IMG/VR virus record: IMGVR_UViG_3300043449_002710
Coordinates: 124,001 to 188,000 of that record
Direction: 5' to 3' (one strand)
Length of the DNA: 64,000 nucleotides
In this document: piece after piece, positions 1 to 64,000 of the stretch
Layout of the letters: every line of letters begins with the position of its first letter
Position numbering within the stretch: position 1 is the stretch's first letter
Program-made: the position numbers and the translations under genes
The notes under the pieces: generated by a model
What the model saw: the letters and a program-made list of their open reading frames with translations, nothing else
Databases searched by the model: none
What the model was told of the DNA's origin: nothing

Positions 1-339
1 AGAGTGAAAGATGTTGTCGCCTAAGATCAAACAGACTGGGGAATCTTGTAAGAACTCAGCCCCAAGCACAAAAGCCTGGGCGATCCCCTCAGGCCTAGGC
101 TGTTCGACATACGAAAGCTCAACCCCAAAATCCGAACCATCCCCTAAGAGGGTTTGGATGCGGGGCAGGTCTTGAGGTGAGCTGATCACTAGGATCTCTC
201 GGATGTCTGCAAGCATCAGAGTTGAAAGTGGGTAATAAATGGCGGGCTTGTCATAGACGGGCAAAAGCTGTTTGTTCACCGCTTTGGTGAGCGGGTAAAG
301 CCTTGTCCCACTTCCTCCAGCCAAAACAATCCCTTTCAT
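1..339 (-). CDS. rfbA: Glucose-1-phosphate thymidylyltransferase (runs off window); signature loop altered
   Basis: Manual translation [53 protein letters not shown]...[12 protein letters not shown]...LILGDNIF; ATG overlaps the rfbB stop (ATGA). Confidence 0.92.
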
Positions 340-1352
340 TTGGATCTCCTCATCGTCACTGCCTGACACCAAGCCTCGTTTTCGAGATACCACTGCACGG
401 TGTCTTTCAACCCCGCTTCAAAATTCGAATACTTGCGCTTAAAACCTAATTCTCGCTCCGCCAAAGAGTCGTCAATCGCATAGCGGTGGTCATGACCTAG
501 CCTGTCTGTCACGAATTTGATCGCGCTTTCATGCGGTTTCCCATCGGAGCGCGGGTGCATTTGATCGAGTTCTTGGCAAATCGTTTTGACGACCTCTCTA
601 TTGTTTCTTTCGGATCTTCCGCCAAAACAATAAGTGGCCCCAGGTCTTCCTTTTTCCAAAGCCAAGGAAATGCCTCGGCAGTGATCCTCGACATGAATCC
701 AGTCTCGAATATTCCCACCGTCTCCATAAAGAGGGAGGTATTTGTCGGAAAGAGCGCAAGTGATCATGTAGGGAATGAGCTTCTCTGGGAATTGTCTTGG
801 TCCATAATTGTTTGAGCAGTTGGTGATGATTGTAGGCAGTCTATAAGTATGATGCCAAGCGCGGACCAACATATCACCTGAAGCTTTGGAAGCCGAGTAA
901 GGAGAGTTAGGCAGGTATGGGCTTTCTTCTGTGAAAAATCCTGTTGAGCCTAAAGAACCGTAAACCTCATCGGTTGAGACTTGGAGAAACTTGAAGTCTT
1001 TTTTCCTGCCTTCGGTATTCCAATATTCCAAAGAAGCCTGCAAGAGAGTGAAGACGCCTTGGATATTGGTTTCGATGAAAGCAGACGGATGATCAATGGA
1101 GCGATCGACATGGGATTCTGCAGCGAAGTTCACCACCGCATCCACAGAATATCGATTCAAGATCCCGCTCACCAAAAAAGAATCACAGATGTTCCCTGTG
1201 ACAAAGTCTAGCTCCAAGCCCTCTAGGTTTTCTCTGTGTCCCGCGTAGGTCAGAGCATCGAGCACGACGATCTGATCGCCTTGCTCTAGTCTTTGACGAA
1301 CAAAGGTGCTTCCAATAAACCCAGCCGCCCCAGTCACAAGAAGAGTCGCCAT
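336..1352 (-). CDS. rfbB: dTDP-glucose 4,6-dehydratase
   Basis: [42 protein letters not shown] motifs. Confidence 0.97.
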
Positions 1353-1378
1353 GACTAGGGTTTTACTAGAATCGCTAC

Positions 1379-1750
1379 TTATTTTTTATCGGCTGCATCC
1401 ATTTGGCGGCAGATCTTCTTGGCCCAAGACCAACCCGCATTTCCGCCCCAGAGAAGCCAAGCCACGTACCCCGCAGTCGTGTCATCGCCTTTGTATTTTA
1501 AATCGTCGGATTGATGGCGATCGAAGTAAGCTTTCATCCTACGCACAGTCGAAGGGGACAGAACCTTCCGATTGGAAAGATCCCTAGCTCTAGCGACACC
1601 CACTTCGGTCCCACCGCGATTGAGTTTCTTTCTTAACTCCAGCCCTCTTTTGGCATTGGAAGCCATCTGCTCAGTAGGTTTGAAGTTAATATGCTTATAT
1701 TTTTCAGGCGAAGAAGCTAATATTTTTTCTAGTGTGGGGTATTTAGACAT
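1379..1750 (-). CDS. Phage protein with N-terminal YP tag (candidate internal head protein)
   Basis: Starts MSKYPTLEKILAS; GGTEVGVARA...RRMKAYFDRH...AWLLWGG block typical of phage hypothetical proteins. Confidence 0.7.
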   Translation of the reverse strand: MSKYPTLEKILASSPEKYKHINFKPTEQMASNAKRGLELRKKLNRGGTEVGVARARDLSNRKVLSPSTVRRMKAYFDRHQSDDLKYKGDDTTAGYVAWLLWGGNAGWSWAKKICRQMDAADKK

Positions 1751-1765
1751 AAACTAACAATAAGC

Positions 1766-2311
1766 TTATTGTTTTTTCACCCCGTAGAAATATAAATCCC
1801 TAGGATAAGAATTCACGAAAAAAGCAAACTCACTGAAAATGGCGTCCACGTGCAAGACTTGGCGAATATCTTTTTCGGTCAAATTCTTATAGTAATCAAA
1901 CCAATCGCCATGCGCCGCCAAGAGCGGGGCAGAGTTAGGATCTGTCCTGCGCGTGCCGTGTTCTGGCCTGCCTTCAGTTGCGCAGGTGAAAAGAAACAAC
2001 CCACCTGGGGTCAGCATTCGAACGATGTTCTGAAGTGAAAGCGCGTAGTGCTGATCGTGCTCGAAGCACTCTGTTGAAATGATGGTGTCGTAAGACCCGT
2101 CAGGGGAATCCAATTCGTGAGCTTTGCAGACTTTATCTACGTTTTTCCCCTCACCCACATCGATTCCAAAGTAAGAACAATTCTCAAACAAGAACCTATT
2201 GTTCCCATTGATGTCCAAAGACCCCACATCGAGTACCCGTTTTCCAACGAAGTGCTCTGGAAGCTTGGCCTTAACTCTCTTACAAAAATCCATCTGTTGT
2301 GGGTGCGCCAT
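1766..2311 (-). CDS. Class I SAM-dependent methyltransferase
   Basis: VLDVGSLDING, YDTIISTECFEHD, LTPGGLF; start moved to MAHPQQ at 2311 after SD GAGGGG. Confidence 0.85.
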   Translation of the reverse strand: MAHPQQMDFCKRVKAKLPEHFVGKRVLDVGSLDINGNNRFLFENCSYFGIDVGEGKNVDKVCKAHELDSPDGSYDTIISTECFEHDQHYALSLQNIVRMLTPGGLFLFTCATEGRPEHGTRRTDPNSAPLLAAHGDWFDYYKNLTEKDIRQVLHVDAIFSEFAFFVNSYPRDLYFYGVKKQ

Positions 2312-2340
2312 CCCCTCAATTAACCAAAATCGAAACGGTT

Positions 2341-2559
2341 TTAACCTAACTCTTGGCGGATTTGTCTGAAGGCCGACATCCAATTACGGGTAGATCTCGG
2401 GTCATCGCTTCGGGTTTGGCGAGGGACCACAATCACTTTACGGTCTTTGACCCACATCTCGCCGTGGCGGACTCTGCGCACGTAGACAAAACCCTCTTCT
2501 CGTAAGAGCCTGATCTTGTCTCGGTACTTCGGGGCCTGCTTGATCATGGGCCAATTCAT
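2341..2559 (-). CDS. HicA-like small protein
   Basis: LLREEGFVYVRRVRHGEMWVKDRKVIVVP pattern, 72 aa. Confidence 0.5.
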   Translation of the reverse strand: MNWPMIKQAPKYRDKIRLLREEGFVYVRRVRHGEMWVKDRKVIVVPRQTRSDDPRSTRNWMSAFRQIRQELG

Positions 2560-2608
2560 TTAACACGAGGCCCTATTTTTATAAATAGATTTATTTGATC
2601 AGGTAATC

Positions 2609-2650
2609 TTTACAAGCCTTTACAAATCTTTACAACGGTTTACAACCGTT
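2609..2650. repeat. Four TTTACAA repeats at 10-bp periodicity
   Basis: TTTACAA at 2609, 2619, 2629, 2639. Confidence 0.9.
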
Positions 2651-2651
2651 T

Positions 2652-3077
2652 TCATTCTTCAGGCAATTCCAATAGCAGATCGTACCACTCACGATAGGTG
2701 GGCTCGTCTTTTTCGGACACCGAAAAGAAGATCCCGGCAGGCAAGTCGTCCCCGGAGGGTTCCATCCCGGTCACCCCAAGAAACATATTGTAGATCCAGT
2801 CTCCGTCGCCTTCTCCGTTAAAGAAGGCTGTTTCTGGGATCAACTTTTCCTTTTTCAGCAAAGCTTCAATGTAATCTTTGGAGTCCTTGTCATTAAGTTT
2901 TCTCAAGGGCATTAAAACTGTCCCAAGCTTTTTCCCTGGAGATACTGTTCTCTGTTCCCCATCGATGGCTTCGTGAATGTCGAAAGCCAACTTTTTGTTT
3001 CCTAATTTAATATATTTTTGAGTCTTGGGACCCCATTTTTCTGAGGCCAAGACTTTTTCGACGGTGGGATATTTCAT
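2652..3077 (-). CDS. YP-tagged hypothetical protein, paralog of 3074..3511
   Basis: MKYPTVEKVLAS; shares LGNxKL, YxEALLKKEK, GxGDGD, GIF blocks with its neighbour. Confidence 0.75.
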   Translation of the reverse strand: MKYPTVEKVLASEKWGPKTQKYIKLGNKKLAFDIHEAIDGEQRTVSPGKKLGTVLMPLRKLNDKDSKDYIEALLKKEKLIPETAFFNGEGDGDWIYNMFLGVTGMEPSGDDLPAGIFFSVSEKDEPTYREWYDLLLELPEE

Positions 3078-3511
3078 AATTTTTCCCCAGTCTCAATCTC
3101 GTAACCAATTTTCTCCCACTCGTTTACCAGAGGGAGATCCTCTTCGGCGAGAATCAGGAAAATGCCCGACACCTCAAAATCATTGTCGTCATAAACCCCT
3201 TGGGTTTCCAAAAACAGATTGTCTCGGTCCCCGTCCCCTCCCCCCGTCAGTCGAGCGACACTAGAGATGATCTTTTCTTTTTTGAGTAAAGCTTCGAGGT
3301 AGGGATCGAGTTCATCGACATGGACTCCGATGATTTTTCGCATCGGTATTTCAATCGATCCGCGAGAAGCCCCTGGCTCTGGGAACCTTCCCCCATCTGC
3401 CAAATAGACGTGGTAGGTCAACTTCTGGTTGCCAAGCTCAAGATGCTTTTTCTGAAGCGGCGCTAGATCGTTGGAAGCCAAAATTTTTTCGACGGTAGGA
3501 TAGGCACGCAT
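3074..3511 (-). CDS. YP-tagged hypothetical protein (start corrected to 3511)
   Basis: MRAYPTVEKILAS directly after GATTATTTTAGAGAT; aligns with 2652..3077. Confidence 0.75.
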   Translation of the reverse strand: MRAYPTVEKILASNDLAPLQKKHLELGNQKLTYHVYLADGGRFPEPGASRGSIEIPMRKIIGVHVDELDPYLEALLKKEKIISSVARLTGGGDGDRDNLFLETQGVYDDNDFEVSGIFLILAEEDLPLVNEWEKIGYEIETGEKL

Positions 3512-3528
3512 ATCTCTAAAATAATCTA

Positions 3529-3927
3529 CTACCTGTGCTTGCGCGGTTTGCGGTGGTTGGCTTCTTCTTTCGTAACGAGGGCTTTGAAATAGCTCGCCCA
3601 TTTCTTATCCACCGGATTCTTTTCACAAAACTGTAGCAATAACTGAACGATTCTTTCCAAGCCATAAGTTCCTACAATTTCTTCCATAGTCTGAAGATCT
3701 GTCTTGGTAAATTTCCGAGTTTGTTCTTCAATCGTTTGTCTATTTTCCAAGAGAAACGTCACGTACTCGTTTAAAGTCATGGTGCTGCCATTGTTTTGAA
3801 TCTCCTTCTGGAGATCCATTTTCAGCTCGCTTTTCAACGTGGGGTCTAGTCTGAGAAACAACGGCACTTTTTTGATTTTCTTTTTTCTTACCATATCAAA
3901 ATCCCTTCTAGAGAGAGAGATTAACAC
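3529..3927 (-). CDS. Hypothetical protein, possible ribbon-helix-helix DNA-binding N-terminus
   Basis: PLFLRLDPTLKSELK...TLNEYVTFLL pattern; true start possibly MVRKKK. Confidence 0.45.
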   Translation of the reverse strand: MLISLSRRDFDMVRKKKIKKVPLFLRLDPTLKSELKMDLQKEIQNNGSTMTLNEYVTFLLENRQTIEEQTRKFTKTDLQTMEEIVGTYGLERIVQLLLQFCEKNPVDKKWASYFKALVTKEEANHRKPRKHR

Positions 3928-4236
3928 TGGTAGTCAAAAAAATGCTATCAAAAAATGCTATCTACTTTTAAACTTATTTAATTAAACCATAAGGGTTTTA
4001 ATAACTTGTAAAATATCATCGGCATCGAACTGATCGAACACTTCCGCGTCCTTTAGGCTCGCGGCGATCTTCTGATCCAAGACCTCGTCGGCCTGAGGTT
4101 TCTGCGAGCGCTTTTCCTCTTTGCACACCGGGCAAAGTCTCCAGGCGTTTTTCTGGTTTTTGAGTCTCCGCTCGAAATTCCGATCTACGTCTTCCCAGGC
4201 ACGGGAAACCCCACAAGGCCAAGCTTTGCCCCGCCT

Positions 4237-4536
4237 TTGAGCGTGGTCTGGGATGAAGACGAGGGGGTTTATTTTCTGGTCTTGGACTTTGGCGGCAAGG
4301 GGGATCTCTGGGAGATCAAGCCCAATGGGGATTCTGCCTTCGTCAGCTCCTTCACAGGCGAGTTCCAACCAAGCCCAGGTCAGATCGTCTATGACGACCA
4401 CGGAAACCGAAACTACAAAGACTATGTCGAGATTGAGGTCATCCGAGCGATCTTAGATATCACCGAGCCCGGGTGGGATGCGCCTCGGCCCGGGGAGCCC
4501 GATTGGGTTGATCCCGATTTAAAAGGCGAGGCCTGA
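4237..4536 (+). CDS. Hypothetical protein
   Basis: Protein-like composition; overlaps antisense ORF 3982..4401, so the real gene is uncertain. Confidence 0.35.
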   Translation: MSVVWDEDEGVYFLVLDFGGKGDLWEIKPNGDSAFVSSFTGEFQPSPGQIVYDDHGNRNYKDYVEIEVIRAILDITEPGWDAPRPGEPDWVDPDLKGEA

Positions 4537-4541
4537 TCTGT

Positions 4542-4751
4542 TCATTCCTGAGTGCAGGCTTCACACTGGCATTTTGTGATTTCAACCAAGCGTTTGAGGC
4601 AAGCGGTGGGGGAATTTTCATGGATCACGTGGGTTGCCGGGTCGCATTGAAATCCGGCCTTCAAATAGACCCAAAAACCATCGCCCAAGCTTCTTTCGTC
4701 CGAGATGGAATCGACACGCTTATCGCTGAGTATTCGCGCCACAGCTTTCAT
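4542..4751 (-). CDS. Small hypothetical protein with C-terminal Cys cluster
   Basis: ORF track; sigma70-like promoter immediately upstream. Confidence 0.55.
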   Translation of the reverse strand: MKAVARILSDKRVDSISDERSLGDGFWVYLKAGFQCDPATHVIHENSPTACLKRLVEITKCQCEACTQE

Positions 4752-4757
4752 AGAAAT

Positions 4758-4785
4758 AGGATAACGCTTAGCGTTACGAAGTCAA
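4758..4785 (-). promoter_or_regulatory. Sigma70-like promoter with palindromic operator
   Basis: TTGACT-16-TATCCT; perfect IR TAACGCT-T-AGCGTTA at 4762..4776. Confidence 0.6.
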
Positions 4786-4808
4786 GGCTAAATGCGCTTA
4801 GGTGAAGC

Positions 4809-6566
4809 TTAATCCTCATCCGATTTGTAGTACGCAAACGGAAGCCCTTTGCAGAGAGTCCCCTTTTTAATCGCCTTGATGATAGCAGCCGATGTCACCC
4901 CCAAAAAGTCGGCTGCGTGTTTAGGTGTGTAAAAACAGATATTCGTGGAAACTACACGGCAAGCGGATCTCAAGGGACGGGCTTTCTTGGGGGCAGAACC
5001 GTTTTCCCTAAGCCACCTAGCCTTGACCTCGGGCCTAGCCTCTCCACGCAGCACGATATTGATCCAATTCTTATCGATACCGAGCTGATCCGCGATCTTG
5101 GCTGACGGAATTCCGAGTGCTTTGAGTTTGAAGGCTTCGAGCAAATCTTCTTCTGGGATTTGGGTGTAGTCTCTTTTTTTTGGTCCATTCCAAGCTTTGA
5201 AGCGTTCAGTCTTTCGTTCTTTACTAATAAACGAATGAATAGACCCAATTTTATACTTTGACTCAATTTCTTTGACCGAGAGATTGTTAATAAAATAATC
5301 TGAAAAAATGGCACGTATCTCTTTTTCAGTTCTTTTTTTCTTCGAAGTATTCACTTCTATATGAGAAAATTTCTTTTTCCGCTCTGGGTCTATTTTCCCA
5401 TTCAGCAAATGATTTACATAGGTACGACTTGTCTTCAATTCACTCGCTATTTCGGATAACGATTTACCAGATTGGAATAAATTAAAAATAGCGTCTTTTT
5501 CAATTTCAGACATAACCCTTGGTCTAGCTAAGGGCCCGTGCTCTTCCTCAAATCTTCTTAGTAAATGAGGCCTTATTTTACCTGCTTGAATATGTTGAAT
5601 ATAACCAGGGCTCACAGATAAAATTTTTGAAATTTGCTTTAAAGATTTGCCTTTTTTTCTAAGAAAAAAGCTATCCATCAAAACCTTATCTGGTATTAAG
5701 TATGACTCGAAATCATACCCTCGATTCACGTTGTACCCGTTCTCAGTGTGATGAGATTTTAGCTTCTCAATCCACAAAGCTTCCTTGTCTTGAAGTTCTT
5801 TCAATGTCGATGCTGTATCTATTTCCTCGATCCAGAAATTTTCTAATCCAATAGATCGAATCGCTGAATGTATCGGCAAGGGGCTTCCGTTTGTGGAGTC
5901 ATAAGTATGTCGCTGAAATCTGCGAGTTAAGGCCTGAGTAGTCATTCCAACGTAAAGTTTATCGTTTATCTTGTTTTTGATACAATAAATGCTTCCGTGT
6001 ACTTCGGGGTTGCTCGGTTTCAATACATACTTGAAAATTATTTTGGGGGTTTCTTCCACTCGAACCAAGCCAATAGACTCAGCGTATTCTTTTTCTTTTG
6101 TGGACAACCTAACCGCTTTTTGCCAAATATTTTTTTTGTGAATGTAAGAATTTTTTGAATCCGTGTAATGATAAGATGACCGAGTTTTTCCAATTTCTAA
6201 AAAATTGGACGCTTTATAAATAGCTCCACTATGGCCAACTGTAGGATCTGCATAAGATATAACACTGCTGTATTGGGTATTAAGCCTCAACCACTTCAAG
6301 CATTTGCTAATAAAAAAACTAGCTGTGTTTTTGGGCGCTTCTGGCAGAATGACTAACCTACTGAGTTCAATGGCCCGACCATACCTGAGCGCGGATTGAT
6401 GCCTGCTAAAAGAAGAAAAAGTACAGGCACCTAAAAACTTATTTTCTGAATCAAACAAACCAAAACAATGAATGACCGATCGGGAATAAGTCTTAGAATA
6501 ATGATTCTCCGCGATAAATTTTCCTACTTTTTGATCGAACTCAATTCGTCTAACTTCTAGGTTCAT
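4809..6566 (-). CDS. Mom-family (GNAT-like DNA modification) domain fused to GIY-YIG endonuclease with multiple HTH repeats
   Basis: HYS, IELSRLV, ISYADPTVGHSGAIYKASNF (Mom); GSIYCIKNKINDKLYVGMTT..RRF..H, GYN (GIY-YIG); repeated GKSLxxIxxxL HTH units. Confidence 0.8.
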   Translation of the reverse strand: MNLEVRRIEFDQKVGKFIAENHYSKTYSRSVIHCFGLFDSENKFLGACTFSSFSRHQSALRYGRAIELSRLVILPEAPKNTASFFISKCLKWLRLNTQYSSVISYADPTVGHSGAIYKASNFLEIGKTRSSYHYTDSKNSYIHKKNIWQKAVRLSTKEKEYAESIGLVRVEETPKIIFKYVLKPSNPEVHGSIYCIKNKINDKLYVGMTTQALTRRFQRHTYDSTNGSPLPIHSAIRSIGLENFWIEEIDTASTLKELQDKEALWIEKLKSHHTENGYNVNRGYDFESYLIPDKVLMDSFFLRKKGKSLKQISKILSVSPGYIQHIQAGKIRPHLLRRFEEEHGPLARPRVMSEIEKDAIFNLFQSGKSLSEIASELKTSRTYVNHLLNGKIDPERKKKFSHIEVNTSKKKRTEKEIRAIFSDYFINNLSVKEIESKYKIGSIHSFISKERKTERFKAWNGPKKRDYTQIPEEDLLEAFKLKALGIPSAKIADQLGIDKNWINIVLRGEARPEVKARWLRENGSAPKKARPLRSACRVVSTNICFYTPKHAADFLGVTSAAIIKAIKKGTLCKGLPFAYYKSDED

Positions 6567-6603
6567 TCAATAAATCATATCACTGGAAAACACTTAAAAC
6601 AAA

Positions 6604-6640
6604 TAAAAAAGCCGGGAAGGTTTCTCCCCGGCTTTCTTAA
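6604..6640. terminator. Rho-independent terminator after the capsid gene
   Basis: AAAGCCGGG...CCCGGCTTT stem with flanking A/T tract. Confidence 0.8.
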
Positions 6641-6660
6641 TACTTCTATATACTTAGCAA

Positions 6661-7770
6661 TTATACACGAACTCCGTGTACGCACGCTCTGCCGTTGCCG
6701 ATGGCCAAGCCCATGATTTTCTGCATGTACCAGCCGCGCTCAGGCTTGCCGATCAAGTACATATTGATCGGAGCAGTGGTCACGTCTTTACGAACCGTTT
6801 GAGCGCCGAGAACGTTCGGAGCGGAGAGGAAGTAGAATTCCCCTGCGTTCAGAACCTTCAAGGTGTCATAACGGAAGCCGTCCGTGATGAGGTTGACGCC
6901 GTAGATCGAACCCAGGGAACCCGACATGATGATCTCACGCTTGGTGACCGGATCGAAGTAGGTGGCGAATTCTGGATCAGCCAGGATGTCGTTCCAGAGG
7001 TCCATAGCAATTAATCCAGTTGCGGCTGGGTTACCCCATTGCTGGATCTGTGTACGAGCCTGAGCGAAAACGCTCGGGGAGAAAGTGGTGAAGCCGACGA
7101 GGTCGTTGTACGAAGTAGCAGCGACATCGAGGAGCGACTTGAACACTTGGTCTTCTTTCACCATGAGCTGCTCCAGGCCGTCGATGTATTTGTCATCGAG
7201 GAGGTCGCCTGGGGCCTGTTCAAGTTCACGGTCTTCGATCAGAATGTGAGCCTTGACGTAGAACTCATCTGGGAAGAGGTAGGACTGATTGATCTGGGAT
7301 GTAGCCATTCCAGAATCAGTGACAGCGTAGAAAGCCATCACGTCCTTTTTACGGATGCGCAGACGACCGATTTCGCCTTTTTTGAGGTCCTTGCGCATGA
7401 CGCACTTGCGGAGGAAGCCATCGCGACCCATAGCCTCTAAAATTTCGTCCCCTAAGACTTCCCCGACAACGCGCCATGTTTCGCCGGTCTTGTCGGCCAT
7501 AGCAGCTTCAACGAGTTCTGCACGCTGATTGGCGAACTCGTGCTGTTCCTGGACTTCGCCCGAGGTAGCAGCCAAGGCGAGAGCGCCGATACGCTGCATG
7601 AGTTCCTTTTTGGAACCAGCGTTGATTTCGCCGTTCTTGTCTTCGAAAGAACCAGCGCCAGCTTCGACTTTACCGGACTTATTGATGTGCAGAGCAGTTT
7701 TGCTCTCGGACAGTTCGTTGCCCGAACGGGTCACAACGACCGTCTTTTTTGTGTAAGGATTGGTAGCCAT
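6661..7770 (-). CDS. Major capsid protein (jumbo phage type)
   Basis: 369 aa, strongly biased codons, own terminator, HK97-like pattern (GxLGxIYGVNLITDGFR..L.VL..GE.Y); same strand as scaffold-like gene. Confidence 0.72.
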   Translation of the reverse strand: MATNPYTKKTVVVTRSGNELSESKTALHINKSGKVEAGAGSFEDKNGEINAGSKKELMQRIGALALAATSGEVQEQHEFANQRAELVEAAMADKTGETWRVVGEVLGDEILEAMGRDGFLRKCVMRKDLKKGEIGRLRIRKKDVMAFYAVTDSGMATSQINQSYLFPDEFYVKAHILIEDRELEQAPGDLLDDKYIDGLEQLMVKEDQVFKSLLDVAATSYNDLVGFTTFSPSVFAQARTQIQQWGNPAATGLIAMDLWNDILADPEFATYFDPVTKREIIMSGSLGSIYGVNLITDGFRYDTLKVLNAGEFYFLSAPNVLGAQTVRKDVTTAPINMYLIGKPERGWYMQKIMGLAIGNGRACVHGVRV

Positions 7771-7978
7771 GGTAGCTCTCCTAAAGTTGTTAGAATCGAT
7801 TCAAATTTTCAGGTTGAGCCGTAATTCAATTATTCAGGGCTACTTCCTGTCAGCAGCCTTTGGCCCTTCTTAATTGGGAAATAATACTGTGTTGGGAGGT
7901 CTTTTAATTTTTAGGTAGGAGGGGGTCTTGAGCTAATGAAAAAGGGAGATGGTGTTATCCATCTCCCTTTCATTTTGG

Positions 7979-9316
7979 TTACCCAGAATACGGAACAGTG
8001 ACGCTATTGAAGGAGAAAGAAGTTCTGGCTTTTGCTGCAAATTGGATTTGGACATAGCCATAGTTGGCGGGAAGAGCTTGGTCCGCCAACAAGGTCGCTG
8101 CCTGAGACAAAGACGCTGTCTGAGAATAATTAACATCAGGCATATCCATATTGGCAGAATTCATTCCGTCCATATACCCCATATCCATCGTGTAATCCAT
8201 GTTGTTAGTGTAGTTCTGACCCACTGCAGCCGCAATCCCAGGGTAATTTTGCAAAAGGTACTGCTTTTGAGTTGGATATAAGTTGGCATCTGCCCAGAAA
8301 GCTACGGGATCGTTCCACTGTGCTAAAACCCAATCGATATAAAACGCATTCACATATTTGAAAAGGATATCGCTTGTAATGCCATTTACAGTCTCCCCGG
8401 CTGTAAAATTTGAGGTGGAGGCACTAGCATAAGAAAGGGAAGTGAGCTTCACCGTTTTACCTACGAGTTGTGGAACAACGCTAGTGAAACTAGCAGAATA
8501 ATAAGACTGACCAAATCTAATACCCGGAGACCAAGTTGAAGAATCAATATCACCATTGATCAGTTTATTTGAGACTGAATAGTATGATAAATTCTTACCG
8601 CTAACTTCATTACCACTACCGTTTCGAACGTACTCAAAATCCCAATAATCGCCAGCGTTAACTTGCAATGGCTGAGCTAAAGCCGCCATTCCGGTAAAAT
8701 AAAAAGCTTCTGCTAATGGACCATTAAAAATAGTGGAGTTGGACTGATCTTTAACAGTAAGAGAAACGGATGAAGGCAAAAACTGAATGTACTCAATATA
8801 CATCGATTGAGCGAAAGTGACCCTAAAACTAATTACATCACCCGCATTAAGATTTAATTGGTCTCCAGCAAACGATAGATTATACGAGTTGAATAGCTGG
8901 GTAGCTGGGTTGGTATTGTAGATAGTAACAGAGTTTCCGCCTGCTGCAGCAGGAGCAATACCAGTGGAGGCAGCTAAGTTCGGGTAAGTAACCAAAAGCT
9001 TGCCACGATTGATGACTAAGCTACCGCCATCGAAGTCGATAAGCATGATCTTGATGATCTGGAAGTCAGATCTCGATTTCGCGGAGAACTCAATGTAATC
9101 GGTAGGCGTGGCATCAGCAAAGTTGAAAACAAGAGTCTTGCTTTGACCGCCTAAAGTAGAATGATAATCCACCAAGACTTGTTTGATATTTTCCCCGCTG
9201 TTCTGAGTCCAGAAGCTATCAGCTTGGACTTCAGGCAATGCGAGAACATCAGCTTTGATCAAGGTGACCTGAGCAGGAGCACCTTTGGTTACGGCTGGAA
9301 CATTTAAAAGCGACAT
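7979..9316 (-). CDS. Putative virion structural/decoration protein
   Basis: Beta-rich S/T/N composition; GTTATTATTA at 9353..9362 and SD upstream. Confidence 0.5.
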   Translation of the reverse strand: MSLLNVPAVTKGAPAQVTLIKADVLALPEVQADSFWTQNSGENIKQVLVDYHSTLGGQSKTLVFNFADATPTDYIEFSAKSRSDFQIIKIMLIDFDGGSLVINRGKLLVTYPNLAASTGIAPAAAGGNSVTIYNTNPATQLFNSYNLSFAGDQLNLNAGDVISFRVTFAQSMYIEYIQFLPSSVSLTVKDQSNSTIFNGPLAEAFYFTGMAALAQPLQVNAGDYWDFEYVRNGSGNEVSGKNLSYYSVSNKLINGDIDSSTWSPGIRFGQSYYSASFTSVVPQLVGKTVKLTSLSYASASTSNFTAGETVNGITSDILFKYVNAFYIDWVLAQWNDPVAFWADANLYPTQKQYLLQNYPGIAAAVGQNYTNNMDYTMDMGYMDGMNSANMDMPDVNYSQTASLSQAATLLADQALPANYGYVQIQFAAKARTSFSFNSVTVPYSG

Positions 9317-9340
9317 GAGGCATTCTCCCTCGGTAGGTAA

Positions 9341-9878
9341 TTAAGGTTTATATAATAATAACCCGAGTCTAAGCTCGATCATTTGCAGGTTGCTTTCTGG
9401 AACGTAAACCCCATTTCTTCCTAACCAAATTTCAACGAAGTCATCACCAGAGTCTGTTTTGGCTACTTGTAGAGAAAATTGCAGGTTGTATGTTCCAGGG
9501 TACGCAAAAATAATATGCGATCCCGAAACAGAAACCCCATGAGCCTCGTCTGTTTGGTTATACGTGATCGTATTGATAGTGGAAGAATTTAACTGAGTAA
9601 CATTACTGAAAAAAGAACCGTAATATCCAAGCGCACCACCAGCCCCGGGCTCACCCATAGGTCCGGTAGGTCCGGTAGATCCAGTAAGTCCGGCAGGCCC
9701 ACTGGGTCACGTGGGTCCAACGACACCCATATCTCCGTCTTCGATGGCTTGCTTCAATGTTTTAGACAGACTGTTTGCTGTGACAAAAATCTTGTCGTCA
9801 TTGGTGGGAAGACGCGCTCAAACCTTGGAGAGTGAGTTCTGAGATGCTTTTGATATCTTCGTTCTGGATTTTGGACAT
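9341..9878 (-). pseudogene. Degraded collagen-containing fibre gene, paralog of 48466..48927
   Basis: MSKIQNEDIKSISEL, frameshift near 9805, then DDKIFVTANSLSKTLKQAIEDGD; in-frame TGA at 9707..9709 at a collagen Gly position; C-terminus looks truncated. Confidence 0.8.
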
Positions 9879-9915
9879 ACACTAAAAATAACAATGAAAA
9901 AGTTCCTGCTAGATG

Positions 9916-10533
9916 CTATTTAGTTTCGAGATCACTATCCCAGACGATCTTCACATTGGGTGCTTTGAGTAGGCCTGTGGGCGAAATGTAGGGCCGACCT
10001 AGACCAGCTAAATCCTCAAGATTCGCCCCGATTCGAAATTCAAAATCGGATTGATAGACCAATTCGGAGCAGTACAGCGCCTCTACTCCAAGTTGAAAAG
10101 CCGTGTCGTAAGTTGCGTTGTGGAAACTTAAGCACTTTTCAATGACCTTTTCTATGTAAGGCGGATCGAAAAAAATACACTCTAGAATCATCACTCGATC
10201 CGACTCCTTGCAGATGTCAAAGAAGTCCGACTTGGTGAAATTGGTGTGGGTCATTTCAGCCACTTCAAAAAAGTCCCCTTGAGATCTCAGTCCCACGCAA
10301 AGAGCGGCGTGGGTAAATTCGCCCCCGATCAAAACGGTGGTGAGCTTTCGCTTGTCTTTGGCGAGTAAAATATGCCCAGGCTTTAAAAATTTATATCCCG
10401 CATGATACTTCCACCCACGTAGACTTGTGTAATAAGTCGTGAAACGGATGTAAGGGATTACGTGTAACAGCAGCCATTTAAAAAATTTAGTGTTGGTAAA
10501 TCCCACGATCAATGGTTTTAAAAATTTCAGCAT
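9916..10533 (-). CDS. Permuted papain-like NlpC/P60 (YiiX/YebB-like) hydrolase
   Basis: LKPGHILL, FTHAAL (His) preceding LYCSELV (Cys). Confidence 0.75.
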   Translation of the reverse strand: MLKFLKPLIVGFTNTKFFKWLLLHVIPYIRFTTYYTSLRGWKYHAGYKFLKPGHILLAKDKRKLTTVLIGGEFTHAALCVGLRSQGDFFEVAEMTHTNFTKSDFFDICKESDRVMILECIFFDPPYIEKVIEKCLSFHNATYDTAFQLGVEALYCSELVYQSDFEFRIGANLEDLAGLGRPYISPTGLLKAPNVKIVWDSDLETK

Positions 10534-10631
10534 TGCCCACCCCTATTAAAAATAATAGCCGATCGGCATGACGCCTAGCTTCAATTTGGGATCTCGGGGG
10601 CAAGGGTATTTTTAATGTTGGAGTGCTATGG

Positions 10632-11126
10632 ATGGCAAAGGTCAAACGGAGCAAAAAAGGCAAAAAGATCTTAAAAACCAATATTCATGGGGACACCTGG
10701 ACGTATTCCGAAGTAACCCCACAAGAAATGGTCGGCATCTGTGGAGAAGAAGTTGAGGGGCTGACCAATTTGGATGAGCACCATATCTACATCAATGCGG
10801 ACTATCTTAATCAAGATGTCGTGATCCACGAATTGGTTCACGCTTACAAGAGCTATCTCTGTTTGGAGACAACCAACTTGACCGGAGAACAGCTCGAAGA
10901 GATCTATTGCGAGTTCTTCAGCAAGAACTGGCACAAGATTATCACTAAAAGTGCTCAGATCCTTTTGGATCTGCGCGACATCACTGAGTCCTCCGATGAG
11001 TTTTTAAATCTGGTGGAGTCTTTCATCCTCCTAAAAGCCTACGAGGGAAAGGGGAAAAAAACATTCACCCAAGAAGATCTTCAAGCAGCTAAACTTTTAC
11101 TGCGGGCTTTTTTAGAGACAACTTAA
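10632..11126 (+). CDS. HExxH zinc-metallopeptidase-like protein
   Basis: GLT...HIYIN...VVIHELVHAY...EE. Confidence 0.65.
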   Translation: MAKVKRSKKGKKILKTNIHGDTWTYSEVTPQEMVGICGEEVEGLTNLDEHHIYINADYLNQDVVIHELVHAYKSYLCLETTNLTGEQLEEIYCEFFSKNWHKIITKSAQILLDLRDITESSDEFLNLVESFILLKAYEGKGKKTFTQEDLQAAKLLLRAFLETT

Positions 11127-11893
11127 CCCCGTAAAACGGACATCACCGTGGGGTAGGAAGTGATCGCTTTCTTTCTTCTTTTGTAAGGTTTCAAGGAGCG
11201 AATCGTTGAAATCAGCTCCGAAACATTAGGAACGCTGTCAGAAACATTGGGAATGCTAATTATGTTTAAAAGTTTTGGACCATTATGCTTCGGCCTGACC
11301 CAGAGATCCAATTTCTTTTGGTCATCATATTTGATGCCAACTTGATGACCGCAGTCTAAATCAATGAAAAAAGTGGGCGTGGACCATCCGTCTCTTGTGC
11401 CTGCTTCGTGAATTTTGACAATTTTAATACCAGCGTTTTCTAATTCTTGAACTAGCTTTTTCCCCTCGCGATTGATGCCCGCAAAATCATAGGGTGGCGC
11501 AGGTGGCGCAGGTGGCTTCTTGGGTTTACCGTTGAGTTCATCCCTTTGGTCTTGATCATAGAAGTAGCCTTGGGTTTCATCGTGTTTGCTGAATTCTAGA
11601 TCTTTGTATTTTTCGTTTTTATAATATTTCTTTTTCACCCATTTTTGAGACGAGTAAACAGACTTAAAACTTGAATCTAGATTCAATTTTTTAAAAACAT
11701 CTTCGGTGGCCTTCAATAAATTGACTTCGCCTTGGGGTGTCACTACCCTACCATAACCGTTATAGATGCCTTCAATCACTGTATCGTCTGGTAAAACGGA
11801 CACGATATGAGATTGCTCTTTGGGAAGTTTCGCCCACGGGTAAACCGGGATGCTTTCGCCAGATTTTGCGCAGAGATTAGAAAAAAAGCCCAC
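11123..11893 (-). CDS. Hypothetical protein with C-terminal YP tag
   Basis: Ends YPTVMSVLRG*; SD GAGGG. Confidence 0.7.
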   Translation of the reverse strand: MGFFSNLCAKSGESIPVYPWAKLPKEQSHIVSVLPDDTVIEGIYNGYGRVVTPQGEVNLLKATEDVFKKLNLDSSFKSVYSSQKWVKKKYYKNEKYKDLEFSKHDETQGYFYDQDQRDELNGKPKKPPAPPAPPYDFAGINREGKKLVQELENAGIKIVKIHEAGTRDGWSTPTFFIDLDCGHQVGIKYDDQKKLDLWVRPKHNGPKLLNIISIPNVSDSVPNVSELISTIRSLKPYKRRKKAITSYPTVMSVLRG

Positions 11894-11908
11894 GTGGATA
11901 CCCTCTTC

Positions 11909-12202
11909 TTAAAGATGTTGAATTCTTTCTTTGACCCTAGGTTTATTTAACAGACTAACCGAGTTGGGAAATAACAACATCAGTTTCCTAATATCTTCCC
12001 CTTTAATCTTCAGTTGCATGGCTGGTTTGTTGAGTTCTTTAGTCAGAGCTTCGATAAAATCGAGCAAACTAAAATGCCCTTCTCTAGAGAGCGCGTTTTG
12101 AAAACGAGAATAAAGATCCGGGGTTGTGATCTTATGCTGCTCGACCGCTTCAATCAGAGTGGAAATCAGATTTACCAAACGCTGCAAGGTTTTTAATTCC
12201 AT
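11909..12202 (-). CDS. Hypothetical protein
   Basis: GTTTATTTT motif just upstream of ATG. Confidence 0.6.
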   Translation of the reverse strand: MELKTLQRLVNLISTLIEAVEQHKITTPDLYSRFQNALSREGHFSLLDFIEALTKELNKPAMQLKIKGEDIRKLMLLFPNSVSLLNKPRVKERIQHL

Positions 12203-12562
12203 GTCTTAGAAAATAAACTAAAAAATACCGGATTGATTTTTGTTCGAGTGAGTTATATAAAGCGCTTATCCAAACAGCTTCTTGATCATCTTGACTGTGA
12301 CGTTGTTGACATACTCTCCCCCTGGGATTCTCCTCCCAGGGGGTGCATAAATCATTTCCAATACAATTCTGCTTGGTGACATGAAAGATGTGGAGCGCGG
12401 AAGTTTGATTCTGGCATTGATGAAATTCCTTTATCCTACTCTGAAATCCGTGGACCATACTGGTTCCGTTTCACAAGTCCAGGTTCAACTAACACACAAA
12501 GAGATTGAAGAGATTTAAATGAAATTTGAAGCCCGCACCGCGCTGGAGGGGAAGGCAAGCGA

Positions 12563-12877
12563 ATGAATAAGCGGCGACAGATGGCGGAAAATTCTGCACC
12601 AAACCACGCGGGCACGAAAGCATACCGCGTTCAGTGGATAAAAGCCTTTGAGGCTGGATGGGAGGCAGCGTTGAACGAGCTAGAATCAGAAAACGCCCGC
12701 CTGAAAGAGGCTCTGGCTTGGTACGGCCAAGAGTGGCTATACGACATAAAGGAATTTGTGTGTGCAGCCACTCTCAGCATTGCTGGAGAACTTCCTAAAC
12801 AGGAAACAATCCAGGGGAACCCCATTCAGCACGATAGAGGGAAGCGTGCCCGCGCCGCGCTGGAGGGTGGGGAGTGA
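12563..12877 (+). CDS. Small phage protein with ENARL/ARAALEG cassette motifs
   Basis: AFEAGW, ENARLKEAL, ARAALEG. Confidence 0.6.
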   Translation: MNKRRQMAENSAPNHAGTKAYRVQWIKAFEAGWEAALNELESENARLKEALAWYGQEWLYDIKEFVCAATLSIAGELPKQETIQGNPIQHDRGKRARAALEGGE

Positions 12878-13239
12878 GCTTGTTTAGATGGACCATTATT
12901 CCAAAAAAGGAACTAGAGCGACTAAGGCATTTTGAAGCTAAAGCGGCTAGGTTCTGGGAGGTTCACAGATGGTTTTCTGGCTGGAAAGACTTGAACATCA
13001 TCTGGGAATACATTTTTAACGATACATACTTTGGAGGAATTGAAGAGGCGCGTAAAAAATACGCCGAAGCGAGAGATACCGACGTTTACAACTCCCCGAC
13101 TAAAGGCGACATGGGTTCACTATCTAAAGAAAACGCTCGACTTCGGGAGGCGTTGGAAAAGATCTCCAACCTATCGCTCTATCAAGACGAACTCAATGAG
13201 GCAGTGGTCATAGCCCGAGCTGCGCTGGAGGGGAAATGA
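12874..13239 (+). CDS. Small phage protein with ENARL/ARAALEG cassette motifs
   Basis: ENARLREALEKI..ARAALEGK; start/stop overlaps with both neighbours. Confidence 0.6.
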   Translation: MSLFRWTIIPKKELERLRHFEAKAARFWEVHRWFSGWKDLNIIWEYIFNDTYFGGIEEARKKYAEARDTDVYNSPTKGDMGSLSKENARLREALEKISNLSLYQDELNEAVVIARAALEGK

Positions 13240-13448
13240 CATTTCAAGAAGAAATTGAATTTTTAACAGACAAAATAAACTTGTTGGCAAAAAGCTACAT
13301 GGACATTTCATTGGCTTACTATAAAGCGATTGAGCATTTGACAGTCATTAAAAAGCATCATTGTGAATGTTGCGAACTAAACAAAGGTGGAGATTGTAAT
13401 TGTAAATCAGCATTAGCCAAAGACGCGCTCAATGATCTTGACAACTAG
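13236..13448 (+). CDS. Small Cys-rich hypothetical protein
   Basis: Translationally coupled ORF. Confidence 0.5.
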   Translation: MTFQEEIEFLTDKINLLAKSYMDISLAYYKAIEHLTVIKKHHCECCELNKGGDCNCKSALAKDALNDLDN

Positions 13449-13605
13449 AAATTACAAAACGCATTGCAAACGAGGTCACGAATACAACCAAAATAATACT
13501 CGGTATCATTCAAAAACAGGTGGGAGAATTTGTAAAAGATGCAACGCAATCCGAGCGGCTGAATATCGTGCTAGACGCAGAAAAAATTCCCGCAGCCTTA
13601 AATGA
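13432..13605 (+). CDS. Small zinc-finger protein (type found at HNH endonuclease C-termini)
   Basis: Manual translation MILTTRNYKTHCKRGHEY..NTRY....GRICKRC. Confidence 0.55.
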   Translation: MILTTRNYKTHCKRGHEYNQNNTRYHSKTGGRICKRCNAIRAAEYRARRRKNSRSLK

Positions 13606-13779
13606 ACTGGACCGCATTGCTCGCGGTTTGGATCTTCTTCATTCCAAATGAAACCGCATTCGGCACAAATTGAAATCGGGGCCGCGCTTCTTTATGACCA
13701 TTGTCGAGATATCATGGCGGTATGTGGTCGAAATTTTGGCAAGTCTGAATTGATGGCTTACCTTTTTAAAGCGCAATAA
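13568..13779 (+). pseudogene. Truncated, frameshifted fragment of a foreign large terminase
   Basis: KPHSAQIEIG...IMAVCGRNFGKSELMAY (PHxxQ plus Walker A), stop soon after. Confidence 0.65.
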
Positions 13780-13818
13780 AAAAACCCCCGAAGGATTACT
13801 CCCTCGGGGGTTTTTTAT
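13776..13818. terminator. Bidirectional Rho-independent terminator
   Basis: AATAAAAAAACCCCCGA...TCGGGGGTTTTTTATT between convergent genes. Confidence 0.9.
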
Positions 13819-13836
13819 TCTAGCCTGAAAGGATAA

Positions 13837-14574
13837 TTATCCGATCAGCATCGAGACGCGAAGCATTGCGCCCTGCAGGGAGCCAGAGAGGTCAGGCAAA
13901 GCCAAGACCTTGGCCTGAGGAAGCTCAACGCCTGCGCCACCGATTGTGATGATGCCGTTGTCACCCAAGGTGAGAGCAGCGCCAGTCGAATAGTCCTTCG
14001 AAGGATCGAACTGGTCGGTTGCGATTTCCACATAACCCTTGGCAACGCCGACCAAAGCGAAGTTACCAACGAGGTCGCGGTTGTTCAGAGCGCGTTCGTG
14101 GAAACGCTGACGAGCCTGCTGAACGGTCAGGTTATAGCGATAGAGGAAGTGAACAACCTTGCCAGCATCGCCAGCAGCGAACTTGATCCGGCCACCGACG
14201 AGGTCAACTTTCACGGTGCCTGTAGCAGGTGTAGCCGAGAAAGCGGTTTCGTCGATAGTGAGGTCAGAGCCGCCGACCACCATAGCGCGGTCTGCACCGG
14301 CCACGAGGTTAGCATTGCGGAGGTTGAACACGAGGCTGCCTGTGGCAGGAACTGTGAAAGCTTCGTTAGCCACGGCTGTAGCCGGGAGCATGTACGGGAG
14401 AAGAGCAACGCCAGCGATCTTCTCGGAACCGTCCACAGTAGCTTTCACGCTGACCTTCGAGACGCCGTTTTCAATGGCTTCAACGAGGATCACGCCTTCG
14501 TTTGCGATTTCAGCGCCAGCAGCAACCGGACGCTCAACTTGTTCCTGAATTTTGATCTGTTTACGATCGATCAT
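13837..14574 (-). CDS. Virion structural protein (head decoration/minor capsid-like)
   Basis: Follows scaffold-like gene, SD AAGGAG, biased codons, beta-rich. Confidence 0.55.
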   Translation of the reverse strand: MIDRKQIKIQEQVERPVAAGAEIANEGVILVEAIENGVSKVSVKATVDGSEKIAGVALLPYMLPATAVANEAFTVPATGSLVFNLRNANLVAGADRAMVVGGSDLTIDETAFSATPATGTVKVDLVGGRIKFAAGDAGKVVHFLYRYNLTVQQARQRFHERALNNRDLVGNFALVGVAKGYVEIATDQFDPSKDYSTGAALTLGDNGIITIGGAGVELPQAKVLALPDLSGSLQGAMLRVSMLIG

Positions 14575-14630
14575 GTTAGTCTCCTTAAGTTATTTAATTA
14601 CCAAAACCCTACATCGGATTTGGGTGGTTA

Positions 14631-16703
14631 TTATCGTCTGGTGGACTTCAAGCCCATCTGCGAGCGGATAACTTCACGATTCTCTCCGCTCACGCTTCCA
14701 CCCATCGCAATGGCGCTGACCGAACTCTTCACGAGGCGGTCAACGAGGCTTTCTTCTTGCTCAGGTTCGCTGCCTTGGACATCAATCTTGCCCGAAGCAG
14801 AGATGGTCTTTTCGAGGGATTCCCGAGCTTCTTTCGGCATGTCCATCATTTCGACGGCTTTATCCATGACGAAGTTGAAGTATTCAGGGGCCGATTCGAA
14901 ACCTGCTTCAATAGCCCAAACAGCGTGCTGCTCGGTCAGACCAGCTTGCACTAAGGCATTGAACAGACCGCCTTTGAGAGCGTGGCGACCTTCTTCCTGA
15001 TAAAAGTTCTTGTCTGCAGCAGCCATCACGGTGCCCACAGCGCGGAGGAAGTCCGAACGGAGTGTGCCGATCTTTTCTTCCATCTCAGCCTTAGCTTCGA
15101 GCTTGGCCTTTTCGCGGATACGAGCAGTGATAGCAGACTCGTCAATCTGGTGCGCGAAGAACTTGGCCTGAACCATCGGCAAGATTTTCTTAGCGCCCAT
15201 TTCACCGATCAGCTTGCCTAAGTTGTCAGCGTAAGCTTCGGTGGTGAAGCTAGCGCGGATCGAGGCTGCGTCATTCTGGTCAGCAAGATGAATGCGAGCG
15301 ACCGGCTCACCATCGATCATCACGTTCCAGAACGGATTTTCGGAGTCTTCGCCGTAGAGGCTCATCTCGACTTTTTCGCCTTTGAGAGCTTCCATGGAAG
15401 CCAAGAATTCCGTCTTCATGCTGAGAGCTTCTTCTTCAGCGGGGATTTCTTCAGCGGCTTCAGCAGGTGCATCACACATTTCTTCAGCGCCTTCGGCTTT
15501 TTTCTCTTCGTGCTCTTCGCCTTCTTCAGCGATCTCAAAGCTCACAGGTTCTTCGACGAGAATCTCAGGAGCCACGAATTCGAGTTCCTTTTTGGCTTCT
15601 TCAGCAGCTTCCATGTCTTCGGAGGCCAGAGCCTTGAGTTCAGCGCGAACCTGAGCGCGGACAGATTTAGAGTGAAGAGTCTTTTCAACTTCAGCGCAGA
15701 TCTTAGCAAGTTTAGGATGCTTCTTCACTTCGGCAAACTTGTCGGCATCGACAGTGGCCATGACGCGAAGTTCGCGCTTGAGAGCCATCAGAGTCTTGGC
15801 ATCGAAAGCTTCAGCTTTGGCTTCCATTTTAGCTTTGGCTTCAGCTTTGGCTTTCACAGCTTTACGAGCTTTGTATTTAGCGAAAGCGGCCTGGAGTTTT
15901 TCTTTCTTCTCAGCCTTGGCTTTTTCTTCTTTTTCGGCTTCGGCTTTAGCTTTTTCAGCCTTCTCAGCTTCTTCTTTTTTAGCAGCTTCGTCAGCTTCAG
16001 CTTTCACAGGAGCTTTAGCCAATTCGTCCATCGGCTTGATCTCTTGAACCTTGACTTCAGGTTCCATCATCTGAGCTTTTTCAGCTTTTTCATGGGTGTG
16101 AGTCTGAGCTGGTGTTTCAGCCTTCATCGCTTCTTTAGCGATATCCTTGGCGTCAGATCCGACTTTCAGAGGTTCTTTAGCTTTTTCTTCAGCAGCTTTA
16201 ACGTTGGTGGACATTTGTTTCTCCTGTAGTTTCGAGTAAACTGATTTTACTTTTTCGATCGCCCCGTCCATTGCCGAAGCACAGTGCGGACAGTGTACCT
16301 TTTCCGATTCAAGCGCCGAAGCCACTGAGATACAAAGTTCTGAGCGGCAATGCGGGCACTTATACAGCTCACTTGCTTCTTCCAACTGAGCGAGGAGGGC
16401 TTGACGCTCTTCCTCAGTCAGTTCGGCTGTCAACTGCATGGGAGAGCCATCCACCATGCTGAACATTTTTGATGCTTTAATTCCGATCTGAGTGAACCCG
16501 CTGGTATCTTGGTAGGCTCCATAAGAACCACCAAAATCGGGCGGCGGTCCAACGTAGGCATACCCACCCACGCCGTTGGCGTAATTGCCAGGACCAATCG
16601 GGTTTAATTGAACAGGTTTCTGGATCAAAGGATTGTAAGTAGAACTACGACCCTCAACCTGAATCTTTTCTTTGATTTTAGACATCAACTCTTCACGGTT
16701 CAT
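14631..16703 (-). CDS. Prohead core/scaffold-like protein
   Basis: Very A/E/K-rich coiled coil, two CPHC knuckles, many hydrophobic-x-A/S motifs. Confidence 0.6.
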   Translation of the reverse strand: MNREELMSKIKEKIQVEGRSSTYNPLIQKPVQLNPIGPGNYANGVGGYAYVGPPPDFGGSYGAYQDTSGFTQIGIKASKMFSMVDGSPMQLTAELTEEERQALLAQLEEASELYKCPHCRSELCISVASALESEKVHCPHCASAMDGAIEKVKSVYSKLQEKQMSTNVKAAEEKAKEPLKVGSDAKDIAKEAMKAETPAQTHTHEKAEKAQMMEPEVKVQEIKPMDELAKAPVKAEADEAAKKEEAEKAEKAKAEAEKEEKAKAEKKEKLQAAFAKYKARKAVKAKAEAKAKMEAKAEAFDAKTLMALKRELRVMATVDADKFAEVKKHPKLAKICAEVEKTLHSKSVRAQVRAELKALASEDMEAAEEAKKELEFVAPEILVEEPVSFEIAEEGEEHEEKKAEGAEEMCDAPAEAAEEIPAEEEALSMKTEFLASMEALKGEKVEMSLYGEDSENPFWNVMIDGEPVARIHLADQNDAASIRASFTTEAYADNLGKLIGEMGAKKILPMVQAKFFAHQIDESAITARIREKAKLEAKAEMEEKIGTLRSDFLRAVGTVMAAADKNFYQEEGRHALKGGLFNALVQAGLTEQHAVWAIEAGFESAPEYFNFVMDKAVEMMDMPKEARESLEKTISASGKIDVQGSEPEQEESLVDRLVKSSVSAIAMGGSVSGENREVIRSQMGLKSTRR

Positions 16704-16931
16704 CTTACCTTAGAGTTAATACCAGTTTATGTCGGTTCTTAATTTTTTGCGGATGGTCGGTTTGGGGGTAGGGCTGCTTCAGTGGGAAGCAGCCCCTCGG
16801 CATCGCCTACTATGAAGAGTGGACAATCTGACAATGCCGAGGGGGGAACTTAACAAGTCTTTTTTTGAACTTGAATAGGGCACTCTTGCCGATCGTTCTT
16901 TTTTTGTGGTCGTTCGTTACAAAAAAACAGA

Positions 16932-17096
16932 CTATTTCACATCGTTATAGACGAAAACCAAAACAAAGAAAGCCACCAAGAGAGAAACCCCCAGAGAGAA
17001 GAAAATATAGGCAATCGCTCCGGCCATTAAACCGACAACGCCAGCAATCTTTAGGTTAAAAAGAAACACTTCCATCTTATTGTTTTCATTTTCCAT
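16932..17096 (-). CDS. Small membrane protein
   Basis: Two hydrophobic segments after MENENNKMEVFLF; SD GAGG. Confidence 0.5.
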   Translation of the reverse strand: MENENNKMEVFLFNLKIAGVVGLMAGAIAYIFFSLGVSLLVAFFVLVFVYNDVK

Positions 17097-17907
17097 GGAT
17101 GATCCTCGTTTTAGTGACCAAAGGTTTGTCCTCTGGACCTTTGACGTGCTCGACGTGCCAAGTTCTGCCTTGTTCACAGTAATTGCCATCACGGTCTTTG
17201 CCGATCCGGCTGGTATCGAGAATCGTTTTTTCTTTATCGAGCCAAAAGTGGTGCCAAGCACCCCGGACCCACCACCTGTGACCCCACTCGATGATCTTTC
17301 CGGTTTCGCTGTTGTGTTCGGTCACCTGACTCTTTGGTCTGACATGGATCACTTTTCTAATCGTGATGAATCGTTTTGACTTGCCCGAGCCCACCTTGAT
17401 CTTTTCTCGGACATTCTCTGTCCCAAAGCGATCGGTGTTGGAGTTCATTCGATCCACAAGTGATTTCACCACGCCATCCAAATTGGTGATTAAGATGACC
17501 CCGTCTGATTCCTGAAGCCCTCGCTTTACTTTCGTCAGAGCAAAATAAAACCAACCTTGCTTGGGTTGTTCAAAAGCCAAGATGCAATCGATATCGACCG
17601 CAATCGGATCGTCAGGTCGGGAAACCGTCACGTATGTTTGACCGGGAAACTCAGCACTCCAGACCTTGAAAGGCGCGTCGTATTTCTCCTCGCTCATCAC
17701 TTCTGGCAATTCCTGCGGCCCGGTCTGCTTGGAAGGGGCGAACACGAAAGGCTGAGCGTGCTCAACCATGTGATAAAAGAACTCGGGGTCGTAGTTCTTG
17801 TTCTCTATCGGCGAATAGATGTACCCGGTTTTTTTGACGACCTCGATCATCTTTAAAAGCTTACGCATTCTTTTTCTCCGCCTTCCCAGAAGCAGACTTT
17901 TTGACAA
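17086..17907 (-). CDS. Phage hypothetical protein
   Basis: HRWWVRGAWHHFW...HVKGP motif; start probably MRKLLK. Confidence 0.6.
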   Translation of the reverse strand: MSKSLLLGRRRKRMRKLLKMIEVVKKTGYIYSPIENKNYDPEFFYHMVEHAQPFVFAPSKQTGPQELPEVMSEEKYDAPFKVWSAEFPGQTYVTVSRPDDPIAVDIDCILAFEQPKQGWFYFALTKVKRGLQESDGVILITNLDGVVKSLVDRMNSNTDRFGTENVREKIKVGSGKSKRFITIRKVIHVRPKSQVTEHNSETGKIIEWGHRWWVRGAWHHFWLDKEKTILDTSRIGKDRDGNYCEQGRTWHVEHVKGPEDKPLVTKTRIIHGK

Positions 17908-19270
17908 TCTCTTTCAGAGTTTGGATTTCTCCAAGCGAGTTGACGACCGCGATGTCATCCGAAAAAGCTTCCAAGGTTTTGCCTTCGCTTCCTAAGCCGC
18001 CTGCTCGATCGTTGATCGCAACCCCAAAGACTCTGACATCGGTTTCTTCCTTGAGGTTCAGGATCTCCTTGAGCTTGTGATCTTCAAACCGATATTCGTC
18101 GTCGGTGATAAAGATGATGTCAGCAGGTTTGAGTTCAGCGTCTTTTTTGCGCATCTCGAAAGCCGCTTTCAAAGGCCTATAGAAATCCGTACCGCCATCT
18201 GGGCCGAGTTGTGCGATCTGAATCTTGTCTTCCAAAGAGATCGAAACCGAGCGTGGAAAAAACCTCTGGAATTTGACTTCGGTATTAAACGCGATGAAGC
18301 CGAAAGCCCGCTTTTGTTTTGCGGCCAAAGTCATGAGAGATAAGGTGACGGCCTTAGCCCATTCGTCACGGCTACCTGCCATCGAGCCCGAGTGATCCAT
18401 CACGATAATGATCGGGCCACGCCCTAGCTGCTCAACACCTTTGAGGTTATAGACCTGAAGATTGCCCTCGATCATGTCTTTGTAGAAGAGCTTTGGGGTC
18501 CGTTTGAGTTTCATGAGTTCAGTCGGGACCAATCGTTCCAGGTCTGATCCCGGGCCAATGTCCACAATCTCGTCACTCCCATGCTGGTAAACCATGGCGT
18601 TAGCCGCATTGACCACGTTTTTGAAGCGACCGGCTAGATCCGCGATCCGCTTGCACTTGCCGGATTTCAGGATTTGATCGGCAAGCTCCAGCCGCTTTTC
18701 AAACGGCACCTGCTTCAATTCCTCAGGGTTGACCCCCCAAGACCGCATCGCGGTGTCCCATTCGTCTTGTGCTTCTTGAGCCTGATCCACGCCTTTACGA
18801 AGCGCATTTCTGAGATTACTCATCTCTTCTTCACTGAGCACGTCTTCTAAAATGACCTCGCCATTTTCGCCCGAGCCTTCACCGGGTTCGGGGATCTCAC
18901 CTTCTTCTTCTGCCTCGTCGATCTTTTTCTGAATATCTTGAAGTTGCTCAAGAACTTTTGGGGCCAAAGCGAGCGTACCAAAGGCCGAAGAGATCTCATC
19001 GAGCTGAGCCATCTTATGCGCTTGAGCGTACTCGGGCAGACGATGGAGCTGCTCGACCAAACCTCGTTGTGCGAGCGGGGCTTCCTCTTTAAGCTGCGGA
19101 GAGACTTTGTAGAGGGATTGAAAAACATCTTGAACCATAGCCTCGGTCTCGGGCTGGCCGGGCTGGATCAGTTCCCCCACTTTGGAGTGCTTAATCTCAT
19201 TAAATCCCAAGCGATCAATCGCATCGGTTTTGACAGCATTCAGGTTCGGTTTGGTTTCTTTCTTGCTCAT
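17861..19270 (-). CDS. VWA-domain protein (ViaA-like partner of MoxR ATPase)
   Basis: MIDAS DHSGSM, GGTDF, IIFITD. Confidence 0.9.
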   Translation of the reverse strand: MSKKETKPNLNAVKTDAIDRLGFNEIKHSKVGELIQPGQPETEAMVQDVFQSLYKVSPQLKEEAPLAQRGLVEQLHRLPEYAQAHKMAQLDEISSAFGTLALAPKVLEQLQDIQKKIDEAEEEGEIPEPGEGSGENGEVILEDVLSEEEMSNLRNALRKGVDQAQEAQDEWDTAMRSWGVNPEELKQVPFEKRLELADQILKSGKCKRIADLAGRFKNVVNAANAMVYQHGSDEIVDIGPGSDLERLVPTELMKLKRTPKLFYKDMIEGNLQVYNLKGVEQLGRGPIIIVMDHSGSMAGSRDEWAKAVTLSLMTLAAKQKRAFGFIAFNTEVKFQRFFPRSVSISLEDKIQIAQLGPDGGTDFYRPLKAAFEMRKKDAELKPADIIFITDDEYRFEDHKLKEILNLKEETDVRVFGVAINDRAGGLGSEGKTLEAFSDDIAVVNSLGEIQTLKEIVKKSASGKAEKKNA

Positions 19271-19335
19271 AAGTCAATATTATCAATATAAATATAAATA
19301 TCAATGAAAAATAAATAAAAAATAATCTAATGGAA

Positions 19336-19536
19336 TCAATTGCTTGCGGGTCTTTTTTCCTTGAGCCAATTGTGAACCCAAGGCTCATCCCACTCCGAGT
19401 CTGCTTCTGGACCGTAAACAATGGTGTGGGTTGCTTCTTGATAAAGGTCATGCGAGTATCTCACGTTGTTCACTTCGCAAAACTCGTGAACTAATTCCTT
19501 GGTGAGCATCTCCAGTTTTTGTTTCATGTAACTCAT
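19336..19536 (-). CDS. Small hypothetical protein
   Basis: ORF in operon position. Confidence 0.45.
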   Translation of the reverse strand: MSYMKQKLEMLTKELVHEFCEVNNVRYSHDLYQEATHTIVYGPEADSEWDEPWVHNWLKEKRPASN

Positions 19537-19539
19537 GAT

Positions 19540-20112
19540 TCACCCTTTGATGACTTTACTAATAGTCGGGTAATTTTTGAGGAGCGCTTGAATTTCAAGA
19601 TTAGTTCTTCGGACTAAAGCCGCCGCAAAAACAAACGTGCCTTTTCCATTCCTGAGTTCAGAATAGTTCTCAGCAATTTGGTTGGGGAGCAAGCTTTTAC
19701 CGATCGAGATCATCTCCCCAGATCGGCTCAAAAGAAAAACCTCGCCGTTAGATTTCTCAGGCTTAAATACAGCCATCTCTTGCTTGTACTCTGCGAGTAA
19801 AGCCATTACGTCTTTTTTGAGGTTTTCTGATTTGCCTTTGGGCGCTGAAACAAAAAGGCTATCCTCTTCGACTTTCTTCTCTTCTGGAGTACCTTTGTTC
19901 TCGATGAAATACCCATCCAGCCAATGATAGCCATAGCCTTTAGCCCTGACATCCGCCGCGAGCGCGAGGTTTCTTCGGATGTTTTCTTCGAGATCGTACT
20001 CCCCCCTGAAAGCGGTGAGAATGGCAAACGAACGATCTTCATTCTTCCACATTTCCCACACCCGAGAGAGTGTGGATGCGACCAGCCGGGTTTGTTTTAA
20101 GTTCAAAGACAT
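19540..20112 (-). CDS. Phage protein with C-terminal YP tag
   Basis: AILTAFRGE..N..L..D..GY..G.F.E..EDS block; ends YPTISKVIKG*. Confidence 0.7.
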   Translation of the reverse strand: MSLNLKQTRLVASTLSRVWEMWKNEDRSFAILTAFRGEYDLEENIRRNLALAADVRAKGYGYHWLDGYFIENKGTPEEKKVEEDSLFVSAPKGKSENLKKDVMALLAEYKQEMAVFKPEKSNGEVFLLSRSGEMISIGKSLLPNQIAENYSELRNGKGTFVFAAALVRRTNLEIQALLKNYPTISKVIKG

Positions 20113-20127
20113 ATAGCCCTCTTTCTT

Positions 20128-21000
20128 TTAAGATAAATGCTTTTTGATCGATCCGCTCAGGCTCTCAAGTTCCTCTTTCAAAGACTGAGCAGTCTGAACA
20201 AACAGGTCTTCATACATTTCGACTTTTCCCTTCAATTTCTTGAATCGGCGCAGATGGCTTTCCACACCGCGCTCGGTCGTGGGCGGGGTCTTGTCGAGTT
20301 CGGCTTTCTGAGCTTCCAAAGCGCCTTTGACTTCATTGACCAGAGAGTTCCACATGGATTTCTTGGCTTGAGCGGTATCAATGATCGGAAGCGTTCCCAA
20401 ATAGAAACCATCGAACTTGGCAAAGAGCGCCTGGAGTTTTTGGAACTGATCCATTTTGGAGCTTGGGATGAAATAGATCCCGCCGTTGTCGCGCACTGAG
20501 ATTCCTTCGCAATCGCCTTTGACGTAGTCCAAGACCACCTTACGGAAGTTGTCGGTATTATAAACGCCCTTCTCGCGCTCATAGCCTTCGATGATAGCGT
20601 CCTTGTTATAGCCGTCCACTTTGATCATGCCCGTCTTCTTGTCGAAAATGATCTGAGTGTCAGTCTTGAAGTCCACAGCGCGGTTAGCCACATCGACTGA
20701 CTGAGCTACGATCACAAATACCGTGTAGTCCTTGTCTTCCAAGATATTGCGGTGGAAAGAATTGGTGCGGTTGTCGGTTTCCTTCTGGATAGCTCTGAGG
20801 AGCGCCGACTTGTGACGAACCTTGTCGGCATAGTCTTCGTCGATGCCCACTTCTTTCAGGATCGCGATGAATGCTTCAAGAGGCATTTTCATCTCGTTGG
20901 CAGACCAGTACACGCAATTCCCGAGCAGCGGGTAGCCTTCAGCGGACTTGGCTAGGGTTTCACGATTGATGGTTTGGTTGGTTTTCTTGCTCATGTTCAT
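20128..21000 (-). CDS. DUF6744-like protein of the AAA/VWA module
   Basis: LLGNCVYW, VRDNGGIYFIP, C-terminal coiled coil; between AAA and VWA genes. Confidence 0.6.
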   Translation of the reverse strand: MNMSKKTNQTINRETLAKSAEGYPLLGNCVYWSANEMKMPLEAFIAILKEVGIDEDYADKVRHKSALLRAIQKETDNRTNSFHRNILEDKDYTVFVIVAQSVDVANRAVDFKTDTQIIFDKKTGMIKVDGYNKDAIIEGYEREKGVYNTDNFRKVVLDYVKGDCEGISVRDNGGIYFIPSSKMDQFQKLQALFAKFDGFYLGTLPIIDTAQAKKSMWNSLVNEVKGALEAQKAELDKTPPTTERGVESHLRRFKKLKGKVEMYEDLFVQTAQSLKEELESLSGSIKKHLS

Positions 21001-21021
21001 TTCTCCTTTATTTTTTTTTGG

Positions 21022-22134
21022 TTAGATCAGGCCTAGTTCTTCAGCCATGAACTTCTTATTCAGAGCTTCCATTTGAGAGATCGCCTGATCGAGTTTCGAG
21101 TTACTGACGCCGGGCTGTCTGAAGGACCGAAGCTTCTCTAAGCCCTTTTTGATCTTCTTGTGGGCTTCGATGTCTTCGATCTCTTTAGAGCGATAGCTGT
21201 TGATCACGTCACGGATACCATCGGTGATATCCATGATTTCCTGCCCGAGCGGGTTGGCGTACTTGGCAACAACTTGGCGGACCTTTTTGATCTCGTCAGT
21301 TTCGCGCCATAAGACATTTTCTAAGATCTCCAAGTCATCGGGTTGAACTTCAGAGTGTCCGTTCAAGTAAGCTTGAGCCTGAAGGACGGCGATGATCTGA
21401 GCCCACTTACGATCGGAGACGACTTGGCCTTGGCCACGAACTTCATTCCAGAGTTTGATGATGAGATCGATCGTGTCATCAGAGATCCCAACCTGAGAGA
21501 CTGCGTCTTGCTCAGCTTTGAGTTCTGACAGGCTCAGAGTAGGGAGAGCAGCAGGCTTAGAGGCTTGGATCTTGGATTTGAGGAGAGCCTTACGCGAAGC
21601 ATCGTCTTGAAGTTCAGAGACAAGGTATCTGAGCACAAAGCGGTCGTACATGGGAGCAAGCTCTTCAGAGTCAGGCAATTCGTTAGAAGCGCCGAACATT
21701 ACTTGAAGCGGGATCTGCTCGGGCTCAGAACCGTTGAAGAAGGTGCGCTCGTTCATGATCGGAAGCAGCGTGTTGAGTATCGAGGAAGAACCCTTAAAAA
21801 TTTCGTCCACGAATGCGATATCGGCTTTAGGGAGCTTGCCGGTAGTGACCCGAACATGCTGATCGGATTCCATGGCCTTGAACGAAACAGGCCCGAATAA
21901 TTCTTCTGGGGTGGTGAATTTCGAAACCTGCCAAGCGAAGTAGTTTCCGCCCAAGGCTTTGCACAAAGCATTGCACAGGGCCGATTTGCCAACACCCGGA
22001 GGGCCTAACATGAAAAGCATTTGGCGTGAGAGCAGGGCAACGAGCATCCCGTTGATGACCGAAGCACGCTCATAGAAGCTTTGGTTCAAGTGAGCTTGGA
22101 TATTTTGGATCTTCAGTTTACCTGACATAATCAA
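21022..22134 (-). CDS. MoxR/RavA-type AAA+ ATPase
   Basis: GPPGVGKS, TTPEELFGP, FVDEIFK, GASNELP, YDRF. Confidence 0.93.
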   Translation of the reverse strand: MIMSGKLKIQNIQAHLNQSFYERASVINGMLVALLSRQMLFMLGPPGVGKSALCNALCKALGGNYFAWQVSKFTTPEELFGPVSFKAMESDQHVRVTTGKLPKADIAFVDEIFKGSSSILNTLLPIMNERTFFNGSEPEQIPLQVMFGASNELPDSEELAPMYDRFVLRYLVSELQDDASRKALLKSKIQASKPAALPTLSLSELKAEQDAVSQVGISDDTIDLIIKLWNEVRGQGQVVSDRKWAQIIAVLQAQAYLNGHSEVQPDDLEILENVLWRETDEIKKVRQVVAKYANPLGQEIMDITDGIRDVINSYRSKEIEDIEAHKKIKKGLEKLRSFRQPGVSNSKLDQAISQMEALNKKFMAEELGLI

Positions 22135-22150
22135 TCACCTTCCTATCTCC

Positions 22151-22236
22151 AAAGTAGATTACGCGGTGCATAAAGTCAAAATAAATTTCTAAAGCACTCT
22201 CATTTTTTTTGTAAATCTAATAAAATCAATAACTTA
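22151..22236 (-). promoter_or_regulatory. Sigma70-like promoter with upstream IHF-consensus site
   Basis: TTGACT-17-TACTTT; AATCAATAACTTA at 22224..22236 fits WATCAAN4TTR. Confidence 0.6.
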
Positions 22237-22283
22237 GTTTTTTAGAGTGTTTAAAAAAGTTTGCGCGGGGATAAAATAGAAAC

Positions 22284-22320
22284 AAAAAAACCCGGTGAGA
22301 TTTCTCCCACCGGGTCTTAG
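22284..22320 (-). terminator. Rho-independent terminator
   Basis: ACCCGGTG...CACCGGGT stem with U-tract on minus strand. Confidence 0.8.
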
Positions 22321-22357
22321 TTTCCTTGTGTTGGAATAGGATATTTAGATAATACCC

Positions 22358-22813
22358 TTAATTAGGCTGTTGCATAGAAATTTTTGCTAAAGCTTCTTCA
22401 ACTTGAGTGACACGGTTGGCCAGAGCTGGAATCTCATTTGTCATCTTCAAAATATCTTCGAGAGCTTTGGTGTTCGGCGCAGAAGCTTTTTTTGTTGTTT
22501 CTTCCTCTTCACCTTCCTCTTCACCTTGGCTTTGGCGGCGTACCTGTTTGACCATGTCGGTAATAGGTACTTCCCACTTCATTCGAGTGACACCACCGCG
22601 ACGACCCACGATGAATTCACCTGCCCCAGCATCTGCCATTGCATCCAGCGTCTCTTCGATTTTGAGCTGCTGATTGACGATATAGTTTTTCAGATCCTCA
22701 ACCCGAGTTTCCCAGGTCTGTCGCTTGTACGTGGCCAAAAAGTCAAAAATCAATCGGCCTGTAGGGGTTTTAGAAATCGTTCTCAATTTATTTAAATTCA
22801 TGGCAAACCTCAC
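22358..22813 (-). CDS. Hypothetical protein, possibly DNA-binding
   Basis: FIVGRRGGVTRMKW; TTGACT-17-TAACCC promoter-like site at 22826..22854. Confidence 0.6.
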   Translation of the reverse strand: MRFAMNLNKLRTISKTPTGRLIFDFLATYKRQTWETRVEDLKNYIVNQQLKIEETLDAMADAGAGEFIVGRRGGVTRMKWEVPITDMVKQVRRQSQGEEEGEEEETTKKASAPNTKALEDILKMTNEIPALANRVTQVEEALAKISMQQPN

Positions 22814-22880
22814 TTCTTGGGAGTGGGGTTATCTGGTTTAAAAAGAAGAGTCAATAAGAAAAAAATTCTTAAAAAATAAT

Positions 22881-23147
22881 TTAATCTTTTATCTTTCTGA
22901 CCGTAGCCGGTTGCTCTTGATCCCCCCAAACATTTCGGACCAGAATAGGGCTAGAGGGCTCTGCTTGGATAATGTAGTTCGTGTTGAGGTAAGGCTTTCT
23001 CACCACGCCATCCGCATCCACAAACTCGATCTGAATCACTTCGTCATCATCTTTTCCGGCTAGCAATACTTTCGCGGCAGTGAACTCGTAGAAATCGAGT
23101 TCAATATTCCAGTATTCCCCGGGCTTCATGTGACGATTTAGACTCAT
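22881..23147 (-). CDS. Hypothetical protein
   Basis: ORF in operon position. Confidence 0.55.
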   Translation of the reverse strand: MSLNRHMKPGEYWNIELDFYEFTAAKVLLAGKDDDEVIQIEFVDADGVVRKPYLNTNYIIQAEPSSPILVRNVWGDQEQPATVRKIKD

Positions 23148-23157
23148 GTTTGTTTTT

Positions 23158-23646
23158 CTATTTTTTAACCAGCGCGCCTCTTCTGATGCACTGGGTTAAA
23201 TGCTTACAAAGGTGGGGTATGTGATGCGGGTTTGTTACATTAGGTGCCTTACCGTTGCTGTACTTGATGCTTGAGGAATCCTCCTGCGCATCGGCCACCT
23301 CACAATGAAAAAGATAATATTCACAAGAGCAAGAAACCCAGACCTTAGTATCTCGCGTAAAAGGCGGCGGATTGGCTGGACCAATATAAGGCACGCCTTT
23401 TTTCCTCAAATTAGGTGGGATATACATCGTCTTACCCCTACCACCCCAATAAAGGCGAAGCTCAAAACTTTTTGGTTTTTTTCCTGGCAGATTCGTTAAA
23501 GCCACTCCAGAAACAGATCGATAGTAGCCGTGGATATCTTTTCCGACTTTAACCGGATTGAATCTAATGGAGACCTTACTCGCGTTCGAGAGCAGAACCG
23601 GCCTATGAGATTGAGTCTGTCCTAAGAGTTCTTTTACTGTAAGCAT
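23158..23646 (-). CDS. SWIM-type zinc-finger protein
   Basis: VWVSCSCEYY...NP...LCKHL; GTTATTTTT upstream. Confidence 0.75.
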   Translation of the reverse strand: MLTVKELLGQTQSHRPVLLSNASKVSIRFNPVKVGKDIHGYYRSVSGVALTNLPGKKPKSFELRLYWGGRGKTMYIPPNLRKKGVPYIGPANPPPFTRDTKVWVSCSCEYYLFHCEVADAQEDSSSIKYSNGKAPNVTNPHHIPHLCKHLTQCIRRGALVKK

Positions 23647-23719
23647 CCCTTTAAAAATAACCTTCTCAGTTCAATGCTTCGATGTCTTGGTTTCCGTAAA
23701 ATTGGTAAAATTTAAGAGA

Positions 23720-25018
23720 ATGAAAAAGAACCCGACAGTAGAATTCCCAATAGCGCGAGCGATCCGAGAGCAGATTTTTAAGATTCCGCTTCTGCCTCAA
23801 GACCAGATCGTCGCTAGGTTCCAAGAACTGGATAGCGTACTGTACCCCCACGCTCTGAAATTGACAGAAAAATTTCCGCGTCTTCGGGACTATTTTCAAG
23901 AAGTCATGTTCCGAATCGCCTCGGGCAATACCCTGGGTAAAAATTACTACGACAAAGAAGACCATGAAGATGAAAAAGGGAAAAAATCCTCCAAGAAAAT
24001 CTTCAAGAACTCCGAGAAAAGAGTCCTAGCAAAGAGCTTTGCTTTATTTCGGTTGAAAAATCAACCCCAACGCTTCTGCTCTGTAGTGAAAGAAGCGGGG
24101 TTTCTCAGAGGCGTCTTTGAAGAAGCTATCGAGTTATTTTTGGAAATCACTCAAGGCTATACTGAGACCTTGGATGCGATGAGAAAAGCCGCCTTGGCTC
24201 ATTCCCCCGATTTCATCGAACTCGAAAGAAAAGTGCATTTCATAGAAAATGAGTTAGGGTTCTACAATTCTGACGAACTGGTTTTTCAGGTGGTGGAAAC
24301 AAATTCCGTTTGGAAGCAATACTCCAAACTCAGGGATAATCTGATCGCCCCCTATTTCCGAATGGTTTACACGATTGCTAAGAGCACTTCGACCTCCGAA
24401 GCGCAGACCCTAGACAATTTCCAAAACGGAATCTTTGGCTTGGTTCGGGCTGTCAAATGCTATACCCCCACCCGATTTGCCGCTTTTTCAGTTGTCGCAA
24501 AGACCTGGATCAAGCAATCCATCTTGCTCAACTTGAAAACCGAGGTCAATCTCATCAAGCTGCCTGTCGCGAATTGGCACCTCTATCAGAAGCTAGAAAA
24601 AATCCGACAGAAAATAGAAACAAAGATGCAACGAGACGCCACACTAGAGCAGATCTCGAAGGCTTCGAAAATCCCGTTAGAAAAAGTTCAAAAGATTTAC
24701 GAGAACGCCAAGCTCGTTCACGTCTTATCTCTTAATACCCCTAGTCAAACGGAAGACGAAAAATCCAATCAAGCCAAATGGAATTTGGAATCGATCCAAG
24801 CCAATGACACTCATCGAGAGCGGTTTGAGATTCAAAACGAATACGAATTGATTGAGCATGTGATTCATCTCTTTGATGAAGAAGAGCAGATCATCTTTGG
24901 CTTAATCTCAGGATGTTCGGATCTCATCCCAGAACCCGAGTTACCCCAGGAACTCATCCTAAAAGAATCCTTAAGGCAAAAAGCGGCCCGCAGGGGGCTC
25001 AGCGTTATTTTTAAATGA
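23720..25018 (+). CDS. RpoD-like phage sigma factor with degenerate region 4
   Basis: RMVYTIAK..DNFQNGIFGLVRAVKCY..FSVVAKTWIKQSI (region 2); IKLP..ATLEQIS..LSLNTP (region 3); no recognisable region-4.2 HTH. Confidence 0.82.
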   Translation: MKKNPTVEFPIARAIREQIFKIPLLPQDQIVARFQELDSVLYPHALKLTEKFPRLRDYFQEVMFRIASGNTLGKNYYDKEDHEDEKGKKSSKKIFKNSEKRVLAKSFALFRLKNQPQRFCSVVKEAGFLRGVFEEAIELFLEITQGYTETLDAMRKAALAHSPDFIELERKVHFIENELGFYNSDELVFQVVETNSVWKQYSKLRDNLIAPYFRMVYTIAKSTSTSEAQTLDNFQNGIFGLVRAVKCYTPTRFAAFSVVAKTWIKQSILLNLKTEVNLIKLPVANWHLYQKLEKIRQKIETKMQRDATLEQISKASKIPLEKVQKIYENAKLVHVLSLNTPSQTEDEKSNQAKWNLESIQANDTHRERFEIQNEYELIEHVIHLFDEEEQIIFGLISGCSDLIPEPELPQELILKESLRQKAARRGLSVIFK

Positions 25019-25030
25019 GAAGTGTGATGT

Positions 25031-25708
25031 ATGGATAAAGTAAAAGAACACAGCATTTTGGAAGCGGCTCAAGAGGCTTTAAAGCAAGCCAAGAAAGCCA
25101 AAGCTGAAGCCGAAAAAGAAGAGATCGACTCCTCGGTAATCCCAGAAACCAGAGAAATCGTAGGCACGATTGAAGGTTACCGACAACCCTTGCAGCCTTT
25201 GGTCTATTTGGAACAGCCCGCCCCTCCCGCTATCCCTCCCGCTCAAAAATTTGGGGACATCCCTGATCAAATCAGAGAGTCCGAGCAGATCAATACGTTT
25301 GAGGTCAAAAAGCATAACTTAGCTTCTGCCTTAGAGTCCTTGGAGCTAGCCGTGGCTTCCCACACCGCACTTCCCTCCCCAGACGCCGCTTTTGCAGTAT
25401 CGGGTTTGTCTGAGTTGGTCATGAAGCTGACAAAAGACATTGAGAAGTCTCAAGACCCAAAGAAGCTCTACGATCAGATCAATAGTGAAATTCTACAGAA
25501 GATGGTCGAGCACATCGTTTTCACGGTGGGCTCGGAGATGAAATGGCTCATCACAGAATCTCAGAAATTCGTGCCCACTGAAAAACAATCCCAGCTCACT
25601 GAGACGATTAAAAACGCAACTCGCAGGGTCGCCCCCTCCTTGAACGAGGTCTTGGAAATTGCCCAGACTCGGCTTTTAAAAACCCTCAATTTAAAGGAAA
25701 CCAAATAA
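25031..25708 (+). CDS. Helical protein upstream of terL (possible small terminase)
   Basis: Position and GTTATTTTT upstream; function inferred only. Confidence 0.4.
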   Translation: MDKVKEHSILEAAQEALKQAKKAKAEAEKEEIDSSVIPETREIVGTIEGYRQPLQPLVYLEQPAPPAIPPAQKFGDIPDQIRESEQINTFEVKKHNLASALESLELAVASHTALPSPDAAFAVSGLSELVMKLTKDIEKSQDPKKLYDQINSEILQKMVEHIVFTVGSEMKWLITESQKFVPTEKQSQLTETIKNATRRVAPSLNEVLEIAQTRLLKTLNLKETK

Positions 25709-25709
25709 A

Positions 25710-25934
25710 ATGTTTCCCACCAACTATGAAAATTTTTGGGACCTTTTAAAAGACGCGGATTTCGCACGTGGGTTTTTGACCCAATGCTACCATGAAGGGT
25801 TTTCTATCCACGGAATTAGGCATCCAGATGAAATTGAAGACATGCCTTGTACCTTGGTTGTGGAGCTTTCTAGGCAGATCTTGCCGTTTTACTACATGGA
25901 AAAAACCCCAAGCCCCAATTACTGGTTTCATTGA
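25710..25934 (+). CDS. Small hypothetical protein
   Basis: Coupled to flanking genes. Confidence 0.5.
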   Translation: MFPTNYENFWDLLKDADFARGFLTQCYHEGFSIHGIRHPDEIEDMPCTLVVELSRQILPFYYMEKTPSPNYWFH

Positions 25935-28900
25935 TGCGAAAGTCTAAAAAGTTTTTGAACCCAGAAGACCTACTGAGTCAGATCATCAGCAGTGATTTTG
26001 ATCTGTCTCAGTTTGACCAAATCGATGAAAGCCATATCCCACAGCCACCCAATTTCATCGATTGGATCACAGGCAGGGATTTCTGTAACGCAACCCTCCT
26101 ACCTTGGCAGGTTGAAGCCGGGATGCACCTGTTCTCAGATTACTGCCCAGAGTGTTCGAACCCAGAATACATCACCGAGCTATTTGATGAATCGATGGCT
26201 GAGATCCTCGATAACATCCAGTTCTTAGATCAAGGAGTTTGCCCCAAGTGCAAAAAGAATCGATTAGATCTTTTCACCTTGGGTGAAAAGCATCCGACAA
26301 AGCCATCGATTAAATCCGAGTTTATTGGAAATTTGGGCCAGAGAAGCGGAAAGACACTGGCCGAACACACCGAAGTTTTAACCCCCCAGGGGCCTGTTGC
26401 CATCAAAGATATCCAAATTGGGGATATCGTTTATGGCTGGAATCGAGACGGTTCTGTTTCTGAAACAAAAGTAGTCAATAAATTTGATCACGGTATTAAG
26501 CCTGTTCGAGACCTGATTTCTAGGGGTAGGGTACTGGCTTCTTGCACCGACGAGCACCGTTGGCTTACGTGCAGAACCAGTCGTTATGGAAAAGGAACTA
26601 GAAAACAAAGAAAATCAGATTTTTTAGAGTTAAAACTCAAAGACTTCAAGGATAACAAAGATATCGCGATTCATCGTAAATTGATCAAGATTCCTTGTGG
26701 GGAAGTTTCGGAACCCCATGCTTATGCGATTGCGGCCCTTCTTGGAGATGGGTGCTCCCGTCAAGGCACCTCAAATACGATAGATATTTCTTCAGGGGAT
26801 CAAAATGTCCCTAAAAAAGTAGCGTCTGTACTCGGAGCACAAACAATTAAACGAAACTGGGAAGATAACTATACTTGGCATATTCGCGCAGGAGATACTT
26901 ATAGCAGGGAAACATTGAACTGCCACTATTACGCGGAATGGTGCAAGGGTAAATATGCCCACGAAAAGATATGCGATCTTGAGACAATAAAAACTTGGGA
27001 TCGTGAAAGTTGCCTAGAATTCCTCGCCGGACTGATCGACACGGATGGTTCCGTACATGGAACTGGGAGACTAATTGTTGCTTTTGGTTGCCAATCCAGG
27101 TCAGTCGTAGAAGCATTCGCCTATTTGGTTTACCGCCTTTTTCAATACAAGCCAGCAATCCACATGGATAACAGACCGAAATACTTCAATGGTCCAATAT
27201 ATCAGGCAAAGGTAAACTCTACTTTTTTTGCTAAAAGAATTTTGAAAGAGATTGATCCTTATTTGGCGAGCCCAAATAGAAAATGGAAACCCGAATACGA
27301 AATGATTGGGAATCATAACTCCCATTCAGATTATACGAAACCCCAAGCTGGTGAACCCTACCTCTGTCAGACTTATGATATTGAAGTAGGGAATGAAACC
27401 AATCTTTATGTTTTGGCCCACGAAGGTCTTATAACGCACAATTCAAAAATGGTCGCGTTGTCCACAAGCTATCAGCTCAATCGCTGGTTGAGTCTTCACG
27501 ACCCGCTAGGCTTTTATGGGCTACCTCGGATGGAAGTGATCTTGGGGACTTTTTCCGCGCTCTCCGCAGAGCAAGCTGAAGAAAACCTCTGGATGCCATT
27601 CAAGGGATTAATCGACGCATCGCCTTGGTTTAAAAAGTACAATGATTTCCTCAAGTCGGAGGAGAAGCGTCTCTCCATTCCGCTTTGTGACGTGAAAGAC
27701 ACCTATATGTTCTATCCGCACAAAAGACTTCTGATCTCTTTCACAGGATCGGATGACCGGAAAAAACGCGGTCGGACTCGATTGTTTGGTGCGATTGACG
27801 AAATCGCTTTCTTGAATTCGGAAGTCGGGACTTCCAAAAAGAAGGTGATGGATGCGGATAAAAACTACGCCGCTCTCAACAACTCTCTTTCCACCATCCG
27901 GCAAAAGGCATTGATGCGATTGGCAGAGGGGCATTTCAATACGATCATGCCCATCATGTATAACGCCTCCTCGCCTTATAACGTCCAAGACAAAATCATG
28001 CGGTTGACCAAATCAGCCCCAGACAATCCCTTTGCGGTAGTGATTCACCGAGCTACTTGGGAGTCGAATCCAGACTACTCAGAAAAAACCTGTCGCGCCA
28101 TCAACCCAGGCCTTTCTCAAGTCGAGTTCGAGCGCGACTTTGGTGCAATCCCCCCGTTTTCGGATTCCCCCTATATTGGGGATGCTCGGGTGATGGAAAA
28201 GCTCTGCGCCCACAAAGATCACTATCGACCTCTTTTGAATGTGACTCGCGAAGTCCATGTCGATATGCTTGGAGACAAATATCTCTTTTTAAGAGCCAAG
28301 GCGCATCAGCTCGATAAGAATACGCCAAGGCTTTTGGCACTCGACAACGGGTACAATCAGAATGCGTTTGGTGCGGCGATCTTTGGCTATGATTCGATTC
28401 AAAAAAAGCCTGTGCTTCAGTTTTTAGTGAGCCTCTACCCAGATCCTCAATCCAATCTCTCGATTCATTTCCCATCGATGTTCGAGAATTTTATTTTGCC
28501 GATTATCCAAGGCCTCAATATTAAGCACGTCTTTTATGACCGCTGGCAGTCCCTTGATCAGATCCAGCGGTTAAGAGATATGAAAATCAACGCCGAAGCG
28601 CATTCGCTTTCTTTTGAGAAAGACATGCTGCCTTTCAAGCAGCAGCTTTTGTCTGGGAACATGGTGCTACCACCACTAGAGATCGCATCCATGCAAGAAG
28701 TCAAAGATGCGGTCAACCCCACGCAGATGACAACAGATAAACCGGTGGCCAATTTGATCTGGCAAACGCTGACTGTGAGACAGGTCGGTAAAAAAGTCTT
28801 AAAGCCTTTGGACGGGGATGACGATCTATTCCGAGCTTTTGTACTCGGGGGATCTCGCTTTTTGTCAGACGAGATCCAAAGAATTTATGCAACTTATGCT

Positions 28901-29035
28901 GGAATCAAACAAGCGGCTCAAAACGCCCAAGGCTTTTTAGGAAGCTTTCATTCTCGAAGCGGGGGAGGCAGTAGTGCAACCCCCAATCGAGGCAATCAGA
29001 TTTCTATCGCCAAGTATCGTGGCTTTTCCAAATAA
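25931..29035 (+). CDS. terL: Large terminase subunit with intein
   Basis: LLPWQ, Walker A GQRSGK/S split by intein, RGRT..AIDE Walker B, ASSP, RNase H-like LALD...YDRWQS...DDLFRA. Confidence 0.9.
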   Translation: MMRKSKKFLNPEDLLSQIISSDFDLSQFDQIDESHIPQPPNFIDWITGRDFCNATLLPWQVEAGMHLFSDYCPECSNPEYITELFDESMAEILDNIQFLDQGVCPKCKKNRLDLFTLGEKHPTKPSIKSEFIGNLGQRSGKTLAEHTEVLTPQGPVAIKDIQIGDIVYGWNRDGSVSETKVVNKFDHGIKPVRDLISRGRVLASCTDEHRWLTCRTSRYGKGTRKQRKSDFLELKLKDFKDNKDIAIHRKLIKIPCGEVSEPHAYAIAALLGDGCSRQGTSNTIDISSGDQNVPKKVASVLGAQTIKRNWEDNYTWHIRAGDTYSRETLNCHYYAEWCKGKYAHEKICDLETIKTWDRESCLEFLAGLIDTDGSVHGTGRLIVAFGCQSRSVVEAFAYLVYRLFQYKPAIHMDNRPKYFNGPIYQAKVNSTFFAKRILKEIDPYLASPNRKWKPEYEMIGNHNSHSDYTKPQAGEPYLCQTYDIEVGNETNLYVLAHEGLITHNSKMVALSTSYQLNRWLSLHDPLGFYGLPRMEVILGTFSALSAEQAEENLWMPFKGLIDASPWFKKYNDFLKSEEKRLSIPLCDVKDTYMFYPHKRLLISFTGSDDRKKRGRTRLFGAIDEIAFLNSEVGTSKKKVMDADKNYAALNNSLSTIRQKALMRLAEGHFNTIMPIMYNASSPYNVQDKIMRLTKSAPDNPFAVVIHRATWESNPDYSEKTCRAINPGLSQVEFERDFGAIPPFSDSPYIGDARVMEKLCAHKDHYRPLLNVTREVHVDMLGDKYLFLRAKAHQLDKNTPRLLALDNGYNQNAFGAAIFGYDSIQKKPVLQFLVSLYPDPQSNLSIHFPSMFENFILPIIQGLNIKHVFYDRWQSLDQIQRLRDMKINAEAHSLSFEKDMLPFKQQLLSGNMVLPPLEIASMQEVKDAVNPTQMTTDKPVANLIWQTLTVRQVGKKVLKPLDGDDDLFRAFVLGGSRFLSDEIQRIYATYAGIKQAAQNAQGFLGSFHSRSGGGSSATPNRGNQISIAKYRGFSK
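26354..27442 (+). mobile_element. Intein (363 aa) with LAGLIDADG homing endonuclease, Thr at position 1
   Basis: TLAEHTEVLT (block A), CTDEHRW (B), ALLGDG and LAGLIDTDG, TYDIEV (F), ITHN/S (G). Confidence 0.92.
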
Positions 29036-29054
29036 CCAACCCAAGGAATAAAAA

Positions 29055-30122
29055 ATGAAACTATTTTACAGTCTTTTGCTTCTATTCGTGTCTGTTCAAA
29101 GCTTAGCGGATGTTCGGTTTGTGAAAGTGTCCAATCAAGGCAAAGCTCTTCCAGATGATGCTTCAGAATGGAGCTGCGTCTATGATCGAAAAAATAAACT
29201 GATGTGGGAAGTAAAGACCAACGACAAGGGCCTGCGCGATGCTATCTGGACTTACACTTGGTATGACTCCACTCAGTCAAAAGAAAAACAGGGAACCAAA
29301 GTCGATCTAAAATCCAGAACTCAATGTTTTAACCCAGGCAACTGCAACACCGAGTATTATGTCAATGCGGTGAATAAAGCCGGTCTTTGCGGTTTCAACG
29401 ACTGGCAGCTTCCTTCTCAAACCAACACCATCCGTGATGGCTCCCACCAGGGGGCTTTAGATAGCCTGATCAATTGCCCGGGTGGGTATAGCGACAACTG
29501 GGTTTATTACTACTATTGCCTCGACGCTCAGAAATATAAACCGAATCTTCTCGATCAGAGGTTCTTTATCAACCTCGATCGGGCCACTCGTGAAAATGTA
29601 GGATATCAGTATTTCAGTCCCTACTACTGGTCCCGCCATGTTTATGATGGGAACGATAAATATACTTGGTGGGTCAACATTGAGACAGGTGGACTCACTC
29701 AAGGGGATCAGAGTTTAGCCAACCATGTTCTTCTGTCCCGCAATGCTCCGAATTTCAATGACACGATTCCCCCCACTCCCCCTGCTCCACCCACAACACG
29801 ACGAGCTTGTGTGATCCCGGCAGACACTACTGCGCTTTGTAAAGAGAACGGAATTTCCACTTTCACTTTAGCGAACGCCTCGGTCAATAACGGGGCTGTT
29901 TGCGAGAGTTACTCGACTGGCAACTTGGCCATCGCTGGAAAATCTTTTCAATGCGCTGATGGAAACTGGAATATGGTCGGCAGCAATTCCTACTGTGAAG
30001 TCACTAAAAACAATTACTACAATGGCTACTGCACTTCAAAATATGTAACCAACGGATTTTCTTGTTTTGAAAATAAAGAAGTCTATCGCTGTGTGGGCAA
30101 CAAATGGGTCTTGCTGAAATGA
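29055..30122 (+). CDS. Secreted DUF1566 (Lcl C-terminal-like) protein with Cys-rich tail
   Basis: Signal peptide; CVYDRKNKLMWEVK, LCGFNDWQLPS, YWS; Pro linker then Cys-rich domain. Confidence 0.75.
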   Translation: MKLFYSLLLLFVSVQSLADVRFVKVSNQGKALPDDASEWSCVYDRKNKLMWEVKTNDKGLRDAIWTYTWYDSTQSKEKQGTKVDLKSRTQCFNPGNCNTEYYVNAVNKAGLCGFNDWQLPSQTNTIRDGSHQGALDSLINCPGGYSDNWVYYYYCLDAQKYKPNLLDQRFFINLDRATRENVGYQYFSPYYWSRHVYDGNDKYTWWVNIETGGLTQGDQSLANHVLLSRNAPNFNDTIPPTPPAPPTTRRACVIPADTTALCKENGISTFTLANASVNNGAVCESYSTGNLAIAGKSFQCADGNWNMVGSNSYCEVTKNNYYNGYCTSKYVTNGFSCFENKEVYRCVGNKWVLLK

Positions 30123-30123
30123 G

Positions 30124-30212
30124 TGGTGCCGAGGATCGGAGTCGAACCGATACGTCCCTTGCGAAACTCAGGATTTTAAATCCTGTGCGTCTACCAATTT
30201 CGCCACCCCGGC
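30124..30212 (-). tRNA. tRNA-Leu (anticodon TAA), CCA encoded
   Basis: GCCGGGG acceptor, TGGTAGA D loop, CAGGA-TTTAAAA-TCCTG anticodon arm, long variable arm, GTTCGA, ACCA. Confidence 0.95.
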
Positions 30213-30242
30213 ACTAAGTTAGTGCATAACATTATTTTGGCA

Positions 30243-30845
30243 TTATTTGGGCAGATTCTCTTCGATGAAAGCGTAGCGATCAAAGATTTTAAGAAGCTGT
30301 GCCGCCGCCTTGATTCTTCCAAAATCAAGGTGGAGGTCCTTCTTTTCCAATAAAGACAAAATATCAATCTTGTCTTTGGGTCTGAAGCTCAAGAGTTTGG
30401 TGGCGATCAATTCCTCGGGAGCAATAATGGAGATCTGTACTCCCAAAAAATCCTGGCTCTGCGCGTGATCCAAAATGTCTTTTTGAAACTCTTTGCTCTG
30501 GAACTGAAGCACATCGAGTTTAAAACCACCACGTTCAAAATGATGGATGTTGATCCCTTTAAAATCGTTGATGCCAGTTTGAACAAACCCGTTCTTTTTA
30601 AGTTCTGACGCCACTTCTGGTAAACGGTCGGTTGCAACCGTGATGTCAAAATCGTGAGTGGCTCTGGGTTCAGCATAGTACCCAATGACAAAGCCCCCGA
30701 GAAGAACCGGATTAAAAGGTTTGAGAATCTGAAGCGCGGAGTGAGCGCCCTCAAAGAGAGTAGTTGCGGAAACATAACCGCCTTTGCTTTTACGCAACTC
30801 GTGGGTAGCTTCAACGATCCAAAAAAGTTTTTTCAAACTCTCCAT
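30243..30845 (-). CDS. Pol-beta-superfamily nucleotidyltransferase (AbiEii/DUF6036-like)
   Basis: LLGGF....Y..PRATHDFD; LDV; ELIATKL...RPKDKID. Confidence 0.8.
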   Translation of the reverse strand: MESLKKLFWIVEATHELRKSKGGYVSATTLFEGAHSALQILKPFNPVLLGGFVIGYYAEPRATHDFDITVATDRLPEVASELKKNGFVQTGINDFKGINIHHFERGGFKLDVLQFQSKEFQKDILDHAQSQDFLGVQISIIAPEELIATKLLSFRPKDKIDILSLLEKKDLHLDFGRIKAAAQLLKIFDRYAFIEENLPK

Positions 30846-30941
30846 ATCTCAATTCTAACACACTTCGGTAAGTATTTGAATTATTTGATTTTAGGTGAAG
30901 CCTTTTCAAAAGCCAGCGAAAGCGGTGTTATTTTTAAGGGT

Positions 30942-31286
30942 ATGAGCAAGCCTTTGACTAAAGACGAGATTTTCAAAAAGCTGATGAACCGTTACAAAGA
31001 AAAGGACTCAAAAATTTTGAAGGAAGTGGCGTACAATCTTTGCTTGGCTTCCACAACTGAAGCCTCGCTTGAAGAAAGAGCGTCTCGCGCTTTGAATAGA
31101 ATTCAAGCTACGCCCAGACCGCAAGAGCCGTTGAAGCAAATGGCAGCCAAGCAGCATCAGAACAAGCTCAGTGTTTGTGGGATCTGCAAGATGCCGATGA
31201 AAACGGTAAAATTACTAGAGGATCGTTCCGCTTATTACTGCCCTGACCATCGAGTCACCGTGCCGTTCCCTAAGGACGAGGAATAA
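30942..31286 (+). CDS. Small zinc-ribbon protein upstream of portal (start corrected)
   Basis: MSKPLTK after GTTATTTTTAAGGGT; CGIC...YYCPDH. Confidence 0.7.
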   Translation: MSKPLTKDEIFKKLMNRYKEKDSKILKEVAYNLCLASTTEASLEERASRALNRIQATPRPQEPLKQMAAKQHQNKLSVCGICKMPMKTVKLLEDRSAYYCPDHRVTVPFPKDEE

Positions 31287-31287
31287 A

Positions 31288-33543
31288 ATGTTTAAGTTTG
31301 GAAAATACGCGACTCCTAAGGGTCCTTATCAAAAATATCAAGACCCCTTGAGTTATGTCTCTAGCTCGGTAGCGAACAAAGGCTCTGTTGCAACCGCCAG
31401 CAAAAAGACACGCATTCAATCGAACTACACACCTACCCTTAGCGGAACTGATCCCAACAGTTCTTTCACCTCGGGTGGGGCGAATATTGGTGGGGGCAAC
31501 GGCGGATACAACTCGGATCGCTACAATCCGGTCTTTGATAATCTTGAGGAAGGAACAATCCTAGAGGATTGGATACCGAGAGACGCAGCCGGGCTAGATC
31601 TCTTATACCGCCGCATCTATTTGCGTGACCCAACGCTCGGCCCTGGGATTGATATCATCCGAAATTTGCCTTGGTCTGATTTCACTTTAGAAGGGATCGA
31701 GGACAACGAAATAAAAAAGATTTACGAAGAATGTATGTCTTCGCTCAATCCCATGCTTCTCATGCCTGATATCACGCATGAGTTTTTGGTTTTGGGTCGG
31801 TCCATCTCCTCTCTTATCTTTGACCATAAGCGTGGCATCTTTTCAGGCGTGGTTCCCCATGACCCAGACTTCGTGAGAATCACTCCGGTTCCAGTTTATG
31901 GATTTGACCCGATGTGCGATTTCACCTTGTCGCCTGGGTTTAAAAAGTTTCTTCAGAGCCAAGACCCTAGAGCCGTCGATGCTCGAAAGTCTTTGCCCCC
32001 CTCGTTCTTGGAAGCAGCCGCCAATCAACAAGGGTTCTTGCCGCTCGATCCGATCTCCACGATCTACCTTTCACGGAAAGCCGCGCCAAACGATTCGATT
32101 GGAACCAGCATCCTGACCCGCACTCTTTATTTTTGGGCGATTGAAAAAGCGCTGTTGAACGCCCAGCTTTCGTCCACTCGAAGACGAGCCCGCTCCTTCA
32201 TTCATTTGAAAGCCGGGATCGACAATATGTGGGAGCCTTCCCCAGAGGAGATCGACGCCCTTGCAGGCATTGTGATTCAAGCCAATGAAGATCCTGTGGG
32301 CGGAGTCATTGCCACCCGTACCGGAGTTGAGATCAGTGAGCCTGTGAGTGGTGGAGCGGATTTTTATAAATGGAGCGATGAGCTGGAACTTTTCGCAAAA
32401 TACAAAATGCAGTGTATCGGGATCTCCGATGCACTTTTAAGTGGAGACGCAACCTACGCAAATGCGGATCAAGCTCGATCTGTTTTTGTGGAAAATTTAG
32501 CTTCTCTCCGCTCTAGGATTGTGAACAAGTTTTTCATGCAAAAGCTTTTTCCTGTCGTGGCACGAGTCCATGGATTTGTAAAAAGAACGCCTGCTGAATT
32601 GAGTCATCGGATTCGAACTACTTCTGCCTTTGACGGCCCTCGGTTCCCAAGCTGGGCTCAAACGACGATGATCACATCTGAAAAACTCACTCAGCGCAAG
32701 GTCATGAGCTTACCGATCGAAAACTTAATGATCCCTACGATCAACTGGGCTAAGCAGCTTAAGCCCACCCAAGATGAAAAGGCTTTAGAAATTTTGGAGC
32801 GGCTCAAACAAAACGAGTACCCGGTGACTCTCAGCCAGTGGGCGAGCGCTGCGGGCTTAAACCCTAAAACAATCGAGCAAGAGCAAAAAGACAATCTCGA
32901 TCTTCAGAATCGAATTCAAAAGCTTCAAGAAGCCATGGCCCCGCAAGAGGCCGAGACTAGCGACTCGGGTGAAGATTTGGGAATGGATATTCCAGAAGCT
33001 TCCGACGAACAGCCTGCAGGCGAAGAGGCTCCCGCTGAAGAACCTGTCCAGCAATCGGTTTACGCTAAGGCTAAAAGAATTGCCAAAGGCGGACCTGTTG
33101 CAAGAATTGATCAAATCGCGATTTGGAACCATGGTAAATGCGGTGGATTGAGTAAAAAAGACGCTCAAAAAGTGACCAGTTCTTTATTGAAGGATTCCAA
33201 TCCTGGGATCTTTAAAGACCCAAGGGCCTTGTTGAATAAGCTTCAAGACAAAGTGGGTTCTGAGCGGGCTCCGATCCTAGCTTATGTACTGAATCGGTTG
33301 GGGTTGACTTCTTTCATGATTGATTCGAAATCGGCTCAAGTCATTGCCAAGTCGGCAAGAGATAATCTGAACCGGTATTCGTCTTTTTCTAGTGAGAAAG
33401 CTATGCTCGATGTCAGGCGTTACGAGACAGAGATTCAGGCTCTTTCTCGATACGCAGAAAAAATGCGTTTGAATCAGAGTCAGTTCAAGGCAAAATTGGC
33501 ACCGCCCCCGAGCATTGATTCTAAAGTTATGGGTGGCTATTAA
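31288..33543 (+). CDS. Portal protein
   Basis: YRRIY.RDP..G..IDI...LPWSDF, EFLVLG, IGISDALLSGDATYAN pattern; near terL. Confidence 0.78.
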   Translation: MFKFGKYATPKGPYQKYQDPLSYVSSSVANKGSVATASKKTRIQSNYTPTLSGTDPNSSFTSGGANIGGGNGGYNSDRYNPVFDNLEEGTILEDWIPRDAAGLDLLYRRIYLRDPTLGPGIDIIRNLPWSDFTLEGIEDNEIKKIYEECMSSLNPMLLMPDITHEFLVLGRSISSLIFDHKRGIFSGVVPHDPDFVRITPVPVYGFDPMCDFTLSPGFKKFLQSQDPRAVDARKSLPPSFLEAAANQQGFLPLDPISTIYLSRKAAPNDSIGTSILTRTLYFWAIEKALLNAQLSSTRRRARSFIHLKAGIDNMWEPSPEEIDALAGIVIQANEDPVGGVIATRTGVEISEPVSGGADFYKWSDELELFAKYKMQCIGISDALLSGDATYANADQARSVFVENLASLRSRIVNKFFMQKLFPVVARVHGFVKRTPAELSHRIRTTSAFDGPRFPSWAQTTMITSEKLTQRKVMSLPIENLMIPTINWAKQLKPTQDEKALEILERLKQNEYPVTLSQWASAAGLNPKTIEQEQKDNLDLQNRIQKLQEAMAPQEAETSDSGEDLGMDIPEASDEQPAGEEAPAEEPVQQSVYAKAKRIAKGGPVARIDQIAIWNHGKCGGLSKKDAQKVTSSLLKDSNPGIFKDPRALLNKLQDKVGSERAPILAYVLNRLGLTSFMIDSKSAQVIAKSARDNLNRYSSFSSEKAMLDVRRYETEIQALSRYAEKMRLNQSQFKAKLAPPPSIDSKVMGGY

Positions 33544-33881
33544 GCGCTCAGGACCATTTTTTCAAAGATATCAACATCAAAGGGTTTATACAGACAAGGA
33601 TAGTTATAAAGATGAACATAGCGACAGTGTTCGGGTGACATTGCCGTCACACAGATCACAGGCGCTTTTTGTGTTTTTTTGTATTCTAAAAGGAATTCAG
33701 CCCCAGAAATTCCTGGCAAAATCAGGTCTAAAATAATCAGATCAAAAGATTCTTCGGTTAATCTTTGTAACGCTTCTTCAGCCGAATTGGCTTCTGAAAC
33801 TTCATAACCCAAGTGCCAAAAGTAGGCTTTAAATGTGTATTGAGCCCCTTTTTCGTCCTCTATAATTAAAACTTTTTTCAT
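33540..33881 (-). CDS. Single-domain response regulator (CheY-like)
   Basis: VLIIEDE, LIILDLILPGISG, VTA, KPF. Confidence 0.9.
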   Translation of the reverse strand: MKKVLIIEDEKGAQYTFKAYFWHLGYEVSEANSAEEALQRLTEESFDLIILDLILPGISGAEFLLEYKKTQKAPVICVTAMSPEHCRYVHLYNYPCLYKPFDVDIFEKMVLSA

Positions 33882-33958
33882 ACTCTTCTCCCAAAATAAG
33901 CGTTAAGGGAGTCTTATAGGAATATTAAGGAAAAGAAAAATTAATTTTACAAAGCGCG

Positions 33959-34195
33959 TTAATTTAGGCGTTTATCCTGTAAGAGCTTTACTACTCCAGT
34001 TCGAATATCCTCAATGATCGTTTTCGGGCTATAAAGCCCAGCAGCATGGATAGCTCTGGCTAAAATTTCAATTTCTTCCCGATGCTTCTTGGGGTCAAAG
34101 GGATTAATCACCCCGCGCCAAAGCTCGGGCTTTTCTAGGAGCCATTGGATTCTTTTTTGTTTAGCCAGATTCGAATTCCCACCTTTAGATGACAC
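33959..34195 (-). CDS. Small hypothetical protein
   Basis: Coupled ORF. Confidence 0.5.
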   Translation of the reverse strand: MSSKGGNSNLAKQKRIQWLLEKPELWRGVINPFDPKKHREEIEILARAIHAAGLYSPKTIIEDIRTGVVKLLQDKRLN

Positions 34196-34392
34196 TAAGC
34201 CCCCAACTCGTTTAAATCCTCAATCATATCGAGCATCCGGTCACACATACCAGATAAGAACGCCAAAGACCTGAGTTCCTCTGAATCTAGAGGATCGTCT
34301 TCGTCCAAGGCATCTTTTGCTTCGAGTATTTTTTCTTTAAATTGGATTACGAGTTGTTGCCACTTTAATCTGAGTTCCAAAGTAGTTTTCAA
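34195..34392 (-). CDS. Small hypothetical protein
   Basis: Coupled ORF. Confidence 0.5.
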   Translation of the reverse strand: MKTTLELRLKWQQLVIQFKEKILEAKDALDEDDPLDSEELRSLAFLSGMCDRMLDMIEDLNELGA

Positions 34393-34637
34393 GAGTTCAG
34401 GATTCCTTCCGCCACCACTTCAGTTGCAACGACGATGTCTTGTGGGAGATCTTTTCGTTTCTTAAACCGATCCCGACAATGCAGGGCAAATCGATAGCAT
34501 CGATTCCTTTCAGCGAATTTGGCTTTTTGCGCCGTCTCGTTGAGAGCTGTAGAAACAATTTTTTTAATCTGCCTTAATTGTTTCTCGTCCAATCGAGTTA
34601 ACATCTGAATCTTTGCGATCAAGTCCTTTGAGAGCAT
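34389..34637 (-). CDS. Small hypothetical protein
   Basis: Coupled ORF. Confidence 0.5.
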   Translation of the reverse strand: MLSKDLIAKIQMLTRLDEKQLRQIKKIVSTALNETAQKAKFAERNRCYRFALHCRDRFKKRKDLPQDIVVATEVVAEGILNS

Positions 34638-34691
34638 AAGGATATCCAGTCGGAAACTTTTTCTTTATTGAAAAGGATATCTGGCTTGAAG

Positions 34692-35693
34692 TCAATTTTT
34701 TTGGATAAAATATTGAAGATCTTGAATCACTTCCAAGGGGCAATCACCTGGGTCCATTTTAGCATCAGAATCGGTTGGATCTGATAGATATCGAGTGAGA
34801 TTGGCGTCTTGAACTTCAAATCCAAACTCTTTGAATGCAGCAGCATAACGAGGCGTCTCTTCCCTGCCTGGGTTATCCGCATCTAACGCCAAGATGACTC
34901 GCGTGCAGCCTTTGGAGAGAATCTGAAGAATCTTTTGTTTTGTAAGTTGGCCCAAACCTAAAACAGCAATAGCTGGGAGCCCAAAAGACCTAAAACGCAA
35001 ACAATCGAAAGGGCCTTCAACAATGATCACCCAGCGCGGGTTTTTTTCGTAATTAAGACAGTACCAATGTTTCTGAGCTGGAAAGCCTTCTGAATTGAGA
35101 TACTTGTATTTGTTCGGGATATCACTATTTTCGCCACGGGCTGCGACATGGCCAACCAGCTTTTGACTCAAATCGTGCAGAGGAAACCAAAGCCGGTATT
35201 CTTCGGCCATCCGGTCCCAGTAGGCCTCGCAGCCGACCGATTGCAAAAATGAAGCTGTCAGCCCACGCCAAGACTCTTGCCAAGGCCCTTCTGTAATAGG
35301 TTTTTTGTAGGCGTTGTTTTGTTGAACTTTGTCTAAAGCTTTCAGATCCGTTTTGAGCTGAAGGAAAAGATTGTCGGGCTGGTTTTCGTGCTTCTTTTGC
35401 TCCCAAAGGTCTAGGCTAAGCTTGGAGGCAAGCTTGTTCCAGCCACCATGCTCTAGGCAGCTCCAGCACCGAAACCCACCTACTGAAACCCTCCCGGGAA
35501 TGTTTTGAAGCGCAATCCCAAGAGATGGGTTGTGGTCGTCATGAAAAGGACAAAGAATCTTGGCCTCAGTGGGTTTGGACAAATCCACTGCGGGTAAACG
35601 AGCAAGTTGTTGTCGAATAAAGCTGACTTTATCCATCGGATAATACAGATGTCCTTGTGAGGCAGCCATCCCATGAAAGACAGGCTTGCGCAA
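34692..35693 (-). CDS. DNA primase (CHC2 zinc finger plus TOPRIM)
   Basis: CPFHDDHNPS..CWSC; KYLNS; IVEGPFD; LDADNPG; DPGD. Confidence 0.9.
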   Translation of the reverse strand: MRKPVFHGMAASQGHLYYPMDKVSFIRQQLARLPAVDLSKPTEAKILCPFHDDHNPSLGIALQNIPGRVSVGGFRCWSCLEHGGWNKLASKLSLDLWEQKKHENQPDNLFLQLKTDLKALDKVQQNNAYKKPITEGPWQESWRGLTASFLQSVGCEAYWDRMAEEYRLWFPLHDLSQKLVGHVAARGENSDIPNKYKYLNSEGFPAQKHWYCLNYEKNPRWVIIVEGPFDCLRFRSFGLPAIAVLGLGQLTKQKILQILSKGCTRVILALDADNPGREETPRYAAAFKEFGFEVQDANLTRYLSDPTDSDAKMDPGDCPLEVIQDLQYFIQKN

Positions 35694-35704
35694 CCCCTAA
35701 GGCT

Positions 35705-35959
35705 TCACCAGCGCCTCAAGGGGCAGGATTCGCGTTCTTTGCCCACCTTGGCTGCAACTAGACATCCGCAGCGATTACAGGCCTCTTGAGATGGATTAAA
35801 ATAAGGACAGGATCGGCAAAGACCAATCCTTCTTTCCGTTAACTCCAAGGCCGAAGGGGCTTGTCCTGACTCTAAAGCCAACCGCCGAGCCGAAGCCGCA
35901 TTTAAAGCAGGTACAGAAGATAAAGGCGCAGTCTTGCGCCCCCCACAGCAATAACCCAT
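35705..35959 (-). CDS. Small Cys-rich protein (DUF6171-like)
   Basis: R...CRSCP...CNRCGC..K...CPLRRW. Confidence 0.6.
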   Translation of the reverse strand: MGYCCGGRKTAPLSSVPALNAASARRLALESGQAPSALELTERRIGLCRSCPYFNPSQEACNRCGCLVAAKVGKERESCPLRRW

Positions 35960-35969
35960 TTGAACCTCA

Positions 35970-36010
35970 AAAAAGAAAGGGTAGGTGCCCGAAAGCACCT
36001 ACCCCCCATT
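35970..36010 (-). terminator. Rho-independent terminator
   Basis: GGGTAGGTGC-CCGAAA-GCACCTACCC with U-tract on minus strand. Confidence 0.85.
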
Positions 36011-36029
36011 TTACCGATTCGCCAATAAA

Positions 36030-38444
36030 TCAGATCCGGTAAGCACCGCTGACGTAGAGGATGTCCCCAGCTTCAAGAGCTTCTGGACCGCCTGTAGCCA
36101 CGTCATTTGCGAAGGTGACCACTGTGACGCCACCCACAACCGAGAGGGTGTAATCGTCGCTAGCACCTGCGTTCAACATGAGGCGACCCACGTTGACAAC
36201 CAACGAATCCACTTCGTAGTTGTGAGCGAGAGTCACAGCCTGCAAGCTGATTTCAGCAGCGCCGAGAACGTGCTTTTCTTTATCGAAGAGATAATGATCT
36301 GCTTCGAGAGAGAGAACACGAGAACTCAAGCTACCTTCAGCAATCATAGCGCGGCTGTACTCGTCGGCGACTGCTCCGTAGAGCGAGGTCTCAGCGATAA
36401 CAGCGCGGCTATACTCGTCGGCAACTGCACCAGCGCTGATTGCAGCCAAAGACTGTTCAGCGATGTAAGCACGGCTGTACTCAGCAGCGACTGCTCCATA
36501 GAGCGAGGTCTCAGCGATAACAGCACGGCTATACTCTTCTGCCACAGAAGCTGTGCCCAACATTGCCAAGGACTGCTCAGCAATATAAGCGCGGCTATAC
36601 TCAGCGGCGACTGCTCCGTAGAGCGAGGTCTCAGCGATAACAGCACGGCTATACTCTTCTGCCACAGAAGCTGTGCCCAACATTGCCAAGGACTGTTCAG
36701 CGATGTAGGCACGGCTATACTCAGCAGCGAGATTAGCTTGGAGTGTAGTCTCAGCCAAGTATGCCCGGGTATATTCAGCGGCAATCGCTGCTTGGCCAGA
36801 GCCTTCAACCACAGTCAACTGCTTCAAGTTAACAGCATCACCTAGTTGATTGCCATCTGCTACTTCAACAATTCTCCTATTGTGAATCCAGATTCTATCT
36901 AAATAACCATAAGAGATAGCTGGAGAACCACCCCCATCACTAAATGTTCTGTTAGAAACATCCCAGTTAGCGGTCGTTCCAACTTGGACATAATTCGCAT
37001 AAAGAGCATTAAATGCAGTAGCCCCACTACCAATAGCAAGACCACCAACCCCGGCCACAATACTACCGGTCATCGTACCGCCAGCCAAAGGAAGCTTGGT
37101 TGCTTCAGCGGCAAATGCACGGCTGTACTCAGCAGCAAGATTAGCTTGGAGTGTTGTTTCAGCTAAAACAGCACGGCTATACTCTGCTACCAGATTAGCC
37201 TGGAGTGTTGTCTCAGCCAAAACAGCGCGGCTGTATTCATTGGTGATGCTGTTCAGAACATTCGTCGAGACAGTCAACTGATCGCCAACTGTGGTGATTG
37301 TTGTACCATCAACCAGAACATTCAGAATGTTTCCAGACCAAGCCAAAGCCACACCGGCTTCAATAGCGCCTGGGCCAGCAAACTCAATCCAGCTAGAGGA
37401 TGTCGAGCTGTAAACGTAGTTGTGACCGAAAGAATACGAATTATCTTCGTTCACAAATACGGCTTGGCCGTTATTCGGAGTGATAGTGGTGTAAGTCAGC
37501 GGAGAAAGAGTAGCGACAACAACGATGTCGTTTTCTTTACCTGCCAAGCCACCAGTTGCTGTTCCACCTTCAAAAGCAACACCAAAGCGATCACCAACTG
37601 CAACCAGACCTAAGTCCACCCAAACAGAGCCCACGGCGTCCCAACGGACAGCGTGGCCTTCTAAACCAGTCCAAGCACCTGTGGCAGTGGCTGCAACGAT
37701 GTAGACAAGTTTAGGATCTGGGGAACCCGGAGGTGTTGCCAGATTATCGGAGATCAGGTTTGGATCGAGGATCGGATCGAGCCAAACAAGGCCGTTGACG
37801 ACAGCGTCGAGCTGAGCTTTGTTCACAGCATCGTAAGCATTCACACCGTCAGCCAGATTGATGATCTTCTGACGGGTTTCGCTGTTCATGTCGAGAGCGC
37901 CTGTCATCGGACGTGTGCCATCGAGCAGCAAGAAGGTCGCTTCGGCGGCAAGTGCGCGGCTAACTTCCGAATCCAGACCCATCTGCAGGGTGGTTTCAGC
38001 TAAAACAGCGCGGCTATACTCGTCGGCAACTGCACCAGCACCACTGGAGGCCAGAGATTGCTCGGCAAGGAAAGCCCGGCTGTACTCAGCGGCAACCGCT
38101 GCGTAGAGTGATGTCTCAGCTACGACAGCGCGGGTGGTTTCTTCATCTAAACTGCCAGAGAGAACTGTCAGATTAGAATCCAGATTACCTGCCAAGGTGT
38201 TGAGGCTTTGTTCTGCGATATAAGCGCGGCTGTACTCAGCGGCGAGATTAGCTTGGAGTGTAGCTTCGGCCAAAACAGCGCGGCTATACTCTTCACCCAA
38301 GGCTACCTGCAAAGAACCTTCAACCAGAGAGGCGCGAGTAATCTCAGCGTCCAACTGGCTAGTTAGAGCGATGGAACTATCGACTTTAGAAGCGTCGATT
38401 GCTCCATCGAGGATAAATTTTCTTTTGATTTGAGACACTGACAT
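36030..38444 (-). CDS. Long fibre protein with AEYSRAxxAExxL coiled-coil repeats and YadA-like necks
   Basis: More than 15 EYSRA-type repeats; DAVNKAQL and DAVNLKQL neck motifs; 120-bp DNA tandem duplication around 36490..36730. Confidence 0.72.
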   Translation of the reverse strand: MSVSQIKRKFILDGAIDASKVDSSIALTSQLDAEITRASLVEGSLQVALGEEYSRAVLAEATLQANLAAEYSRAYIAEQSLNTLAGNLDSNLTVLSGSLDEETTRAVVAETSLYAAVAAEYSRAFLAEQSLASSGAGAVADEYSRAVLAETTLQMGLDSEVSRALAAEATFLLLDGTRPMTGALDMNSETRQKIINLADGVNAYDAVNKAQLDAVVNGLVWLDPILDPNLISDNLATPPGSPDPKLVYIVAATATGAWTGLEGHAVRWDAVGSVWVDLGLVAVGDRFGVAFEGGTATGGLAGKENDIVVVATLSPLTYTTITPNNGQAVFVNEDNSYSFGHNYVYSSTSSSWIEFAGPGAIEAGVALAWSGNILNVLVDGTTITTVGDQLTVSTNVLNSITNEYSRAVLAETTLQANLVAEYSRAVLAETTLQANLAAEYSRAFAAEATKLPLAGGTMTGSIVAGVGGLAIGSGATAFNALYANYVQVGTTANWDVSNRTFSDGGGSPAISYGYLDRIWIHNRRIVEVADGNQLGDAVNLKQLTVVEGSGQAAIAAEYTRAYLAETTLQANLAAEYSRAYIAEQSLAMLGTASVAEEYSRAVIAETSLYGAVAAEYSRAYIAEQSLAMLGTASVAEEYSRAVIAETSLYGAVAAEYSRAYIAEQSLAAISAGAVADEYSRAVIAETSLYGAVADEYSRAMIAEGSLSSRVLSLEADHYLFDKEKHVLGAAEISLQAVTLAHNYEVDSLVVNVGRLMLNAGASDDYTLSVVGGVTVVTFANDVATGGPEALEAGDILYVSGAYRI

Positions 38445-38780
38445 GAATAATTCTCCTTACAGACCTACCTTGTCTGCATTTAGGTTATTGGCGATGCGAT
38501 ACCACAATTAAAAATAAGACTGTTTTAAAAGATGGTTAAAAGAAATTGGGACTGAAATAAATAGGCTACTAAGAAAAATCCGGAAAGAGTTAAGGCGTAC
38601 TACAAAGCCAGAATATACTCTGAAAAAGAAAAGGCAGAAGCTAGAGAACGCGCTCGTTTTGTGGCGAATTAACAATCGGTAACAGAACAGAACAGTAACT
38701 ATCTCCATTCAAGATTATAGGCCCTACGTTTTTCCTTAGATTCGTCTTCAGAAGACACTATTTTTTAACCTCAAATAATA

Positions 38781-38816
38781 TTGGTCCTTTGAGGAACAAC
38801 CCCAAAGGACCAAAAA
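38781..38816 (-). terminator. Rho-independent terminator
   Basis: TTGGTCCTTTG...CAAAGGACCAA inverted repeat. Confidence 0.7.
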
Positions 38817-38824
38817 TTCAAGAT

Positions 38825-39586
38825 TCAAGATTTTTTCACTAATTGACGTGCATATTCTTTTGAGCCGTAAGCTTCTTCGAAATACTTCTGAAGCTTAGCG
38901 GATTCGTTTGGAGCTTTTTCAGCAGCTTGCGCTTGAAGATCCAAAACCGCTTCTTTGGCGATCACGGCTTCCTTGCCTTCTTTGGTCTTGGCTTTGAAGC
39001 CGCCTTTGATGGAAGCTGTGATTTCGAGAGGCTGAACTTCGCCTTTGAAGTAAGCTTTCACTAAATCGCCTGCGCCGATCATCTCTTTGGCAATCGCAAC
39101 AGAGGCGAGAGAGACTGAAGGGGTTTCGGTAACGAACATCCGGTTACGGCGAGCAGCAATGATCTGCTCGATGTTTTCTTTGCCGATCTTGGCTAGGACT
39201 TTCTTACCGTCCTGATCTTTGACTTCCCAGTGGTCGCCCAAGGCATTGTCGAGGTACATCATGCCTGCAATCACAGGGGTCATCTTCGACTTGTCCTGAG
39301 CTTCGCTCATTTCACGAGTCGGGACATTGAGCTTGGCCACGATCGAAACCGAGGTCGGCTTGATCGAGCAAGAAGCCATGACTGGCATGATCTTGCCTTC
39401 GAAAGTCTTGGCGAAAAAGCGTTCAATGTCATCACCCTTGGGGCGACCGAGCTTCGGTTCATATTCAATCAGAACGTGTGCGGAAACGGCATCCAATTTT
39501 TGGAAGTCCGCAATGTCCAAGTCCCCTCTGACGCCTGTAGCGAAAGAGGCTGCGACGACTTTTTTGTAGACCCTGTCAAAATTCAT
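38825..39586 (-). CDS. Putative head/core structural protein
   Basis: Biased codons, late-type motif, SD AAGGAG, several hydrophobic-x-A motifs. Confidence 0.55.
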   Translation of the reverse strand: MNFDRVYKKVVAASFATGVRGDLDIADFQKLDAVSAHVLIEYEPKLGRPKGDDIERFFAKTFEGKIMPVMASCSIKPTSVSIVAKLNVPTREMSEAQDKSKMTPVIAGMMYLDNALGDHWEVKDQDGKKVLAKIGKENIEQIIAARRNRMFVTETPSVSLASVAIAKEMIGAGDLVKAYFKGEVQPLEITASIKGGFKAKTKEGKEAVIAKEAVLDLQAQAAEKAPNESAKLQKYFEEAYGSKEYARQLVKKS

Positions 39587-39654
39587 TTCCGTCTCCTTGA
39601 AGAACTTTAATCAAAAACTTTTTCTAATTTAATAATAACCTATGTTTTAAAGCG

Positions 39655-42246
39655 TTAACGCGCACCAACACCTAATCGGTTATTGGTGTTAAACTGTTGA
39701 GTTGCGGCTGTACCAATATCGAGCACAAGCTTTTGTGTTTGAGATGTTCCAACAATCTGTCCGTTCACATAGATGGGTGGAGCGGCTGCATTGGTAACAG
39801 CCCCAGGTACGGCGGTCGGAGATGCGGCAGACATCGGCATTGGTGCCTGGGCAACTGGTGTCGCAGCTATTTCCCCAGAATAGGCAGTTGGGACTTTTGG
39901 AACTAAAATAGTTTTCTTGGATTCAACCGGAAAAATTTGATCTATTGTTTTAGAACTAGCCAAATTAACTGAATCGGAAATATTTTCTACTGAGTTCTCT
40001 AAAAGATTTTTTTCACTGGCGGATCTTAATTTATTAATTTGCTCTAGAAGAGGGGCAACCATTTTTTCATGCCGAGCCTTTTCGTAAGCTCTGTCTTCTG
40101 GTGTTTTAGCTTTTTTTAACCTCTCCAAATAATTTTGATCTTCAATGTCTTTTTTAGCAGAGTATTCTTCGATTTGTTTGTTTCGGCTGTATTGGTCAAA
40201 AATAGATAATCCCATCGATGCGGCTGCGGCAACACCAACAGCGGTCGCCCCGCCTGAAAACTTTGCTATCAATAAACCTAGAATTCCAGCTACACCAACC
40301 GAAATTTTACCTACGTTAGTATCTAACGCAGTTATAGCTTGTTGCAAACCTCCGCCAGTTAACCAAGTTCTGGCGACATTCTTTTTCTTCTCTTCTTCCG
40401 CAATTTGCTTCATTTTTTCTTCAGAGCCTTGAAGGTTATCTAATTTCTCTTGTAAATGTGCGGCCAAAGATTGGTCTCCCTTGGATTTAGCTATTTCTAA
40501 ATCTTTTTTAACCGCCTCAATCGCTTCTTCTCGCTTCTTTTTAATCTGTTCTTCAGAGGTGCCTAGAGCTTTCTTTTCTTTCTCCATCAGAATGCCTTCG
40601 ATTTTCTTTTTCAATTCGAACCGATGCTCTTCTTTTTTATAGTATTCAGCAGATGCCTCTTCCATCCCGTACATAAGCTTAATCTGCTCTTTGCTGAGAT
40701 TTTTAAAATTGTTTGCTTGCTCCGTCGCTTGCTTGCCGAGCTTTGCTTGTTGAACCATTTGATCCGCAACTAGCGGATCTGTAATTCCATAAATTTGTTG
40801 AATCGCTTGGACTGCGTTAGCGCCACTTTTTGAAACAATGTCATTGATGGATTTTTCCATAGCTTCAATGCCCACCCCAGTATCTTGTAGTAAGCGTTGA
40901 ACCATTTGTTGTTTAGTATACTCAGAAGCTTTATTGCTTGGGCTCATGATTGCAGCAATTTGTTTAGAAAGCCCAGGCTTGGCAGCCTCTAGTTGATCCC
41001 GCAAAGCCCCTGTAATATTTGAACCCGCCATTGAAGCTCGGATCGTTTTTGAGAGATCTCTGCCAGATAAAATTCTAGTCCAATCGGGGGCTTCTGTAGT
41101 CAACTTTTTGATGTAAGTTGTAGCGCCTTTCAGAGAAGCTTCGTAACTATAACCTTGAGCTTGCAAAGCCACCATGTTTTTGGTGATCATTTTTGCTAGT
41201 AAATCTTGCTCCTGAGCGCCGGATTGCGATTCTCTAGCTAAATCAAAAATAACTTTGGTGACATCTCTACCGATGATTACTGTTTTTTGTAATTCTGTGT
41301 TCGTGCTCTGAGTAATGTCACGGATGTTTTTTAAAACCATAGCAGATTGAGTGCCTGTTCTTCCGAATTTTAAATTCGCTTCCACAACATAATCTGTAGC
41401 ATCGCCCAAGGATACTTGGAGAGCGGAAGCTAAGTAACCGGTAACCTCGGTGAGGTTTTCCATGCTCTCAGCGGAATGATCAGACCAAGCTGTGATTTGA
41501 GAGAATCTTTTGAAGGAATCAGCAGTTTCTTCGGCTGAAATACCCAAACCCGCCATAGCTATTTGAGCTTTTCCCAGACTCCAACTGTAATCCTTTGCTC
41601 TATCTGCTAAAACCTTAAAGTCATCGTTTATATTTCCAGTCATCCCGATGAATGAACCGGAAGTGAGAGAAATATCTACTACGTCTTGTACTGCTCTACC
41701 CGCGCCTTTCAGCCCTGAAATCAATCTTTCAGTAGAAAGAATCCACCCGAGAGCCTGAGCCACACCGGAAGAAAAAAGCTTTCCTAAAAGACCAACCGAT
41801 TTTTTTGTTTCTTCTAAAGCTCCTTTTTGAGCTTTTATCTGCCGCTCAGTAATGCTGAGTTGAGCTTCTTCTTTTCTGATCTTTTCACCCAAAGCTTCCA
41901 AGGATTTTTTTTCTAAGGCTAAGCGCTCCTTAAGGTCTTTAGTTTCTTCTTCCTTGGCCGATTCAATGCTTTTTTCAAGTTCTTTGATTTTATCAAGTTG
42001 AGAAATTCTATCTACATAAAGCTTAGATAGCTTTCCCTCGATAACCAAAGCTTCTTTAGACCCTTTGGCGATAGCATCGTAAATGGATGCCAAAGTGTTG
42101 AGCTGCTTAGATGCTGCTGTTGCCCCAGTTTTGGCTGCCTCCGCTGCTTTTCTGGCAAAGACATCTGCAGTAGCTTCAGCCGATTTGATGGTCGCTTCTA
42201 AGCCTTTGATCGCGGCATTAGCTTGATCTATATTCTTCTCAGCCAT
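39655..42246 (-). CDS. Tape-measure-like tail protein
   Basis: Long helical A/K/Q-rich protein with hydrophobic Gly-rich segments, downstream of the frameshifting chaperone. Confidence 0.6.
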   Translation of the reverse strand: MAEKNIDQANAAIKGLEATIKSAEATADVFARKAAEAAKTGATAASKQLNTLASIYDAIAKGSKEALVIEGKLSKLYVDRISQLDKIKELEKSIESAKEEETKDLKERLALEKKSLEALGEKIRKEEAQLSITERQIKAQKGALEETKKSVGLLGKLFSSGVAQALGWILSTERLISGLKGAGRAVQDVVDISLTSGSFIGMTGNINDDFKVLADRAKDYSWSLGKAQIAMAGLGISAEETADSFKRFSQITAWSDHSAESMENLTEVTGYLASALQVSLGDATDYVVEANLKFGRTGTQSAMVLKNIRDITQSTNTELQKTVIIGRDVTKVIFDLARESQSGAQEQDLLAKMITKNMVALQAQGYSYEASLKGATTYIKKLTTEAPDWTRILSGRDLSKTIRASMAGSNITGALRDQLEAAKPGLSKQIAAIMSPSNKASEYTKQQMVQRLLQDTGVGIEAMEKSINDIVSKSGANAVQAIQQIYGITDPLVADQMVQQAKLGKQATEQANNFKNLSKEQIKLMYGMEEASAEYYKKEEHRFELKKKIEGILMEKEKKALGTSEEQIKKKREEAIEAVKKDLEIAKSKGDQSLAAHLQEKLDNLQGSEEKMKQIAEEEKKKNVARTWLTGGGLQQAITALDTNVGKISVGVAGILGLLIAKFSGGATAVGVAAAASMGLSIFDQYSRNKQIEEYSAKKDIEDQNYLERLKKAKTPEDRAYEKARHEKMVAPLLEQINKLRSASEKNLLENSVENISDSVNLASSKTIDQIFPVESKKTILVPKVPTAYSGEIAATPVAQAPMPMSAASPTAVPGAVTNAAAPPIYVNGQIVGTSQTQKLVLDIGTAATQQFNTNNRLGVGAR

Positions 42247-43331
42247 TAGCGCCTCTTGTACTGATCAGCATTCATGGTCTGATCGATCACATTGTCAGAA
42301 AGCCCAAAAACATCTCGCAATAATAATTTGAGTGTATGAGAAGAACCCGTAAATAGAAGGTTTGCCTCCTCGGACTGTTCTTCATAATCCACGATCTTAG
42401 TTGTGTTTTCAGTTAACCCCTCTTTGGAAAGCCAATCGGATAATTTTTGACGATCCACTGGGATCGTTTCAATAGAGATCTTGCTCAGGGGTATGGCTCT
42501 TTTTAGGGTTTGAACTTTCTCGGGTTCTTCTTGAGTCTTTTTCTGCTCTTCTGTTTTCGTTTTCTGAACTAAGGGCTTCCCACTTTTGATCTTTTTGATG
42601 GCGTCTTCTTTGAATCCGATCTTTTTAAGAAGCTCTTCTGCGAGATCCTTAGGTCCACTATAAGAAAGTTCTTTGGTGTCCTTGTCAAAGTGGATGGAGT
42701 CAGGCCCGTCAAAATAAAAATCCTTGTCCTGATAAAAGCGAGTGACCAAGGTTTCAATCTGGTCCTCGGTCTTTGGGCTCAAAAGATTTTCTGAATGAAC
42801 TAAGACCGTAAACTGAATGTCAGCTAATTGGTTGGCTTGCTCTTTCTTAGCTTGTTCAAGAAGCTTATTAGCTTCATTTTCTTTCATTCCAAAAGAATTG
42901 AGCAACGACTCGGCAATATCCAAAGGACCTTGGTAGCTGAGTTTTAAGCTCTCGGGCTCGAACTTGACATCATTGGGGCTATCAAATCGTAACCTGTTCT
43001 CCGTGTAGAAAAGAGCTACTTTTTTCTCGATCTCCTGGGGAGTCTTGGGTGTGGATAGTTTCTCTGGAGTAAGCTTAACTTGAAACTCTATTTTATCCTT
43101 AGAGCGCTCCACTCGGAGCAATCGCTCCAGCTCTTCGGGCTCTAAATCCAGAAGATTTCTCTTTTGTAACAATTCTCTGACCCAAGGCGAGTCTTTAGTT
43201 TGAGTATACCGTGTCTTAATCTTGTTAACTAAATCGTCTATTTTACCAGCCAACACCCGTTGGAAAGCTCGGGTGCTTTTGGTGTCGGCGGAACCTGTCA
43301 GAAAATGCAAAAGGGTATTCCTTGAAGGCAT
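42246..43331 (-). CDS. Hypothetical protein with internal domain repeat
   Basis: Two FY..F.D.P..F..LSY.GP.D.AE.LL...G units and a degenerate third. Confidence 0.6.
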   Translation of the reverse strand: MPSRNTLLHFLTGSADTKSTRAFQRVLAGKIDDLVNKIKTRYTQTKDSPWVRELLQKRNLLDLEPEELERLLRVERSKDKIEFQVKLTPEKLSTPKTPQEIEKKVALFYTENRLRFDSPNDVKFEPESLKLSYQGPLDIAESLLNSFGMKENEANKLLEQAKKEQANQLADIQFTVLVHSENLLSPKTEDQIETLVTRFYQDKDFYFDGPDSIHFDKDTKELSYSGPKDLAEELLKKIGFKEDAIKKIKSGKPLVQKTKTEEQKKTQEEPEKVQTLKRAIPLSKISIETIPVDRQKLSDWLSKEGLTENTTKIVDYEEQSEEANLLFTGSSHTLKLLLRDVFGLSDNVIDQTMNADQYKRR

Positions 43332-43340
43332 ATATTAAAA

Positions 43341-44953
43341 CTAACCTTCACCTGTCGGGACTTTGGGAAGTTTCTTTTGCCCGAAGAAATCCAAGAACTC
43401 TTGCGGAGAAACCTTCGAAAGATCGACCACCACTTCATTGGGCGCTTTTTTATAGCCTGAGGGTAATACCATTCCAGCACTGCCAACCATCCGCATCAAA
43501 CCTTCCCTGAACTCGGGTCGGATCGCAAAGGCCAAAGGCACAAGCACCTTATCGGCATTCTTGTATTCAGCGGATTCCCCATTTTTTTTACCCCAGGACC
43601 TAATCTCACCGGCTGAGAAAGTGGTGCCCAGCAAGCGACCGATCTGGCCCAAGCGTTCGTTCTCAACTTCCTTGACCCAGAAATAAAGAAAGGCTCTTTC
43701 CTCTAGGCTTAGGTCCCTTAGTTCTTCCCAGCTACGGTTGGTGGCGGCCCAAAGATACCCGAGCACCGAAAGCTCGGGATCGTCCTTGGTCGCCTTTACT
43801 GCAAAGGGAGGGCTTCTACCTCAGAGGTCAAACCACGATCATCCATGGGGATGCCATGGATCTGGCAGAAGACTGGCACTCCTTTTTCCACCGCCAAGTC
43901 ATAAACTTCTTTGCAGTCATCTACAGGGCAGGTGAACTTTCTTTGCTTAGGATCAAAAGAGGATTTCAGTCCCAAGTCTTTGAAAGAAACTTCAAAGGCG
44001 GTGTAGATTTTTTCAACCAAGTTAGGATTAAAGGGGAACAAATTGTCCAGGGAGGGTTCTCCTTGGTACATCTCGATCAAGGTTTGGGCAGTCAGGATTC
44101 TAACCTCCGTGGGAGGATTCAAAGGGTCTTTGACCGAACCTTCTGGAACTAATTCAAGCACTTCAGCAATCGGCATTTTCTCAACTCGAACAATACCTGT
44201 GGCTGCCGTACAAAGCTTCAGCATCATTTTGACTGCTTCAGTTTGACCCGCTACTTCTTGGATCTTATTGAGAACCCAAGGATAAACAGAAGACGGTGGA
44301 GGTAGAAGCTCGAAACCCACGTCTTCAACTATCACTTCCACGGGCTTTACTCTTTCAAGTGAAAGTTTCTCGCGCATCTTTTTCAAGACCGGATTCACTT
44401 CTTTTTTGAAAGTCTTTGGGGTTGCCGCTGCCTGCGGCTGCGATTGTTGTTGCTGGGCTGCTTCTTTTTCAGCCTTTCTTTGTAGTTCGAGTTTTCTTTT
44501 TTTCAATTCCAATTCTTTCAACTCGATCTCAAGCAGTTCTTCTTCAGTCAAATTACTACCTTCTTCCAAAGCTTTGGGTTCTGATGCTGGGGTTTTTTCC
44601 ACGGGTTCCACTTTCTGTTCTAATTTTTTGCCCTTAGTCTTGAGTAATTCTTCTACTGTGATCCCTCGTTCTTTGGCGATCTCTCGCAAAGCGTACTCAT
44701 TCAACTCAGGATCAAATTTTCGAGTTTGATTCCCGGCAAAAGGTTCCTCGGGCTTTGCCTTTTCTTCCATGTATTTTGAAACTTGATCTTGGGGAATCAC
44801 CGGGAAAGGAGCAGGAGTAGGATCGCCTAGATCTTTTCTTTTATTAGTAGGGCGCTCTGGCATCTTGGGCTTTGAAGGCTGAAAATCATCCACCACAGGA
44901 CGTGCATCTTTAAATCGACTACCCATGGTCTGCTTGATCTTTTCGTCATCCAT
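43341..44953 (-). CDS. Tail assembly chaperone pair: G (43796..44953) and -1 frameshifted GT (about 537 aa)
   Basis: C CCT TTG heptamer at 43802..43808 two codons before the stop; -1 frame open into ORF 43341..43766. Confidence 0.75.
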
Positions 44954-45035
44954 CTACTAACACTCCGCAATAAGTTATCTGCTCGATGTCAGATATTTTA
45001 CTAATTTCGGTAAATCTTAATCAGAAGGACTTGAA

Positions 45036-45260
45036 ATGAGCAGGTTGCGACTTGAACTAGGAAAAATCTATCAAACCTTAGGGGCTGGTACTGTCACGAT
45101 TATCGAAAAGAAAATCACGGGCAGAAAAATCTTCACTGGCCAGCTTCAAGACGGAACCTTGATTCAATATTTCAGAAACGGAAGATTCTCCAATGCCTCT
45201 CAAAGAAAGGGAGGCCATCGTTTTGACATTGTCATAAAGCCTGTAGAAGTTTATCAATAG
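45036..45260 (+). CDS. Small hypothetical protein
   Basis: SD AAGGA; LELGKIYQT..G.V.I pattern. Confidence 0.55.
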   Translation: MSRLRLELGKIYQTLGAGTVTIIEKKITGRKIFTGQLQDGTLIQYFRNGRFSNASQRKGGHRFDIVIKPVEVYQ

Positions 45261-46104
45261 CCCCTGATTCGTGTGCTTTGGCAAGCAATTTTAAGAATTC
45301 ACAATAGCCTGCCTGATCCAAATACTTCCAGATCACTTCGGCGGGCTGAAATCTCTCAAATCTTCCCACATTCCGATCCAAGACAAACTTCTTTCGAAGC
45401 TCATCGTGCATCTTTTTTCTGCCTTGCCAAACCTCAACAAACTCTTCCACCAATCGATCCACGGCTTGTTTGACCGACAGCTTCTGAGTTTCAATCCTCT
45501 CGTCCACGATTTCAGGATCTCTTGGGTTTTCTTTCTGGGCTTGCAGGGCTTTCTTAAGGACCGACCATTGCCTAGAAACATTCCCCATCAAAAGATCGAT
45601 TTCTTCGGCTTTCTTTTCGGCCATTTCAATGATGGGCTTAAAATAAATCTCAGGATCAAAGTCCTTTGGAAGAATCAAAGGAGGAAGCTTCCAGCGATCC
45701 CGCATCACATCGTAGGAGGCATCGGCAACCTCAACTTGCTCGGTCTGATCCGATGGCTTCACAAAAAGATGGATGACATATCCAGCCCAGGGAATCTCGA
45801 CATTCTTGAAAGCCTCTTGAAGAATCTCTTCATCGCCTTTGAATTTTTCCCAATCAATGTAGCACGAACAGTCAATGTCAGCGCCGCTGTGATACTGATA
45901 AGTCGCCGCTCCGCCATACAACATGACGCCAATCAGATCCGCCCCAAACTTTTTTAGTCGGTAGCGAGCTTCTTTGAGAATCTCTGCGCGAAGCTTGGGC
46001 TGAAGCCTAGGGAGCGGCTTATCTTCTTCATAAAGCCACACCTCTGGCGGAAGAGTCTTGCGCGGAAAATCTAAAATCCCAGCTTCAATTACGTGAGCGG
46101 CCAT
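45232..46104 (-). CDS. Pol-beta-like nucleotidyltransferase with short VIEA leader
   Basis: LYGGAATYQYHSGADIDC; YDV..D.W; GTTATTTTT upstream. Confidence 0.7.
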   Translation of the reverse strand: MAAHVIEAGILDFPRKTLPPEVWLYEEDKPLPRLQPKLRAEILKEARYRLKKFGADLIGVMLYGGAATYQYHSGADIDCSCYIDWEKFKGDEEILQEAFKNVEIPWAGYVIHLFVKPSDQTEQVEVADASYDVMRDRWKLPPLILPKDFDPEIYFKPIIEMAEKKAEEIDLLMGNVSRQWSVLKKALQAQKENPRDPEIVDERIETQKLSVKQAVDRLVEEFVEVWQGRKKMHDELRKKFVLDRNVGRFERFQPAEVIWKYLDQAGYCEFLKLLAKAHESGAIDKLLQAL

Positions 46105-46149
46105 AACTTAAAATAACTCTAGGGATCAAGTTTCCTGGGGTGGGCATCC

Positions 46150-46228
46150 TAATTGCTTGATATAAATACGGTTTTTAAAAAAACTTCCCTGTTGACTGTC
46201 TTTATAAATATATTTATATTGATAATAT
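46150..46228 (+). promoter_or_regulatory. Sigma70-like promoter with IHF-like site and shared 20-mer
   Basis: TTGACT-17-TATATT; TATCAAGCAATTA on minus strand at 46150..46162. Confidence 0.65.
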
Positions 46229-47000
46229 GACAATGCGTAAGATTCAAATTTTTGAGCAAGACCAAAAGTACCGCAAAGACTTGAGCGATTTTTTGATTAT
46301 GGTCCATGGGGCCAAGAGCACCGAGGATGCTTCCGTTTTGGAAGTTCCAGAGGAATTGGACGTGGATGCTTTTCACGGCATCAAGTTGGTGGACACCAAT
46401 GCGCCCAAGCTGCCGCTCATCCAACCTGCGGTTCCGTTCAAGGATCGGCATCCTGAGGTGGTCGAATGGCTCAATAACTACAAAGGCAATTTTGAATTTT
46501 ACTTGAGCTTAAAGTCTCAGCTTGAAGCCAAAGGCAGTTTGTCTGAAAAGCAGGTCGATGCGGTCAAACGTGCTATCGATAAGGACGTGCAGCGAGCGAG
46601 CAAACGGACTTTATCCACAAGTTCTCAAACCGTTCGCTTGTCTTTGTCTGCAGGCGAGATTTTGTTGATCTCCAAATTCTTCGCCCGAAAGCTTGCTGAG
46701 CAAGCAGGTGCAATCCGCCCACACTATGTCTTTGAGGTTTTATCCGTCGAAGCAGAGACTGAGAAAGCTTACAAAGTGAAGCTCCGCATGACTGCTCAAC
46801 GGACCAGCCATTGCGGAGTTTGCGGTTTGACTCTGACGAATCCCGAGTCGGTGGCGGCAGGTATTGGACCGATTTGCGCTGAAAATACCGGAATCTCTTT
46901 CGGGGCTAATTCGTCCTTGGAACTAGCCGAAGCTTTAAAAGAAACCCGCGAGATCGATACTTGGCTACCTAAGAGCGTGATCAAATCGAGGCTGTCTTAA
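46227..47000 (+). CDS. DUF6011-like zinc-finger protein
   Basis: FYLSLKSQL...LSEKQ; [23 protein letters not shown]. Confidence 0.8.
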
Positions 47001-48415
47001 TAAAACTCCTCAATAATGATGCAACCAGAACCGCCGTTGCCACCTTTACCTGAACCCGAGCCACCGCCTGTACCACCCGCACCGACTGTGTAATTAAAAG
47101 TTACACCAGTATAGGGAATAATTGCACAGATATAGCCACCTGCGCCACCACCAGAACCCCCATAATAAGTCGTCCCACCTTCAGCCGGGGCACTACTTCC
47201 GCCGCCACCGCCACCACTACCGGTATTATTGCTGGCATCGGTTGGGGAGGTCAATCCACCACCGCCTGGACCATTTCCACCAAAAAAACTGTTTCCACCG
47301 GGTTGTCCCGCTAAAACCGTCGCGGCAGCAGTGCCGCCGCCATTCCATGTGGCATAACCAGTGCCAGCACTACCAATGACGTTACAAATGACTGTTACAC
47401 CCGTATAGGCTACGGTCCCACCAGTTCCGCCATTTCTACTAGAGGATGTGGCGGCGTTCCCAGAATATGCGGTGAGCGCTATAGTTCCGGCCCCATTTGA
47501 AAACACAGTATCGACACCATCCGTGCCGTAAGCTAGAGATATTCCACCGCCAGTACCACCACCACCACCACCGACCATCTGAATCCGAATATACTTTGCC
47601 GTACTCGGCATGGTGTAGGTTCCAGCTCCAAGCGTTGTTATATAGTGAATAGTCGGTACAGTAGCTGATCCACCACTGCCTGTGGGTCCGGTAGGGCCAA
47701 CATTGCCCGTAGCGCCCGTAGCGCCCGTGGGGCCCGTGGGGCCTGTAGCGCCCACACCTGTCGGGCCGGTAGGGCCAACTAAACTGGCTCCCGTGGGTCC
47801 GGTAGGACCAACTGCACCCTCTGCGCCTGTCGCGCCCGTAGGGCCTACATCTCCTACAGCCCCTGTCGGGCCTACCGCACCATCTAAGCCTGCCGAGCCG
47901 GTCGCGCCCACCGGTCCTTCCAATCCTGTAGGACCAACTGCGCCTGTGGGGCCAACTGCGCCTGTGGGGCCAACTGCGCCTGTGGGGCCTGTCACCCCGC
48001 GCATCCCAGTCGGGCCGGTCGCCCCTCGTGGACCTAAAGGACCACTGGGTCCCATCGGTCCTGTCGCGCCCACTGTTCCTGTCGGGCCAACCGCTCCAAC
48101 CGATCCTGTAGGACCAACCGTGCCACTAGGGCCTGTCGGCCCAGTGGGTCCAAGAGGTCCCGTGGGGCCAGGAATCTGCACAGGACCCGTGGGGCCTGTC
48201 GGTCCTGTCGGTCCTGTCGGACTAGGACCAGAATTCGAAAAGACATCAAAAATTAGAGGGTCATATGTGGTGTTGATCGCGGCGTTATATTGAGTCTGCG
48301 TGATCAAAAAATCGGATAAAGCGGGTACGACCAAATTTTCAGAGGTCAGCCCATAGCTTAAAACAAAAGTTTGCTGCAGTTCTGTCTTGTTACGAATCGT
48401 CCCGTAGTAAGCCAT
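46997..48415 (-). CDS. Collagen-like (GPT-rich) fibre with Gly-rich tip
   Basis: About 60 GXY triplets; VGGGGGG...GGGAGG Gly-rich domain. Confidence 0.88.
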
Positions 48416-48465
48416 TGTGATCCCCTATAGATAATAACCTCAGGGGGATTTGGTATTTGTTTGAA

Positions 48466-48927
48466 CTACGCGAGGTAATAAATCCGCAAGCGATCCGAAG
48501 TGTCCAAGACGGATTGAAGGCCTTTGCCATCCCAACTTAAAAAATCATCAGACACAATAAAATCTTCGTCATAAGTAGCTGGACCGCCGCCGCTAAAAAT
48601 ATCCACCAAAACTTTATTGGGTTCTTTGGGTGCCAATGGAAGAGAGAGACCTTTATCCAAAAGCATCTGGCCAGTGATTTGTGGGTAAATGCAAACTTGC
48701 TGAATCGAATTACTTTCGATTAAACTTTGAAGAGATTGTTCGGCTGCGATAGCGCGAGAAGTCTCTACAGCGGTGAGATCGCCATCTTCTATGGCGTCTT
48801 TCAGAGTTTTATTGACTAAGTTGGCAGAAACAAAAATTTTGTAGTCAGGAGGTAGACTTGAAGCATCTAGTCCTAGATCCAACAACTCGGCTAAACTTTT
48901 GATATCTTCATTCTGAATCTTAGACAT
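48466..48927 (-). CDS. Fibre-associated structural protein
   Basis: MSKIQNEDIKS N-terminus; ETSRAIAAEQSL repeat shared with 36030..38444. Confidence 0.6.
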   Translation of the reverse strand: MSKIQNEDIKSLAELLDLGLDASSLPPDYKIFVSANLVNKTLKDAIEDGDLTAVETSRAIAAEQSLQSLIESNSIQQVCIYPQITGQMLLDKGLSLPLAPKEPNKVLVDIFSGGGPATYDEDFIVSDDFLSWDGKGLQSVLDTSDRLRIYYLA

Positions 48928-48959
48928 ACCGAGCCTTTTACCAAAATTGAATTTTTGTG

Positions 48960-49002
48960 AAAAACTTAATCCCGCTAGCTATGACGCGGGATTAAGTTTT
49001 TT
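48960..49002. terminator. Bidirectional terminator
   Basis: AAAACTTAATCCCGC...GCGGGATTAAGTTTT. Confidence 0.85.
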
Positions 49003-49007
49003 CCTAA

Positions 49008-49847
49008 TTAGACTAAATACCAGCAAATCAATTCTTGACCTACGACAGGTGCTGTACCGAAAGTTAGAGCACTTGCTGTCACCGTATATTGGTCTAAACC
49101 AGGACCTTGAGCAACAAGAAGCCCGTTTCTGAAAACCAAAACAAACCCTGCTGCATTCGGAGTGTGAGTCAAAGTAAATTCAGTTGTTGATCCGTTTCCA
49201 GCAAAGACTTCTTGATAGGGAACATAAGATCCGGCAGGGCCCGCAGGGCCGGTGGGTCCAACAGCTCCATCAGCACCCGCAGGGCCCGCAGGGCCAGTAG
49301 GGCCGTCTAAACCCGCAGGGCCGGTGGGTCCAACAGCTCCATCAGCACCCGCAGGGCCCGCAGGGCCAGTAGGGCCGTCTAAACCCGCAGGGCCAGTAGG
49401 GCCCACCAGACTAACTGGATCAATGAAAGCACGATTGTTAATAGATTGCAGTTTAGTCTGAAGAGGTTCGGAAATAAGTTGAAGTGAAACAGATCCGATT
49501 TCGATCAGCTTTTTATTTAAAGAAGTTCTACCAATAAAAGCTGTTCCTGCAGCAGGTCCATTGAGATCTTCCGCGCCTTCGTCGTCCCAGATCGAATGAA
49601 CCCGAATACCGTTTGTAGTAGCCCCAGGATAAGCCGAGGTTCCCACATCTTCAATCGTGACAATTTTCCATCGATTGTAAGTCCCGAAAAACGGGCTCTC
49701 ATCAACAAAAGCGTCTCCGATTTGAACGTCTGTAACAGACCAACCTTCTAATGTAGAGTCAATGACTTCCCCGATGACTTCCCAAATACCAGAGCCGAGA
49801 TCGGAAGCGCCTACGATATCAAATCGAGCATTAAACTTTTTAGACAT
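49008..49847 (-). CDS. Short collagen-like structural protein
   Basis: GPTGPAG repeats (54-bp DNA tandem); C-terminal [18 protein letters not shown] domain. Confidence 0.85.
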
Positions 49848-49859
49848 GGTAAGCCTCTA

Positions 49860-51224
49860 TTAGAAAGCCAATTTTAATACGCAAGTCACACCTGAGGTTA
49901 AACCGTTAATAGTAAGCCTATCAAAGCCAGCAGAAATTGTGGCCGCAACAGCAACAGTTGCTCCCGAATCTTCTCTCCAAGCGTGATAATTAGGACGCCA
50001 AGCATTGGCTGCACTCGTATTGGTGCCAGCTCCACCGCTTGTTCCATATACAACCGTGAATTGAGTTCCACCGATTGTCGCCATTGGGAGTCTGATTCTG
50101 GCGGAAATCAAATTCACCCCGGCTGGAATTGTAAAAGTTCCAATAGCACCAACGCGAGCAAAAGTTATCCCACTGCCGTCTGCGAAAACTTCCACCTCTT
50201 CATTAGCTGTAGAAGAAGCTATATAACGAGAAAGCGATGCCCCACCACCGCCACCTACGGTAGTCCAACTCGTGTCGTAATCAGAGGCAGAATTTTTGGT
50301 TAATACTTGCCCCATCGAACCACCGGTTGGAACACCTGCACCCGTAGGGCCGGTGGGTCCTGCTGATCCAGCGGTTCCATTTGCGCCCGCAGGGCCGGTG
50401 GGTCCAACAGCTCCATCAGCGCCCGCAGGGCCGGTGGGTCCAACAGCTCCATCAGCGCCCGCAGGGCCGGGGGGTCCAATAGCTCCATCAGCGCCCGCAG
50501 GGCCAACATCACCCTGAGGGCCTGTTGGGCCTCCCGCAGGTCCAGGTTCGCCTTGAGGCCCCGTAGGGCCCGTATCCCCTACCGCGCCAATCGGTCCTGC
50601 CGGGCCCGTAGGTCCAACTTCGCCTGCCGGGCCGGTGGGGCCAGCCGCGCCGTCAGCTCCAGGGGCACCCGGCGCACCAGGAGAGCCAGGAGAGCCCGCA
50701 ATGCCGGAGGGGCCCATATCCCCTTGAGGGCCTGTAGGGCCAGTAGGTCCCGCATCGCCATCAAAACCCGCAGGGCCTGTCGGTCCCACAGGGCCAGTAG
50801 CTCCATCAGCGCCCGCAGGGCCAGTAGCTCCATCAGCGCCCGCAGGGCCAGTAGCTCCATCAGCGCCCGCAGGGCCTGTTGGGCCTCCTGCCGGACCCGG
50901 CTCGCCTTGGGGGCCCGTAGAACCATTTGCGCCTGCAGGGCCTGTCGGGCCTGCAGATCCAGCATTACCCGCAGGGCCTGTCGGTCCCGTAGGTCCGGTT
51001 GCTCCAGGTTGTGGAGTTGGGGGAGGTGGGATAGGATCGCCTTCTAAAATGATTTCAAAAATCAAATGGTCATATTGAGTAGCGGAAGCCACTTCGAGTT
51101 GATCAAAAGTCAAAGGATAAAGACCAAAAGCAGGGACACTTAAGGACTCTTGATAAGTCGAGTAAGCCAAGGTGAAAACTTGCGGGATACCCGTTTTATT
51201 TCTAATGTTCGCTACGTATGCCAT
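49860..51224 (-). CDS. Collagen-like (GPT/GPA) fibre protein
   Basis: About 70 GXY triplets; N-terminus homologous to 46997..48415; [16 protein letters not shown] linker. Confidence 0.88.
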
Positions 51225-51252
51225 TCTTTTTCTCCCTCAAAATTAAAAATTT

Positions 51253-51618
51253 TTACGGTGCTGTATAATTCAAAACTTGTTTGGGTGTGAGCGGTGCCCC
51301 ATTGTCTTGCTGAACCTGCAGCACGTTTTCATAAATCAAGTCTAAGAGTCGGGTTAAAAAACTTACATCCCCACCATTACGAGCATTGCTCACCAAGACT
51401 TCAAAGTCGGCGTCTTCGATCAAAAAAGTTTCACCGGGTCTAAGGTTAATTTGGAAAGCACTCCCATTCCGAATCGGATCTGCCGAGGAAGCGTTAATCG
51501 GTCTTGGGATCAAAACATTCGAGATCGGCCCTAACTGAAGAGCAAAGGCATTTGCTGGGGCCGTGCTAATAACCGGGTGTGAAGCAAGGGCAGTTGGGGT
51601 AAAAGAAATGTTAACCAC
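51253..51618 (-). CDS. Small structural protein (GTG start after GGAGAGG)
   Basis: Late-type motif at 51638..51645; first gene of the fibre operon. Confidence 0.55.
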   Translation of the reverse strand: MVNISFTPTALASHPVISTAPANAFALQLGPISNVLIPRPINASSADPIRNGSAFQINLRPGETFLIEDADFEVLVSNARNGGDVSFLTRLLDLIYENVLQVQQDNGAPLTPKQVLNYTAP

Positions 51619-51694
51619 AAGTTTTTCCTCTCCCAAGAAAATAACTCAATTTTTGTCTCGGTCCTCTTTTGAATAGAATCGTTATTCTTTATAT

Positions 51695-52660
51695 ATGTCC
51701 ACTTTACGAGGTCCAGGACCGGTTCGAAGTTTAAGGCAAGCCATAGAAGACCGAAACGCGAAATTCTCCCGCACAGAAGTCTTAGAGGATGAACCGTACA
51801 AGCAAGCTCTAGAACAGCTCCTCCCTCAAATCGCAGCCGAAAGTGAACAAGCAGCCAAACCCGCAAGAGTCCCGTTTCTTTATTATCGGAAAAAAAGAAT
51901 GGGCAGGCGCTGCTCTTGTTTCCACATCGAAACTTCTCCAGACGCAAATTGTCAGATTTGTTTTGGCTGTGGCTATGTCGGCGGTTGGGATTTACACGGC
52001 TGTCGATCCGAATGGATTGATGTGACCCAAGAAAATTTAAGATTGGTCAATCTTCAAGCCGATACCCAAGCAGGGACTAGACCAGTCTATTTCACCATGG
52101 AGGATGGAACAAACAGATCTTTCTTGGAACTCGATTTAGAGATTGTCAGAAACATCAAAAAAACCCAATGCCTTCAGATCGCGGTTGGAAACAAACGTAG
52201 GGGGGCTTCAGTCGATGCTTTTGTAAAAGCATCGGGGGATTTGAATTTTGTTCCGCTCACGGAAGCTAATTTGGATGCTAGGCTAAATGAGAGTAAGCTT
52301 TCTTTTCGAATCGAATTGAATAGAAACAATACTACAGTCGAATCCCCTAGACTCAGCCATGTCTTAATTCGATATCAATTAGTCCCAGAGATTAGAATGT
52401 ACGGAGATATGAATCTTGGGGATAATGCTTTTGAGTTAGGAGATCTCGGTTTCTTCGATTCGTTTTCCACCTTGAATGTCTACGTCCCACCTAGCTTTGA
52501 TCAGATTAACAATGAAGACTTTTTGATTCGGCAATCCGACCAAAAACGATTCAAAGTCACGCGGTTTCAACGCAATGCTCCACTCGAAGTATTAACAAGT
52601 CACATGGTCACAGCTCGGCTTCTGATCCCTGGAACAGATTCTTTGATTTATTTTCCTTGA
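51695..52660 (+). CDS. Putative head-completion/neck protein with Zn finger
   Basis: GRRCSC..CQICFGCGYVGG; late-type motif upstream. Confidence 0.5.
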   Translation: MSTLRGPGPVRSLRQAIEDRNAKFSRTEVLEDEPYKQALEQLLPQIAAESEQAAKPARVPFLYYRKKRMGRRCSCFHIETSPDANCQICFGCGYVGGWDLHGCRSEWIDVTQENLRLVNLQADTQAGTRPVYFTMEDGTNRSFLELDLEIVRNIKKTQCLQIAVGNKRRGASVDAFVKASGDLNFVPLTEANLDARLNESKLSFRIELNRNNTTVESPRLSHVLIRYQLVPEIRMYGDMNLGDNAFELGDLGFFDSFSTLNVYVPPSFDQINNEDFLIRQSDQKRFKVTRFQRNAPLEVLTSHMVTARLLIPGTDSLIYFP

Positions 52661-52697
52661 TCGTTTTTAGCGGTAGATAATTTGGTTAATAGTATTC

Positions 52698-53759
52698 ATG
52701 CCGCTCAAGATCGCCGTTTACGCTATAGCGAAAAACGAAGAAAAAAATATTTCAAGTTGGTTGGAAAACACAAAAAATGCAGATTTCCGATTGGTCTGTG
52801 ACACTGGAAGTACAGACAAAACCTTGGAGATATTGAAAGAAAACAATATCGAAACTTGCCAGATTACAGTCAGCCCTTGGCGGTTTGACATTGCTCGTAA
52901 TACCGCGCTGAATCTTCTACCTTCCGATATTGATGTCTGCATTTGGCAAGACTTTGACGAAACTTTCAATCCGAACTGGAGAGAAGAATTGGAAAAGAAT
53001 TGGGTGGGTGGGACCACGACCGTCTATCACAAGTATCGAAACAACAATTCTTCCTGGCAATGGCACAGCAAAATCCACGCAAGACACTACTGCATTTGGG
53101 CAGGCTGCGTACACGAAACATTGAAATGGTCTTGTCCCGAAAAAGATATCTGGATTGCAGAGATCTATCTAGATGAAAAGCAAGACCTAGAAAAAGACCG
53201 ATCCGGTTACTTGAAGCTTTTGGAAAAGAAAATATCGGAAGGGGATAACCATTGGAGAACTTTTTATTTCCTATCCTCCGAGTATCAAAAAATTGAAAAT
53301 TGGAATCAGGACATAGCTTATAAGATAAAAAGCTTCCAGTTTTGCCAAGACGGAGGAGTCTCCAAATCCTACATCGCAAGAAACATCGCTATTTCTTACC
53401 AGCAGTTAAAAAACTGGTCGGAAGCTGAGAAGTGGTTAAAGACGGGATTGGATGAAAGCGAAGAAAGAGAAACTCTTTTTGCCTTAGCCTATTTGTATTA
53501 CGCACAGAAAAAATGGGGCGAATGCTACATCTACTCCAAAAAGTGCCTTGAAAAAAAAGAAAGAAGAGACGGATTCACTTTCGATGCGAGAGCCTGGGGA
53601 GAATCGCCTTTCGATTTAGCGGCTTTATCCGCCTACAATTTGGAAATGTATTCAGAAGCTTGTTCTTTGGGGAAGAAAGCCCTTGAATTAAAGCCCAACG
53701 ACCCTAGACTTCTTTTAAATCTCAGAATGTACGAGAACAAAAATGGTCAATCGCGCTAA
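52698..53759 (+). CDS. GT2 glycosyltransferase with TPR repeats
   Basis: YAIAKNEE, DTGSTD, FDIARN, QDFDE, VHE; TPR C-terminus. Confidence 0.92.
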   Translation: MPLKIAVYAIAKNEEKNISSWLENTKNADFRLVCDTGSTDKTLEILKENNIETCQITVSPWRFDIARNTALNLLPSDIDVCIWQDFDETFNPNWREELEKNWVGGTTTVYHKYRNNNSSWQWHSKIHARHYCIWAGCVHETLKWSCPEKDIWIAEIYLDEKQDLEKDRSGYLKLLEKKISEGDNHWRTFYFLSSEYQKIENWNQDIAYKIKSFQFCQDGGVSKSYIARNIAISYQQLKNWSEAEKWLKTGLDESEERETLFALAYLYYAQKKWGECYIYSKKCLEKKERRDGFTFDARAWGESPFDLAALSAYNLEMYSEACSLGKKALELKPNDPRLLLNLRMYENKNGQSR

Positions 53760-54846
53760 GACTTGTGTTTATGCCATCTGTTTGAATGAGATTAAATTCG
53801 TGGACGCTTTCATGAAGCATTCGAGTGAAGCGGATTTAATTCTCGTTTGTGATACCGGATCGACGGACGGAACTGCAGAGAGGTTAAAAGAACTCGGAGC
53901 TACAGTTCATCGCATCACTCAAAAACCTTGGCGCTTTGACGTGCCTAGGAATACGGCGCTGAGCCTTGTACCTAGTGACATCGACATCTGCCTCAGTATC
54001 GACTTAGACGAGCAGCTTCAGCCTGGGTGGAGCGCCGCTTTAGAAAAAGTGTGGCAAGAGAAACAAGGAACAATCAAGCGGGTGTCCTATGACTACACTT
54101 GGAATTGGAAAGCAGACGGAACGCCCGATGTCAGATTCTTTACCGATAAGATCCACCATCGCCATGGTTACCGCTGGAAGCACCCTTGTCACGAAACTCT
54201 GTATTGGGAAGGAGAAGGGTCTGAGGTTTATGTTCAGATCCCTGAGATCAAGCTCCATCACTTTGCCGACCCTACAAAAAGCCGAAGCCAGTATCTGCAT
54301 TTATTGAAGCTTGCCGTCGAAGAAGACCCCAATGGGGATCGGATGCGGCACTACTACGCTCGCGAGCTAATGTTCAAAGGTCAGTACGAAGAAGCCATTA
54401 AGCACTTTGAGCATCATTTGAAAATGCCCCAAGCTACTTGGAAAGAGGAGCGCTGCGCAAGCTTGAGATTCATTGCTCGTTGCCACAGGTATCTAGGCAG
54501 AAAAGATCTCAGCCAAGAATGGGCCATCAAAGCGATTTTGGAGTTATCTACGACCCGCGAGCCTTGGTTGGACTTGGCTCAATCCGCCTATTTCAATCAG
54601 GACTGGCCCACTTGCTTTTGGGCTGCCACCAAATGCTTGGGCATTCAAAACAAGACTTTGAGTTACATTGCGGATGCGAGCGCCTGGGGATTTGAACCTT
54701 ATGACTTGGCTGGGATTAGCGCATGGCATCTGGGCTTAAAAGAAAAAGCCAAGGAATATAGCCTAGAAGCCTACAAACGGTTTCAAGATAACCGATTAAA
54801 AGCCAACTGTTTAGTCTTAGGATGGAAGCCTGACGAATTACCTTAA
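53743..54846 (+). CDS. GT2 glycosyltransferase with TPR repeats
   Basis: YAICLNE, DTGSTD, FDVPRN, IDLDE, CHE, YYARE; TPR C-terminus. Confidence 0.92.
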   Translation: MVNRAKTCVYAICLNEIKFVDAFMKHSSEADLILVCDTGSTDGTAERLKELGATVHRITQKPWRFDVPRNTALSLVPSDIDICLSIDLDEQLQPGWSAALEKVWQEKQGTIKRVSYDYTWNWKADGTPDVRFFTDKIHHRHGYRWKHPCHETLYWEGEGSEVYVQIPEIKLHHFADPTKSRSQYLHLLKLAVEEDPNGDRMRHYYARELMFKGQYEEAIKHFEHHLKMPQATWKEERCASLRFIARCHRYLGRKDLSQEWAIKAILELSTTREPWLDLAQSAYFNQDWPTCFWAATKCLGIQNKTLSYIADASAWGFEPYDLAGISAWHLGLKEKAKEYSLEAYKRFQDNRLKANCLVLGWKPDELP

Positions 54847-54863
54847 GGGTTATTTTTTAGAGT

Positions 54864-56432
54864 ATGAGAGCCTACTTTAAATTCCCCACCCTTGCTGCGA
54901 TTGTTCTAGGGCGTAATGTTGTCAACGTTCCTGGGATTGAGGACTTTGTCGAAAAATTCGAGCAAAACGATCCAAGAATCGACAACTGGCTGAAGCGGAA
55001 TCTGAGGAATTGGCTCATCAAGGATTACGACCGTTTCAGGCAGATCACACACCAAGAAGGAAACCCCGACTGGGTAGGCAAGGCCTTGGAGCGCGGTGAG
55101 AAAGTCTATGAAGTCAGACTTGATCGAGAGATCTTTGACAAGATCTCTCATGTGATCGATTGGTTCAAATCGGACGACTCGCCTAAAAGGCTGGATGCCG
55201 TAACGGTGCCCGAAGCCCTCAAGCAATCGGACGCCTGGACTGAGAAGCTTACCAAAAAGAAAGTCGATCAAGGGATTGCTCTTGCGGGAGAAGAGATTTT
55301 TAAAAAGTACGGTGACGGGTATTCTTGGCGCAAATTGGTTTCCGAAGAAGCTTTGGTTCTTGAAGGAAAGAAAATGGGCCATTGCGTGGGCGGTTACTGG
55401 AGTTCTGTGCAATCAGGGGAGACCGAGATCCTTTCCTTACGCGACCCTAAAAACGAACCTCACTGCACAGTTGAAATTAGCCACAACGAAGTACGTCAAA
55501 TCAAAGGCAAGCAAAACAAATCGGTCATCAAAGAGTATTGGTCTTATGCACAAGACCTTTTGAAAACTTTGAAAGAAAACGGCGTTTATGTCGGTGCTAA
55601 CAACTTATCCAATATTGGTCTCTATGAGATCGATGGAAAGATTGTCACTTTCAAAGAACTTGTAGCAAACCTAGACTTAGTGAAAGCTCTTTTGAAAAAA
55701 CATTTCGGTATTGATGTGACGGATGAAATGCAAGTCCAAGTTACCGAAGATGGAATTGAAGTCGGATCTAAATTTGTGGATATCCTTTTGGGGTTTTTGC
55801 CTCTTCCACGTAGACAAATTGAAGCCTATAAAAATCTCATGGAGGATTCTTACGACACAGAATTTTCCATTCACGACCACGATGTCACCGATCTCTATGA
55901 CTATGTAGAAAAGCATTACCCCAAGGCTTACAAAAGATTGGTGAAGCTTCTTGAAAGTGTCGCAACCGAGGAAGAAGCTAAAAACGAAGACTACTTGAGC
56001 CACCGCTCGGCAAGCACTTTCTTGAAGGTGTATTCCGATGAATTGCAGCCGATTTATGATGCCGCGATCTCAGGAATCTCTGACGGCTGGAGTGTTGGAA
56101 CACAAGACGCTGCTCACAAATACGTCAAAGATAAATTGTCGGAGTACGGTTGGCTGTGCGATTCCTATACTTCCGAAGATGGAGACGGTACAGTTTGGCT
56201 TCATCTCAGTTCTAGCGCAATTGCGGATGGTTATTTAGGTGATCTCTACAAAGACCCCTACGGAAGAAGAGATGGCTTTAATAGCGAATTCGATGAAGAA
56301 GTTGCCAAGGAGCGCTTTGTCGATGCGCTATTTGAGAATGGTTTCCTAAATCAAGCGGATATGGCGAGTAAGAAAAAATTAAAATCCGCTTTGGAGTATC
56401 CGGCTTTGGGAAAAATCCTAACTAGATTTTAA
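54864..56432 (+). CDS. PcfJ-like domain protein tagged at both ends
   Basis: EGKKMGHCVGGY..ILSLRD...PHCTVEI..QIKGKQN; FPTLAAIVLG and YPALGKILTRF*. Confidence 0.75.
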   Translation: MRAYFKFPTLAAIVLGRNVVNVPGIEDFVEKFEQNDPRIDNWLKRNLRNWLIKDYDRFRQITHQEGNPDWVGKALERGEKVYEVRLDREIFDKISHVIDWFKSDDSPKRLDAVTVPEALKQSDAWTEKLTKKKVDQGIALAGEEIFKKYGDGYSWRKLVSEEALVLEGKKMGHCVGGYWSSVQSGETEILSLRDPKNEPHCTVEISHNEVRQIKGKQNKSVIKEYWSYAQDLLKTLKENGVYVGANNLSNIGLYEIDGKIVTFKELVANLDLVKALLKKHFGIDVTDEMQVQVTEDGIEVGSKFVDILLGFLPLPRRQIEAYKNLMEDSYDTEFSIHDHDVTDLYDYVEKHYPKAYKRLVKLLESVATEEEAKNEDYLSHRSASTFLKVYSDELQPIYDAAISGISDGWSVGTQDAAHKYVKDKLSEYGWLCDSYTSEDGDGTVWLHLSSSAIADGYLGDLYKDPYGRRDGFNSEFDEEVAKERFVDALFENGFLNQADMASKKKLKSALEYPALGKILTRF

Positions 56433-56462
56433 ATTGACTTATTAAGTCAATTAAGTTAAAAT
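56432..56462 (+). promoter_or_regulatory. Sigma70 promoter overlapped by perfect palindrome
   Basis: AATTGACTTA-T-TAAGTCAATT; TTGACT-17-TAAAAT. Confidence 0.75.
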
Positions 56463-56468
56463 TCTCCT

Positions 56469-56915
56469 GTGGCAAAAAAAACTCGCCTTAAAAACTATCC
56501 GAGTCTTGAAATGGTTTTATCCATGGCCTTTAGTCGGGACCGTTGGGTGGACAAAGTTAGGCACCGGTTAGAGGGGGCTTTGGGCGAATACGCCAAGCAG
56601 AAGTTTGCCGAAGCCATTGGATACACGGGTTGGGATTGGACCATTGAAGTAGAAACGATTCTGGCAGGTGTTTCGGACTTAATGAACACTAAAAAAGTTC
56701 AAACCAAAACAAAATTTGACCGCAAAAAAGCTTTCCAAGAAGCTTACCAAGATGCTCAGGGCAGTTATGATCAAATCGTCCACGCTCGAAACACCTTGTG
56801 TAGAGAGCATCCATTCAACATGGAACAATACCAAAGAATTAGGCTTGTAAAACTAGATGCCGATACTTTGCTTAGAGAAATGGTTCTTAAATTTCTCCCG
56901 GGGATTTTGAATTAA
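56469..56915 (+). CDS. YP-tagged hypothetical protein
   Basis: KNYPSLEMVLS. Confidence 0.7.
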   Translation: MAKKTRLKNYPSLEMVLSMAFSRDRWVDKVRHRLEGALGEYAKQKFAEAIGYTGWDWTIEVETILAGVSDLMNTKKVQTKTKFDRKKAFQEAYQDAQGSYDQIVHARNTLCREHPFNMEQYQRIRLVKLDADTLLREMVLKFLPGILN

Positions 56916-56924
56916 ACACGCCAC

Positions 56925-56953
56925 TTGACCTGCTAAGTCATTTGATATAACAT
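56925..56953 (+). promoter_or_regulatory. Sigma70-like promoter with related operator
   Basis: TTGACC-17-TAACAT containing TGACC-TGC-TAAGTCA. Confidence 0.6.
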
Positions 56954-56962
56954 TGCTATAGC

Positions 56963-57547
56963 ATGTCTTACTCTAAAAAGTTGATTCAGATTAGGTCCAA
57001 GAAAAACTGGAGCCAGGAAAAGCTGGCCTCCCACCTGAATGTCAGTTTCGCTACCGTGAATCGATGGGAAAATGAAAAATCTGAACCGCAAAGAGAAGCC
57101 AGAGAGTCGATTGATGTTTTGTGGGGAAGCCTACAAGAAGAAAACTACCCTGCCCTCAACCAAGTCCTCGCGCATTCGAAAAGATCCAAGCTCACCATTC
57201 TTTTGGACGAGAACCTTTTTCAGCTCAAGCCAGCCCTAAAAGACTCTGGGTTTAAAGTCATCTTAATGAAAAAAGGAACCTCCGACGAGGAGATTAGGGA
57301 GCTTGCCGAAGGCACTGCCATCCTCACAACTAATTCCAAAGACTTTATTCCCCACGCTGTCGCGGACGATTTCGATGTCATCTCGGCGGAACTGATCAAG
57401 TTCATCGATACTGAGCCCACTCGTAAAAACCAGACGGTTCAAAAGATAGCCAAAGCCATTCGAGAAAGTGGGATGGTTTTCACCCGTGGTAATTTCAATT
57501 TAGTCGTCCGAGATGACGGATCTTACGAACTCAAACCTTTAGTCTAA
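56963..57547 (+). CDS. XRE HTH fused to PIN-like (DUF5615/Mut7-C-type) domain
   Basis: SQEKLASHLNVSFATVNRWENEKSEP; ILLDENL..SDEEIRELA..ILTTNSKDF. Confidence 0.82.
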   Translation: MSYSKKLIQIRSKKNWSQEKLASHLNVSFATVNRWENEKSEPQREARESIDVLWGSLQEENYPALNQVLAHSKRSKLTILLDENLFQLKPALKDSGFKVILMKKGTSDEEIRELAEGTAILTTNSKDFIPHAVADDFDVISAELIKFIDTEPTRKNQTVQKIAKAIRESGMVFTRGNFNLVVRDDGSYELKPLV

Positions 57548-57553
57548 GTTGAG

Positions 57554-58120
57554 TCACTTCTTAGGCCGCTTAGCTTTAAAGAAAGCTCTCCCTAAGCAAA
57601 TGGCATCTGCAATGTCGTTGTCTTTGATTTTTAACTCCAGGCCATACATGGCGTTAGCAGCCCTGACGGACAGGTGCTTTTTAGTAACCCTGCCACGCTT
57701 TTTACCGGCTGAGACTTGGCGGTTATTTTTCAGATCCTCTTTGCTCATCCGAAGCTCTAAGAGCTTTCTCCACTCGCTCGGATCGAGGTAATGAACCTTG
57801 ACCCCCACAGCCCTAAAGTTCTCCAAAACCGCTTTATGGGTAAATTCTAGGATACGCTGGGTATGCCTGTTTTTTCCACGTACTGTATTCTCAGCCACTA
57901 CTTGATCGGGCTTGTACTTACCCCAAAGTTCCATCACCTTGTGAGCCATCTTGTTTGAGGCATCTAGGATGTTGTAAGGGTACTCGGGCATCTTCTCAGG
58001 GTAGCCGTTGACGTTGAAGTTGGGGACCGAGATTTCGATCACCCCAAAATCTCCTAGGTTATCATCCTTGATAACTGCCCACCCTGTCGATGTACTTAAA
58101 TCGAGCGCTAGAATTTTCAC
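57554..58120 (-). CDS. RuvC-like Holliday junction resolvase
   Basis: ILALDLSTSTGWA, VVAE, PSEWRK, DIADAICLG. Confidence 0.85.
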   Translation of the reverse strand: MKILALDLSTSTGWAVIKDDNLGDFGVIEISVPNFNVNGYPEKMPEYPYNILDASNKMAHKVMELWGKYKPDQVVAENTVRGKNRHTQRILEFTHKAVLENFRAVGVKVHYLDPSEWRKLLELRMSKEDLKNNRQVSAGKKRGRVTKKHLSVRAANAMYGLELKIKDNDIADAICLGRAFFKAKRPKK

Positions 58121-58132
58121 ACTGATGTTTTA

Positions 58133-58543
58133 CTAATCCACTTTGGATTTCAAAGCGCCCGACTCCATGTGCTTTCTGAGAGTCTTCATCATGAGCTTGC
58201 ACTTCTTGCCGCGATCCTTGATCTCTTGCCGCCAGGATTTCACGTAGTAAGCGAGATCCTCTTTGGCTTGAAGATGATCTTGAGTCATGTGGTTGAGCTT
58301 CACTTCTTCAAGCTTTCTTTTAGCCTCAATCACATCGGGTTCTTGCTCAAGCTTTTCCTTGTGCGCTTTCAGTTCTTCTTCGAGGTCGAGCTTCTTGGCG
58401 TCATTCTTGAGCATCTCTTTGGACCGCTCAAGCATCAGTTGCTCACGAGCAGCTTCAATCGCCAAATCCTCAGGCTTCATGGCGTTGATCGCGTCCACGA
58501 CTTCCTGAGGAAGGTCACCCTTCTTCTTAGGTTTCTTAGCCAT
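58133..58543 (-). CDS. Coiled-coil hypothetical protein
   Basis: SD AGGGGG, charged helical composition. Confidence 0.6.
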   Translation of the reverse strand: MAKKPKKKGDLPQEVVDAINAMKPEDLAIEAAREQLMLERSKEMLKNDAKKLDLEEELKAHKEKLEQEPDVIEAKRKLEEVKLNHMTQDHLQAKEDLAYYVKSWRQEIKDRGKKCKLMMKTLRKHMESGALKSKVD

Positions 58544-58624
58544 GCTTCCCCCTAGGCTCTCTCAAATTGATTTTGAAATCACGCTAGGGGATTTCGGATC
58601 GTCTGTCAAATCAAAGAACCCGAC

Positions 58625-59125
58625 TCACCGCTTCTTAAGCTTGGCCTTTTTCATGGTCGGGTATTCCATCTCCGCTTTAGCGCGAGCTTTTTTAGCTAAA
58701 GTTTCTTTTTCCTTTTTAGTCAACCGCTTCACTTTGGCTTTAGAAGCTTTTGCTCTTTTTCCCTTTTTGACTTTGGCTTCGATGACTTCCGAAACAGAAG
58801 CAAAGATCGAGGCAAGTCCTGGGTAGCGATTGGAATCCACTTGAACCTTGGTCACCATTTCTTTGACTGCACCACTTTTCTTCACAAGATTCTCCAGTAC
58901 GGGTTCAATCGCTTCCAAGGCTTCGTCTGCCCACTTGCGGTCGAGATCCTTGGTGGTTTCTTCAAGCTGATCGTAAGGAACAAAAGATTGCTCCCAACGA
59001 GCGCTGCGCTCGGCACTAACTTCGGCTTTGACAGCCTTTGCCCAGTGAACCCACGCCTCGTGAAAAACTTCAGCCAAGGATTCTTTGATCTGATCTTTTG
59101 TTTCTTTGTCCATTTTAAACCTCAA
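58625..59125 (-). CDS. RyR-like domain protein with YP tag and basic tail
   Basis: LAEVFHEAWVHW..FVPYDQLEETTKDLDR; YPGLASIFAS. Confidence 0.65.
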   Translation of the reverse strand: MRFKMDKETKDQIKESLAEVFHEAWVHWAKAVKAEVSAERSARWEQSFVPYDQLEETTKDLDRKWADEALEAIEPVLENLVKKSGAVKEMVTKVQVDSNRYPGLASIFASVSEVIEAKVKKGKRAKASKAKVKRLTKKEKETLAKKARAKAEMEYPTMKKAKLKKR

Positions 59126-62100
59126 ACATCTTCGTAGGTGCCGTCTTCGAAAAGAATGCCCACATGATAGCCTTTGTCGATGTGCTCTTCGGCGAGATCC
59201 ATGGCTTCTTCGTAGGTTTTAACTTTGACTTCTTTTTTTCCTTCACCTTTTTTATCAAGGATGACAGTCAGTTCTTCATCTTTCGCGGAAGCTTCTGCCT
59301 GATTGTCATATTTCTCGATGATCGACCCGATGTCAGTATACAAGAATTTATTCTTTTCTCGGTCATATACAACGGTCAAGTTGTAGGTATCGCCCGAGTT
59401 AATATACTGAAATCTTGGACGGGTCGGATTGCTTTCATTCGGGTCGTAGGCTTCCACACCGTGGTATCCCACTAAATCAGAAACGTGCTCCAAGATATTT
59501 TCGACATAGCTAGCTGGGTTATAAGTATTGTGCTTTTTGTCGTAATATCTTTCGCCGTTCTCATAGGCTTTTTTAGCTTCAGCCATGGCCGCTTTCAATT
59601 CTTCCAAGGTGGTTGAGGCTTGCGTTTTATAATAAGAAGACTCCACAACAGATATCTGAATATCCCCAATAATCTTCTTAATGGTTTCAATCGCCAAATT
59701 CGGATCGACCTTACCTGGAATCTTAAGAATGCTATCGTCGTCAAAGGAGATGCCAGAGACGCCTAAAGCTTTCTCGATTTTTTTGATCTGATCCAAAGAG
59801 ACTTTGTCAAAACCAATTTTGAGTGCAAAAGCGGTTTCTGAAGCAGAGGCTTGCGTTTTATAAGAAGACTCCGCAGTGAATCCGTCAAACCAATCACCGA
59901 ACTCTTCGGTGTGTTTGACATTCTCAGGTTTTTCACAAGTCTTAGAGCTAGTCTCGTCGTCGTTGCACCACTCTTTCGCTTCTTCCAAAGACAGCCCTTT
60001 TTTCATGACTTTTTGAGGGTGGCCTTCTTTATAAAAGCGAACGATCTTGTAGGTTTTTTCTTCTTCTTCTTCTTCCTCGTCTTCATCTGAGGAGGCTTCA
60101 ATTTTCTCGCTAGAAAGGTATTCCACCAAGTCGTCAGCCACAACCGATCCATCGGCTTCGATCACGACCGGAACACCGGCTTCTGGATCTTCACCCATGG
60201 ACTCAGCCCAGAAGATATAGACTTCATCGGGTTTAGCGGCATACTCGACCCCACGCTGAACTTCCATCAGGTCTGGGAGATCGCCCACTTTGGGTTCTTC
60301 GATGATGGTTTCATTTCCGGCCTTATCGACCAGGATGAGCTGGCAGCCTTCCATCACCTCGTCATCACCAAGCTGAAAGTAGTCTCCACGATTAGAGGAA
60401 ACTTCATCTCCGTTCTCATCGATGAGAACAGCGCTCTTATACTTCACAGCGGGGTTTTCTTTAACTGGGCCTGAGAAGAAAAAATCTTTCACCCAGAGGC
60501 GATCAATCTTGTCGCTGTCTTTGAACACGTCGATGTAAGTGCCTTGATACTTATCGAATTCGCGGTGTTCGCATTCAAAGCCATGCTTCTCAAGTTCTTT
60601 ACAGATCTTGTCAAAAGTCTCGTGATCGTAATCCTGATCGGCTTCGCCAGTGGCTTCAATCCGAACAGCGGCTTGCACCGAAGATTTGCTGGTCAATTCC
60701 ATAGTGTTGCCTTTGTCGTCCTCAATGTGTTTTCCGAACGGGCTAGAGTCTTTGACCCATTTCCAGTTGCCGGTCCCAAAAAACTTGTTTGCTTTGATTT
60801 CGGCAGCTTTAGTTGGATCGCCAGAGATCAAAACCTCCCAAGGCTTTCCGATCTTAGCGGAGTCTTCGTCATAGATATGGATGCGGTCGAATTCTTTGGC
60901 AAGATTCGGGAAAGGATCGGACTCCGCCGACTTGACGGCTTTTTTGGCGGCAGATTCCATTTTGTAAGGGCTCACATTGCCGTGATCACTCACGTACCAA
61001 ACGTTAGGCCAAAAGTTATGCTTTTGCATCCAAGCCTTGGCAGCGGCTTCTGCTTCCTCTGCCGTATTGAACTCGCCAAGGAATTCCCCATTTTTAATAG
61101 AGACAGAAATCTTTGATCCTAGTGGGCCTGAGTCAGAAAAAATAATGTCCTGGTCGTCAGGTTGATCATCTTGAAATTCTTCTTCTTCGGATTCTTCTTC
61201 TTCGGATTCTTCCGTAGCCGAAAGAACACCGTGTTCATAAACGTCTTCAGCAAATTGATCGAAATCCATCCGATCTTCGATTGAATAGTCTTGATCGAGT
61301 TTGTACTGCTGGTACATGGATTCAAGCTCTGTGAGGTTTTCTTTTAACCAAGCTTCAAAATCGGTTAGTTCTTCCACGAGTTCTCCGCCTTCCCAGTCTT
61401 CTTCAGCACCACTTTTAACTTTGTTTTCAGTCTTGGCTGTCCACATATCTTGGTTCTCGCTGTCTTCTGGCTTGGTGGTGATGATCAGAGAGTTCCCATC
61501 CACGTCACTCCACTCTGGAATAAGAGTGGGGTAGGTTTTCTTGGTTTTGAATCTCCAGAAAAAATCCGTAAGGTTATCCGCAAACTTTTCTACTCTATGC
61601 GGGTCAGCCAAGATGTCTCCGAGTTCCAAAGCCATCTTACCTTCGCCAAGCTCTTTCAAAGAGTATTCACCGTGGAGTTCTTTATCCAAAAAGATTTCCA
61701 ACGTGGTTTTGAACTTCTTCAAATCCGAATCCGAATCGTCTTCGGCTCCACCCACAGCTTGATTTCCATTTTTAGGCAGCCTAACCATTCGGCTGTGTCC
61801 GGTGAAACCAAATTTCTTATAAAATGTTCTTAATTTTGAAATCGGCATTTTGTTTTTCTCTTTAGGTACGGGCTGTAAATCAAGAATCACGCCATACTTA
61901 TCCGCTAAATCTACAATAAACTGCATTGCTCTTGTGCCTTGGCCTTGTCTTGGTTCTAAGGCTTGAATCCACTTCAGAGCAACTGAGCGTTCCCCTTTGG
62001 GTCCACCCAGCCAAGGTCTCAACTCGATCACCGCTTCATTGTTAAAAATTCTAATTTTATTTTCAAATGGGTGTGGCTGGGTTTTTCCCCAGACATCCTT

Positions 62101-62784
62101 CATAAATTTATCAATATTATCCGACTTCAAATCGGCTGGGCTAGCCTCTTGATCTGTTCGCAAGCGGAGTTTAAGTTTTTGAGTTTCGGAAGAGGTCAGC
62201 ATCTTTACACTCTTTCCAAACTTGTCTTTAAGATGAGATGCGACTAGCCCCAAAAGATTCTTATTAAAAGGGGCATCCCTGTCATCGGATGCGAATTTCT
62301 TAATGCCCATTTTAGCAAGCTTGGTCCAGTCCAAAAGGGCTTTAGCTTCAGGGGCCGCTTCCTTCTTGTGCTTCTCGGCCAAGGCTTTGGCCATCTCAGA
62401 GATCTCTTCGTCTCGGGCGATTTGGTTCACTAGATCCCTGACCTGATCCCGATAGCCGCCTGGAAGCTTCTCTGGCATCGAAGTGTTGAAAAACTCTTCT
62501 GGCTTCTGCTCGATCTTCCAACCCGAGGAACTGGCAATTTGTTCCAAGTATTTGGTGTGCTTCGAGGTGGTTCGAGAATACTTCTTCTCGTTGACGTAGA
62601 GAAGATCGCTTGGCGCATCGCGTTTAGCGATAATGGTGCGATAGCTGTAAAGGGTGTCGCCCTTGGCCCAGATGATATCTCCGTCTTTGCCTACGCTTTC
62701 GCCGGTAGATAACCAAGAACGAATCAAGCCTTCTTCTTTGGCCCCAGCCATAGCCTTCTCAGCCACAATCTTTTGTCTTGCCAT
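59122..62784 (-). CDS. Large acidic modular polyprotein-like protein including a GNAT domain
   Basis: RQGQGTRAMQFIVDLADKYGV...LRTFYKKFGF; domains separated by hydrophobic-x-A/S/G acidic linkers. Confidence 0.7.
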   Translation of the reverse strand: MARQKIVAEKAMAGAKEEGLIRSWLSTGESVGKDGDIIWAKGDTLYSYRTIIAKRDAPSDLLYVNEKKYSRTTSKHTKYLEQIASSSGWKIEQKPEEFFNTSMPEKLPGGYRDQVRDLVNQIARDEEISEMAKALAEKHKKEAAPEAKALLDWTKLAKMGIKKFASDDRDAPFNKNLLGLVASHLKDKFGKSVKMLTSSETQKLKLRLRTDQEASPADLKSDNIDKFMKDVWGKTQPHPFENKIRIFNNEAVIELRPWLGGPKGERSVALKWIQALEPRQGQGTRAMQFIVDLADKYGVILDLQPVPKEKNKMPISKLRTFYKKFGFTGHSRMVRLPKNGNQAVGGAEDDSDSDLKKFKTTLEIFLDKELHGEYSLKELGEGKMALELGDILADPHRVEKFADNLTDFFWRFKTKKTYPTLIPEWSDVDGNSLIITTKPEDSENQDMWTAKTENKVKSGAEEDWEGGELVEELTDFEAWLKENLTELESMYQQYKLDQDYSIEDRMDFDQFAEDVYEHGVLSATEESEEEESEEEEFQDDQPDDQDIIFSDSGPLGSKISVSIKNGEFLGEFNTAEEAEAAAKAWMQKHNFWPNVWYVSDHGNVSPYKMESAAKKAVKSAESDPFPNLAKEFDRIHIYDEDSAKIGKPWEVLISGDPTKAAEIKANKFFGTGNWKWVKDSSPFGKHIEDDKGNTMELTSKSSVQAAVRIEATGEADQDYDHETFDKICKELEKHGFECEHREFDKYQGTYIDVFKDSDKIDRLWVKDFFFSGPVKENPAVKYKSAVLIDENGDEVSSNRGDYFQLGDDEVMEGCQLILVDKAGNETIIEEPKVGDLPDLMEVQRGVEYAAKPDEVYIFWAESMGEDPEAGVPVVIEADGSVVADDLVEYLSSEKIEASSDEDEEEEEEEKTYKIVRFYKEGHPQKVMKKGLSLEEAKEWCNDDETSSKTCEKPENVKHTEEFGDWFDGFTAESSYKTQASASETAFALKIGFDKVSLDQIKKIEKALGVSGISFDDDSILKIPGKVDPNLAIETIKKIIGDIQISVVESSYYKTQASTTLEELKAAMAEAKKAYENGERYYDKKHNTYNPASYVENILEHVSDLVGYHGVEAYDPNESNPTRPRFQYINSGDTYNLTVVYDREKNKFLYTDIGSIIEKYDNQAEASAKDEELTVILDKKGEGKKEVKVKTYEEAMDLAEEHIDKGYHVGILFEDGTYEDV

Positions 62785-62921
62785 TCGAGTATTCCCTAAG
62801 TCGTTTGAATTGCTACTAAGAAAATAACTCGGCTTTACTCGTCTTTGACCTGAACCCCCCAGGCAACCCCACCCCTAAAAACGAACTCAGAATTAGTAAA
62901 ATCAACCCCAAGGGGAAGCGC

Positions 62922-63767
62922 ATGAGATCGGGGTTAGAAAATAAAAAGCATATCGTTTGCTATTCTGGTGGGCACTCTTCGGCTCTAGTCGCGGTGGAAG
63001 TCGTTCGCAAGTACGGCAAAGAAAACGTGATCCTGCTCAATCACGATATCCACGCATCCGTCGAGAGCGAAGACATCAAGAGATTCAAGAAAGAAGTAGC
63101 CGATTACCTCGAACTTGAAATCACCTACGCCAATCACCCCGATTGGGACAGTAAAGATCAGTTTGACGTTGTTCGCGAGGCCAATGCTTTCAAGGTCGGA
63201 AACGGCACCGCCCTTTGTACCAACCGCCTCAAGACCGCCCCTTTTGACAAGTACCTGAAAGAGAACTTCCCAGTCGAAACGGATGGCGAAAGCCCTTGTG
63301 TGATCTATTACGGGTTTGACGCCAATGAGCCAGCGCGTATTTTGAGGCGAAGCTCGATCCTAGGAACCAAGGGCTATTTGACAGCCTTCCCCTTGGCCCA
63401 TTGGCCAAGGACGATTCAGTCCACAAAAGAGATCGGAATTGAGCCACCCAACACTTACAATCAATTCAAACACGCCAATTGTATTGGTTGCCTGAAAGCT
63501 GGCCGCCAGCACTGGTACATCGTCTACTGCACAAGGCCCGATCTCTGGGAGAAAGCCAAAAGCACCGAGGACGCGATCGGATACTCGATCATCAAAGACA
63601 TTTACTTAGACGAACTCGAACCCAAGTTTGAGCTGATGAAAAAAGTAGGGGTGGTTCCGACCGAGCATCTTCACCACAAGACTTTCTGGAAACAGGTCGC
63701 CGACCAACTCAAGCAAAGTATGAGCGAAGAAGAGAAGTCCGAGAAACCTTGCGAGTGCGTGTTCTAA
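62922..63767 (+). CDS. PAPS-reductase-like (PP-loop) protein
   Basis: YSGGHSSA, CTNRLK, GFDANE..R, HANCIGC.K, C-terminal CEC. Confidence 0.85.
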   Translation: MRSGLENKKHIVCYSGGHSSALVAVEVVRKYGKENVILLNHDIHASVESEDIKRFKKEVADYLELEITYANHPDWDSKDQFDVVREANAFKVGNGTALCTNRLKTAPFDKYLKENFPVETDGESPCVIYYGFDANEPARILRRSSILGTKGYLTAFPLAHWPRTIQSTKEIGIEPPNTYNQFKHANCIGCLKAGRQHWYIVYCTRPDLWEKAKSTEDAIGYSIIKDIYLDELEPKFELMKKVGVVPTEHLHHKTFWKQVADQLKQSMSEEEKSEKPCECVF

Positions 63768-64000
63768 TGAAAAAAATATTCGTGAGCTTCTCAGGCGGCA
63801 GGTCTTCTGCCTTGATGTGCAAAATCGTTTTGGAAAAATACCCGGACTCCGAAAAAGTCTTCGTGTTTGCCAATACCGGAGAGGAGCACCCCAAGACCTT
63901 GGACTTTGTTCACCAAGTCGATCAGCACTTGGGTTTGAACTTGGTTTGGGTCGAGGCTCAAGTCGAAAGAGCGGGTAAGGGATGCACCCACAGGATCGTC
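63767..64000 (+). CDS. Second PAPS-reductase-like protein (partial)
   Basis: Manual translation MKKIFVSFSGGRSSALM...FANTGEEHPKTLDFV. Confidence 0.85.
   Translation, partial: MKKIFVSFSGGRSSALMCKIVLEKYPDSEKVFVFANTGEEHPKTLDFVHQVDQHLGLNLVWVEAQVERAGKGCTHRIV

What the first reader, a model, noticed from the sequence alone, without database searches (positions are those of the whole stretch)
26354..27445. Terminase intein begins with threonine and fits no standard class
Seen: Walker A GQRSGK is followed by ACA (Thr) LAEHTEVLT; the intein ends ITHN with Ser+1, restoring GKS. It has class-3-like Trp (TDEHRW) and Thr (THN) but Asp, not Cys, at block F4 (LCQTYDIEV; a Cys lies four residues earlier). 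Known: class 1 uses Cys/Ser1, class 2 (KlbA) has Ala1 with Cys+1, class 3 needs the W-C-T triplet. Since TerL is essential, splicing should occur. Inference: Thr1 is the nucleophile, or an alternative route operates.
Basis: partly seen in the sequence, partly recalled or inferred. Interest (0 to 1): 0.65.

Follow-up and report, generated by a model that had tools for sequence, protein, structure and literature searches.

The report
Terminase intein that starts with threonine
A jumbo phage's DNA-packaging enzyme carries a self-splicing intein that starts with threonine instead of the usual cysteine; this rare natural variant most likely splices by the ordinary route through oxygen esters.

Summary
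ORF 25934..29035 (+) is the only large terminase (TerL) of a 223-kb virus record. A 363-residue intein with a LAGLIDADG endonuclease (26354..27442) sits between Lys and Ser of Walker A. It starts with Thr (ACA), ends THN, and is followed by Ser. Intein-less relatives read GQRSGK-SK straight across the site.

"Fits no standard class" does not hold. Published definitions of class 1 allow Cys, Ser or Thr at position 1. Trp (B12), Asp (F4) and Thr (G5) are the norm in this intein family, whose members nearly all start with Cys.

Position 1 in 158 relatives is Cys 150, Thr 7 (the window included) and Ser 1, and nothing else. Thr arose at least five times. Thr codons (ACT, ACA) need two or three base changes from Cys (TGY). 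The single Ser is AGT, the one-step bridge between them. Two Thr1 relatives were recovered in independent assemblies. The upstream Cys does not track with Thr1.

Best reading: Thr1 is the nucleophile in a normal four-step splice. Splicing is inferred, not shown, and I could not check reads for the window's codon. A 2010 paper says Thr1 had never been seen in natural inteins, and I found no later report.

The parts
25934..29035 (+). Large terminase (TerL) precursor gene, 1033 codons from the ATG plus stop. The ATG shares one base with the stop of the upstream small ORF.
   Evidence: ORF; phrog_17415 terminase large subunit, E 3e-115; about 31% identity to TerL of jumbo phages PaBG, Y3 and the SNUABM group; the only TerL in the 223-kb record.
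25934..26353 (+). N-extein, ending in the Walker A segment GQRSGK (26336-26353).
   Evidence: aligns with GQRSGK of PaBG TerL.
26354..26356 (+). Intein residue 1, Thr (ACA), in the place of the usual Cys1.
   Evidence: it aligns with Cys1 of 150 relatives; codons.
26354..27442 (+). Intein of 363 residues: a HINT splicing domain interrupted by a LAGLIDADG homing endonuclease.
   Evidence: LAGLIDADG_3. (gp41-1 and RecA inteins). (287 relatives). (AlphaFold2 pLDDT 91.2). (PI-SceI, TliVMA, PI-PfuI).
26546..26563 (+). Block B, TDEHRW: Thr B7, His B10, Trp B12.
   Evidence: family: B7 Thr 112/117, B10 His 116/117, B12 Trp 96/117.
26720..26758 (+). First LAGLIDADG motif (…ALLGDGCS), acidic residue kept.
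27014..27052 (+). Second LAGLIDADG motif (…AGLIDTDGS), acidic residue kept.
27365..27367 (+). Cys338, four residues before F4. It does not track with Thr1.
   Evidence: present in Cys1 relative P0004, absent in Thr1 members P0009, P0014, P0017 and P0031.
27371..27388 (+). Block F, TYDIEV, with Asp at F4 (27377-27379).
   Evidence: Asp in 117 of 117 family members.
27431..27442 (+). Block G, ITHN: Thr G5, His G6, terminal Asn G7.
27443..27445 (+). Ser+1 (TCA), first C-extein residue. It is the Walker A Ser after splicing.
   Evidence: intein-less alleles read GK|SK.
27443..29035 (+). C-extein: the rest of the TerL ATPase and the nuclease domain.

Best explanation
This is a class 1 intein with a LAGLIDADG homing endonuclease, inserted in the Walker A loop of a jumbo phage's only large terminase. 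Thr1 has replaced the ancestral Cys1 as the N-terminal nucleophile.

Proposed steps, all inferred:
1. The Thr1 hydroxyl attacks the Lys(-1) carbonyl (N-to-O acyl shift) and gives a linear oxyester. Block B Thr65 and His68 and block F Asp342 assist.
2. Ser+1 attacks that ester and forms the branched intermediate.
3. Asn363 cyclises, helped by His362, and releases the intein.
4. An O-to-N shift makes the peptide bond and restores GQRSGK-SK, an intact Walker A.

Shown here: the anatomy, the insertion site, the fold, conservation of the catalytic set, and the recurrence of Thr1 in relatives. Not shown: that the protein splices.
For: - Boundaries and product: the intein-less PaBG TerL and four intein-less alleles read GQRSGKS(K) across the site.
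- Every class 1 catalytic residue is present, and each is near-invariant in the family.
- The AlphaFold2 model is confident (pLDDT 91.2) and matches PI-SceI, TliVMA and PI-PfuI.
- Position 1 in 158 family members is Cys 150, Thr 7 and Ser 1, and never a non-nucleophile.
- Thr1 needs at least 5 origins on the 117-row tree. P0134 adds one more, separate from P0031 (AU p = 0.0002).
- Codons: Cys is TGT or TGC. Thr is ACT in P0009 and P0017 and ACA in the window and P0031. That is 2-3 changes, and the shortest paths pass through Ser. The only Ser1, in P0015, is AGT, the bridge between TGT and ACT.
- P0009 is identical in two sequencing runs. P0017 appears in two assemblies with 1 difference in 2853 nt. 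Thr1 in relatives is therefore not an assembly slip.
- Both LAGLIDADG motifs are intact. In pairwise comparisons pN (0.15-0.50) lies below a near-saturated or saturated pS (0.64-0.93) in every intein segment.
- The record holds only one TerL.
Against: - There is no biochemical evidence of splicing.
- The window's own codon could not be checked in reads, and its protein cluster has a single member.
- Thr1 members are scattered single tips, not a deep clade. That pattern also fits short-lived, mildly harmful variants.
- P0006 is the nearest TerL relative and also has Thr1. It has lost block B His10 (now Gln) and part of its endonuclease, so at least one Thr1 intein looks degenerate.
- Cys1-to-Ser changes usually inactivate Cys1 inteins, and Ser1 inteins normally carry an extra [KR]-His 'NX' motif (PMC10189870). 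I see no such dipeptide before block B here.
- The record is a metagenomic virus contig estimated 81% complete. Its viability is unknown.
Confidence: 0.68

Rival explanations
1. The Thr1 intein splices poorly or not at all. The contig would then be a defective or complemented phage variant, or an intein on its way to decay, and TerL would be inactive or made only slowly.
For: - Thr1 members are isolated tips.
- P0006 combines Thr1 with loss of block B His10 and a damaged endonuclease.
- Cys1-to-Ser swaps usually kill Cys1 inteins, and the NX His motif of Ser1 inteins is absent (PMC10189870).
- The record is 81% complete and has no end repeats.
Against: - Random loss of Cys1 should give Arg, Gly, Tyr, Phe, Trp or a stop, all one step from TGY. 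Only Thr and Ser are seen, 8 of 8.
- Reaching ACN takes 2-3 ordered changes, and this happened at least five times.
- All other catalytic residues and both endonuclease motifs are intact in the window.
- The 1033-codon frame is open, and there is no second TerL to complement it.
Confidence: 0.2
2. Splicing goes by a non-class-1 route. Either an internal Cys (Cys338, or Cys64 next to block B) attacks the N-terminal junction as in class 3, or Ser+1 attacks it directly as in class 2. Thr1 would be a bystander.
For: - The family has the class 3 Trp (B12) and Thr (G5).
- It is related to class 3 inteins that sit at the same GK| site of terminases in IMG/VR contigs.
- A Cys lies four residues before F4.
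Against: - F4 is Asp in 117 of 117 members. The class 3 nucleophile must be Cys at F4 (PMC2807308).
- Cys338 is shared with Cys1 relative P0004 and missing in P0009, P0014, P0017 and P0031. Cys64 is Ser in P0017 and P0015.
- If residue 1 did not matter, non-nucleophiles should appear there as they do in the class 3 relatives (Ala, Leu, Glu, Gln, Gly, Lys, Phe). None does in 158 members.
- Class 2 inteins use Ala1 with Cys+1.
Confidence: 0.06
3. The ACA codon is a sequencing or assembly error, and the real intein starts with Cys or Ser.
For: The window's protein is a single-member cluster from one contig, and reads could not be examined.
Against: - ACA differs from TGT and TGC at all three positions and from TCA at one.
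- Six other family members carry Thr1. Two of them were recovered in independent runs or assemblies.
- P0006, the closest TerL relative (83% extein identity, from another sample), also starts TLAE.
Confidence: 0.04

Closest known systems
gp41-1 intein (cyanophage-like, class 1; PDB 6qaz, 6riz)
   Same: It is the best sequence match among solved structures and also appears in the fold search. It ends THN with Ser+1 and has Asp at F4 (PMC12245125).
   Different: gp41-1 starts with Cys, is a small split intein without an endonuclease, and natively lacks the block B Trp. That Trp was engineered into the WCT variant (PMC7664689).
Class 3 inteins (mycobacteriophage Bethlehem DnaB prototype; phage terminase P-loop members)
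   Same: They insert in an ATPase P-loop, carry Trp at B12 and Thr at G5, and have Ser or Thr at +1. IMG/VR relatives at the same GK| site are class 3 (PMC2807308).
   Different: Class 3 needs Cys at F4 and has a non-nucleophilic residue 1. Here F4 is Asp, invariant in the family, and residue 1 is a nucleophile.
[quoted passage not shown]
   Same: It shows that Thr at position 1 can support splicing (cited in PMC2807308).
   Different: It is an engineered change in an archaeal Ser1 intein, not a natural Thr1 in a Cys1 family.
Cysteine-independent Ser1/Ser+1 inteins (PolB16 OarG, Psp Pol-1, Mvu-M7 Pol-3)
   Same: Both esters would be oxygen esters, and +1 is Ser.
   Different: Those inteins share an NX motif ([KR]-His) thought to activate Ser1 (PMC10189870). 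No [KR]-His lies before block B here, and the nearest relatives here use Cys1.
Arthrobacter sp. FB24 DnaB intein (Gly1, W-D-T triplet)
   Same: It has the same Trp-Asp-Thr triplet at B12, F4 and G5 (PMC2807308).
   Different: It starts with a non-nucleophile (Gly1), sits in a different host protein, and its mechanism is unresolved.
PI-SceI, TliVMA and PI-PfuI (intein plus LAGLIDADG endonuclease)
   Same: The overall two-domain architecture matches in the fold search (E 2.6e-15 to 1.7e-10).
   Different: Sequence identity is only 12-16%. All are Cys1 inteins in other host proteins.

Membership tests
Intein (HINT splicing domain with nested LAGLIDADG endonuclease) | Blocks A, B, F and G with their key residues, and two LAGLIDADG motifs | tested here: met
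Intein (HINT splicing domain with nested LAGLIDADG endonuclease) | HINT plus endonuclease fold | tested here: met
   (pLDDT 91.2, pTM 0.90). (PI-SceI, TliVMA, PI-PfuI; probability 1.00).
Intein (HINT splicing domain with nested LAGLIDADG endonuclease) | In-frame insertion at a conserved host site, with intein-less alleles that are continuous across it | tested here: met
   (PaBG TerL). (L086, L087, L088, L090 read GQRSGK|SK).
Intein (HINT splicing domain with nested LAGLIDADG endonuclease) | Protein splicing: excision with ligation of the exteins | not testable with these tools
   Needs expression and a gel or mass-spectrometry assay.
Class 1 intein | Cys, Ser or Thr at intein position 1 (definition in PMC5222942 and PMC4031507) | tested here: met
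   Thr1, ACA at 26354-26356. It aligns with Cys1 of relatives.
Class 1 intein | Assisting residues Thr B7, His B10 and Asp F4; penultimate His; terminal Asn; a nucleophile at +1 | tested here: met
   T, H, D, H, N, S in the window.
Class 1 intein | A linear (thio)ester forms at residue 1 | not testable with these tools
   Needs T1A, T1C and T1S mutants and trapping of the ester.
Class 2 intein (KlbA type) | Ala1 with Cys+1 attacking the N-terminal junction directly | tested here: not met
   Thr1 and Ser+1.
Class 3 intein | Trp (B12) - Cys (F4) - Thr (G5) triplet, with Cys F4 as the obligate nucleophile | tested here: not met
   Trp and Thr are present, but F4 is Asp here and in 117 of 117 relatives.
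Class 3 intein | Non-nucleophilic residue at position 1 | tested here: not met
   Thr1 here. The class 3 relatives at the same site have Ala, Leu, Glu, Gln, Gly, Lys or Phe.
Ser1-type cysteine-independent inteins | NX motif: a His preceded by Arg or Lys, upstream of block B (PMC10189870) | tested here: inconclusive
   No [KR]-His dipeptide in residues 1-64. His46 (FDHG) is a candidate only: position 46 is His or Asn in 7 of 8 O-nucleophile members and Lys in P0134. I could not measure its position in the structure.
Large terminase of PaBG/Y3-like jumbo phages | TerL homology across both exteins, Walker A, a neighbouring portal gene | tested here: met
   (portal at 31288-33543).

The most novel reading that the evidence does not exclude
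These may be the first natural Thr1 inteins. The terminase P-loop intein family may tolerate Cys, Ser or Thr at position 1 without any other active-site change. Pairs such as the window's intein and its 70%-identical Cys1 relative P0004 would then be a ready natural experiment on what an oxygen nucleophile needs. They would also offer a scaffold for cysteine-free inteins of the fast THN type.
Probability: 0.45. Interest if true: 0.65.

Novelty: new variant of a known kind. Interest (0 to 1): 0.5.

Why it matters
Reviews list Thr as an allowed first residue of inteins. Tori et al. 2010 (PMC2807308) state that Thr1 had not been seen in any natural intein, and my searches of the open literature found no later report.

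Here Thr1 appears in 7 of 158 members of one phage intein family, from at least five separate origins, next to close Cys1 relatives. If these inteins splice, two points follow.

- The rarity of Thr1 is a matter of history or fitness, not of chemistry.
- One scaffold can run on sulphur or on oxygen. This runs against the experience that Cys1 inteins cannot be converted to hydroxyl nucleophiles (PMC10189870).

Inteins whose two splice-junction nucleophiles are hydroxyls are wanted for protein ligation under oxidising conditions. If these inteins do not splice, the finding is only a set of decaying inteins.

Tried and rejected
- **Reads.** I tried no other route.
- **Close relatives in IMG/VR with the whole protein.** No pattern matched.
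- **DNA of the two closest relatives.** None is held for P0004 or P0006, nor for P0014. A lineage-specific dN/dS for the window was therefore not possible.
- **Pairwise dN/dS with the more distant P0007, P0008 and P0009.** Synonymous sites are saturated or nearly so (pS 0.64-0.93). Only pN below pS can be stated.
- **Residues that co-vary with the oxygen nucleophile.** The best column is position 46: His in 3 of 7 against 2 of 110, uncorrected p = 0.0013. The eighth member, P0134, has Lys there, and the value does not survive correction for about 360 columns. I treat it as a lead only.
- **A shared Thr1 ancestor for the window and P0006.** Neither supported nor rejected (AU p = 0.085).
- **A shared ancestor for P0031 and P0134.** Rejected (AU p = 0.0002).
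- **Upstream Cys338 as a class-3-like nucleophile.** Rejected on its distribution.
- **A second TerL that could complement a dead one.** None in the record.
- **Literature.** Searches for a natural Thr1 intein found none.
- **Spliced model.** No joined extein sequence went to any search or fold tool. The exteins were searched apart, by reference. For the extein tree only, the two extein parts of each protein were placed end to end inside the local script as tree input.

Full report
**What is there**

The window is part of a 223,260-bp IMG/VR virus record, estimated 81% complete. ORF 25931/25934..29035 (+) matches terminase large subunit profiles (phrog_17415, E 3e-115). Its C-terminal 530 residues are about 31% identical to TerL of jumbo phages PaBG, vB_EamM_Y3 and the Erwinia SNUABM group.

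The neighbours fit a phage packaging and replication region:
- a sigma-70-like factor at 23687-25018
- a portal gene at 31288-33543
- a primase at 34692-35693
- a MoxR ATPase and a VWA protein

The record holds no second TerL.

**The observation**

GQRSGK (26336-26353) is followed by ACA, Thr (26354-26356). Block B reads TDEHRW and block F reads TYDIEV, with a Cys four residues before the Asp. The intein ends ITHN and Ser follows (27443-27445). The intein proper is 26354..27442, 363 residues.

It carries two intact LAGLIDADG motifs. An AlphaFold2 model built on a 40-sequence alignment is confident (pLDDT 91.2, pTM 0.90). Its best structural matches are PI-SceI, the TliVMA intein and PI-PfuI, which are inteins with nested LAGLIDADG endonucleases.

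The boundaries are fixed by intein-less relatives. PaBG TerL aligns as GQRSGKS across the gap. Four metagenomic alleles of the same TerL clade read GQRSGK|SK.

**The family**

A word-index search with residues 100-540 gave 287 relatives. A second search seeded with the Thr1 member P0031 added 42 more sequences. Nearly all are terminases with the intein in the P-loop, either at GK|S/T or three residues earlier at RR|SGK. A few sit in RecA-like or helicase proteins.

Across 117 aligned inteins:

| Position | Residues |
|---|---|
| B7 | Thr 112, Ser 5 |
| B10 | His 116, Gln 1 |
| B12 | Trp 96, Phe 18 |
| F4 | Asp 117 |
| G5 | Thr 104 |
| G7 | Asn 117 |
| +1 | Ser 87, Thr 24, Cys 6 |

So the class-3-like Trp and Thr are the family norm, and they occur together with Cys1 and Asp F4. 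The best sequence match among solved structures is gp41-1, a Cys1/Ser+1 class 1 intein that also ends THN (PMC12245125).

More distant IMG/VR relatives at the same GK| site are true class 3 inteins. They have Ala, Leu, Glu, Gln, Gly, Lys or Phe at position 1, Trp at B12, Cys at F4 where that column aligned, and Thr at G5. This family therefore looks like class 1 kin of the phage class 3 inteins.

**Position 1**

| Sample | Cys | Thr | Ser |
|---|---|---|---|
| First search, 118 proteins (with the P0114 boundary corrected) | 111 | 6 | 1 |
| Second search, 41 further proteins | 40 | 1 | 0 |

The Thr members are the window (P0003), P0006, P0009, P0014, P0017, P0031 and P0134. The Ser member is P0015. 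The 22 close family loci in IMG/VR all have Cys, as TGT or TGC. No non-nucleophile occurs at position 1 in this family.

On the 117-row intein tree, well-supported branches force at least five origins of Thr1. On smaller, carefully built trees they force four. P0134 is separate from P0031 (AU p = 0.0002).

The window and P0006 share 83% extein identity and form a supported clade with the Cys1 mini-intein allele P0057. A shared Thr1 ancestor for those two is neither shown nor excluded (AU p = 0.085).

**Codons**

Thr is ACT in P0009 and P0017 and ACA in the window and P0031. ACT is two changes from TGT. ACA is three changes from either Cys codon. The shortest paths run through Ser. The one Ser1 member uses AGT, the single-step bridge TGT to AGT to ACT.

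A random hit on TGY would give Arg, Gly, Tyr, Phe, Trp, Ser or a stop. Only hydroxyl residues are seen, 8 of 8. This is the strongest argument that position 1 stays under selection for a nucleophile.

P0009 is identical in two sequencing runs. P0017 occurs in a JGI assembly and an ENA assembly with one difference in 2853 nt. Thr1 in relatives is therefore not an assembly artefact.

**Class**

Class 1 is defined by an N-terminal Ser, Thr or Cys that forms the linear ester (PMC5222942; PMC4031507, Fig. 3). So "fits no standard class" is wrong.

Tori et al. [quoted passage not shown] They added that it can perform the same rearrangement and that the S1T mutant of the Tli pol-2 intein splices (PMC2807308). 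Six further literature searches found no report of a natural Thr1 intein. The library covers open-access papers only.

**Alternative routes**

- The class 3 route needs Cys at F4, and F4 is Asp throughout the family.
- Cys338 also occurs in Cys1 relative P0004 and is absent from four other Thr1 members. Cys64 is Ser in P0017 and P0015.
- Class 2 uses Ala1 with Cys+1.

**Cautions**

- Splicing is inferred from the anatomy, from the essential role of TerL and from the pattern at position 1.
- Thr1 members are single tips.
- P0006 has Thr1 together with Gln at B10, Phe at B12, a partly deleted endonuclease and Ala in place of the second LAGLIDADG Asp. It may be a decaying intein.
- Cys1-to-Ser changes usually inactivate Cys1 inteins, and Ser1 inteins carry a [KR]-His NX motif (PMC10189870) that I do not find here.
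- Position 46 (His in the window, P0006 and P0014) is weakly enriched among the O-nucleophile members, but P0134 has Lys there.
- Pairwise codon comparisons with P0007, P0008 and P0009 show pN 0.15-0.50 below pS 0.64-0.93 in every intein segment. Synonymous sites are saturated or nearly so, and the comparison is not specific to the Thr1 branch.

**Within-genome control**

The same virus record has two more inteins outside the window, one in a RecA-like ATPase and one in a family A DNA polymerase. Both have Cys1, HN and Ser+1. The phage as a whole does not avoid cysteine nucleophiles.

**Handling note**

No joined extein sequence went to any search or fold tool. The exteins were searched apart, by reference. 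The extein tree placed the two extein parts end to end inside a local script only.

**Verdict**

The intein is a rare natural Thr1 variant of an otherwise ordinary class 1 terminase P-loop intein. It most likely uses Thr1 as its nucleophile (confidence about 0.68). It is a new variant of a known kind, of moderate interest to intein biochemistry and engineering.

Noticed in passing
L099 (G000:C1:95408-98497) and L100 (G000:C1:41710-44937), same virus record, outside the window: The phage has two more inteins. One is in a RecA/UvsX-like ATPase (…AMFG|CLHGDTRI … VVVHN|SPIY). The other is in a family A DNA polymerase (…LADYG|CFTKGNKV … IRVHN|SMDAY). Both have Cys1 and Ser+1 and carry endonuclease-like inserts. 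That makes three inteins in one genome, and only the TerL one starts with Thr.
   Followed up: partly
P0006 (ENA ERZ1426817, 16.8-kb contig; no DNA held): The nearest TerL relative (83% extein identity) also has Thr1. Its intein has lost about 75 residues of the endonuclease, has Ala in place of the second LAGLIDADG Asp, and has Gln and Phe in place of block B His10 and Trp12. It is either a decaying intein or one that splices without the most conserved intein residue.
   Followed up: partly
P0008 (L097) and P0009 (L091, L092): The inteins of P0008 and P0009 are sisters (support 100/98) and are more alike (pN 0.15-0.27) than their exteins (pN 0.30-0.32). The extein tree separates the two hosts. 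This suggests lateral intein transfer between diverged phages. In L097 the gene that runs off the locus's end, after a small ORF downstream of TerL, also carries an intein.
   Followed up: partly
L024-L081 (IMG/VR contigs): Many terminases in IMG/VR carry class 3 inteins at the same GK| site, with Leu, Ala, Glu, Gln, Gly, Lys or Phe at position 1. This is wider than the Ala, Pro, Gly and Gln that I recall for class 3 inteins (from memory, not checked here).
   Followed up: no
P0019, P0024, P0026, P0029, P0034, P0044, P0054 and others: The same intein family uses a second insertion point three residues upstream in Walker A (RR|C…HN|SGK[ST]). A few of these end KN, EN, QN or SN instead of HN.
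   Followed up: no
P0031 and P0134, N-termini: Two Thr1 inteins that the tree places apart share the start TI-x-SSTYV. This is either convergence near the nucleophile or exchange of a short N-terminal piece.
   Followed up: no
window 26489-26491 (His46, FDHG): Position 46, just before an invariant Gly, is His or Asn in 7 of 8 O-nucleophile inteins, while Gln is the commonest residue in Cys1 members (56 of 110). It is a weak lead for a helper residue. It is not significant after correction.
   Followed up: partly
window 30124-30212 (-), 29055-30122 (+), 17861-22134 (-): A tRNA-Leu (anticodon TAA) lies directly after a gene for a signal-peptide protein with an Lcl C-terminal domain, placed between TerL and portal. 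A MoxR-type AAA ATPase and a VWA protein lie upstream.
   Followed up: no
window 25710-25936: A 74-codon ORF ends in TGA one base into the TerL ATG (TGATG overlap). The same arrangement of a small ORF overlapping the TerL start by one base is seen in relatives.
   Followed up: no

What the first reader, a model, noticed from the sequence alone, without database searches (positions are those of the whole stretch)
43743..43808. Programmed -1 frameshift signal with long stimulatory hairpin
Seen on minus strand: CTC CCT TTG CAG TAA gives the correctly phased heptamer C-CCT-TTG (43808..43802). After a 7-nt spacer comes a 52-nt bulged hairpin GGCG/CGCC, CCAAGGA/TCTTTGG, CCCGAGC/GCTCGGG (43794..43743). 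The -1 frame reads AVKATKDDPELSVLGYLWAAT and is continuous with ORF 43341..43766, whose GTG start is buried in the hairpin. Known: lambda G/GT-type tail chaperones frameshift upstream of tape-measure genes. Unusual here: large G (385 aa, C-terminal Zn knuckle), strong RNA structure, and an intervening gene before the tape-measure-like gene.
Basis: partly seen in the sequence, partly recalled or inferred. Interest (0 to 1): 0.68.

Follow-up and report, generated by a model that had tools for sequence, protein, structure and literature searches.

The report
Tail chaperone frameshift with conserved hairpin
An uncultivated 223-kb phage makes two versions of a tail-building helper protein by letting ribosomes slip back one base at a conserved C-CCU-UUG site in front of a conserved RNA hairpin; this is a well-known phage trick in an unusually large protein of a new sequence family.

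Summary
On the minus strand, the 385-aa ORF (43796..44953) ends CTC CCT TTG CAG TAA. The in-phase heptamer C_CCT_TTG lies at 43808..43802. A 7-nt spacer and a 52-nt hairpin (43794..43743, -29 to -31 kcal/mol) follow. The -1 frame stays open to 43341.

Ten independent relatives with DNA (36-61% protein identity) all keep C_CCT_TT[G/A] in phase. All have one sense codon and a stop after it, and a hairpin starting 6-7 nt downstream. Base pairs of the lower stem covary at wobble positions. All have a -1 ORF whose conserved protein sequence begins at the heptamer, and none shares a start codon for it. Five more loci known only from gene tables also have the downstream ORF in the -1 frame.

Residues 185-328 of the upstream protein fold like tail assembly chaperones (HK97, YqbN). 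The 863-aa gene two places downstream is a tape measure protein.

I conclude this is a lambda G/GT-type programmed -1 frameshift giving a 537-aa fusion. Its unusual features are a multidomain "G" with a zinc ribbon, a conserved stimulatory hairpin, a weak heptamer, and an extra conserved gene before the tape measure gene. No expression data exist. Mechanism confidence is about 0.8. Interest is moderate.

The parts
43796..44953 (-). 'G' ORF, 385 aa (0 frame), including the TAA stop at 43798..43796. It defines a new sequence family with 20 homologues of 373-434 aa.
   Evidence: No Pfam, PHROG or NCBIfam hit.
44636..44722 (-). Conserved helix-turn-helix-like motif of G (about residues 78-106, FDPELNE.AL..A..RGI.V..LL). 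The resemblance to HeH/SAP motifs is my inference only.
   Evidence: Invariant columns. Helices 82-96 and 100-105 in the model. No family hit.
44453..44545 (-). Long helix or coiled coil of G (residues 137-167).
   Evidence: pLDDT about 89. Coiled-coil matches.
43970..44401 (-). Tail-assembly-chaperone-like fold of G (residues 185-328).
   Evidence: 2ob9 (HK97 TAC): Z 6.4-6.9, 99-100 of 104-107 residues aligned. 3klu (YqbN): Z 5.8. The next unrelated rows are at 4.1-4.6. TACs also appear in BFVD and the Atlas.
43826..43942 (-). C-terminal CCCH zinc-ribbon-like module of G (residues 338-376; C342, C347, C363 and H366 are invariant).
   Evidence: Small zinc-ribbon matches.
43821..43823 (-). TGA stop in the -1 frame, 4 codons before the heptamer. 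It sets the upstream limit of the shift window.
   Evidence: The distance is 2-7 codons in 9 of 10 relatives and 18 in L009.
43802..43808 (-). Slippery heptamer C_CCU_UUG (P-site CCU Pro383, A-site UUG Leu384).
   Evidence: Six of its seven positions are invariant in 10 of 10 sequences; the seventh is G or A.
43795..43801 (-). 7-nt spacer CAGUAAA. It contains the last sense codon and the 0-frame stop.
   Evidence: The stop position is fixed in 10 of 10 sequences.
43743..43794 (-). 52-nt bulged stimulatory hairpin. The lower stem is GGCG/CGCC plus CC/GG, and there is an upper stem.
43341..43808 (-). 'T' region read in the -1 frame from the heptamer (155 codons plus stop). 153 of these are appended to G residues 1-384 to give GT of 537 aa.
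42246..43331 (-). Conserved intervening gene, 361 aa, with an internal domain duplication. Function unknown.
   Evidence: It sits at the same place in all relatives.
39655..42246 (-). Tape measure protein, 863 aa.
   Evidence: Helical and Ala/Lys/Glu-rich with hydrophobic segments. Atlas feature hits to TMP clusters score 0.94-0.95. An orthologue 35-46% identical hits phrog_167 'tail length tape measure protein' at 6.3e-9.

Best explanation
This is the tail assembly chaperone locus of an uncultivated phage, a 223-kb IMG/VR virus record. It is expressed through a programmed -1 ribosomal frameshift of the lambda G/GT type.

Most ribosomes translate the 385-aa 'G' protein and stop at TAA 43798..43796. 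A minority pause when the 52-nt hairpin, which starts 7 nt after the heptamer, reaches the mRNA entry channel. At that moment tRNA-Pro is on CCU in the P site and tRNA-Leu is on UUG in the A site. Both tRNAs re-pair one base back, on CCC and UUU, and translation continues in the -1 frame (GCA GUA AAG ...). The result is a 537-aa G-T fusion with the junction ...EALPL-AVKATK....

By analogy with lambda (inferred, not shown here), the chaperone-fold domain of G and GT coats the 863-aa tape measure protein. The T extension would then recruit the tail tube protein. The frameshift efficiency would fix the G:GT ratio.

Shown here: the signals, their conservation and covariation, coding in the -1 frame from the heptamer, the chaperone-like fold, and the tape measure neighbour.

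Inferred: that the shift really occurs, its efficiency, and the binding partners.
For: 1. Anatomy is at the stated coordinates.
2. The heptamer is conserved in phase in 10 of 10 relatives that share only 36-61% protein identity: CCCTTTG in 7 and CCCTTTA in 3.
   - Pro is always CCT, although this genome uses CCT for only 32% of Pro codons.
   - Leu is always TTR, although TTR makes up only 42% of Leu codons.
   - The preceding codon always ends in C.
   - Neighbouring wobble positions differ in 50-70% of sequence pairs.
3. The 0-frame stop is always exactly one codon after the heptamer. A -1-frame stop lies 2-7 codons before it in 9 of 10.
4. 20 of 21 family members end ...P-L-x-stop, and none is an in-frame fusion of about 540 aa.
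5. The downstream ORF is in the -1 frame in all 10 loci with DNA. By gene coordinates it is also in the -1 frame in 5 loci without DNA.
6. The T protein alignment is conserved from its first residues (P1, F2, A6, D10, G17 invariant), upstream of any start codon.
   - The first canonical start sits at offset 42, 57, 96 or 105, depending on the genome, without a shared Shine-Dalgarno sequence.
   - Variability by codon position in the -1 frame is 0.40/0.30/0.60, and 0.35/0.24/0.57 within the hairpin itself. That is a coding signature.
7. Every relative folds into a hairpin of -19 to -31 kcal/mol beginning 6-7 nt after the heptamer.
   - The lower stem is paired in 93% of cells.
   - Pair 30:75 is GC in 6, AU in 3 and CG in 1. 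Pair 33:72 is CG in 7, GC in 2 and UA in 1. The columns of pair 30:75 (and column 33) are third codon positions of the -1 frame.
   - 0 of 500 shuffles reach the observed pairing or covariation. Slid controls give 33-45% paired against 76% observed.
8. C_CC.U_UU.G and C_CC.U_UU.A are among the shift-prone, under-represented heptamers in E. coli genes (PMC4066793).
9. The fold of G residues 185-328 matches the HK97 tail assembly chaperone and YqbN above all other PDB chains. Tail assembly chaperones also top the viral and Atlas libraries.
10. A tape measure protein lies two genes downstream and tail fibre genes are nearby.
Against: - There is no expression, proteomic or reporter evidence. Only one DNA run holds the sequence and no RNA run does.
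- In E. coli, C_CCU_UUG is a weak motif: 0.15% without a stimulator and 0.3-0.7% with IS911 or IS3 stimulators. C_CCU_UUA gives 0.4-2.9%. Efficiency may therefore be low, and it depends on an unknown host's tRNA-Leu.
- The fold match is moderate (Z 6.4-6.9; the tool warns that Z under 8 can be a common arrangement).
- No sequence family for G or T was hit.
- The T fold could not be modelled (pLDDT 60).
- No tube or sheath gene was identified next to the locus.
- An extra gene separates GT from the tape measure gene.
- Many relatives have an ATG at T codon 33, so some independent synthesis of a shorter T cannot be excluded in them.
- One homologue (P0007) ends ...LAF rather than ...PLx, and its DNA could not be fetched.
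Confidence: 0.8

Rival explanations
1. G and T are separate proteins. T is made by termination-reinitiation or translational coupling at a start codon just after the G stop (GTG 43766 in the window), and the heptamer is incidental.
For: Gene callers annotate T as a separate ORF in every relative. A GTG or ATG exists at offset 42 in 4 of 10 sequences and an ATG at offset 96-99 in 8 of 10.
Against: - No start codon is shared by all ten sequences, and none has a consistent Shine-Dalgarno sequence.
- The window itself has Leu at the offset-96 position.
- The 14-32 residues upstream of those starts are conserved as protein with a codon-phase signature.
- GTG 43766 lies inside a -30 kcal/mol hairpin.
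- This model does not explain the synonymous-site invariance of CCC TTT R.
Confidence: 0.06
2. The frameshift is real, but the hairpin is not its stimulator. It would serve instead as a transcription terminator or attenuator, an RNase site or an mRNA stabiliser between G and T.
For: The simple scan flags the inner stem as terminator-like, with 5 T in the following 8 nt. To my knowledge, lambda G/GT does not need a strong 3' structure.
Against: - The T-rich tail is the 3' arm of the longer conserved helix. It is not conserved as a U-tract in relatives.
- Terminator-like sites in the region are no more frequent than in shuffles (2 against 3.6).
- The distance from the heptamer is fixed at 6-7 nt in 10 of 10, which is the spacing expected of a -1 frameshift stimulator.
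- The weak heptamer makes a stimulator plausible.
Confidence: 0.1
3. The split is an assembly or sequencing indel, or a pseudogene: G-T is really one ORF broken by an error.
For: A single-base indel would give the same two-ORF picture in one genome.
Against: The same frame arrangement, stop position and heptamer recur in 10 independent assemblies from different samples and in 5 further gene tables. None of the 20 homologues is a single fused ORF.
Confidence: 0.01
4. The recoding is real, but the protein is not a tail assembly chaperone. It could, for example, be a DNA-binding or scaffolding protein with a coincidental fold resemblance.
For: - G has extra modules not known in tail assembly chaperones: a helix-turn-helix-like motif, a coiled coil and a zinc ribbon.
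- There is no sequence-family hit, and Z is only 6.4-6.9.
- The complex prediction with the tape measure protein gave no verdict.
- A gene intervenes before the tape measure gene.
Against: Three independent structure libraries put tail assembly chaperones first. The match covers nearly the whole HK97 and YqbN chains. The tape measure gene and tail fibre genes follow in the same operon direction. A -1 frameshift at the 3' end of the chaperone gene is the hallmark of this family.
Confidence: 0.12

Closest known systems
Phage lambda gpG/gpGT and the conserved tail assembly chaperone frameshift of long-tailed dsDNA phages (Xu et al. 2004, as cited in PMC10885494; HK97 chaperone structure 2ob9)
   Same: - Two overlapping ORFs upstream of the tape measure gene.
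- An in-phase X_XXY_YYZ heptamer a few codons before the 0-frame stop.
- A downstream ORF in the -1 frame without its own start.
- A chaperone-like fold in the upstream protein.
- An expected minor fusion product.
   Different: - G is 385 aa rather than the roughly 100-150 aa of typical chaperones (the HK97 and YqbN chains are 104-119 residues). It carries an N-terminal conserved motif plus a coiled coil, and a CCCH zinc ribbon after the chaperone fold.
- There is no sequence similarity to Pfam or PHROG chaperone or T families.
- The heptamer is C_CCU_UUR, not G_GGA_AAG.
- A conserved, covarying 52-nt hairpin follows the site.
- A conserved 227-365-aa gene sits between GT and the tape measure gene.
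Bacillus subtilis prophage protein YqbN (PDB 3klu)
   Same: Second-best structural match, to G residues 184-327 (Z 5.8, 103 of 119 residues aligned).
   Different: It is a single-domain protein. Sequence identity is 12%, and no recoding comparison was made here.
Hairpin- or pseudoknot-stimulated bacterial -1 frameshift sites (E. coli dnaX; IS911 and IS3 transposases; PMC4066793, PMC5009743)
   Same: A heptamer, then a spacer of about 6-7 nt, then a stable 3' structure. In 6 of 10 family members there is also a GAGG 10 nt upstream, reminiscent of the dnaX internal Shine-Dalgarno sequence.
   Different: - The gene function differs.
- The heptamer is a weak one in E. coli assays (0.15-0.7% for CCCUUUG), unlike A_AAA_AAG.
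- The upstream GAGG is not conserved in the other 4 relatives and coincides with Glu-Val or Glu-Ala codons. Its role is undetermined.

Membership tests
Lambda G/GT-type tail assembly chaperone with programmed -1 frameshift | Two overlapping ORFs, with the second in the -1 frame relative to the first | tested here: met
   Window, 9 further loci with DNA, and 5 loci by gene coordinates.
Lambda G/GT-type tail assembly chaperone with programmed -1 frameshift | In-phase slippery heptamer X_XXY_YYZ inside the short overlap, conserved among relatives | tested here: met
   C_CCT_TTG or C_CCT_TTA in 10 of 10. The overlap is bounded by a -1-frame stop 2-7 codons upstream (18 in one) and a 0-frame stop one codon downstream.
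Lambda G/GT-type tail assembly chaperone with programmed -1 frameshift | Second ORF lacks its own conserved start and ribosome binding site, and is conserved as protein from the shift site | tested here: met
Lambda G/GT-type tail assembly chaperone with programmed -1 frameshift | Position between the major tail (tube) gene and the tape measure gene | tested here: inconclusive
   The tape measure gene lies downstream but is separated by one conserved gene. No tube or sheath gene was identified upstream: the upstream neighbour is a conserved 290-aa protein of unknown role.
Lambda G/GT-type tail assembly chaperone with programmed -1 frameshift | Chaperone (gpG-like) fold of the upstream protein | tested here: met
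   Model residues 185-328 against 2ob9 give Z 6.4-6.9, and against 3klu Z 5.8. These are ranks 1-2 of 48,161 chains, with the next rows at 4.1-4.6. Tail assembly chaperones also lead in BFVD and the Atlas. The strength is moderate.
Lambda G/GT-type tail assembly chaperone with programmed -1 frameshift | Sequence membership in a described chaperone or T family (Pfam Phage_TAC families, PF06223 Phage_tail_T, PHROG chaperones) | tested here: not met
   No hit for G or T in Pfam, PHROGs, NCBIfam or PDB sequences. The only trace is a weak Atlas feature lead to a cluster that is 23% PF06223 (score 0.79).
Lambda G/GT-type tail assembly chaperone with programmed -1 frameshift | Both G and GT are made in a fixed ratio and are needed for tail assembly; G binds the tape measure protein and T binds the tube protein | not testable with these tools
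   No RNA or protein data. The complex prediction gave no verdict.
Canonical -1 programmed ribosomal frameshift signal | Stable 3' RNA structure 5-9 nt after the heptamer, supported by covariation | tested here: met
   The spacer is 7 nt (6 in L001). Folding energy is -19 to -31 kcal/mol in 10 of 10. There are compensatory pairs at wobble positions, and 0 of 500 shuffles reach the observed score. A pseudoknot variant was not supported (37.5% paired).
Canonical -1 programmed ribosomal frameshift signal | Measured frameshifting above background that depends on the heptamer and the structure | not testable with these tools
   Only literature values for the bare heptamers in E. coli are available.

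The most novel reading that the evidence does not exclude
The phage may tune its own recoding. The same genome encodes a tRNA-Leu with anticodon UAA (window 30124..30212, minus strand). This tRNA reads exactly the A-site codons of the conserved heptamer (UUG/UUA). It could re-pair with UUU better than host tRNA-Leu isoacceptors. If so, the G:GT ratio at this otherwise weak C_CCU_UUR site would be set by a phage-supplied tRNA together with the hairpin.

Separately, the extra modules of G (conserved helix-turn-helix-like motif, coiled coil, zinc ribbon) could give the chaperone a second job not known for lambda-type chaperones.

The evidence does not exclude either idea, but supports them only by co-occurrence in one genome.
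Probability: 0.08. Interest if true: 0.7.

Novelty: new variant of a known kind. Interest (0 to 1): 0.4.

Why it matters
Tail assembly chaperone frameshifting is the most widespread recoding event in tailed phages, but gene callers miss it. In all 15 relatives examined, T is annotated as a separate ORF with an arbitrary start or not called at all, and neither G nor T has a family name.

This locus gives four things:
1. A correct annotation (a 537-aa GT product) for a clade of uncultivated large freshwater and sediment phages.
2. A clean natural example of a weak heptamer (C_CCU_UUR) paired with a conserved, covarying hairpin. That is useful for training frameshift predictors and for studying how stimulator strength compensates for heptamer weakness.
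3. An unusually large multidomain chaperone with a zinc ribbon placed directly before the shift site.
4. A conserved extra gene between GT and the tape measure gene whose role in tail assembly is unknown.

It does not change the known principle.

Tried and rejected
- **DNA and protein similarity to GenBank phages.** No match for the 6.6-kb region or for G. A scan of IMG/VR viral contigs with the G alignment found no relative.
- **Sequence families.** Pfam, PHROGs, NCBIfam and PDB sequence searches for G and T gave nothing usable.
- **Structure of T.** The model was poor (pLDDT 60) and its fold search was meaningless. The Atlas feature search gave only a weak lead to Phage_tail_T (0.79). I make no claim about the T fold.
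- **Foldseek against the PDB with the G model.** No significant hit. HK97 was only rank 3 at E 0.58. The exhaustive aligner was needed to find the match.
- **Complex prediction of G 185-385 with tape measure protein 1-780.** No verdict (score 0.00). This is not evidence either way.
- **Pseudoknot** between the hairpin loop and downstream ACCG. Rejected: 37.5% of cells paired.
- **Terminator reading of the hairpin.** Considered and judged unlikely.
- **Sheath Pfam families in the 223-kb record.** None found, so the tail type is left open. The record is estimated to be 81% complete.
- **Sequencing runs.** Only one DNA run was found, probably the source, and no RNA run. I did not use read laying because contigs of the source sample could add nothing.
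- **tRNA-Leu(UAA) in relatives' records.** The records are not held.
- **DNA for P0002, P0003, P0007, P0011, P0019 and P0021.** It could not be fetched.
- **The other strong heptamer-plus-hairpin in the genome** (CCCAAAC, genome position 117943). It lies in non-coding sequence.
- **Literature search for the heptamer string.** It returned only microRNA noise.

Only genetic code 11 was used.
Full report
**Setting**

The window is bases 124001-188000 of a single 223,260-bp IMG/VR virus record that CheckV estimates to be 81% complete. Its genes are those of a large tailed phage:
- several collagen-like tail fibre proteins and a YadA-stalk/DUF2793 fibre;
- a Mom-like protein, a sigma-70-like protein, a MoxR/VWA pair, a toprim protein and an intein-bearing large protein;
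- five tRNA genes.

There is no nucleotide or G-protein similarity to any GenBank phage.

**Checking the observation**

- The 385-aa ORF 43796..44953 ends CTC CCT TTG CAG TAA.
- C_CCT_TTG occupies 43808..43802 in the X_XXY_YYZ phase.
- After the 7-nt spacer CAGTAAA, a 52-nt bulged hairpin runs from 43794 to 43743.
- It folds at -29.1 kcal/mol (z -3.5). With 3-nt flanks it folds at -30.6 kcal/mol (z -4.3, 0 of 200 shuffles).
- The -1 frame has a TGA at 43823..43821. It is then open through the heptamer to 43341 and reads PPFAVKATKDDPELSVLGYLWAAT....
- The first canonical start in that frame, GTG 43766, lies within the hairpin.
- Simultaneous slippage on CCU-UUG would give 384 + 153 = 537 residues.

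*Chance.* In-phase slippery heptamers alone are frequent in this genome: 456 in 56,121 codon positions, five of them CCCTTTG. The heptamer by itself therefore means little. The hairpin is exceptional: only 3 of 29,762 58-nt windows of the genome fold as well. Of 3,795 XXXYYYZ heptamers in any phase, only two are followed by a structure of -30 kcal/mol or better. The other sits in sequence closed in all frames.

**Relatives**

The word search found 20 homologues of the 385-aa protein, with 36-61% identity and lengths of 373-434 aa. None is of fused length. Twenty of the 21 family members end ...P-L-x-stop.

I obtained DNA for nine distinct relatives from different metagenomes: L001, L002, L003 (same as L005), L008, L009, L010, L012, L014 and L016.

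*The shift site.* In all ten sequences:
- The heptamer is in phase. It is CCCTTTG in seven and CCCTTTA in three.
- It is followed by exactly one sense codon and then TAA or TAG.
- Pro is always CCT, Leu always TTR, and the codon before always ends in C.
- This genome uses CCT for only 32% of Pro codons and TTR for only 42% of Leu codons.
- Flanking wobble positions differ in half or more of sequence pairs.
- The -1 frame is closed 2-7 codons before the heptamer in nine sequences and 18 codons before it in one. The window in which a shift yields a long product is therefore tiny and contains the heptamer.

*The T region.* The -1 frame product (alignment A3) is conserved along its whole length of 152-160 residues, including the first residues: P1, F2, A6, D10 and G17 are invariant. 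No start codon is shared. The first ATG, GTG or TTG falls at offset 42, 57, 96 or 105, and no consistent Shine-Dalgarno sequence precedes it.

Mean pairwise difference by codon position in the -1 frame is 0.40/0.30/0.60 downstream of the stop. It is 0.35/0.24/0.57 within the hairpin segment itself. That stretch is therefore under protein-coding selection in the -1 frame before any possible initiation codon.

In five further loci for which only gene tables were available, the downstream ORF is again in the -1 frame by coordinates.

**RNA structure**

The ten junctions align without gaps (A2). Each folds into a hairpin of -19 to -31 kcal/mol that starts 7 nt after the heptamer (6 nt in L001).

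On the consensus structure:
- The lower stem is paired in 93% of cells and the upper stem in 77%.
- Pair 30:75 is G-C in six, A-U in three and C-G in one. Pair 33:72 is C-G in seven, G-C in two and U-A in one.
- The columns of pair 30:75, and column 33, are third positions of -1-frame codons. These changes are synonymous or near-synonymous for the protein and compensatory for the RNA.
- No shuffle out of 500 reaches the observed pairing or covariation score.
- Sliding the partners by 1-3 columns drops pairing from 76% to 33-45%.
- With only ten related sequences this is good but not phylogeny-corrected evidence.

Two alternative readings of the structure did not hold:
- A loop-to-downstream pseudoknot seen in the window is not conserved (37.5% paired).
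- The terminator-like flag on the inner stem reflects the U-rich 3' arm of the longer helix.

**What the proteins are**

*G.* Neither G nor T matches any Pfam, PHROG, NCBIfam or PDB sequence. An AlphaFold model of G built on the 21-sequence alignment is confident over residues about 200-380.

An exhaustive structural comparison with 48,161 PDB representatives gave:
- rank 1: the HK97 tail assembly chaperone (2ob9; Z 6.4, 100 of 104 residues aligned, model residues 185-328);
- rank 2: YqbN (3klu; Z 5.8);
- then only coiled-coil noise at 4.6 or below.

The second-look alignment gives Z 6.9 and 5.8, with the next row at 4.1. The viral library lists several proteins named tail assembly or tape measure chaperone. 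The Atlas shape search puts a 'Tail assembly chaperone' cluster first, with TM 0.55 normalised by the target. Each score is moderate on its own, but the agreement across libraries and the full coverage of the small chaperone chains make the fold assignment reasonable.

G also carries three other elements:
- an N-terminal conserved motif, FDPELNE.AL..A..RGI.V..LL (the HeH-like reading is my inference);
- a long helix at residues 137-167;
- an invariant C-x4-C...C-x2-H zinc-ribbon-like module at residues 338-376, directly before the shift site.

*The 863-aa protein.* It is helical and Ala/Lys/Glu-rich with two hydrophobic segments. Its nearest Atlas clusters are tape measure proteins, with scores of 0.94-0.95. 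One of its orthologues, 35-46% identical over the full length, hits phrog_167 'tail length tape measure protein' at 6.3e-9.

*Gene order.* The order G, T, a 227-365-aa gene, the tape measure gene and a roughly 253-aa gene is kept in all relatives.

**Mechanism**

The best-supported reading is a lambda G/GT-type programmed -1 ribosomal frameshift. tRNA-Pro on CCU and tRNA-Leu on UUG/UUA re-pair on CCC and UUU while the hairpin resists unwinding at the entry channel.

In the E. coli survey of all heptamers, C_CC.U_UU.G and C_CC.U_UU.A are among the under-represented, shift-prone patterns. They are weak, though:
- CCCUUUG gives 0.15%, 0.30% and 0.70% with no stimulator, the IS911 stimulator and the IS3 stimulator;
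- CCCUUUA gives 0.37%, 0.68% and 2.9% (PMC4066793 Table S3).

A low-efficiency site fits a chaperone whose fusion form is needed in small amounts. It may also explain why a strong stimulator is conserved. The true efficiency in the unknown host cannot be inferred.

A GAGG lies 10 nt upstream of the heptamer in six of ten sequences. This recalls the dnaX internal Shine-Dalgarno sequence. It coincides with Glu-Val or Glu-Ala codons and is absent in four sequences, so I leave it undetermined.

The roles of G (binding the tape measure protein) and of T (recruiting the tube protein) are inferred from lambda. The one complex prediction gave no verdict.

**Rivals**

- *Independent initiation of T.* Contradicted by the conserved coding sequence upstream of all candidate starts and by the synonymous invariance of the heptamer.
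- *Assembly error.* Excluded by ten independent assemblies.
- *A non-stimulatory role for the hairpin.* Cannot be excluded without mutants, but fits the fixed 6-7-nt spacing poorly.
- *A non-chaperone function.* Remains possible at roughly one in eight, given the moderate Z-scores and the extra domains.

**Comparison and novelty**

The principle is textbook: the conserved frameshift in tail assembly chaperone genes (Xu et al. 2004, as cited in PMC10885494; reviewed in PMC5009743). The differences are:
- a new sequence family for both parts;
- a three-fold larger, multidomain G with a zinc ribbon;
- a weak C_CCU_UUR heptamer;
- a conserved hairpin with covariation;
- an additional conserved gene before the tape measure gene.

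I rate it a new variant of a known kind, of moderate interest.

**Limits**

- There are no expression data.
- DNA is missing for ten family members, including the one exception, P0007.
- The T fold is unresolved.
- The tube or sheath gene was not located.

Noticed in passing
window 30124..30212 (-): A phage-encoded tRNA-Leu with anticodon UAA, one of five tRNAs in the 223-kb record (Thr-UGU, Gln-UUG, Tyr-GUA, Asn-GUU, Leu-UAA). It decodes UUA/UUG, the A-site codon of the conserved slippery heptamer. TTA and TTG make up 42% of Leu codons in the phage.
   Followed up: partly
window 42246..43331 (-): The 361-aa gene between GT and the tape measure gene contains an internal tandem domain duplication (40% identity over 77 aa, E 1e-18) and possibly a third, degenerate copy. 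Orthologues of 227-365 aa sit at the same place in all relatives (27-32% identity). The function is unknown and there is no family hit.
   Followed up: partly
window 44954..45231 and 45232..46104 (-); L008-L016 upstream of G: In most relatives a 110-132-aa ORF overlaps the start of G by 28-34 nt. The window's genome has no trace of it (tblastn). It has instead a 278-nt AT-rich intergenic stretch. The next gene upstream (290 aa, with weak NTP_transf_2 and phrog_36119 hits) is much better conserved (65-75% identity) than G itself.
   Followed up: partly
G000:C1 about 117,860..117,943 (-), about 6 kb before the window start: A near-perfect hairpin of about 57 nt (-30.7 kcal/mol) follows CCCAAAC in sequence closed in all three frames. 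It is one of the strongest local structures in the genome. It could be a terminator or another RNA or DNA element.
   Followed up: partly
window 25931..29035 (+): A 1034-aa ORF with a LAGLIDADG_3 hit at residues 362-413. This suggests an intein or homing endonuclease insertion in a large protein with no other family match.
   Followed up: no
window 4809..6566 (-): An unusual fusion in a 585-aa ORF: a Mom-family domain (DNA modification), a GIY-YIG nuclease domain and several helix-turn-helix motifs. A Mom-like gene also lies near the chaperone module in relative L012.
   Followed up: no
window 38825..38845 (-): An AAAAAAT heptamer at the 3' end of the 253-aa ORF, followed by a -28.7 kcal/mol structure. 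It most likely marks an intergenic terminator before the 66-aa ORF rather than a recoding site.
   Followed up: no
protein P0007 (JGI sample 3300059835; no DNA held): This is the only family member whose C-terminus is ...NLAF rather than ...PLx. No downstream T gene was called in the remaining 850 nt or so of its contig. It may use a different shift site or have a start-less T ORF.
   Followed up: partly

Follow-up and report, generated by a model that had tools for sequence, protein, structure and literature searches.

The locus lies in the 223-kb record of an uncultured jumbo phage, within a 64-kb window that is the whole stretch of DNA analyzed (coordinates are positions in this window, except those of rmlD and rmlC, which are genome positions). 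It comprises two divergent operons with a spacer of 58 bp between them: a collagen operon on the minus strand, encompassing three collagen-like genes (46997-51224), and a glycosyltransferase (GT) operon on the plus strand, harboring two tandem GT2+TPR glycosyltransferases (52698-54846). On recheck, the gene positions matched those of the initial annotation. The features are the following:

46997..48415, minus strand: colA, collagen-like fiber protein of 472 aa (Pfam Collagen, E 6e-16)
48466..48927, minus strand: ORF of 153 aa within the collagen operon, with weak tail-protein-like leads
49008..49847, minus strand: colB, collagen-like fiber protein of 279 aa (Pfam Collagen, E 4e-9)
49860..51224, minus strand: colC, collagen-like fiber protein of 454 aa (Pfam Collagen, E 1e-28)
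51253..51636, minus strand: ORF of 127 aa, first gene of the collagen operon, its annotated start abutted by the GAGTTATTTTC motif
51637..51694, no strand: divergent spacer of 58 bp, with a promoter-like motif once per strand
51637-51647, minus strand: motif copy GAGTTATTTTC in the spacer
51681-51688, plus strand: motif copy GTTATTCT in the spacer
51695..52660, plus strand: ORF of 321 aa with CxxC...CxxC, first gene of the GT operon
52698..53759, plus strand: GTa, 353 aa, soluble GT2 (GT-A) with C-terminal TPR, SgtA-like (Pfam GT2, E 2e-7, and TPR)
53743..54846, plus strand: GTb, 367 aa, soluble GT2 with TPR, SgtA-like (Pfam GT2 and TPR)

The same promoter-like motif is common to both operons. 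The divergent pair of copies reported previously is present in the spacer, and a further copy (GTTATTAT) lies 15 nt 5' of colA. GTTATT[ATC]T occurs 41 times in all across the genome, and 24 of 245 ORFs have a copy at most 54 nt upstream, with the core 8-mer being enriched approximately 20-fold upstream of ORFs in the whole genome. Family searches (including Pfam and PHROG) returned no match for the 127-aa ORF, and Pfam and PHROG returned none for the 153-aa ORF, whose Atlas leads (Phage_T7_tail, T4_gp9_10_N and DUF4183) were all at or below 0.90. The sole match of the 321-aa ORF is a weak one to phrog_38102 ('virion structural protein', E 6e-4); an Atlas search gave it no informative lead, and it is not kept beside the GTs of other phages in the IMG/VR GT loci compared.

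All three collagen-like proteins score above the Pfam Collagen cut-off, and no further collagen genes were found in the 223-kb record. The colA product is composed of an N-terminal domain of ~60 aa, similar to that of colC, followed by ~59 G-X-Y triplets (residues 68-251) and a Gly-rich C-terminal domain. The colB product presents an N-terminal domain of 148 aa, 20 G-X-Y triplets and a C-terminal domain of ~70 aa, with a weak match at its C-terminus to tail-fiber phrog_18673 (E 5e-4), while colC encodes 74 triplets (residues 74-297) leading to a C-terminal distal domain of tail-fiber type. On the basis of these tail-fiber-type domains we infer a virion location for the three proteins, which are probably tail fibers. 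A Pfam search found no BclA_C domain in any of them, and they therefore lie outside the BclA family.

The initial annotation had described GPT and GAT triplets as dominating the three genes. This holds for colA insofar as GPT is its commonest triplet (23 of 78, with 6 GAT), but not for colB and colC, in which GPA is at least as frequent as GPT (8 vs 5 and 14 vs 13, respectively), with GAT missing altogether from colB. Threonine occupies 40% of the Y positions in colA and 25% in colC, and its share across the three genes is 25-40%. Bacterial and phage collagens in general commonly have Thr-rich Y positions, which are therefore no marker of glycosylation on their own. Relatives of the colC C-terminal domain (54-64% identity) are encoded in other phages a few genes 3' of gp25 and baseplate-J. 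Since those relatives that are devoid of collagen repeats have no SgtA-like GT nearby, the GT tracks the collagen repeat and not the fiber tip.

GTa and GTb (~360 aa) have no membrane segment. Their genes overlap by 17 nt and the proteins are 36% identical, both matching phrog_13126 (E 9e-69 and 2e-104, respectively), with DTGSTD and D-F-D motifs in GTa. An SgtA ortholog was identified through two published BclA3 peptides (MSRNKYFGPFDDNDYN and VGPTGPMGPRGRTGP), both contained in one ORF of locus L190; the 361-aa GT encoded directly upstream adjoins this ORF and is therefore SgtA or its ortholog. GTa aligns with it at 23% identity over the full length (E 8e-10) and GTb at 24% identity (E 5e-21), and an hhalign comparison of the phage GT and SgtA family profiles extends over the full length (341 columns, 99.7%, E 2e-25), with DTGSTD, DxD and P-x-HE motifs common to both families. 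As judged from these alignments, GTa and GTb are true, though distant, SgtA homologues. Because the phage enzymes are 22-24% identical to SgtA, their acceptor and donor specificity may differ from that of SgtA.

For the AF2 model of GTb (pLDDT 93.7), the best full-length matches among solved folds are SunS and ThuS, both of them peptide glycosyltransferases (E 1e-15, TM 0.64-0.70), and the flagellin O-GlcNAc transferase GmaR is also among the GT matches. A second tier comprises RmlT, a wall-teichoic-acid rhamnosyltransferase, and TarP. These folds, together with the PHROG category of phrog_13126 ('moron/host takeover') and its usual annotation ('beta-1,4-glycosyltransferase'), the production of dTDP-rhamnose by the phage and the usual reading of phage GTs near fiber genes (PMC10202952, PMC7029224), would fit enzymes that modify host envelope glycans (teichoic acid, O-antigen or capsule) and thereby block superinfection or change the receptor. 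We consider this decidedly improbable: RmlT and TarP cover the GT-A half only (TM ~0.4), whereas the matches to SunS, ThuS and SgtA span the whole chain, Gtr-type partners are lacking as are membrane segments, and the linkage to collagen is left unexplained.

The nucleotide-binding DTGSTD motif and the DxD and HE motifs are invariant in 31 diverse family members, which argues that catalysis is maintained. This makes it very improbable that the GTs serve chiefly as TPR chaperones or as assembly factors of collagen-like fibers, with little or no transferase role, even though 14 of the 31 members weakly match PF23558, the peptide-binding domain of collagen prolyl 4-hydroxylase, in their TPR domain (E <= 0.01) and translational coupling with fiber genes is tight in many phages. 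A sequential action of the two GTs, as originally proposed, is not what their features suggest. Neither GTa nor GTb has lost its TPR domain or its DxD motif, and for this reason they look like two protein-directed enzymes, not an initiator and an extender; tandem GT pairs have separate origins in phages and bacteria.

The genomic context of phage relatives was examined in 82 IMG/VR loci, with upstream and downstream counts restricted to loci whose flank extends over 5 kb or more. A collagen-like ORF lies upstream of the GT in 30 of 46 relatives vs downstream in 1 of 49, and collagen-like ORFs number 43 per 459 kb upstream vs 4 per 529 kb downstream; the loci are phylogenetically related, and these counts therefore overstate the number of independent events. 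Clustering at 70% identity yields the collagen-GT pairing in 17 of 26 informative clusters. Many of the upstream collagen ORFs abut the GT start (gaps of 6-25 nt), no other gene of the window is conserved in the phage GT loci, whose flanks are otherwise unrelated, and the isolated Actinomycetia phage DSL-LC01 presents the same pairing.

The closest cellular relatives are 43-50% identical and belong to the Bacillota, for the most part to the Clostridia. The best 80 of at least 590 cellular relatives come almost exclusively from this phylum, again chiefly from Clostridia, and include a single Actinomycetota MAG (L109). In these best 80, the GTs often form tandem pairs directly 3' of one to three collagen ((GPT)n) ORFs, in which Thr occupies as much as 100% of the Y positions, and among loci with 5 kb or more of flanking sequence a collagen ORF lies upstream in 17 of 44 vs downstream in 1 of 58. 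Sugar-nucleotide genes sometimes sit beside bacterial GT-collagen loci, and rml genes are adjacent in a few bacterial loci of this family. A complete Caproiciproducens chromosome carries a kit of three collagen and two GT genes with nucleotidyltransferase, aminotransferase and acetyltransferase genes, and one collagen protein of this kit has a BclA_C-like end. A gene order conserved across phages and Bacillota links the GT family to collagen-like genes. The proposed connection with the BclA/SgtA system is thus one of homology and goes beyond mere resemblance.

This association bears on whether the GT2-TPR enzymes act on other proteins, such as capsid or tail-tube subunits or host flagellin or pilin, the collagens being mere neighbors in a variable fiber region. 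TPR-bearing GTs do take varied proteins, as the GmaR match illustrates, and small peptides are the substrates of SunS and ThuS; approximately one third of the informative phage loci have no collagen ORF in the fetched flank, and in Pseudomonas phage PaBG no collagen gene is annotated beside the GT homolog. We nonetheless regard this reading as unlikely, given that the strong one-sided association with collagen spans otherwise unrelated contexts and is repeated in bacteria, and that the sole characterized homolog works on collagen repeats. Glycosylation of phage DNA against restriction, a frequent role of phage GTs, might be brought to mind by Mom-family ORFs in the genome and by a PcfJ/ArdA-like ORF adjoining GTb, but it is barely credible here: neither the TPR architecture, nor the homology with GTs that modify proteins and peptides, nor the collagen linkage suggests DNA, and the bacterial homologues reside in chromosomal collagen loci like the bclA exosporium loci of spore formers. 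We therefore favor the interpretation of the locus as a probable fiber-plus-modifier module, in which a collagen-fiber operon diverges from an operon for two SgtA-like GTs that would be soluble and cytoplasmic.

A candidate sugar supply, whose link to the GT-collagen kit is unproven, lies at the left edge of the window (1..2383) and just beyond it:

1-393, minus strand: 5' part of rmlA (NTP_transferase, E 1e-34)
336-1352, minus strand: rmlB (TIGR01181, E 4e-131)
1379-1750, minus strand: ORF of 123 aa
1766-2383, minus strand: SAM methyltransferase
genome 122595-123464, just left of the window: rmlD (TIGR01214, E 1e-85)
genome 122096-122599, just left of the window: rmlC (PF00908, E 4e-66)

The rmlB, rmlA and methyltransferase genes of the initial annotation are thus confirmed, and rmlC and rmlD, which it had suggested looking for beyond the edge, complete the dTDP-L-rhamnose pathway of the phage. 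The proposed use of methylated deoxysugars fares less well, since the rml/methyltransferase operon and the kit are 45 kb apart, a search for rmlC in five other GT-bearing phage records (two of them complete) found it in none, and all of the 82 phage loci are free of rml genes to a distance of 10 kb from the GT. These results lend no support to a link of the rml genes with the kit.

Several known systems provide a frame for this module. Mimivirus glycosylates collagen-like fibrils with its own sugar-nucleotide pathways and GTs and, like the phage, encodes all three components; compared by description only, it differs in its eukaryotic host, its chemistry (hydroxylysine-linked glucose, complex fibril glycans) and its enzymes. 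SgtA of C. difficile adds beta-O-GlcNAc in vitro to Thr/Ser of BclA3 collagen-repeat (GPT) peptides (PMC7157674). It shares with the phage GTs a length of ~360 aa, an N-terminal GT-A/GT2 domain and a C-terminal TPR domain, and its gene adjoins a collagen-like gene rich in G-x-T triplets. In contrast to this spore exosporium system, the phage has two tandem paralogues instead of one, collagen genes that are divergent from and not co-directional with the GTs, and probable targets of tail-fiber type without the BclA C-terminal domain. Bacillus anthracis combines rmlACBD with BclA, a collagen-like protein of surface filaments with GPT-type repeats, whose collagen region bears rhamnose/anthrose oligosaccharides (PMC6222408, PMC6947953). 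The phage likewise encodes GPT-type collagens and a complete dTDP-L-rhamnose pathway in one genome, but its rml genes lie far from the kit, which in other phages is not accompanied by rml genes, its collagens lack a C1q-like C-terminal domain, and no anthrose-type genes were found in it. The glycocin S/O-glycosyltransferases SunS and ThuS (PDB 7msn, 7msk, 7msp) also combine GT2 with a helical TPR-like peptide-binding domain; they are 15-16% identical and their substrates are small bacteriocin precursors, whereas no gene for a peptide of that type is evident at the phage locus, where the neighbors are collagen-like. Mycobacteriophage GTs place O-glycans on the phages' own virion proteins, a role predicted here too, although in that system (Freeman et al. 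2023, cited in PMC12619734), compared by description only, it is capsid and tail-tube subunits that are modified, at their C-termini, and a collagen-like substrate is absent.

Taken together, these data suggest that the locus probably encodes a phage form of SgtA/BclA3-type O-glycosylation, in which the two SgtA-like GTs would glycosylate the collagen fibers at their G-X-Y repeats; the acceptor, the modified residue, the sugar and any advantage for the phage are predictions. Late in infection, the TPR domain of each enzyme would grip the extended G-X-Y chain of a nascent fiber protein, and the GT-A domain (DxD with Mn2+ or Mg2+) would move a sugar from a nucleotide-sugar to Thr/Ser hydroxyls at Y positions, so that the assembled fibers would carry O-glycans. 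By analogy with SgtA, UDP-GlcNAc is the default guess for the donor; dTDP-L-rhamnose from the phage rml operon is another possible donor, and the glycan might be extended by the products of three other GT-like genes of the phage. That such glycans stabilize the helix or shield the particle is conjecture. Since the pairing recurs in many phages, glycosylated collagen fibers may be a common, hitherto unrecognized feature of phage particles.

The source record is that of a jumbo phage, a 223,260-bp IMG/VR virus with an estimated completeness of 81%, and a megablast search of window positions 46000-56000 returned no match among GenBank phages, where close relatives are absent. ORF and Pfam checks confirmed that, as the initial annotation proposed, three collagen-like genes (colA, colB and colC) lie beside two tandem genes for GT2-TPR glycosyltransferases (GTa and GTb). 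The features of this region are the following:

46997-48415, minus strand: colA, collagen-like; Pfam Collagen above the curated cut-off
48466-48927, minus strand: 153-aa ORF, member of the collagen operon
49008-49847, minus strand: colB, collagen-like; Pfam Collagen above the curated cut-off
49860-51224, minus strand: colC, collagen-like; Pfam Collagen above the curated cut-off
51253-51636, minus strand: 127-aa ORF, member of the collagen operon
51695-52660, plus strand: 321-aa ORF, in the second, divergent operon
52698-53759, plus strand: GTa, GT2 domain and TPR repeats
53743-54846, plus strand: GTb, GT2 domain and TPR repeats; 17-nt overlap with GTa
54864-56432, plus strand: 522-aa PcfJ-like protein directly 3' of GTb; weak match to the antirestriction protein ArdA; promoter-like motif upstream

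The three collagen genes, which are the only ones in the whole genome, form a single tightly spaced operon with the 127-aa and 153-aa ORFs, separated by a 58-bp spacer from the divergent operon that comprises the 321-aa ORF, GTa, GTb and the PcfJ-like gene. The glycosyltransferase and collagen genes lie within 1.5-5.7 kb of each other. Searches of Pfam, PHROG and NCBIfam were negative for the 127-, 153- and 321-aa ORFs and for a 123-aa ORF in the dTDP-L-rhamnose (rml) operon at the left end of the window; most large neighbouring ORFs likewise had no match in these three databases. Leads from Atlas were weak at best.

The divergent pair of motifs, initially called late-type, is real, with one copy facing each operon in the spacer (51637-51647, minus strand, and 51681-51688, plus strand). 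The motif, GTTATT[ATC]T, often extended as RGTTATTTTTA, has only 41 copies genome-wide; 24 of the 245 ORFs carry it at a distance of 0-54 nt upstream, among them colA (48415) and the PcfJ-like gene (54864). It probably serves as a promoter element specific to the phage; scans for sigma-70 promoters and terminators performed no better than on shuffled sequences. Copies are also found upstream of 46104 and 62784, and several very large ORFs (2451 aa, 1220 aa) are among those preceded by the motif.

Genes for the portal protein and the large terminase also lie in the window, together with one that is tail-fibre-like. The terminase ORF (25931-29035, plus strand) is unusually long at 1034 aa and matches its PHROG in two blocks (137-416 and 481-1021), and may carry an insertion or intein; a lone tRNA-Leu gene (anticodon TAA; 30124-30212, minus strand) lies between the terminase and portal regions. 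A 585-aa ORF (4809-6566, minus strand) combines a Mom-family domain (E 2e-31) with a GIY-YIG nuclease domain and several HTH motifs, and a second ORF with a weak Mom-like match is located at genome positions 115820-117583 (plus strand); these features hint at a role in modifying DNA or at fusion with a homing endonuclease.

GTa and GTb, which are 36% identical, both match the Pfam GT2 family above cut-off, as well as TPR families and, strongly, phrog_13126, and neither contains a membrane segment. The nucleotide-binding DTGSTD motif, D87-x-D89 and H150-E151 are invariant among 31 relatives, and GTa retains the DTGSTD, DxD and H-E motifs. An AlphaFold2 model of GTb computed with these 31 relatives (pLDDT 93.7) has a Rossmann-like beta/alpha N-terminal half and helical repeats at residues 182-358. 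The best whole-chain matches among solved structures were SunS and ThuS (Foldseek E about 1e-15, TM 0.64-0.70), glycocin glycosyltransferases that modify peptides and share with GTb a two-domain fold of GT2 and TPR-like domains. In the ORF lists of the window, no gene for a glycocin precursor peptide or its export stood out beside GTa and GTb. The flagellin O-GlcNAc transferase GmaR was also among the matches, and the envelope-glycan GT2 enzymes RmlT and TarP matched in the catalytic half only. A resemblance to PF23558, the peptide-binding TPR domain of collagen prolyl 4-hydroxylase, was seen in 14 of 31 family members but never reached the curated cut-off, and because TPR families cross-match we keep it as a hint only. 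A prolyl-hydroxylase-type 2OG oxygenase (PF13640) is not present in the genome. For GTb paired with colA residues 60-110, structure prediction of the complex, run without controls, scored 0.02, a value that counts neither for nor against binding.

The Clostridioides difficile enzyme SgtA, a protein of 358 aa with a GT-A domain (residues 1-260) and a TPR domain (262-358), is encoded directly upstream of bclA3 and in vitro transfers beta-O-GlcNAc from UDP-GlcNAc, with Mn2+, to Thr (and Ser) of collagen-repeat peptides (PMC7157674). GTb served as query against 401 genomes from a single clostridial order; from the weaker matches we fetched 20 and recognised the SgtA ortholog by exact matches to the published BclA3 peptides (PMC7157674). 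These peptides were found in 4 of the 20 loci, and in one (L190) a single ORF holds both the N-terminal BclA3 peptide and VGPTGPMGPRGRTGP, with a 361-aa glycosyltransferase, the SgtA ortholog (L190:8244-9329), directly upstream. The BLASTP alignment of GTb to this ortholog spans 319 residues at 24% identity (E 5e-21), and that of GTa covers the full length (E 8e-10); identity is low for both (22-24%). An hhalign comparison of a 13-protein SgtA-like profile with that of the phage family extended over 341 columns (probability 99.7%, E 2e-25). In 12 of the 20 clostridial loci a collagen ORF lies no more than about 500 bp from the glycosyltransferase. GTa and GTb thus share with SgtA a GT-A domain followed by a C-terminal TPR domain, a length of about 360 aa, solubility, full-length homology and a neighbouring collagen-like gene rich in G-x-T; judged by sequence, they appear to be of the SgtA kind on every count that could be assessed, at low identity.

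In a metagenome protein set the phage family comprises 2,207 proteins (E <= 1e-5), with contigs of 290-365 kb among the carriers, and IMG/VR contains at least 482 relatives. We scanned 82 fetched phage loci for collagen-like ORFs, defined by at least 8 consecutive G-X-Y triplets. Considering flanks of at least 5 kb, a collagen ORF was located upstream of the glycosyltransferase in 30 of 46 loci, compared to 1 of 49 downstream; over all 82 loci, 459 kb of upstream sequence contain 43 collagen ORFs, against 4 in 529 kb of downstream sequence. In many cases 6-25 nt separate the end of the collagen ORF from the glycosyltransferase start, and a glycosyltransferase pair divergent from the collagen gene, as in the window, occurs in four loci, including records of 345 kb and 389 kb. 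The pairing was kept in 17 of 26 informative clusters after the glycosyltransferases were collapsed at 70% identity. No other window protein had a match in these loci and no further synteny with the glycosyltransferase was seen; the pairing is therefore not explained by conserved synteny with the other genes of the window. Among isolated phages, Actinomycetia phage DSL-LC01 encodes a 45%-identical glycosyltransferase, and two genes upstream of it come two annotated collagen genes; in Pseudomonas phage PaBG the pairing is not seen.

Thr occupies 25-40% of the third (Y) positions of the triplets in colA, colB and colC. The dominance of GPT triplets reported initially holds for colA and fails for colB and colC, where GPA equals or exceeds GPT. 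The C1q/TNF-like C-terminal domain of BclA (PF18573) had no match at E <= 0.01 in any of the three proteins, and because this domain is missing we rejected their classification as BclA homologues; by analogy they may act like BclA filaments while standing outside that family. Their PHROG tail-fibre matches fall mostly on the repeats. The non-collagen C-terminal domain of colC is instead related to fibre proteins from baseplate modules: it has seven relatives (39-64% identity), and the two traced to contigs are each encoded shortly downstream, by a few genes, of gp25-like and baseplate-J-like genes. A location in the virion, as tail fibres, is the most likely reading for the three proteins. The relatives of the colC domain lack collagen repeats and their loci lack a GT2-TPR gene, which fits a glycosyltransferase that tracks the collagen repeat rather than the fibre tip. 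Elsewhere in the genome, a short collagen-like match of 25 bits, below cut-off and with its frame broken by one TGA (9623-9736, minus strand), adjoins a 105-aa ORF at 9341-9658, and a 353-aa ORF (genome positions 118203-119264, plus strand) has a Gly_rich_2 domain (PF21722, E 1e-9), which the Gly-rich C-terminus of colA (46997-47650) resembles in composition.

At least 590 genomic (cellular) relatives of the glycosyltransferases were identified. Of the best 80 (43-50% identity), nearly every one belongs to Bacillota, in most cases to Clostridia, with one Actinomycetota MAG (L109) among them; the carriers include Lacrimispora, Caproiciproducens, Desulforamulus, Brevibacillus, Alkalibaculum and many MAGs. 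These bacterial enzymes are often encoded as tandem pairs directly after one to three collagen ORFs, in which Thr reaches up to 100% of Y positions; with flanks of at least 5 kb, a collagen ORF was found upstream in 17 of 44 loci versus downstream in 1 of 58. In the complete genome of Caproiciproducens sp. R1 the locus is chromosomal, not prophage, and comprises three collagen genes, two glycosyltransferases, a nucleotidyltransferase, a GNAT acetyltransferase and two DegT aminotransferases; one of its collagen proteins has a sub-threshold BclA_C match. The genes that follow the glycosyltransferases there (L121, 12303-19102) look like an amino-sugar pathway joined to a BclA-like locus.

With the SgtA-like group as root, a quick maximum-likelihood tree assigns GTa and GTb to separate phage clades and gathers the bacterial pairs in one bacterial clade nested among phage sequences. 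The tandem pairs therefore arose separately (L023-L055 versus L111-L183), and such independent duplications in phage and Bacillota lineages suggest that having two enzymes is advantageous. Because the root branch is long, we do not read from the tree which way any transfer between phages and bacteria went. Two glycosyltransferases, one from an IMG/VR phage contig (L056) and one from an uncultured Clostridiales MAG (L107), are nearly identical (branch lengths 0.02-0.03), and each has a 45-triplet collagen ORF directly upstream; the "bacterial" MAG enzyme probably derives from a prophage or a mis-binned phage.

The rml operon (minus strand) is ordered methyltransferase, 123-aa ORF, rmlB, rmlA, rmlD and rmlC. 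The search beyond the left edge of the window suggested by the initial annotation located rmlD and rmlC just outside it, completing the pathway, and all four dTDP-L-rhamnose enzymes are thus encoded: RmlA (NTP_transferase, E 1e-34), RmlB (TIGR01181, E 4e-131), RmlD (TIGR01214, E 1e-85) and RmlC (PF00908, E 4e-66). The co-occurrence analysis bore out the pairing of GT2-TPR enzymes with collagen genes, but not the association of rml genes with them: rmlC was absent from each of five other glycosyltransferase-bearing phage records searched, two of them complete, no rml gene lay within 10 kb of a glycosyltransferase in the 82 phage loci, and rml genes were near about 5 of the 80 bacterial ones. 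Rhamnose as the transferred sugar is, for these reasons, possible but unsupported, and the claim that it is the one transferred was rejected on that ground; the idea of a methylated sugar is wholly conjectural. Three more glycosyltransferase-like genes, two GT2 and one DUF5672, at 194-203 kb of the genome (194404-194979, minus strand; 201078-201857 and 201867-203246, plus strand) are candidates for glycan extension or for a separate glycosylation target.

The genes, their architecture, the intact motifs, the homology and the conserved linkage are directly supported by these data. The acceptor, the modified residue and the donor sugar are what we infer: GTa and GTb are likely SgtA-like protein O-glycosyltransferases that modify Thr/Ser in the G-X-Y regions of colA, colB and colC, and would do so before or during fibre assembly. 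The initial annotation envisaged sequential action of the two enzymes, which is not favoured; since both paralogues retain the TPR domain, we prefer two protein-directed enzymes over an initiator-extender pair. The two protein-directed enzymes may differ in sugar or sequence context, or form a heterodimer.

By routine annotation, phage glycosyltransferases encoded close to fibre genes are 'morons' that modify DNA or O-antigen, and papers that encounter such enzymes attribute these modifications to them; we found no paper connecting phage GT2-TPR enzymes with collagen-like fibres. To our knowledge, virion glycosylation has been demonstrated in only a few mycobacteriophages, and SgtA is the one biochemically defined collagen-repeat O-glycosyltransferase we know of. 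One large glycosyltransferase family is now tied to collagen-like fibre genes and to SgtA. If the proposed activity is correct, many phage fibres would be glycosylated, with consequences for host recognition, for particle stability, for how antigenic therapeutic phages are and for how thousands of genes are annotated, and compact soluble enzymes that glycosylate G-X-T repeats would be of interest for work on engineered bacterial collagens. It would then also become testable how the spore exosporium nap originated and how it is related to phage fibres. More speculatively, and with less confidence than we place in the activity itself, collagen and SgtA-like glycosyltransferase genes might constitute a mobile module of common origin, shared by phage fibres and the Firmicute spore nap through transfer between phages and spore-formers, with O-glycan-coated fibres in hundreds of environmental and gut phages. 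Were this so, such coats would represent a widespread, so far unrecognised form of virion glycosylation.
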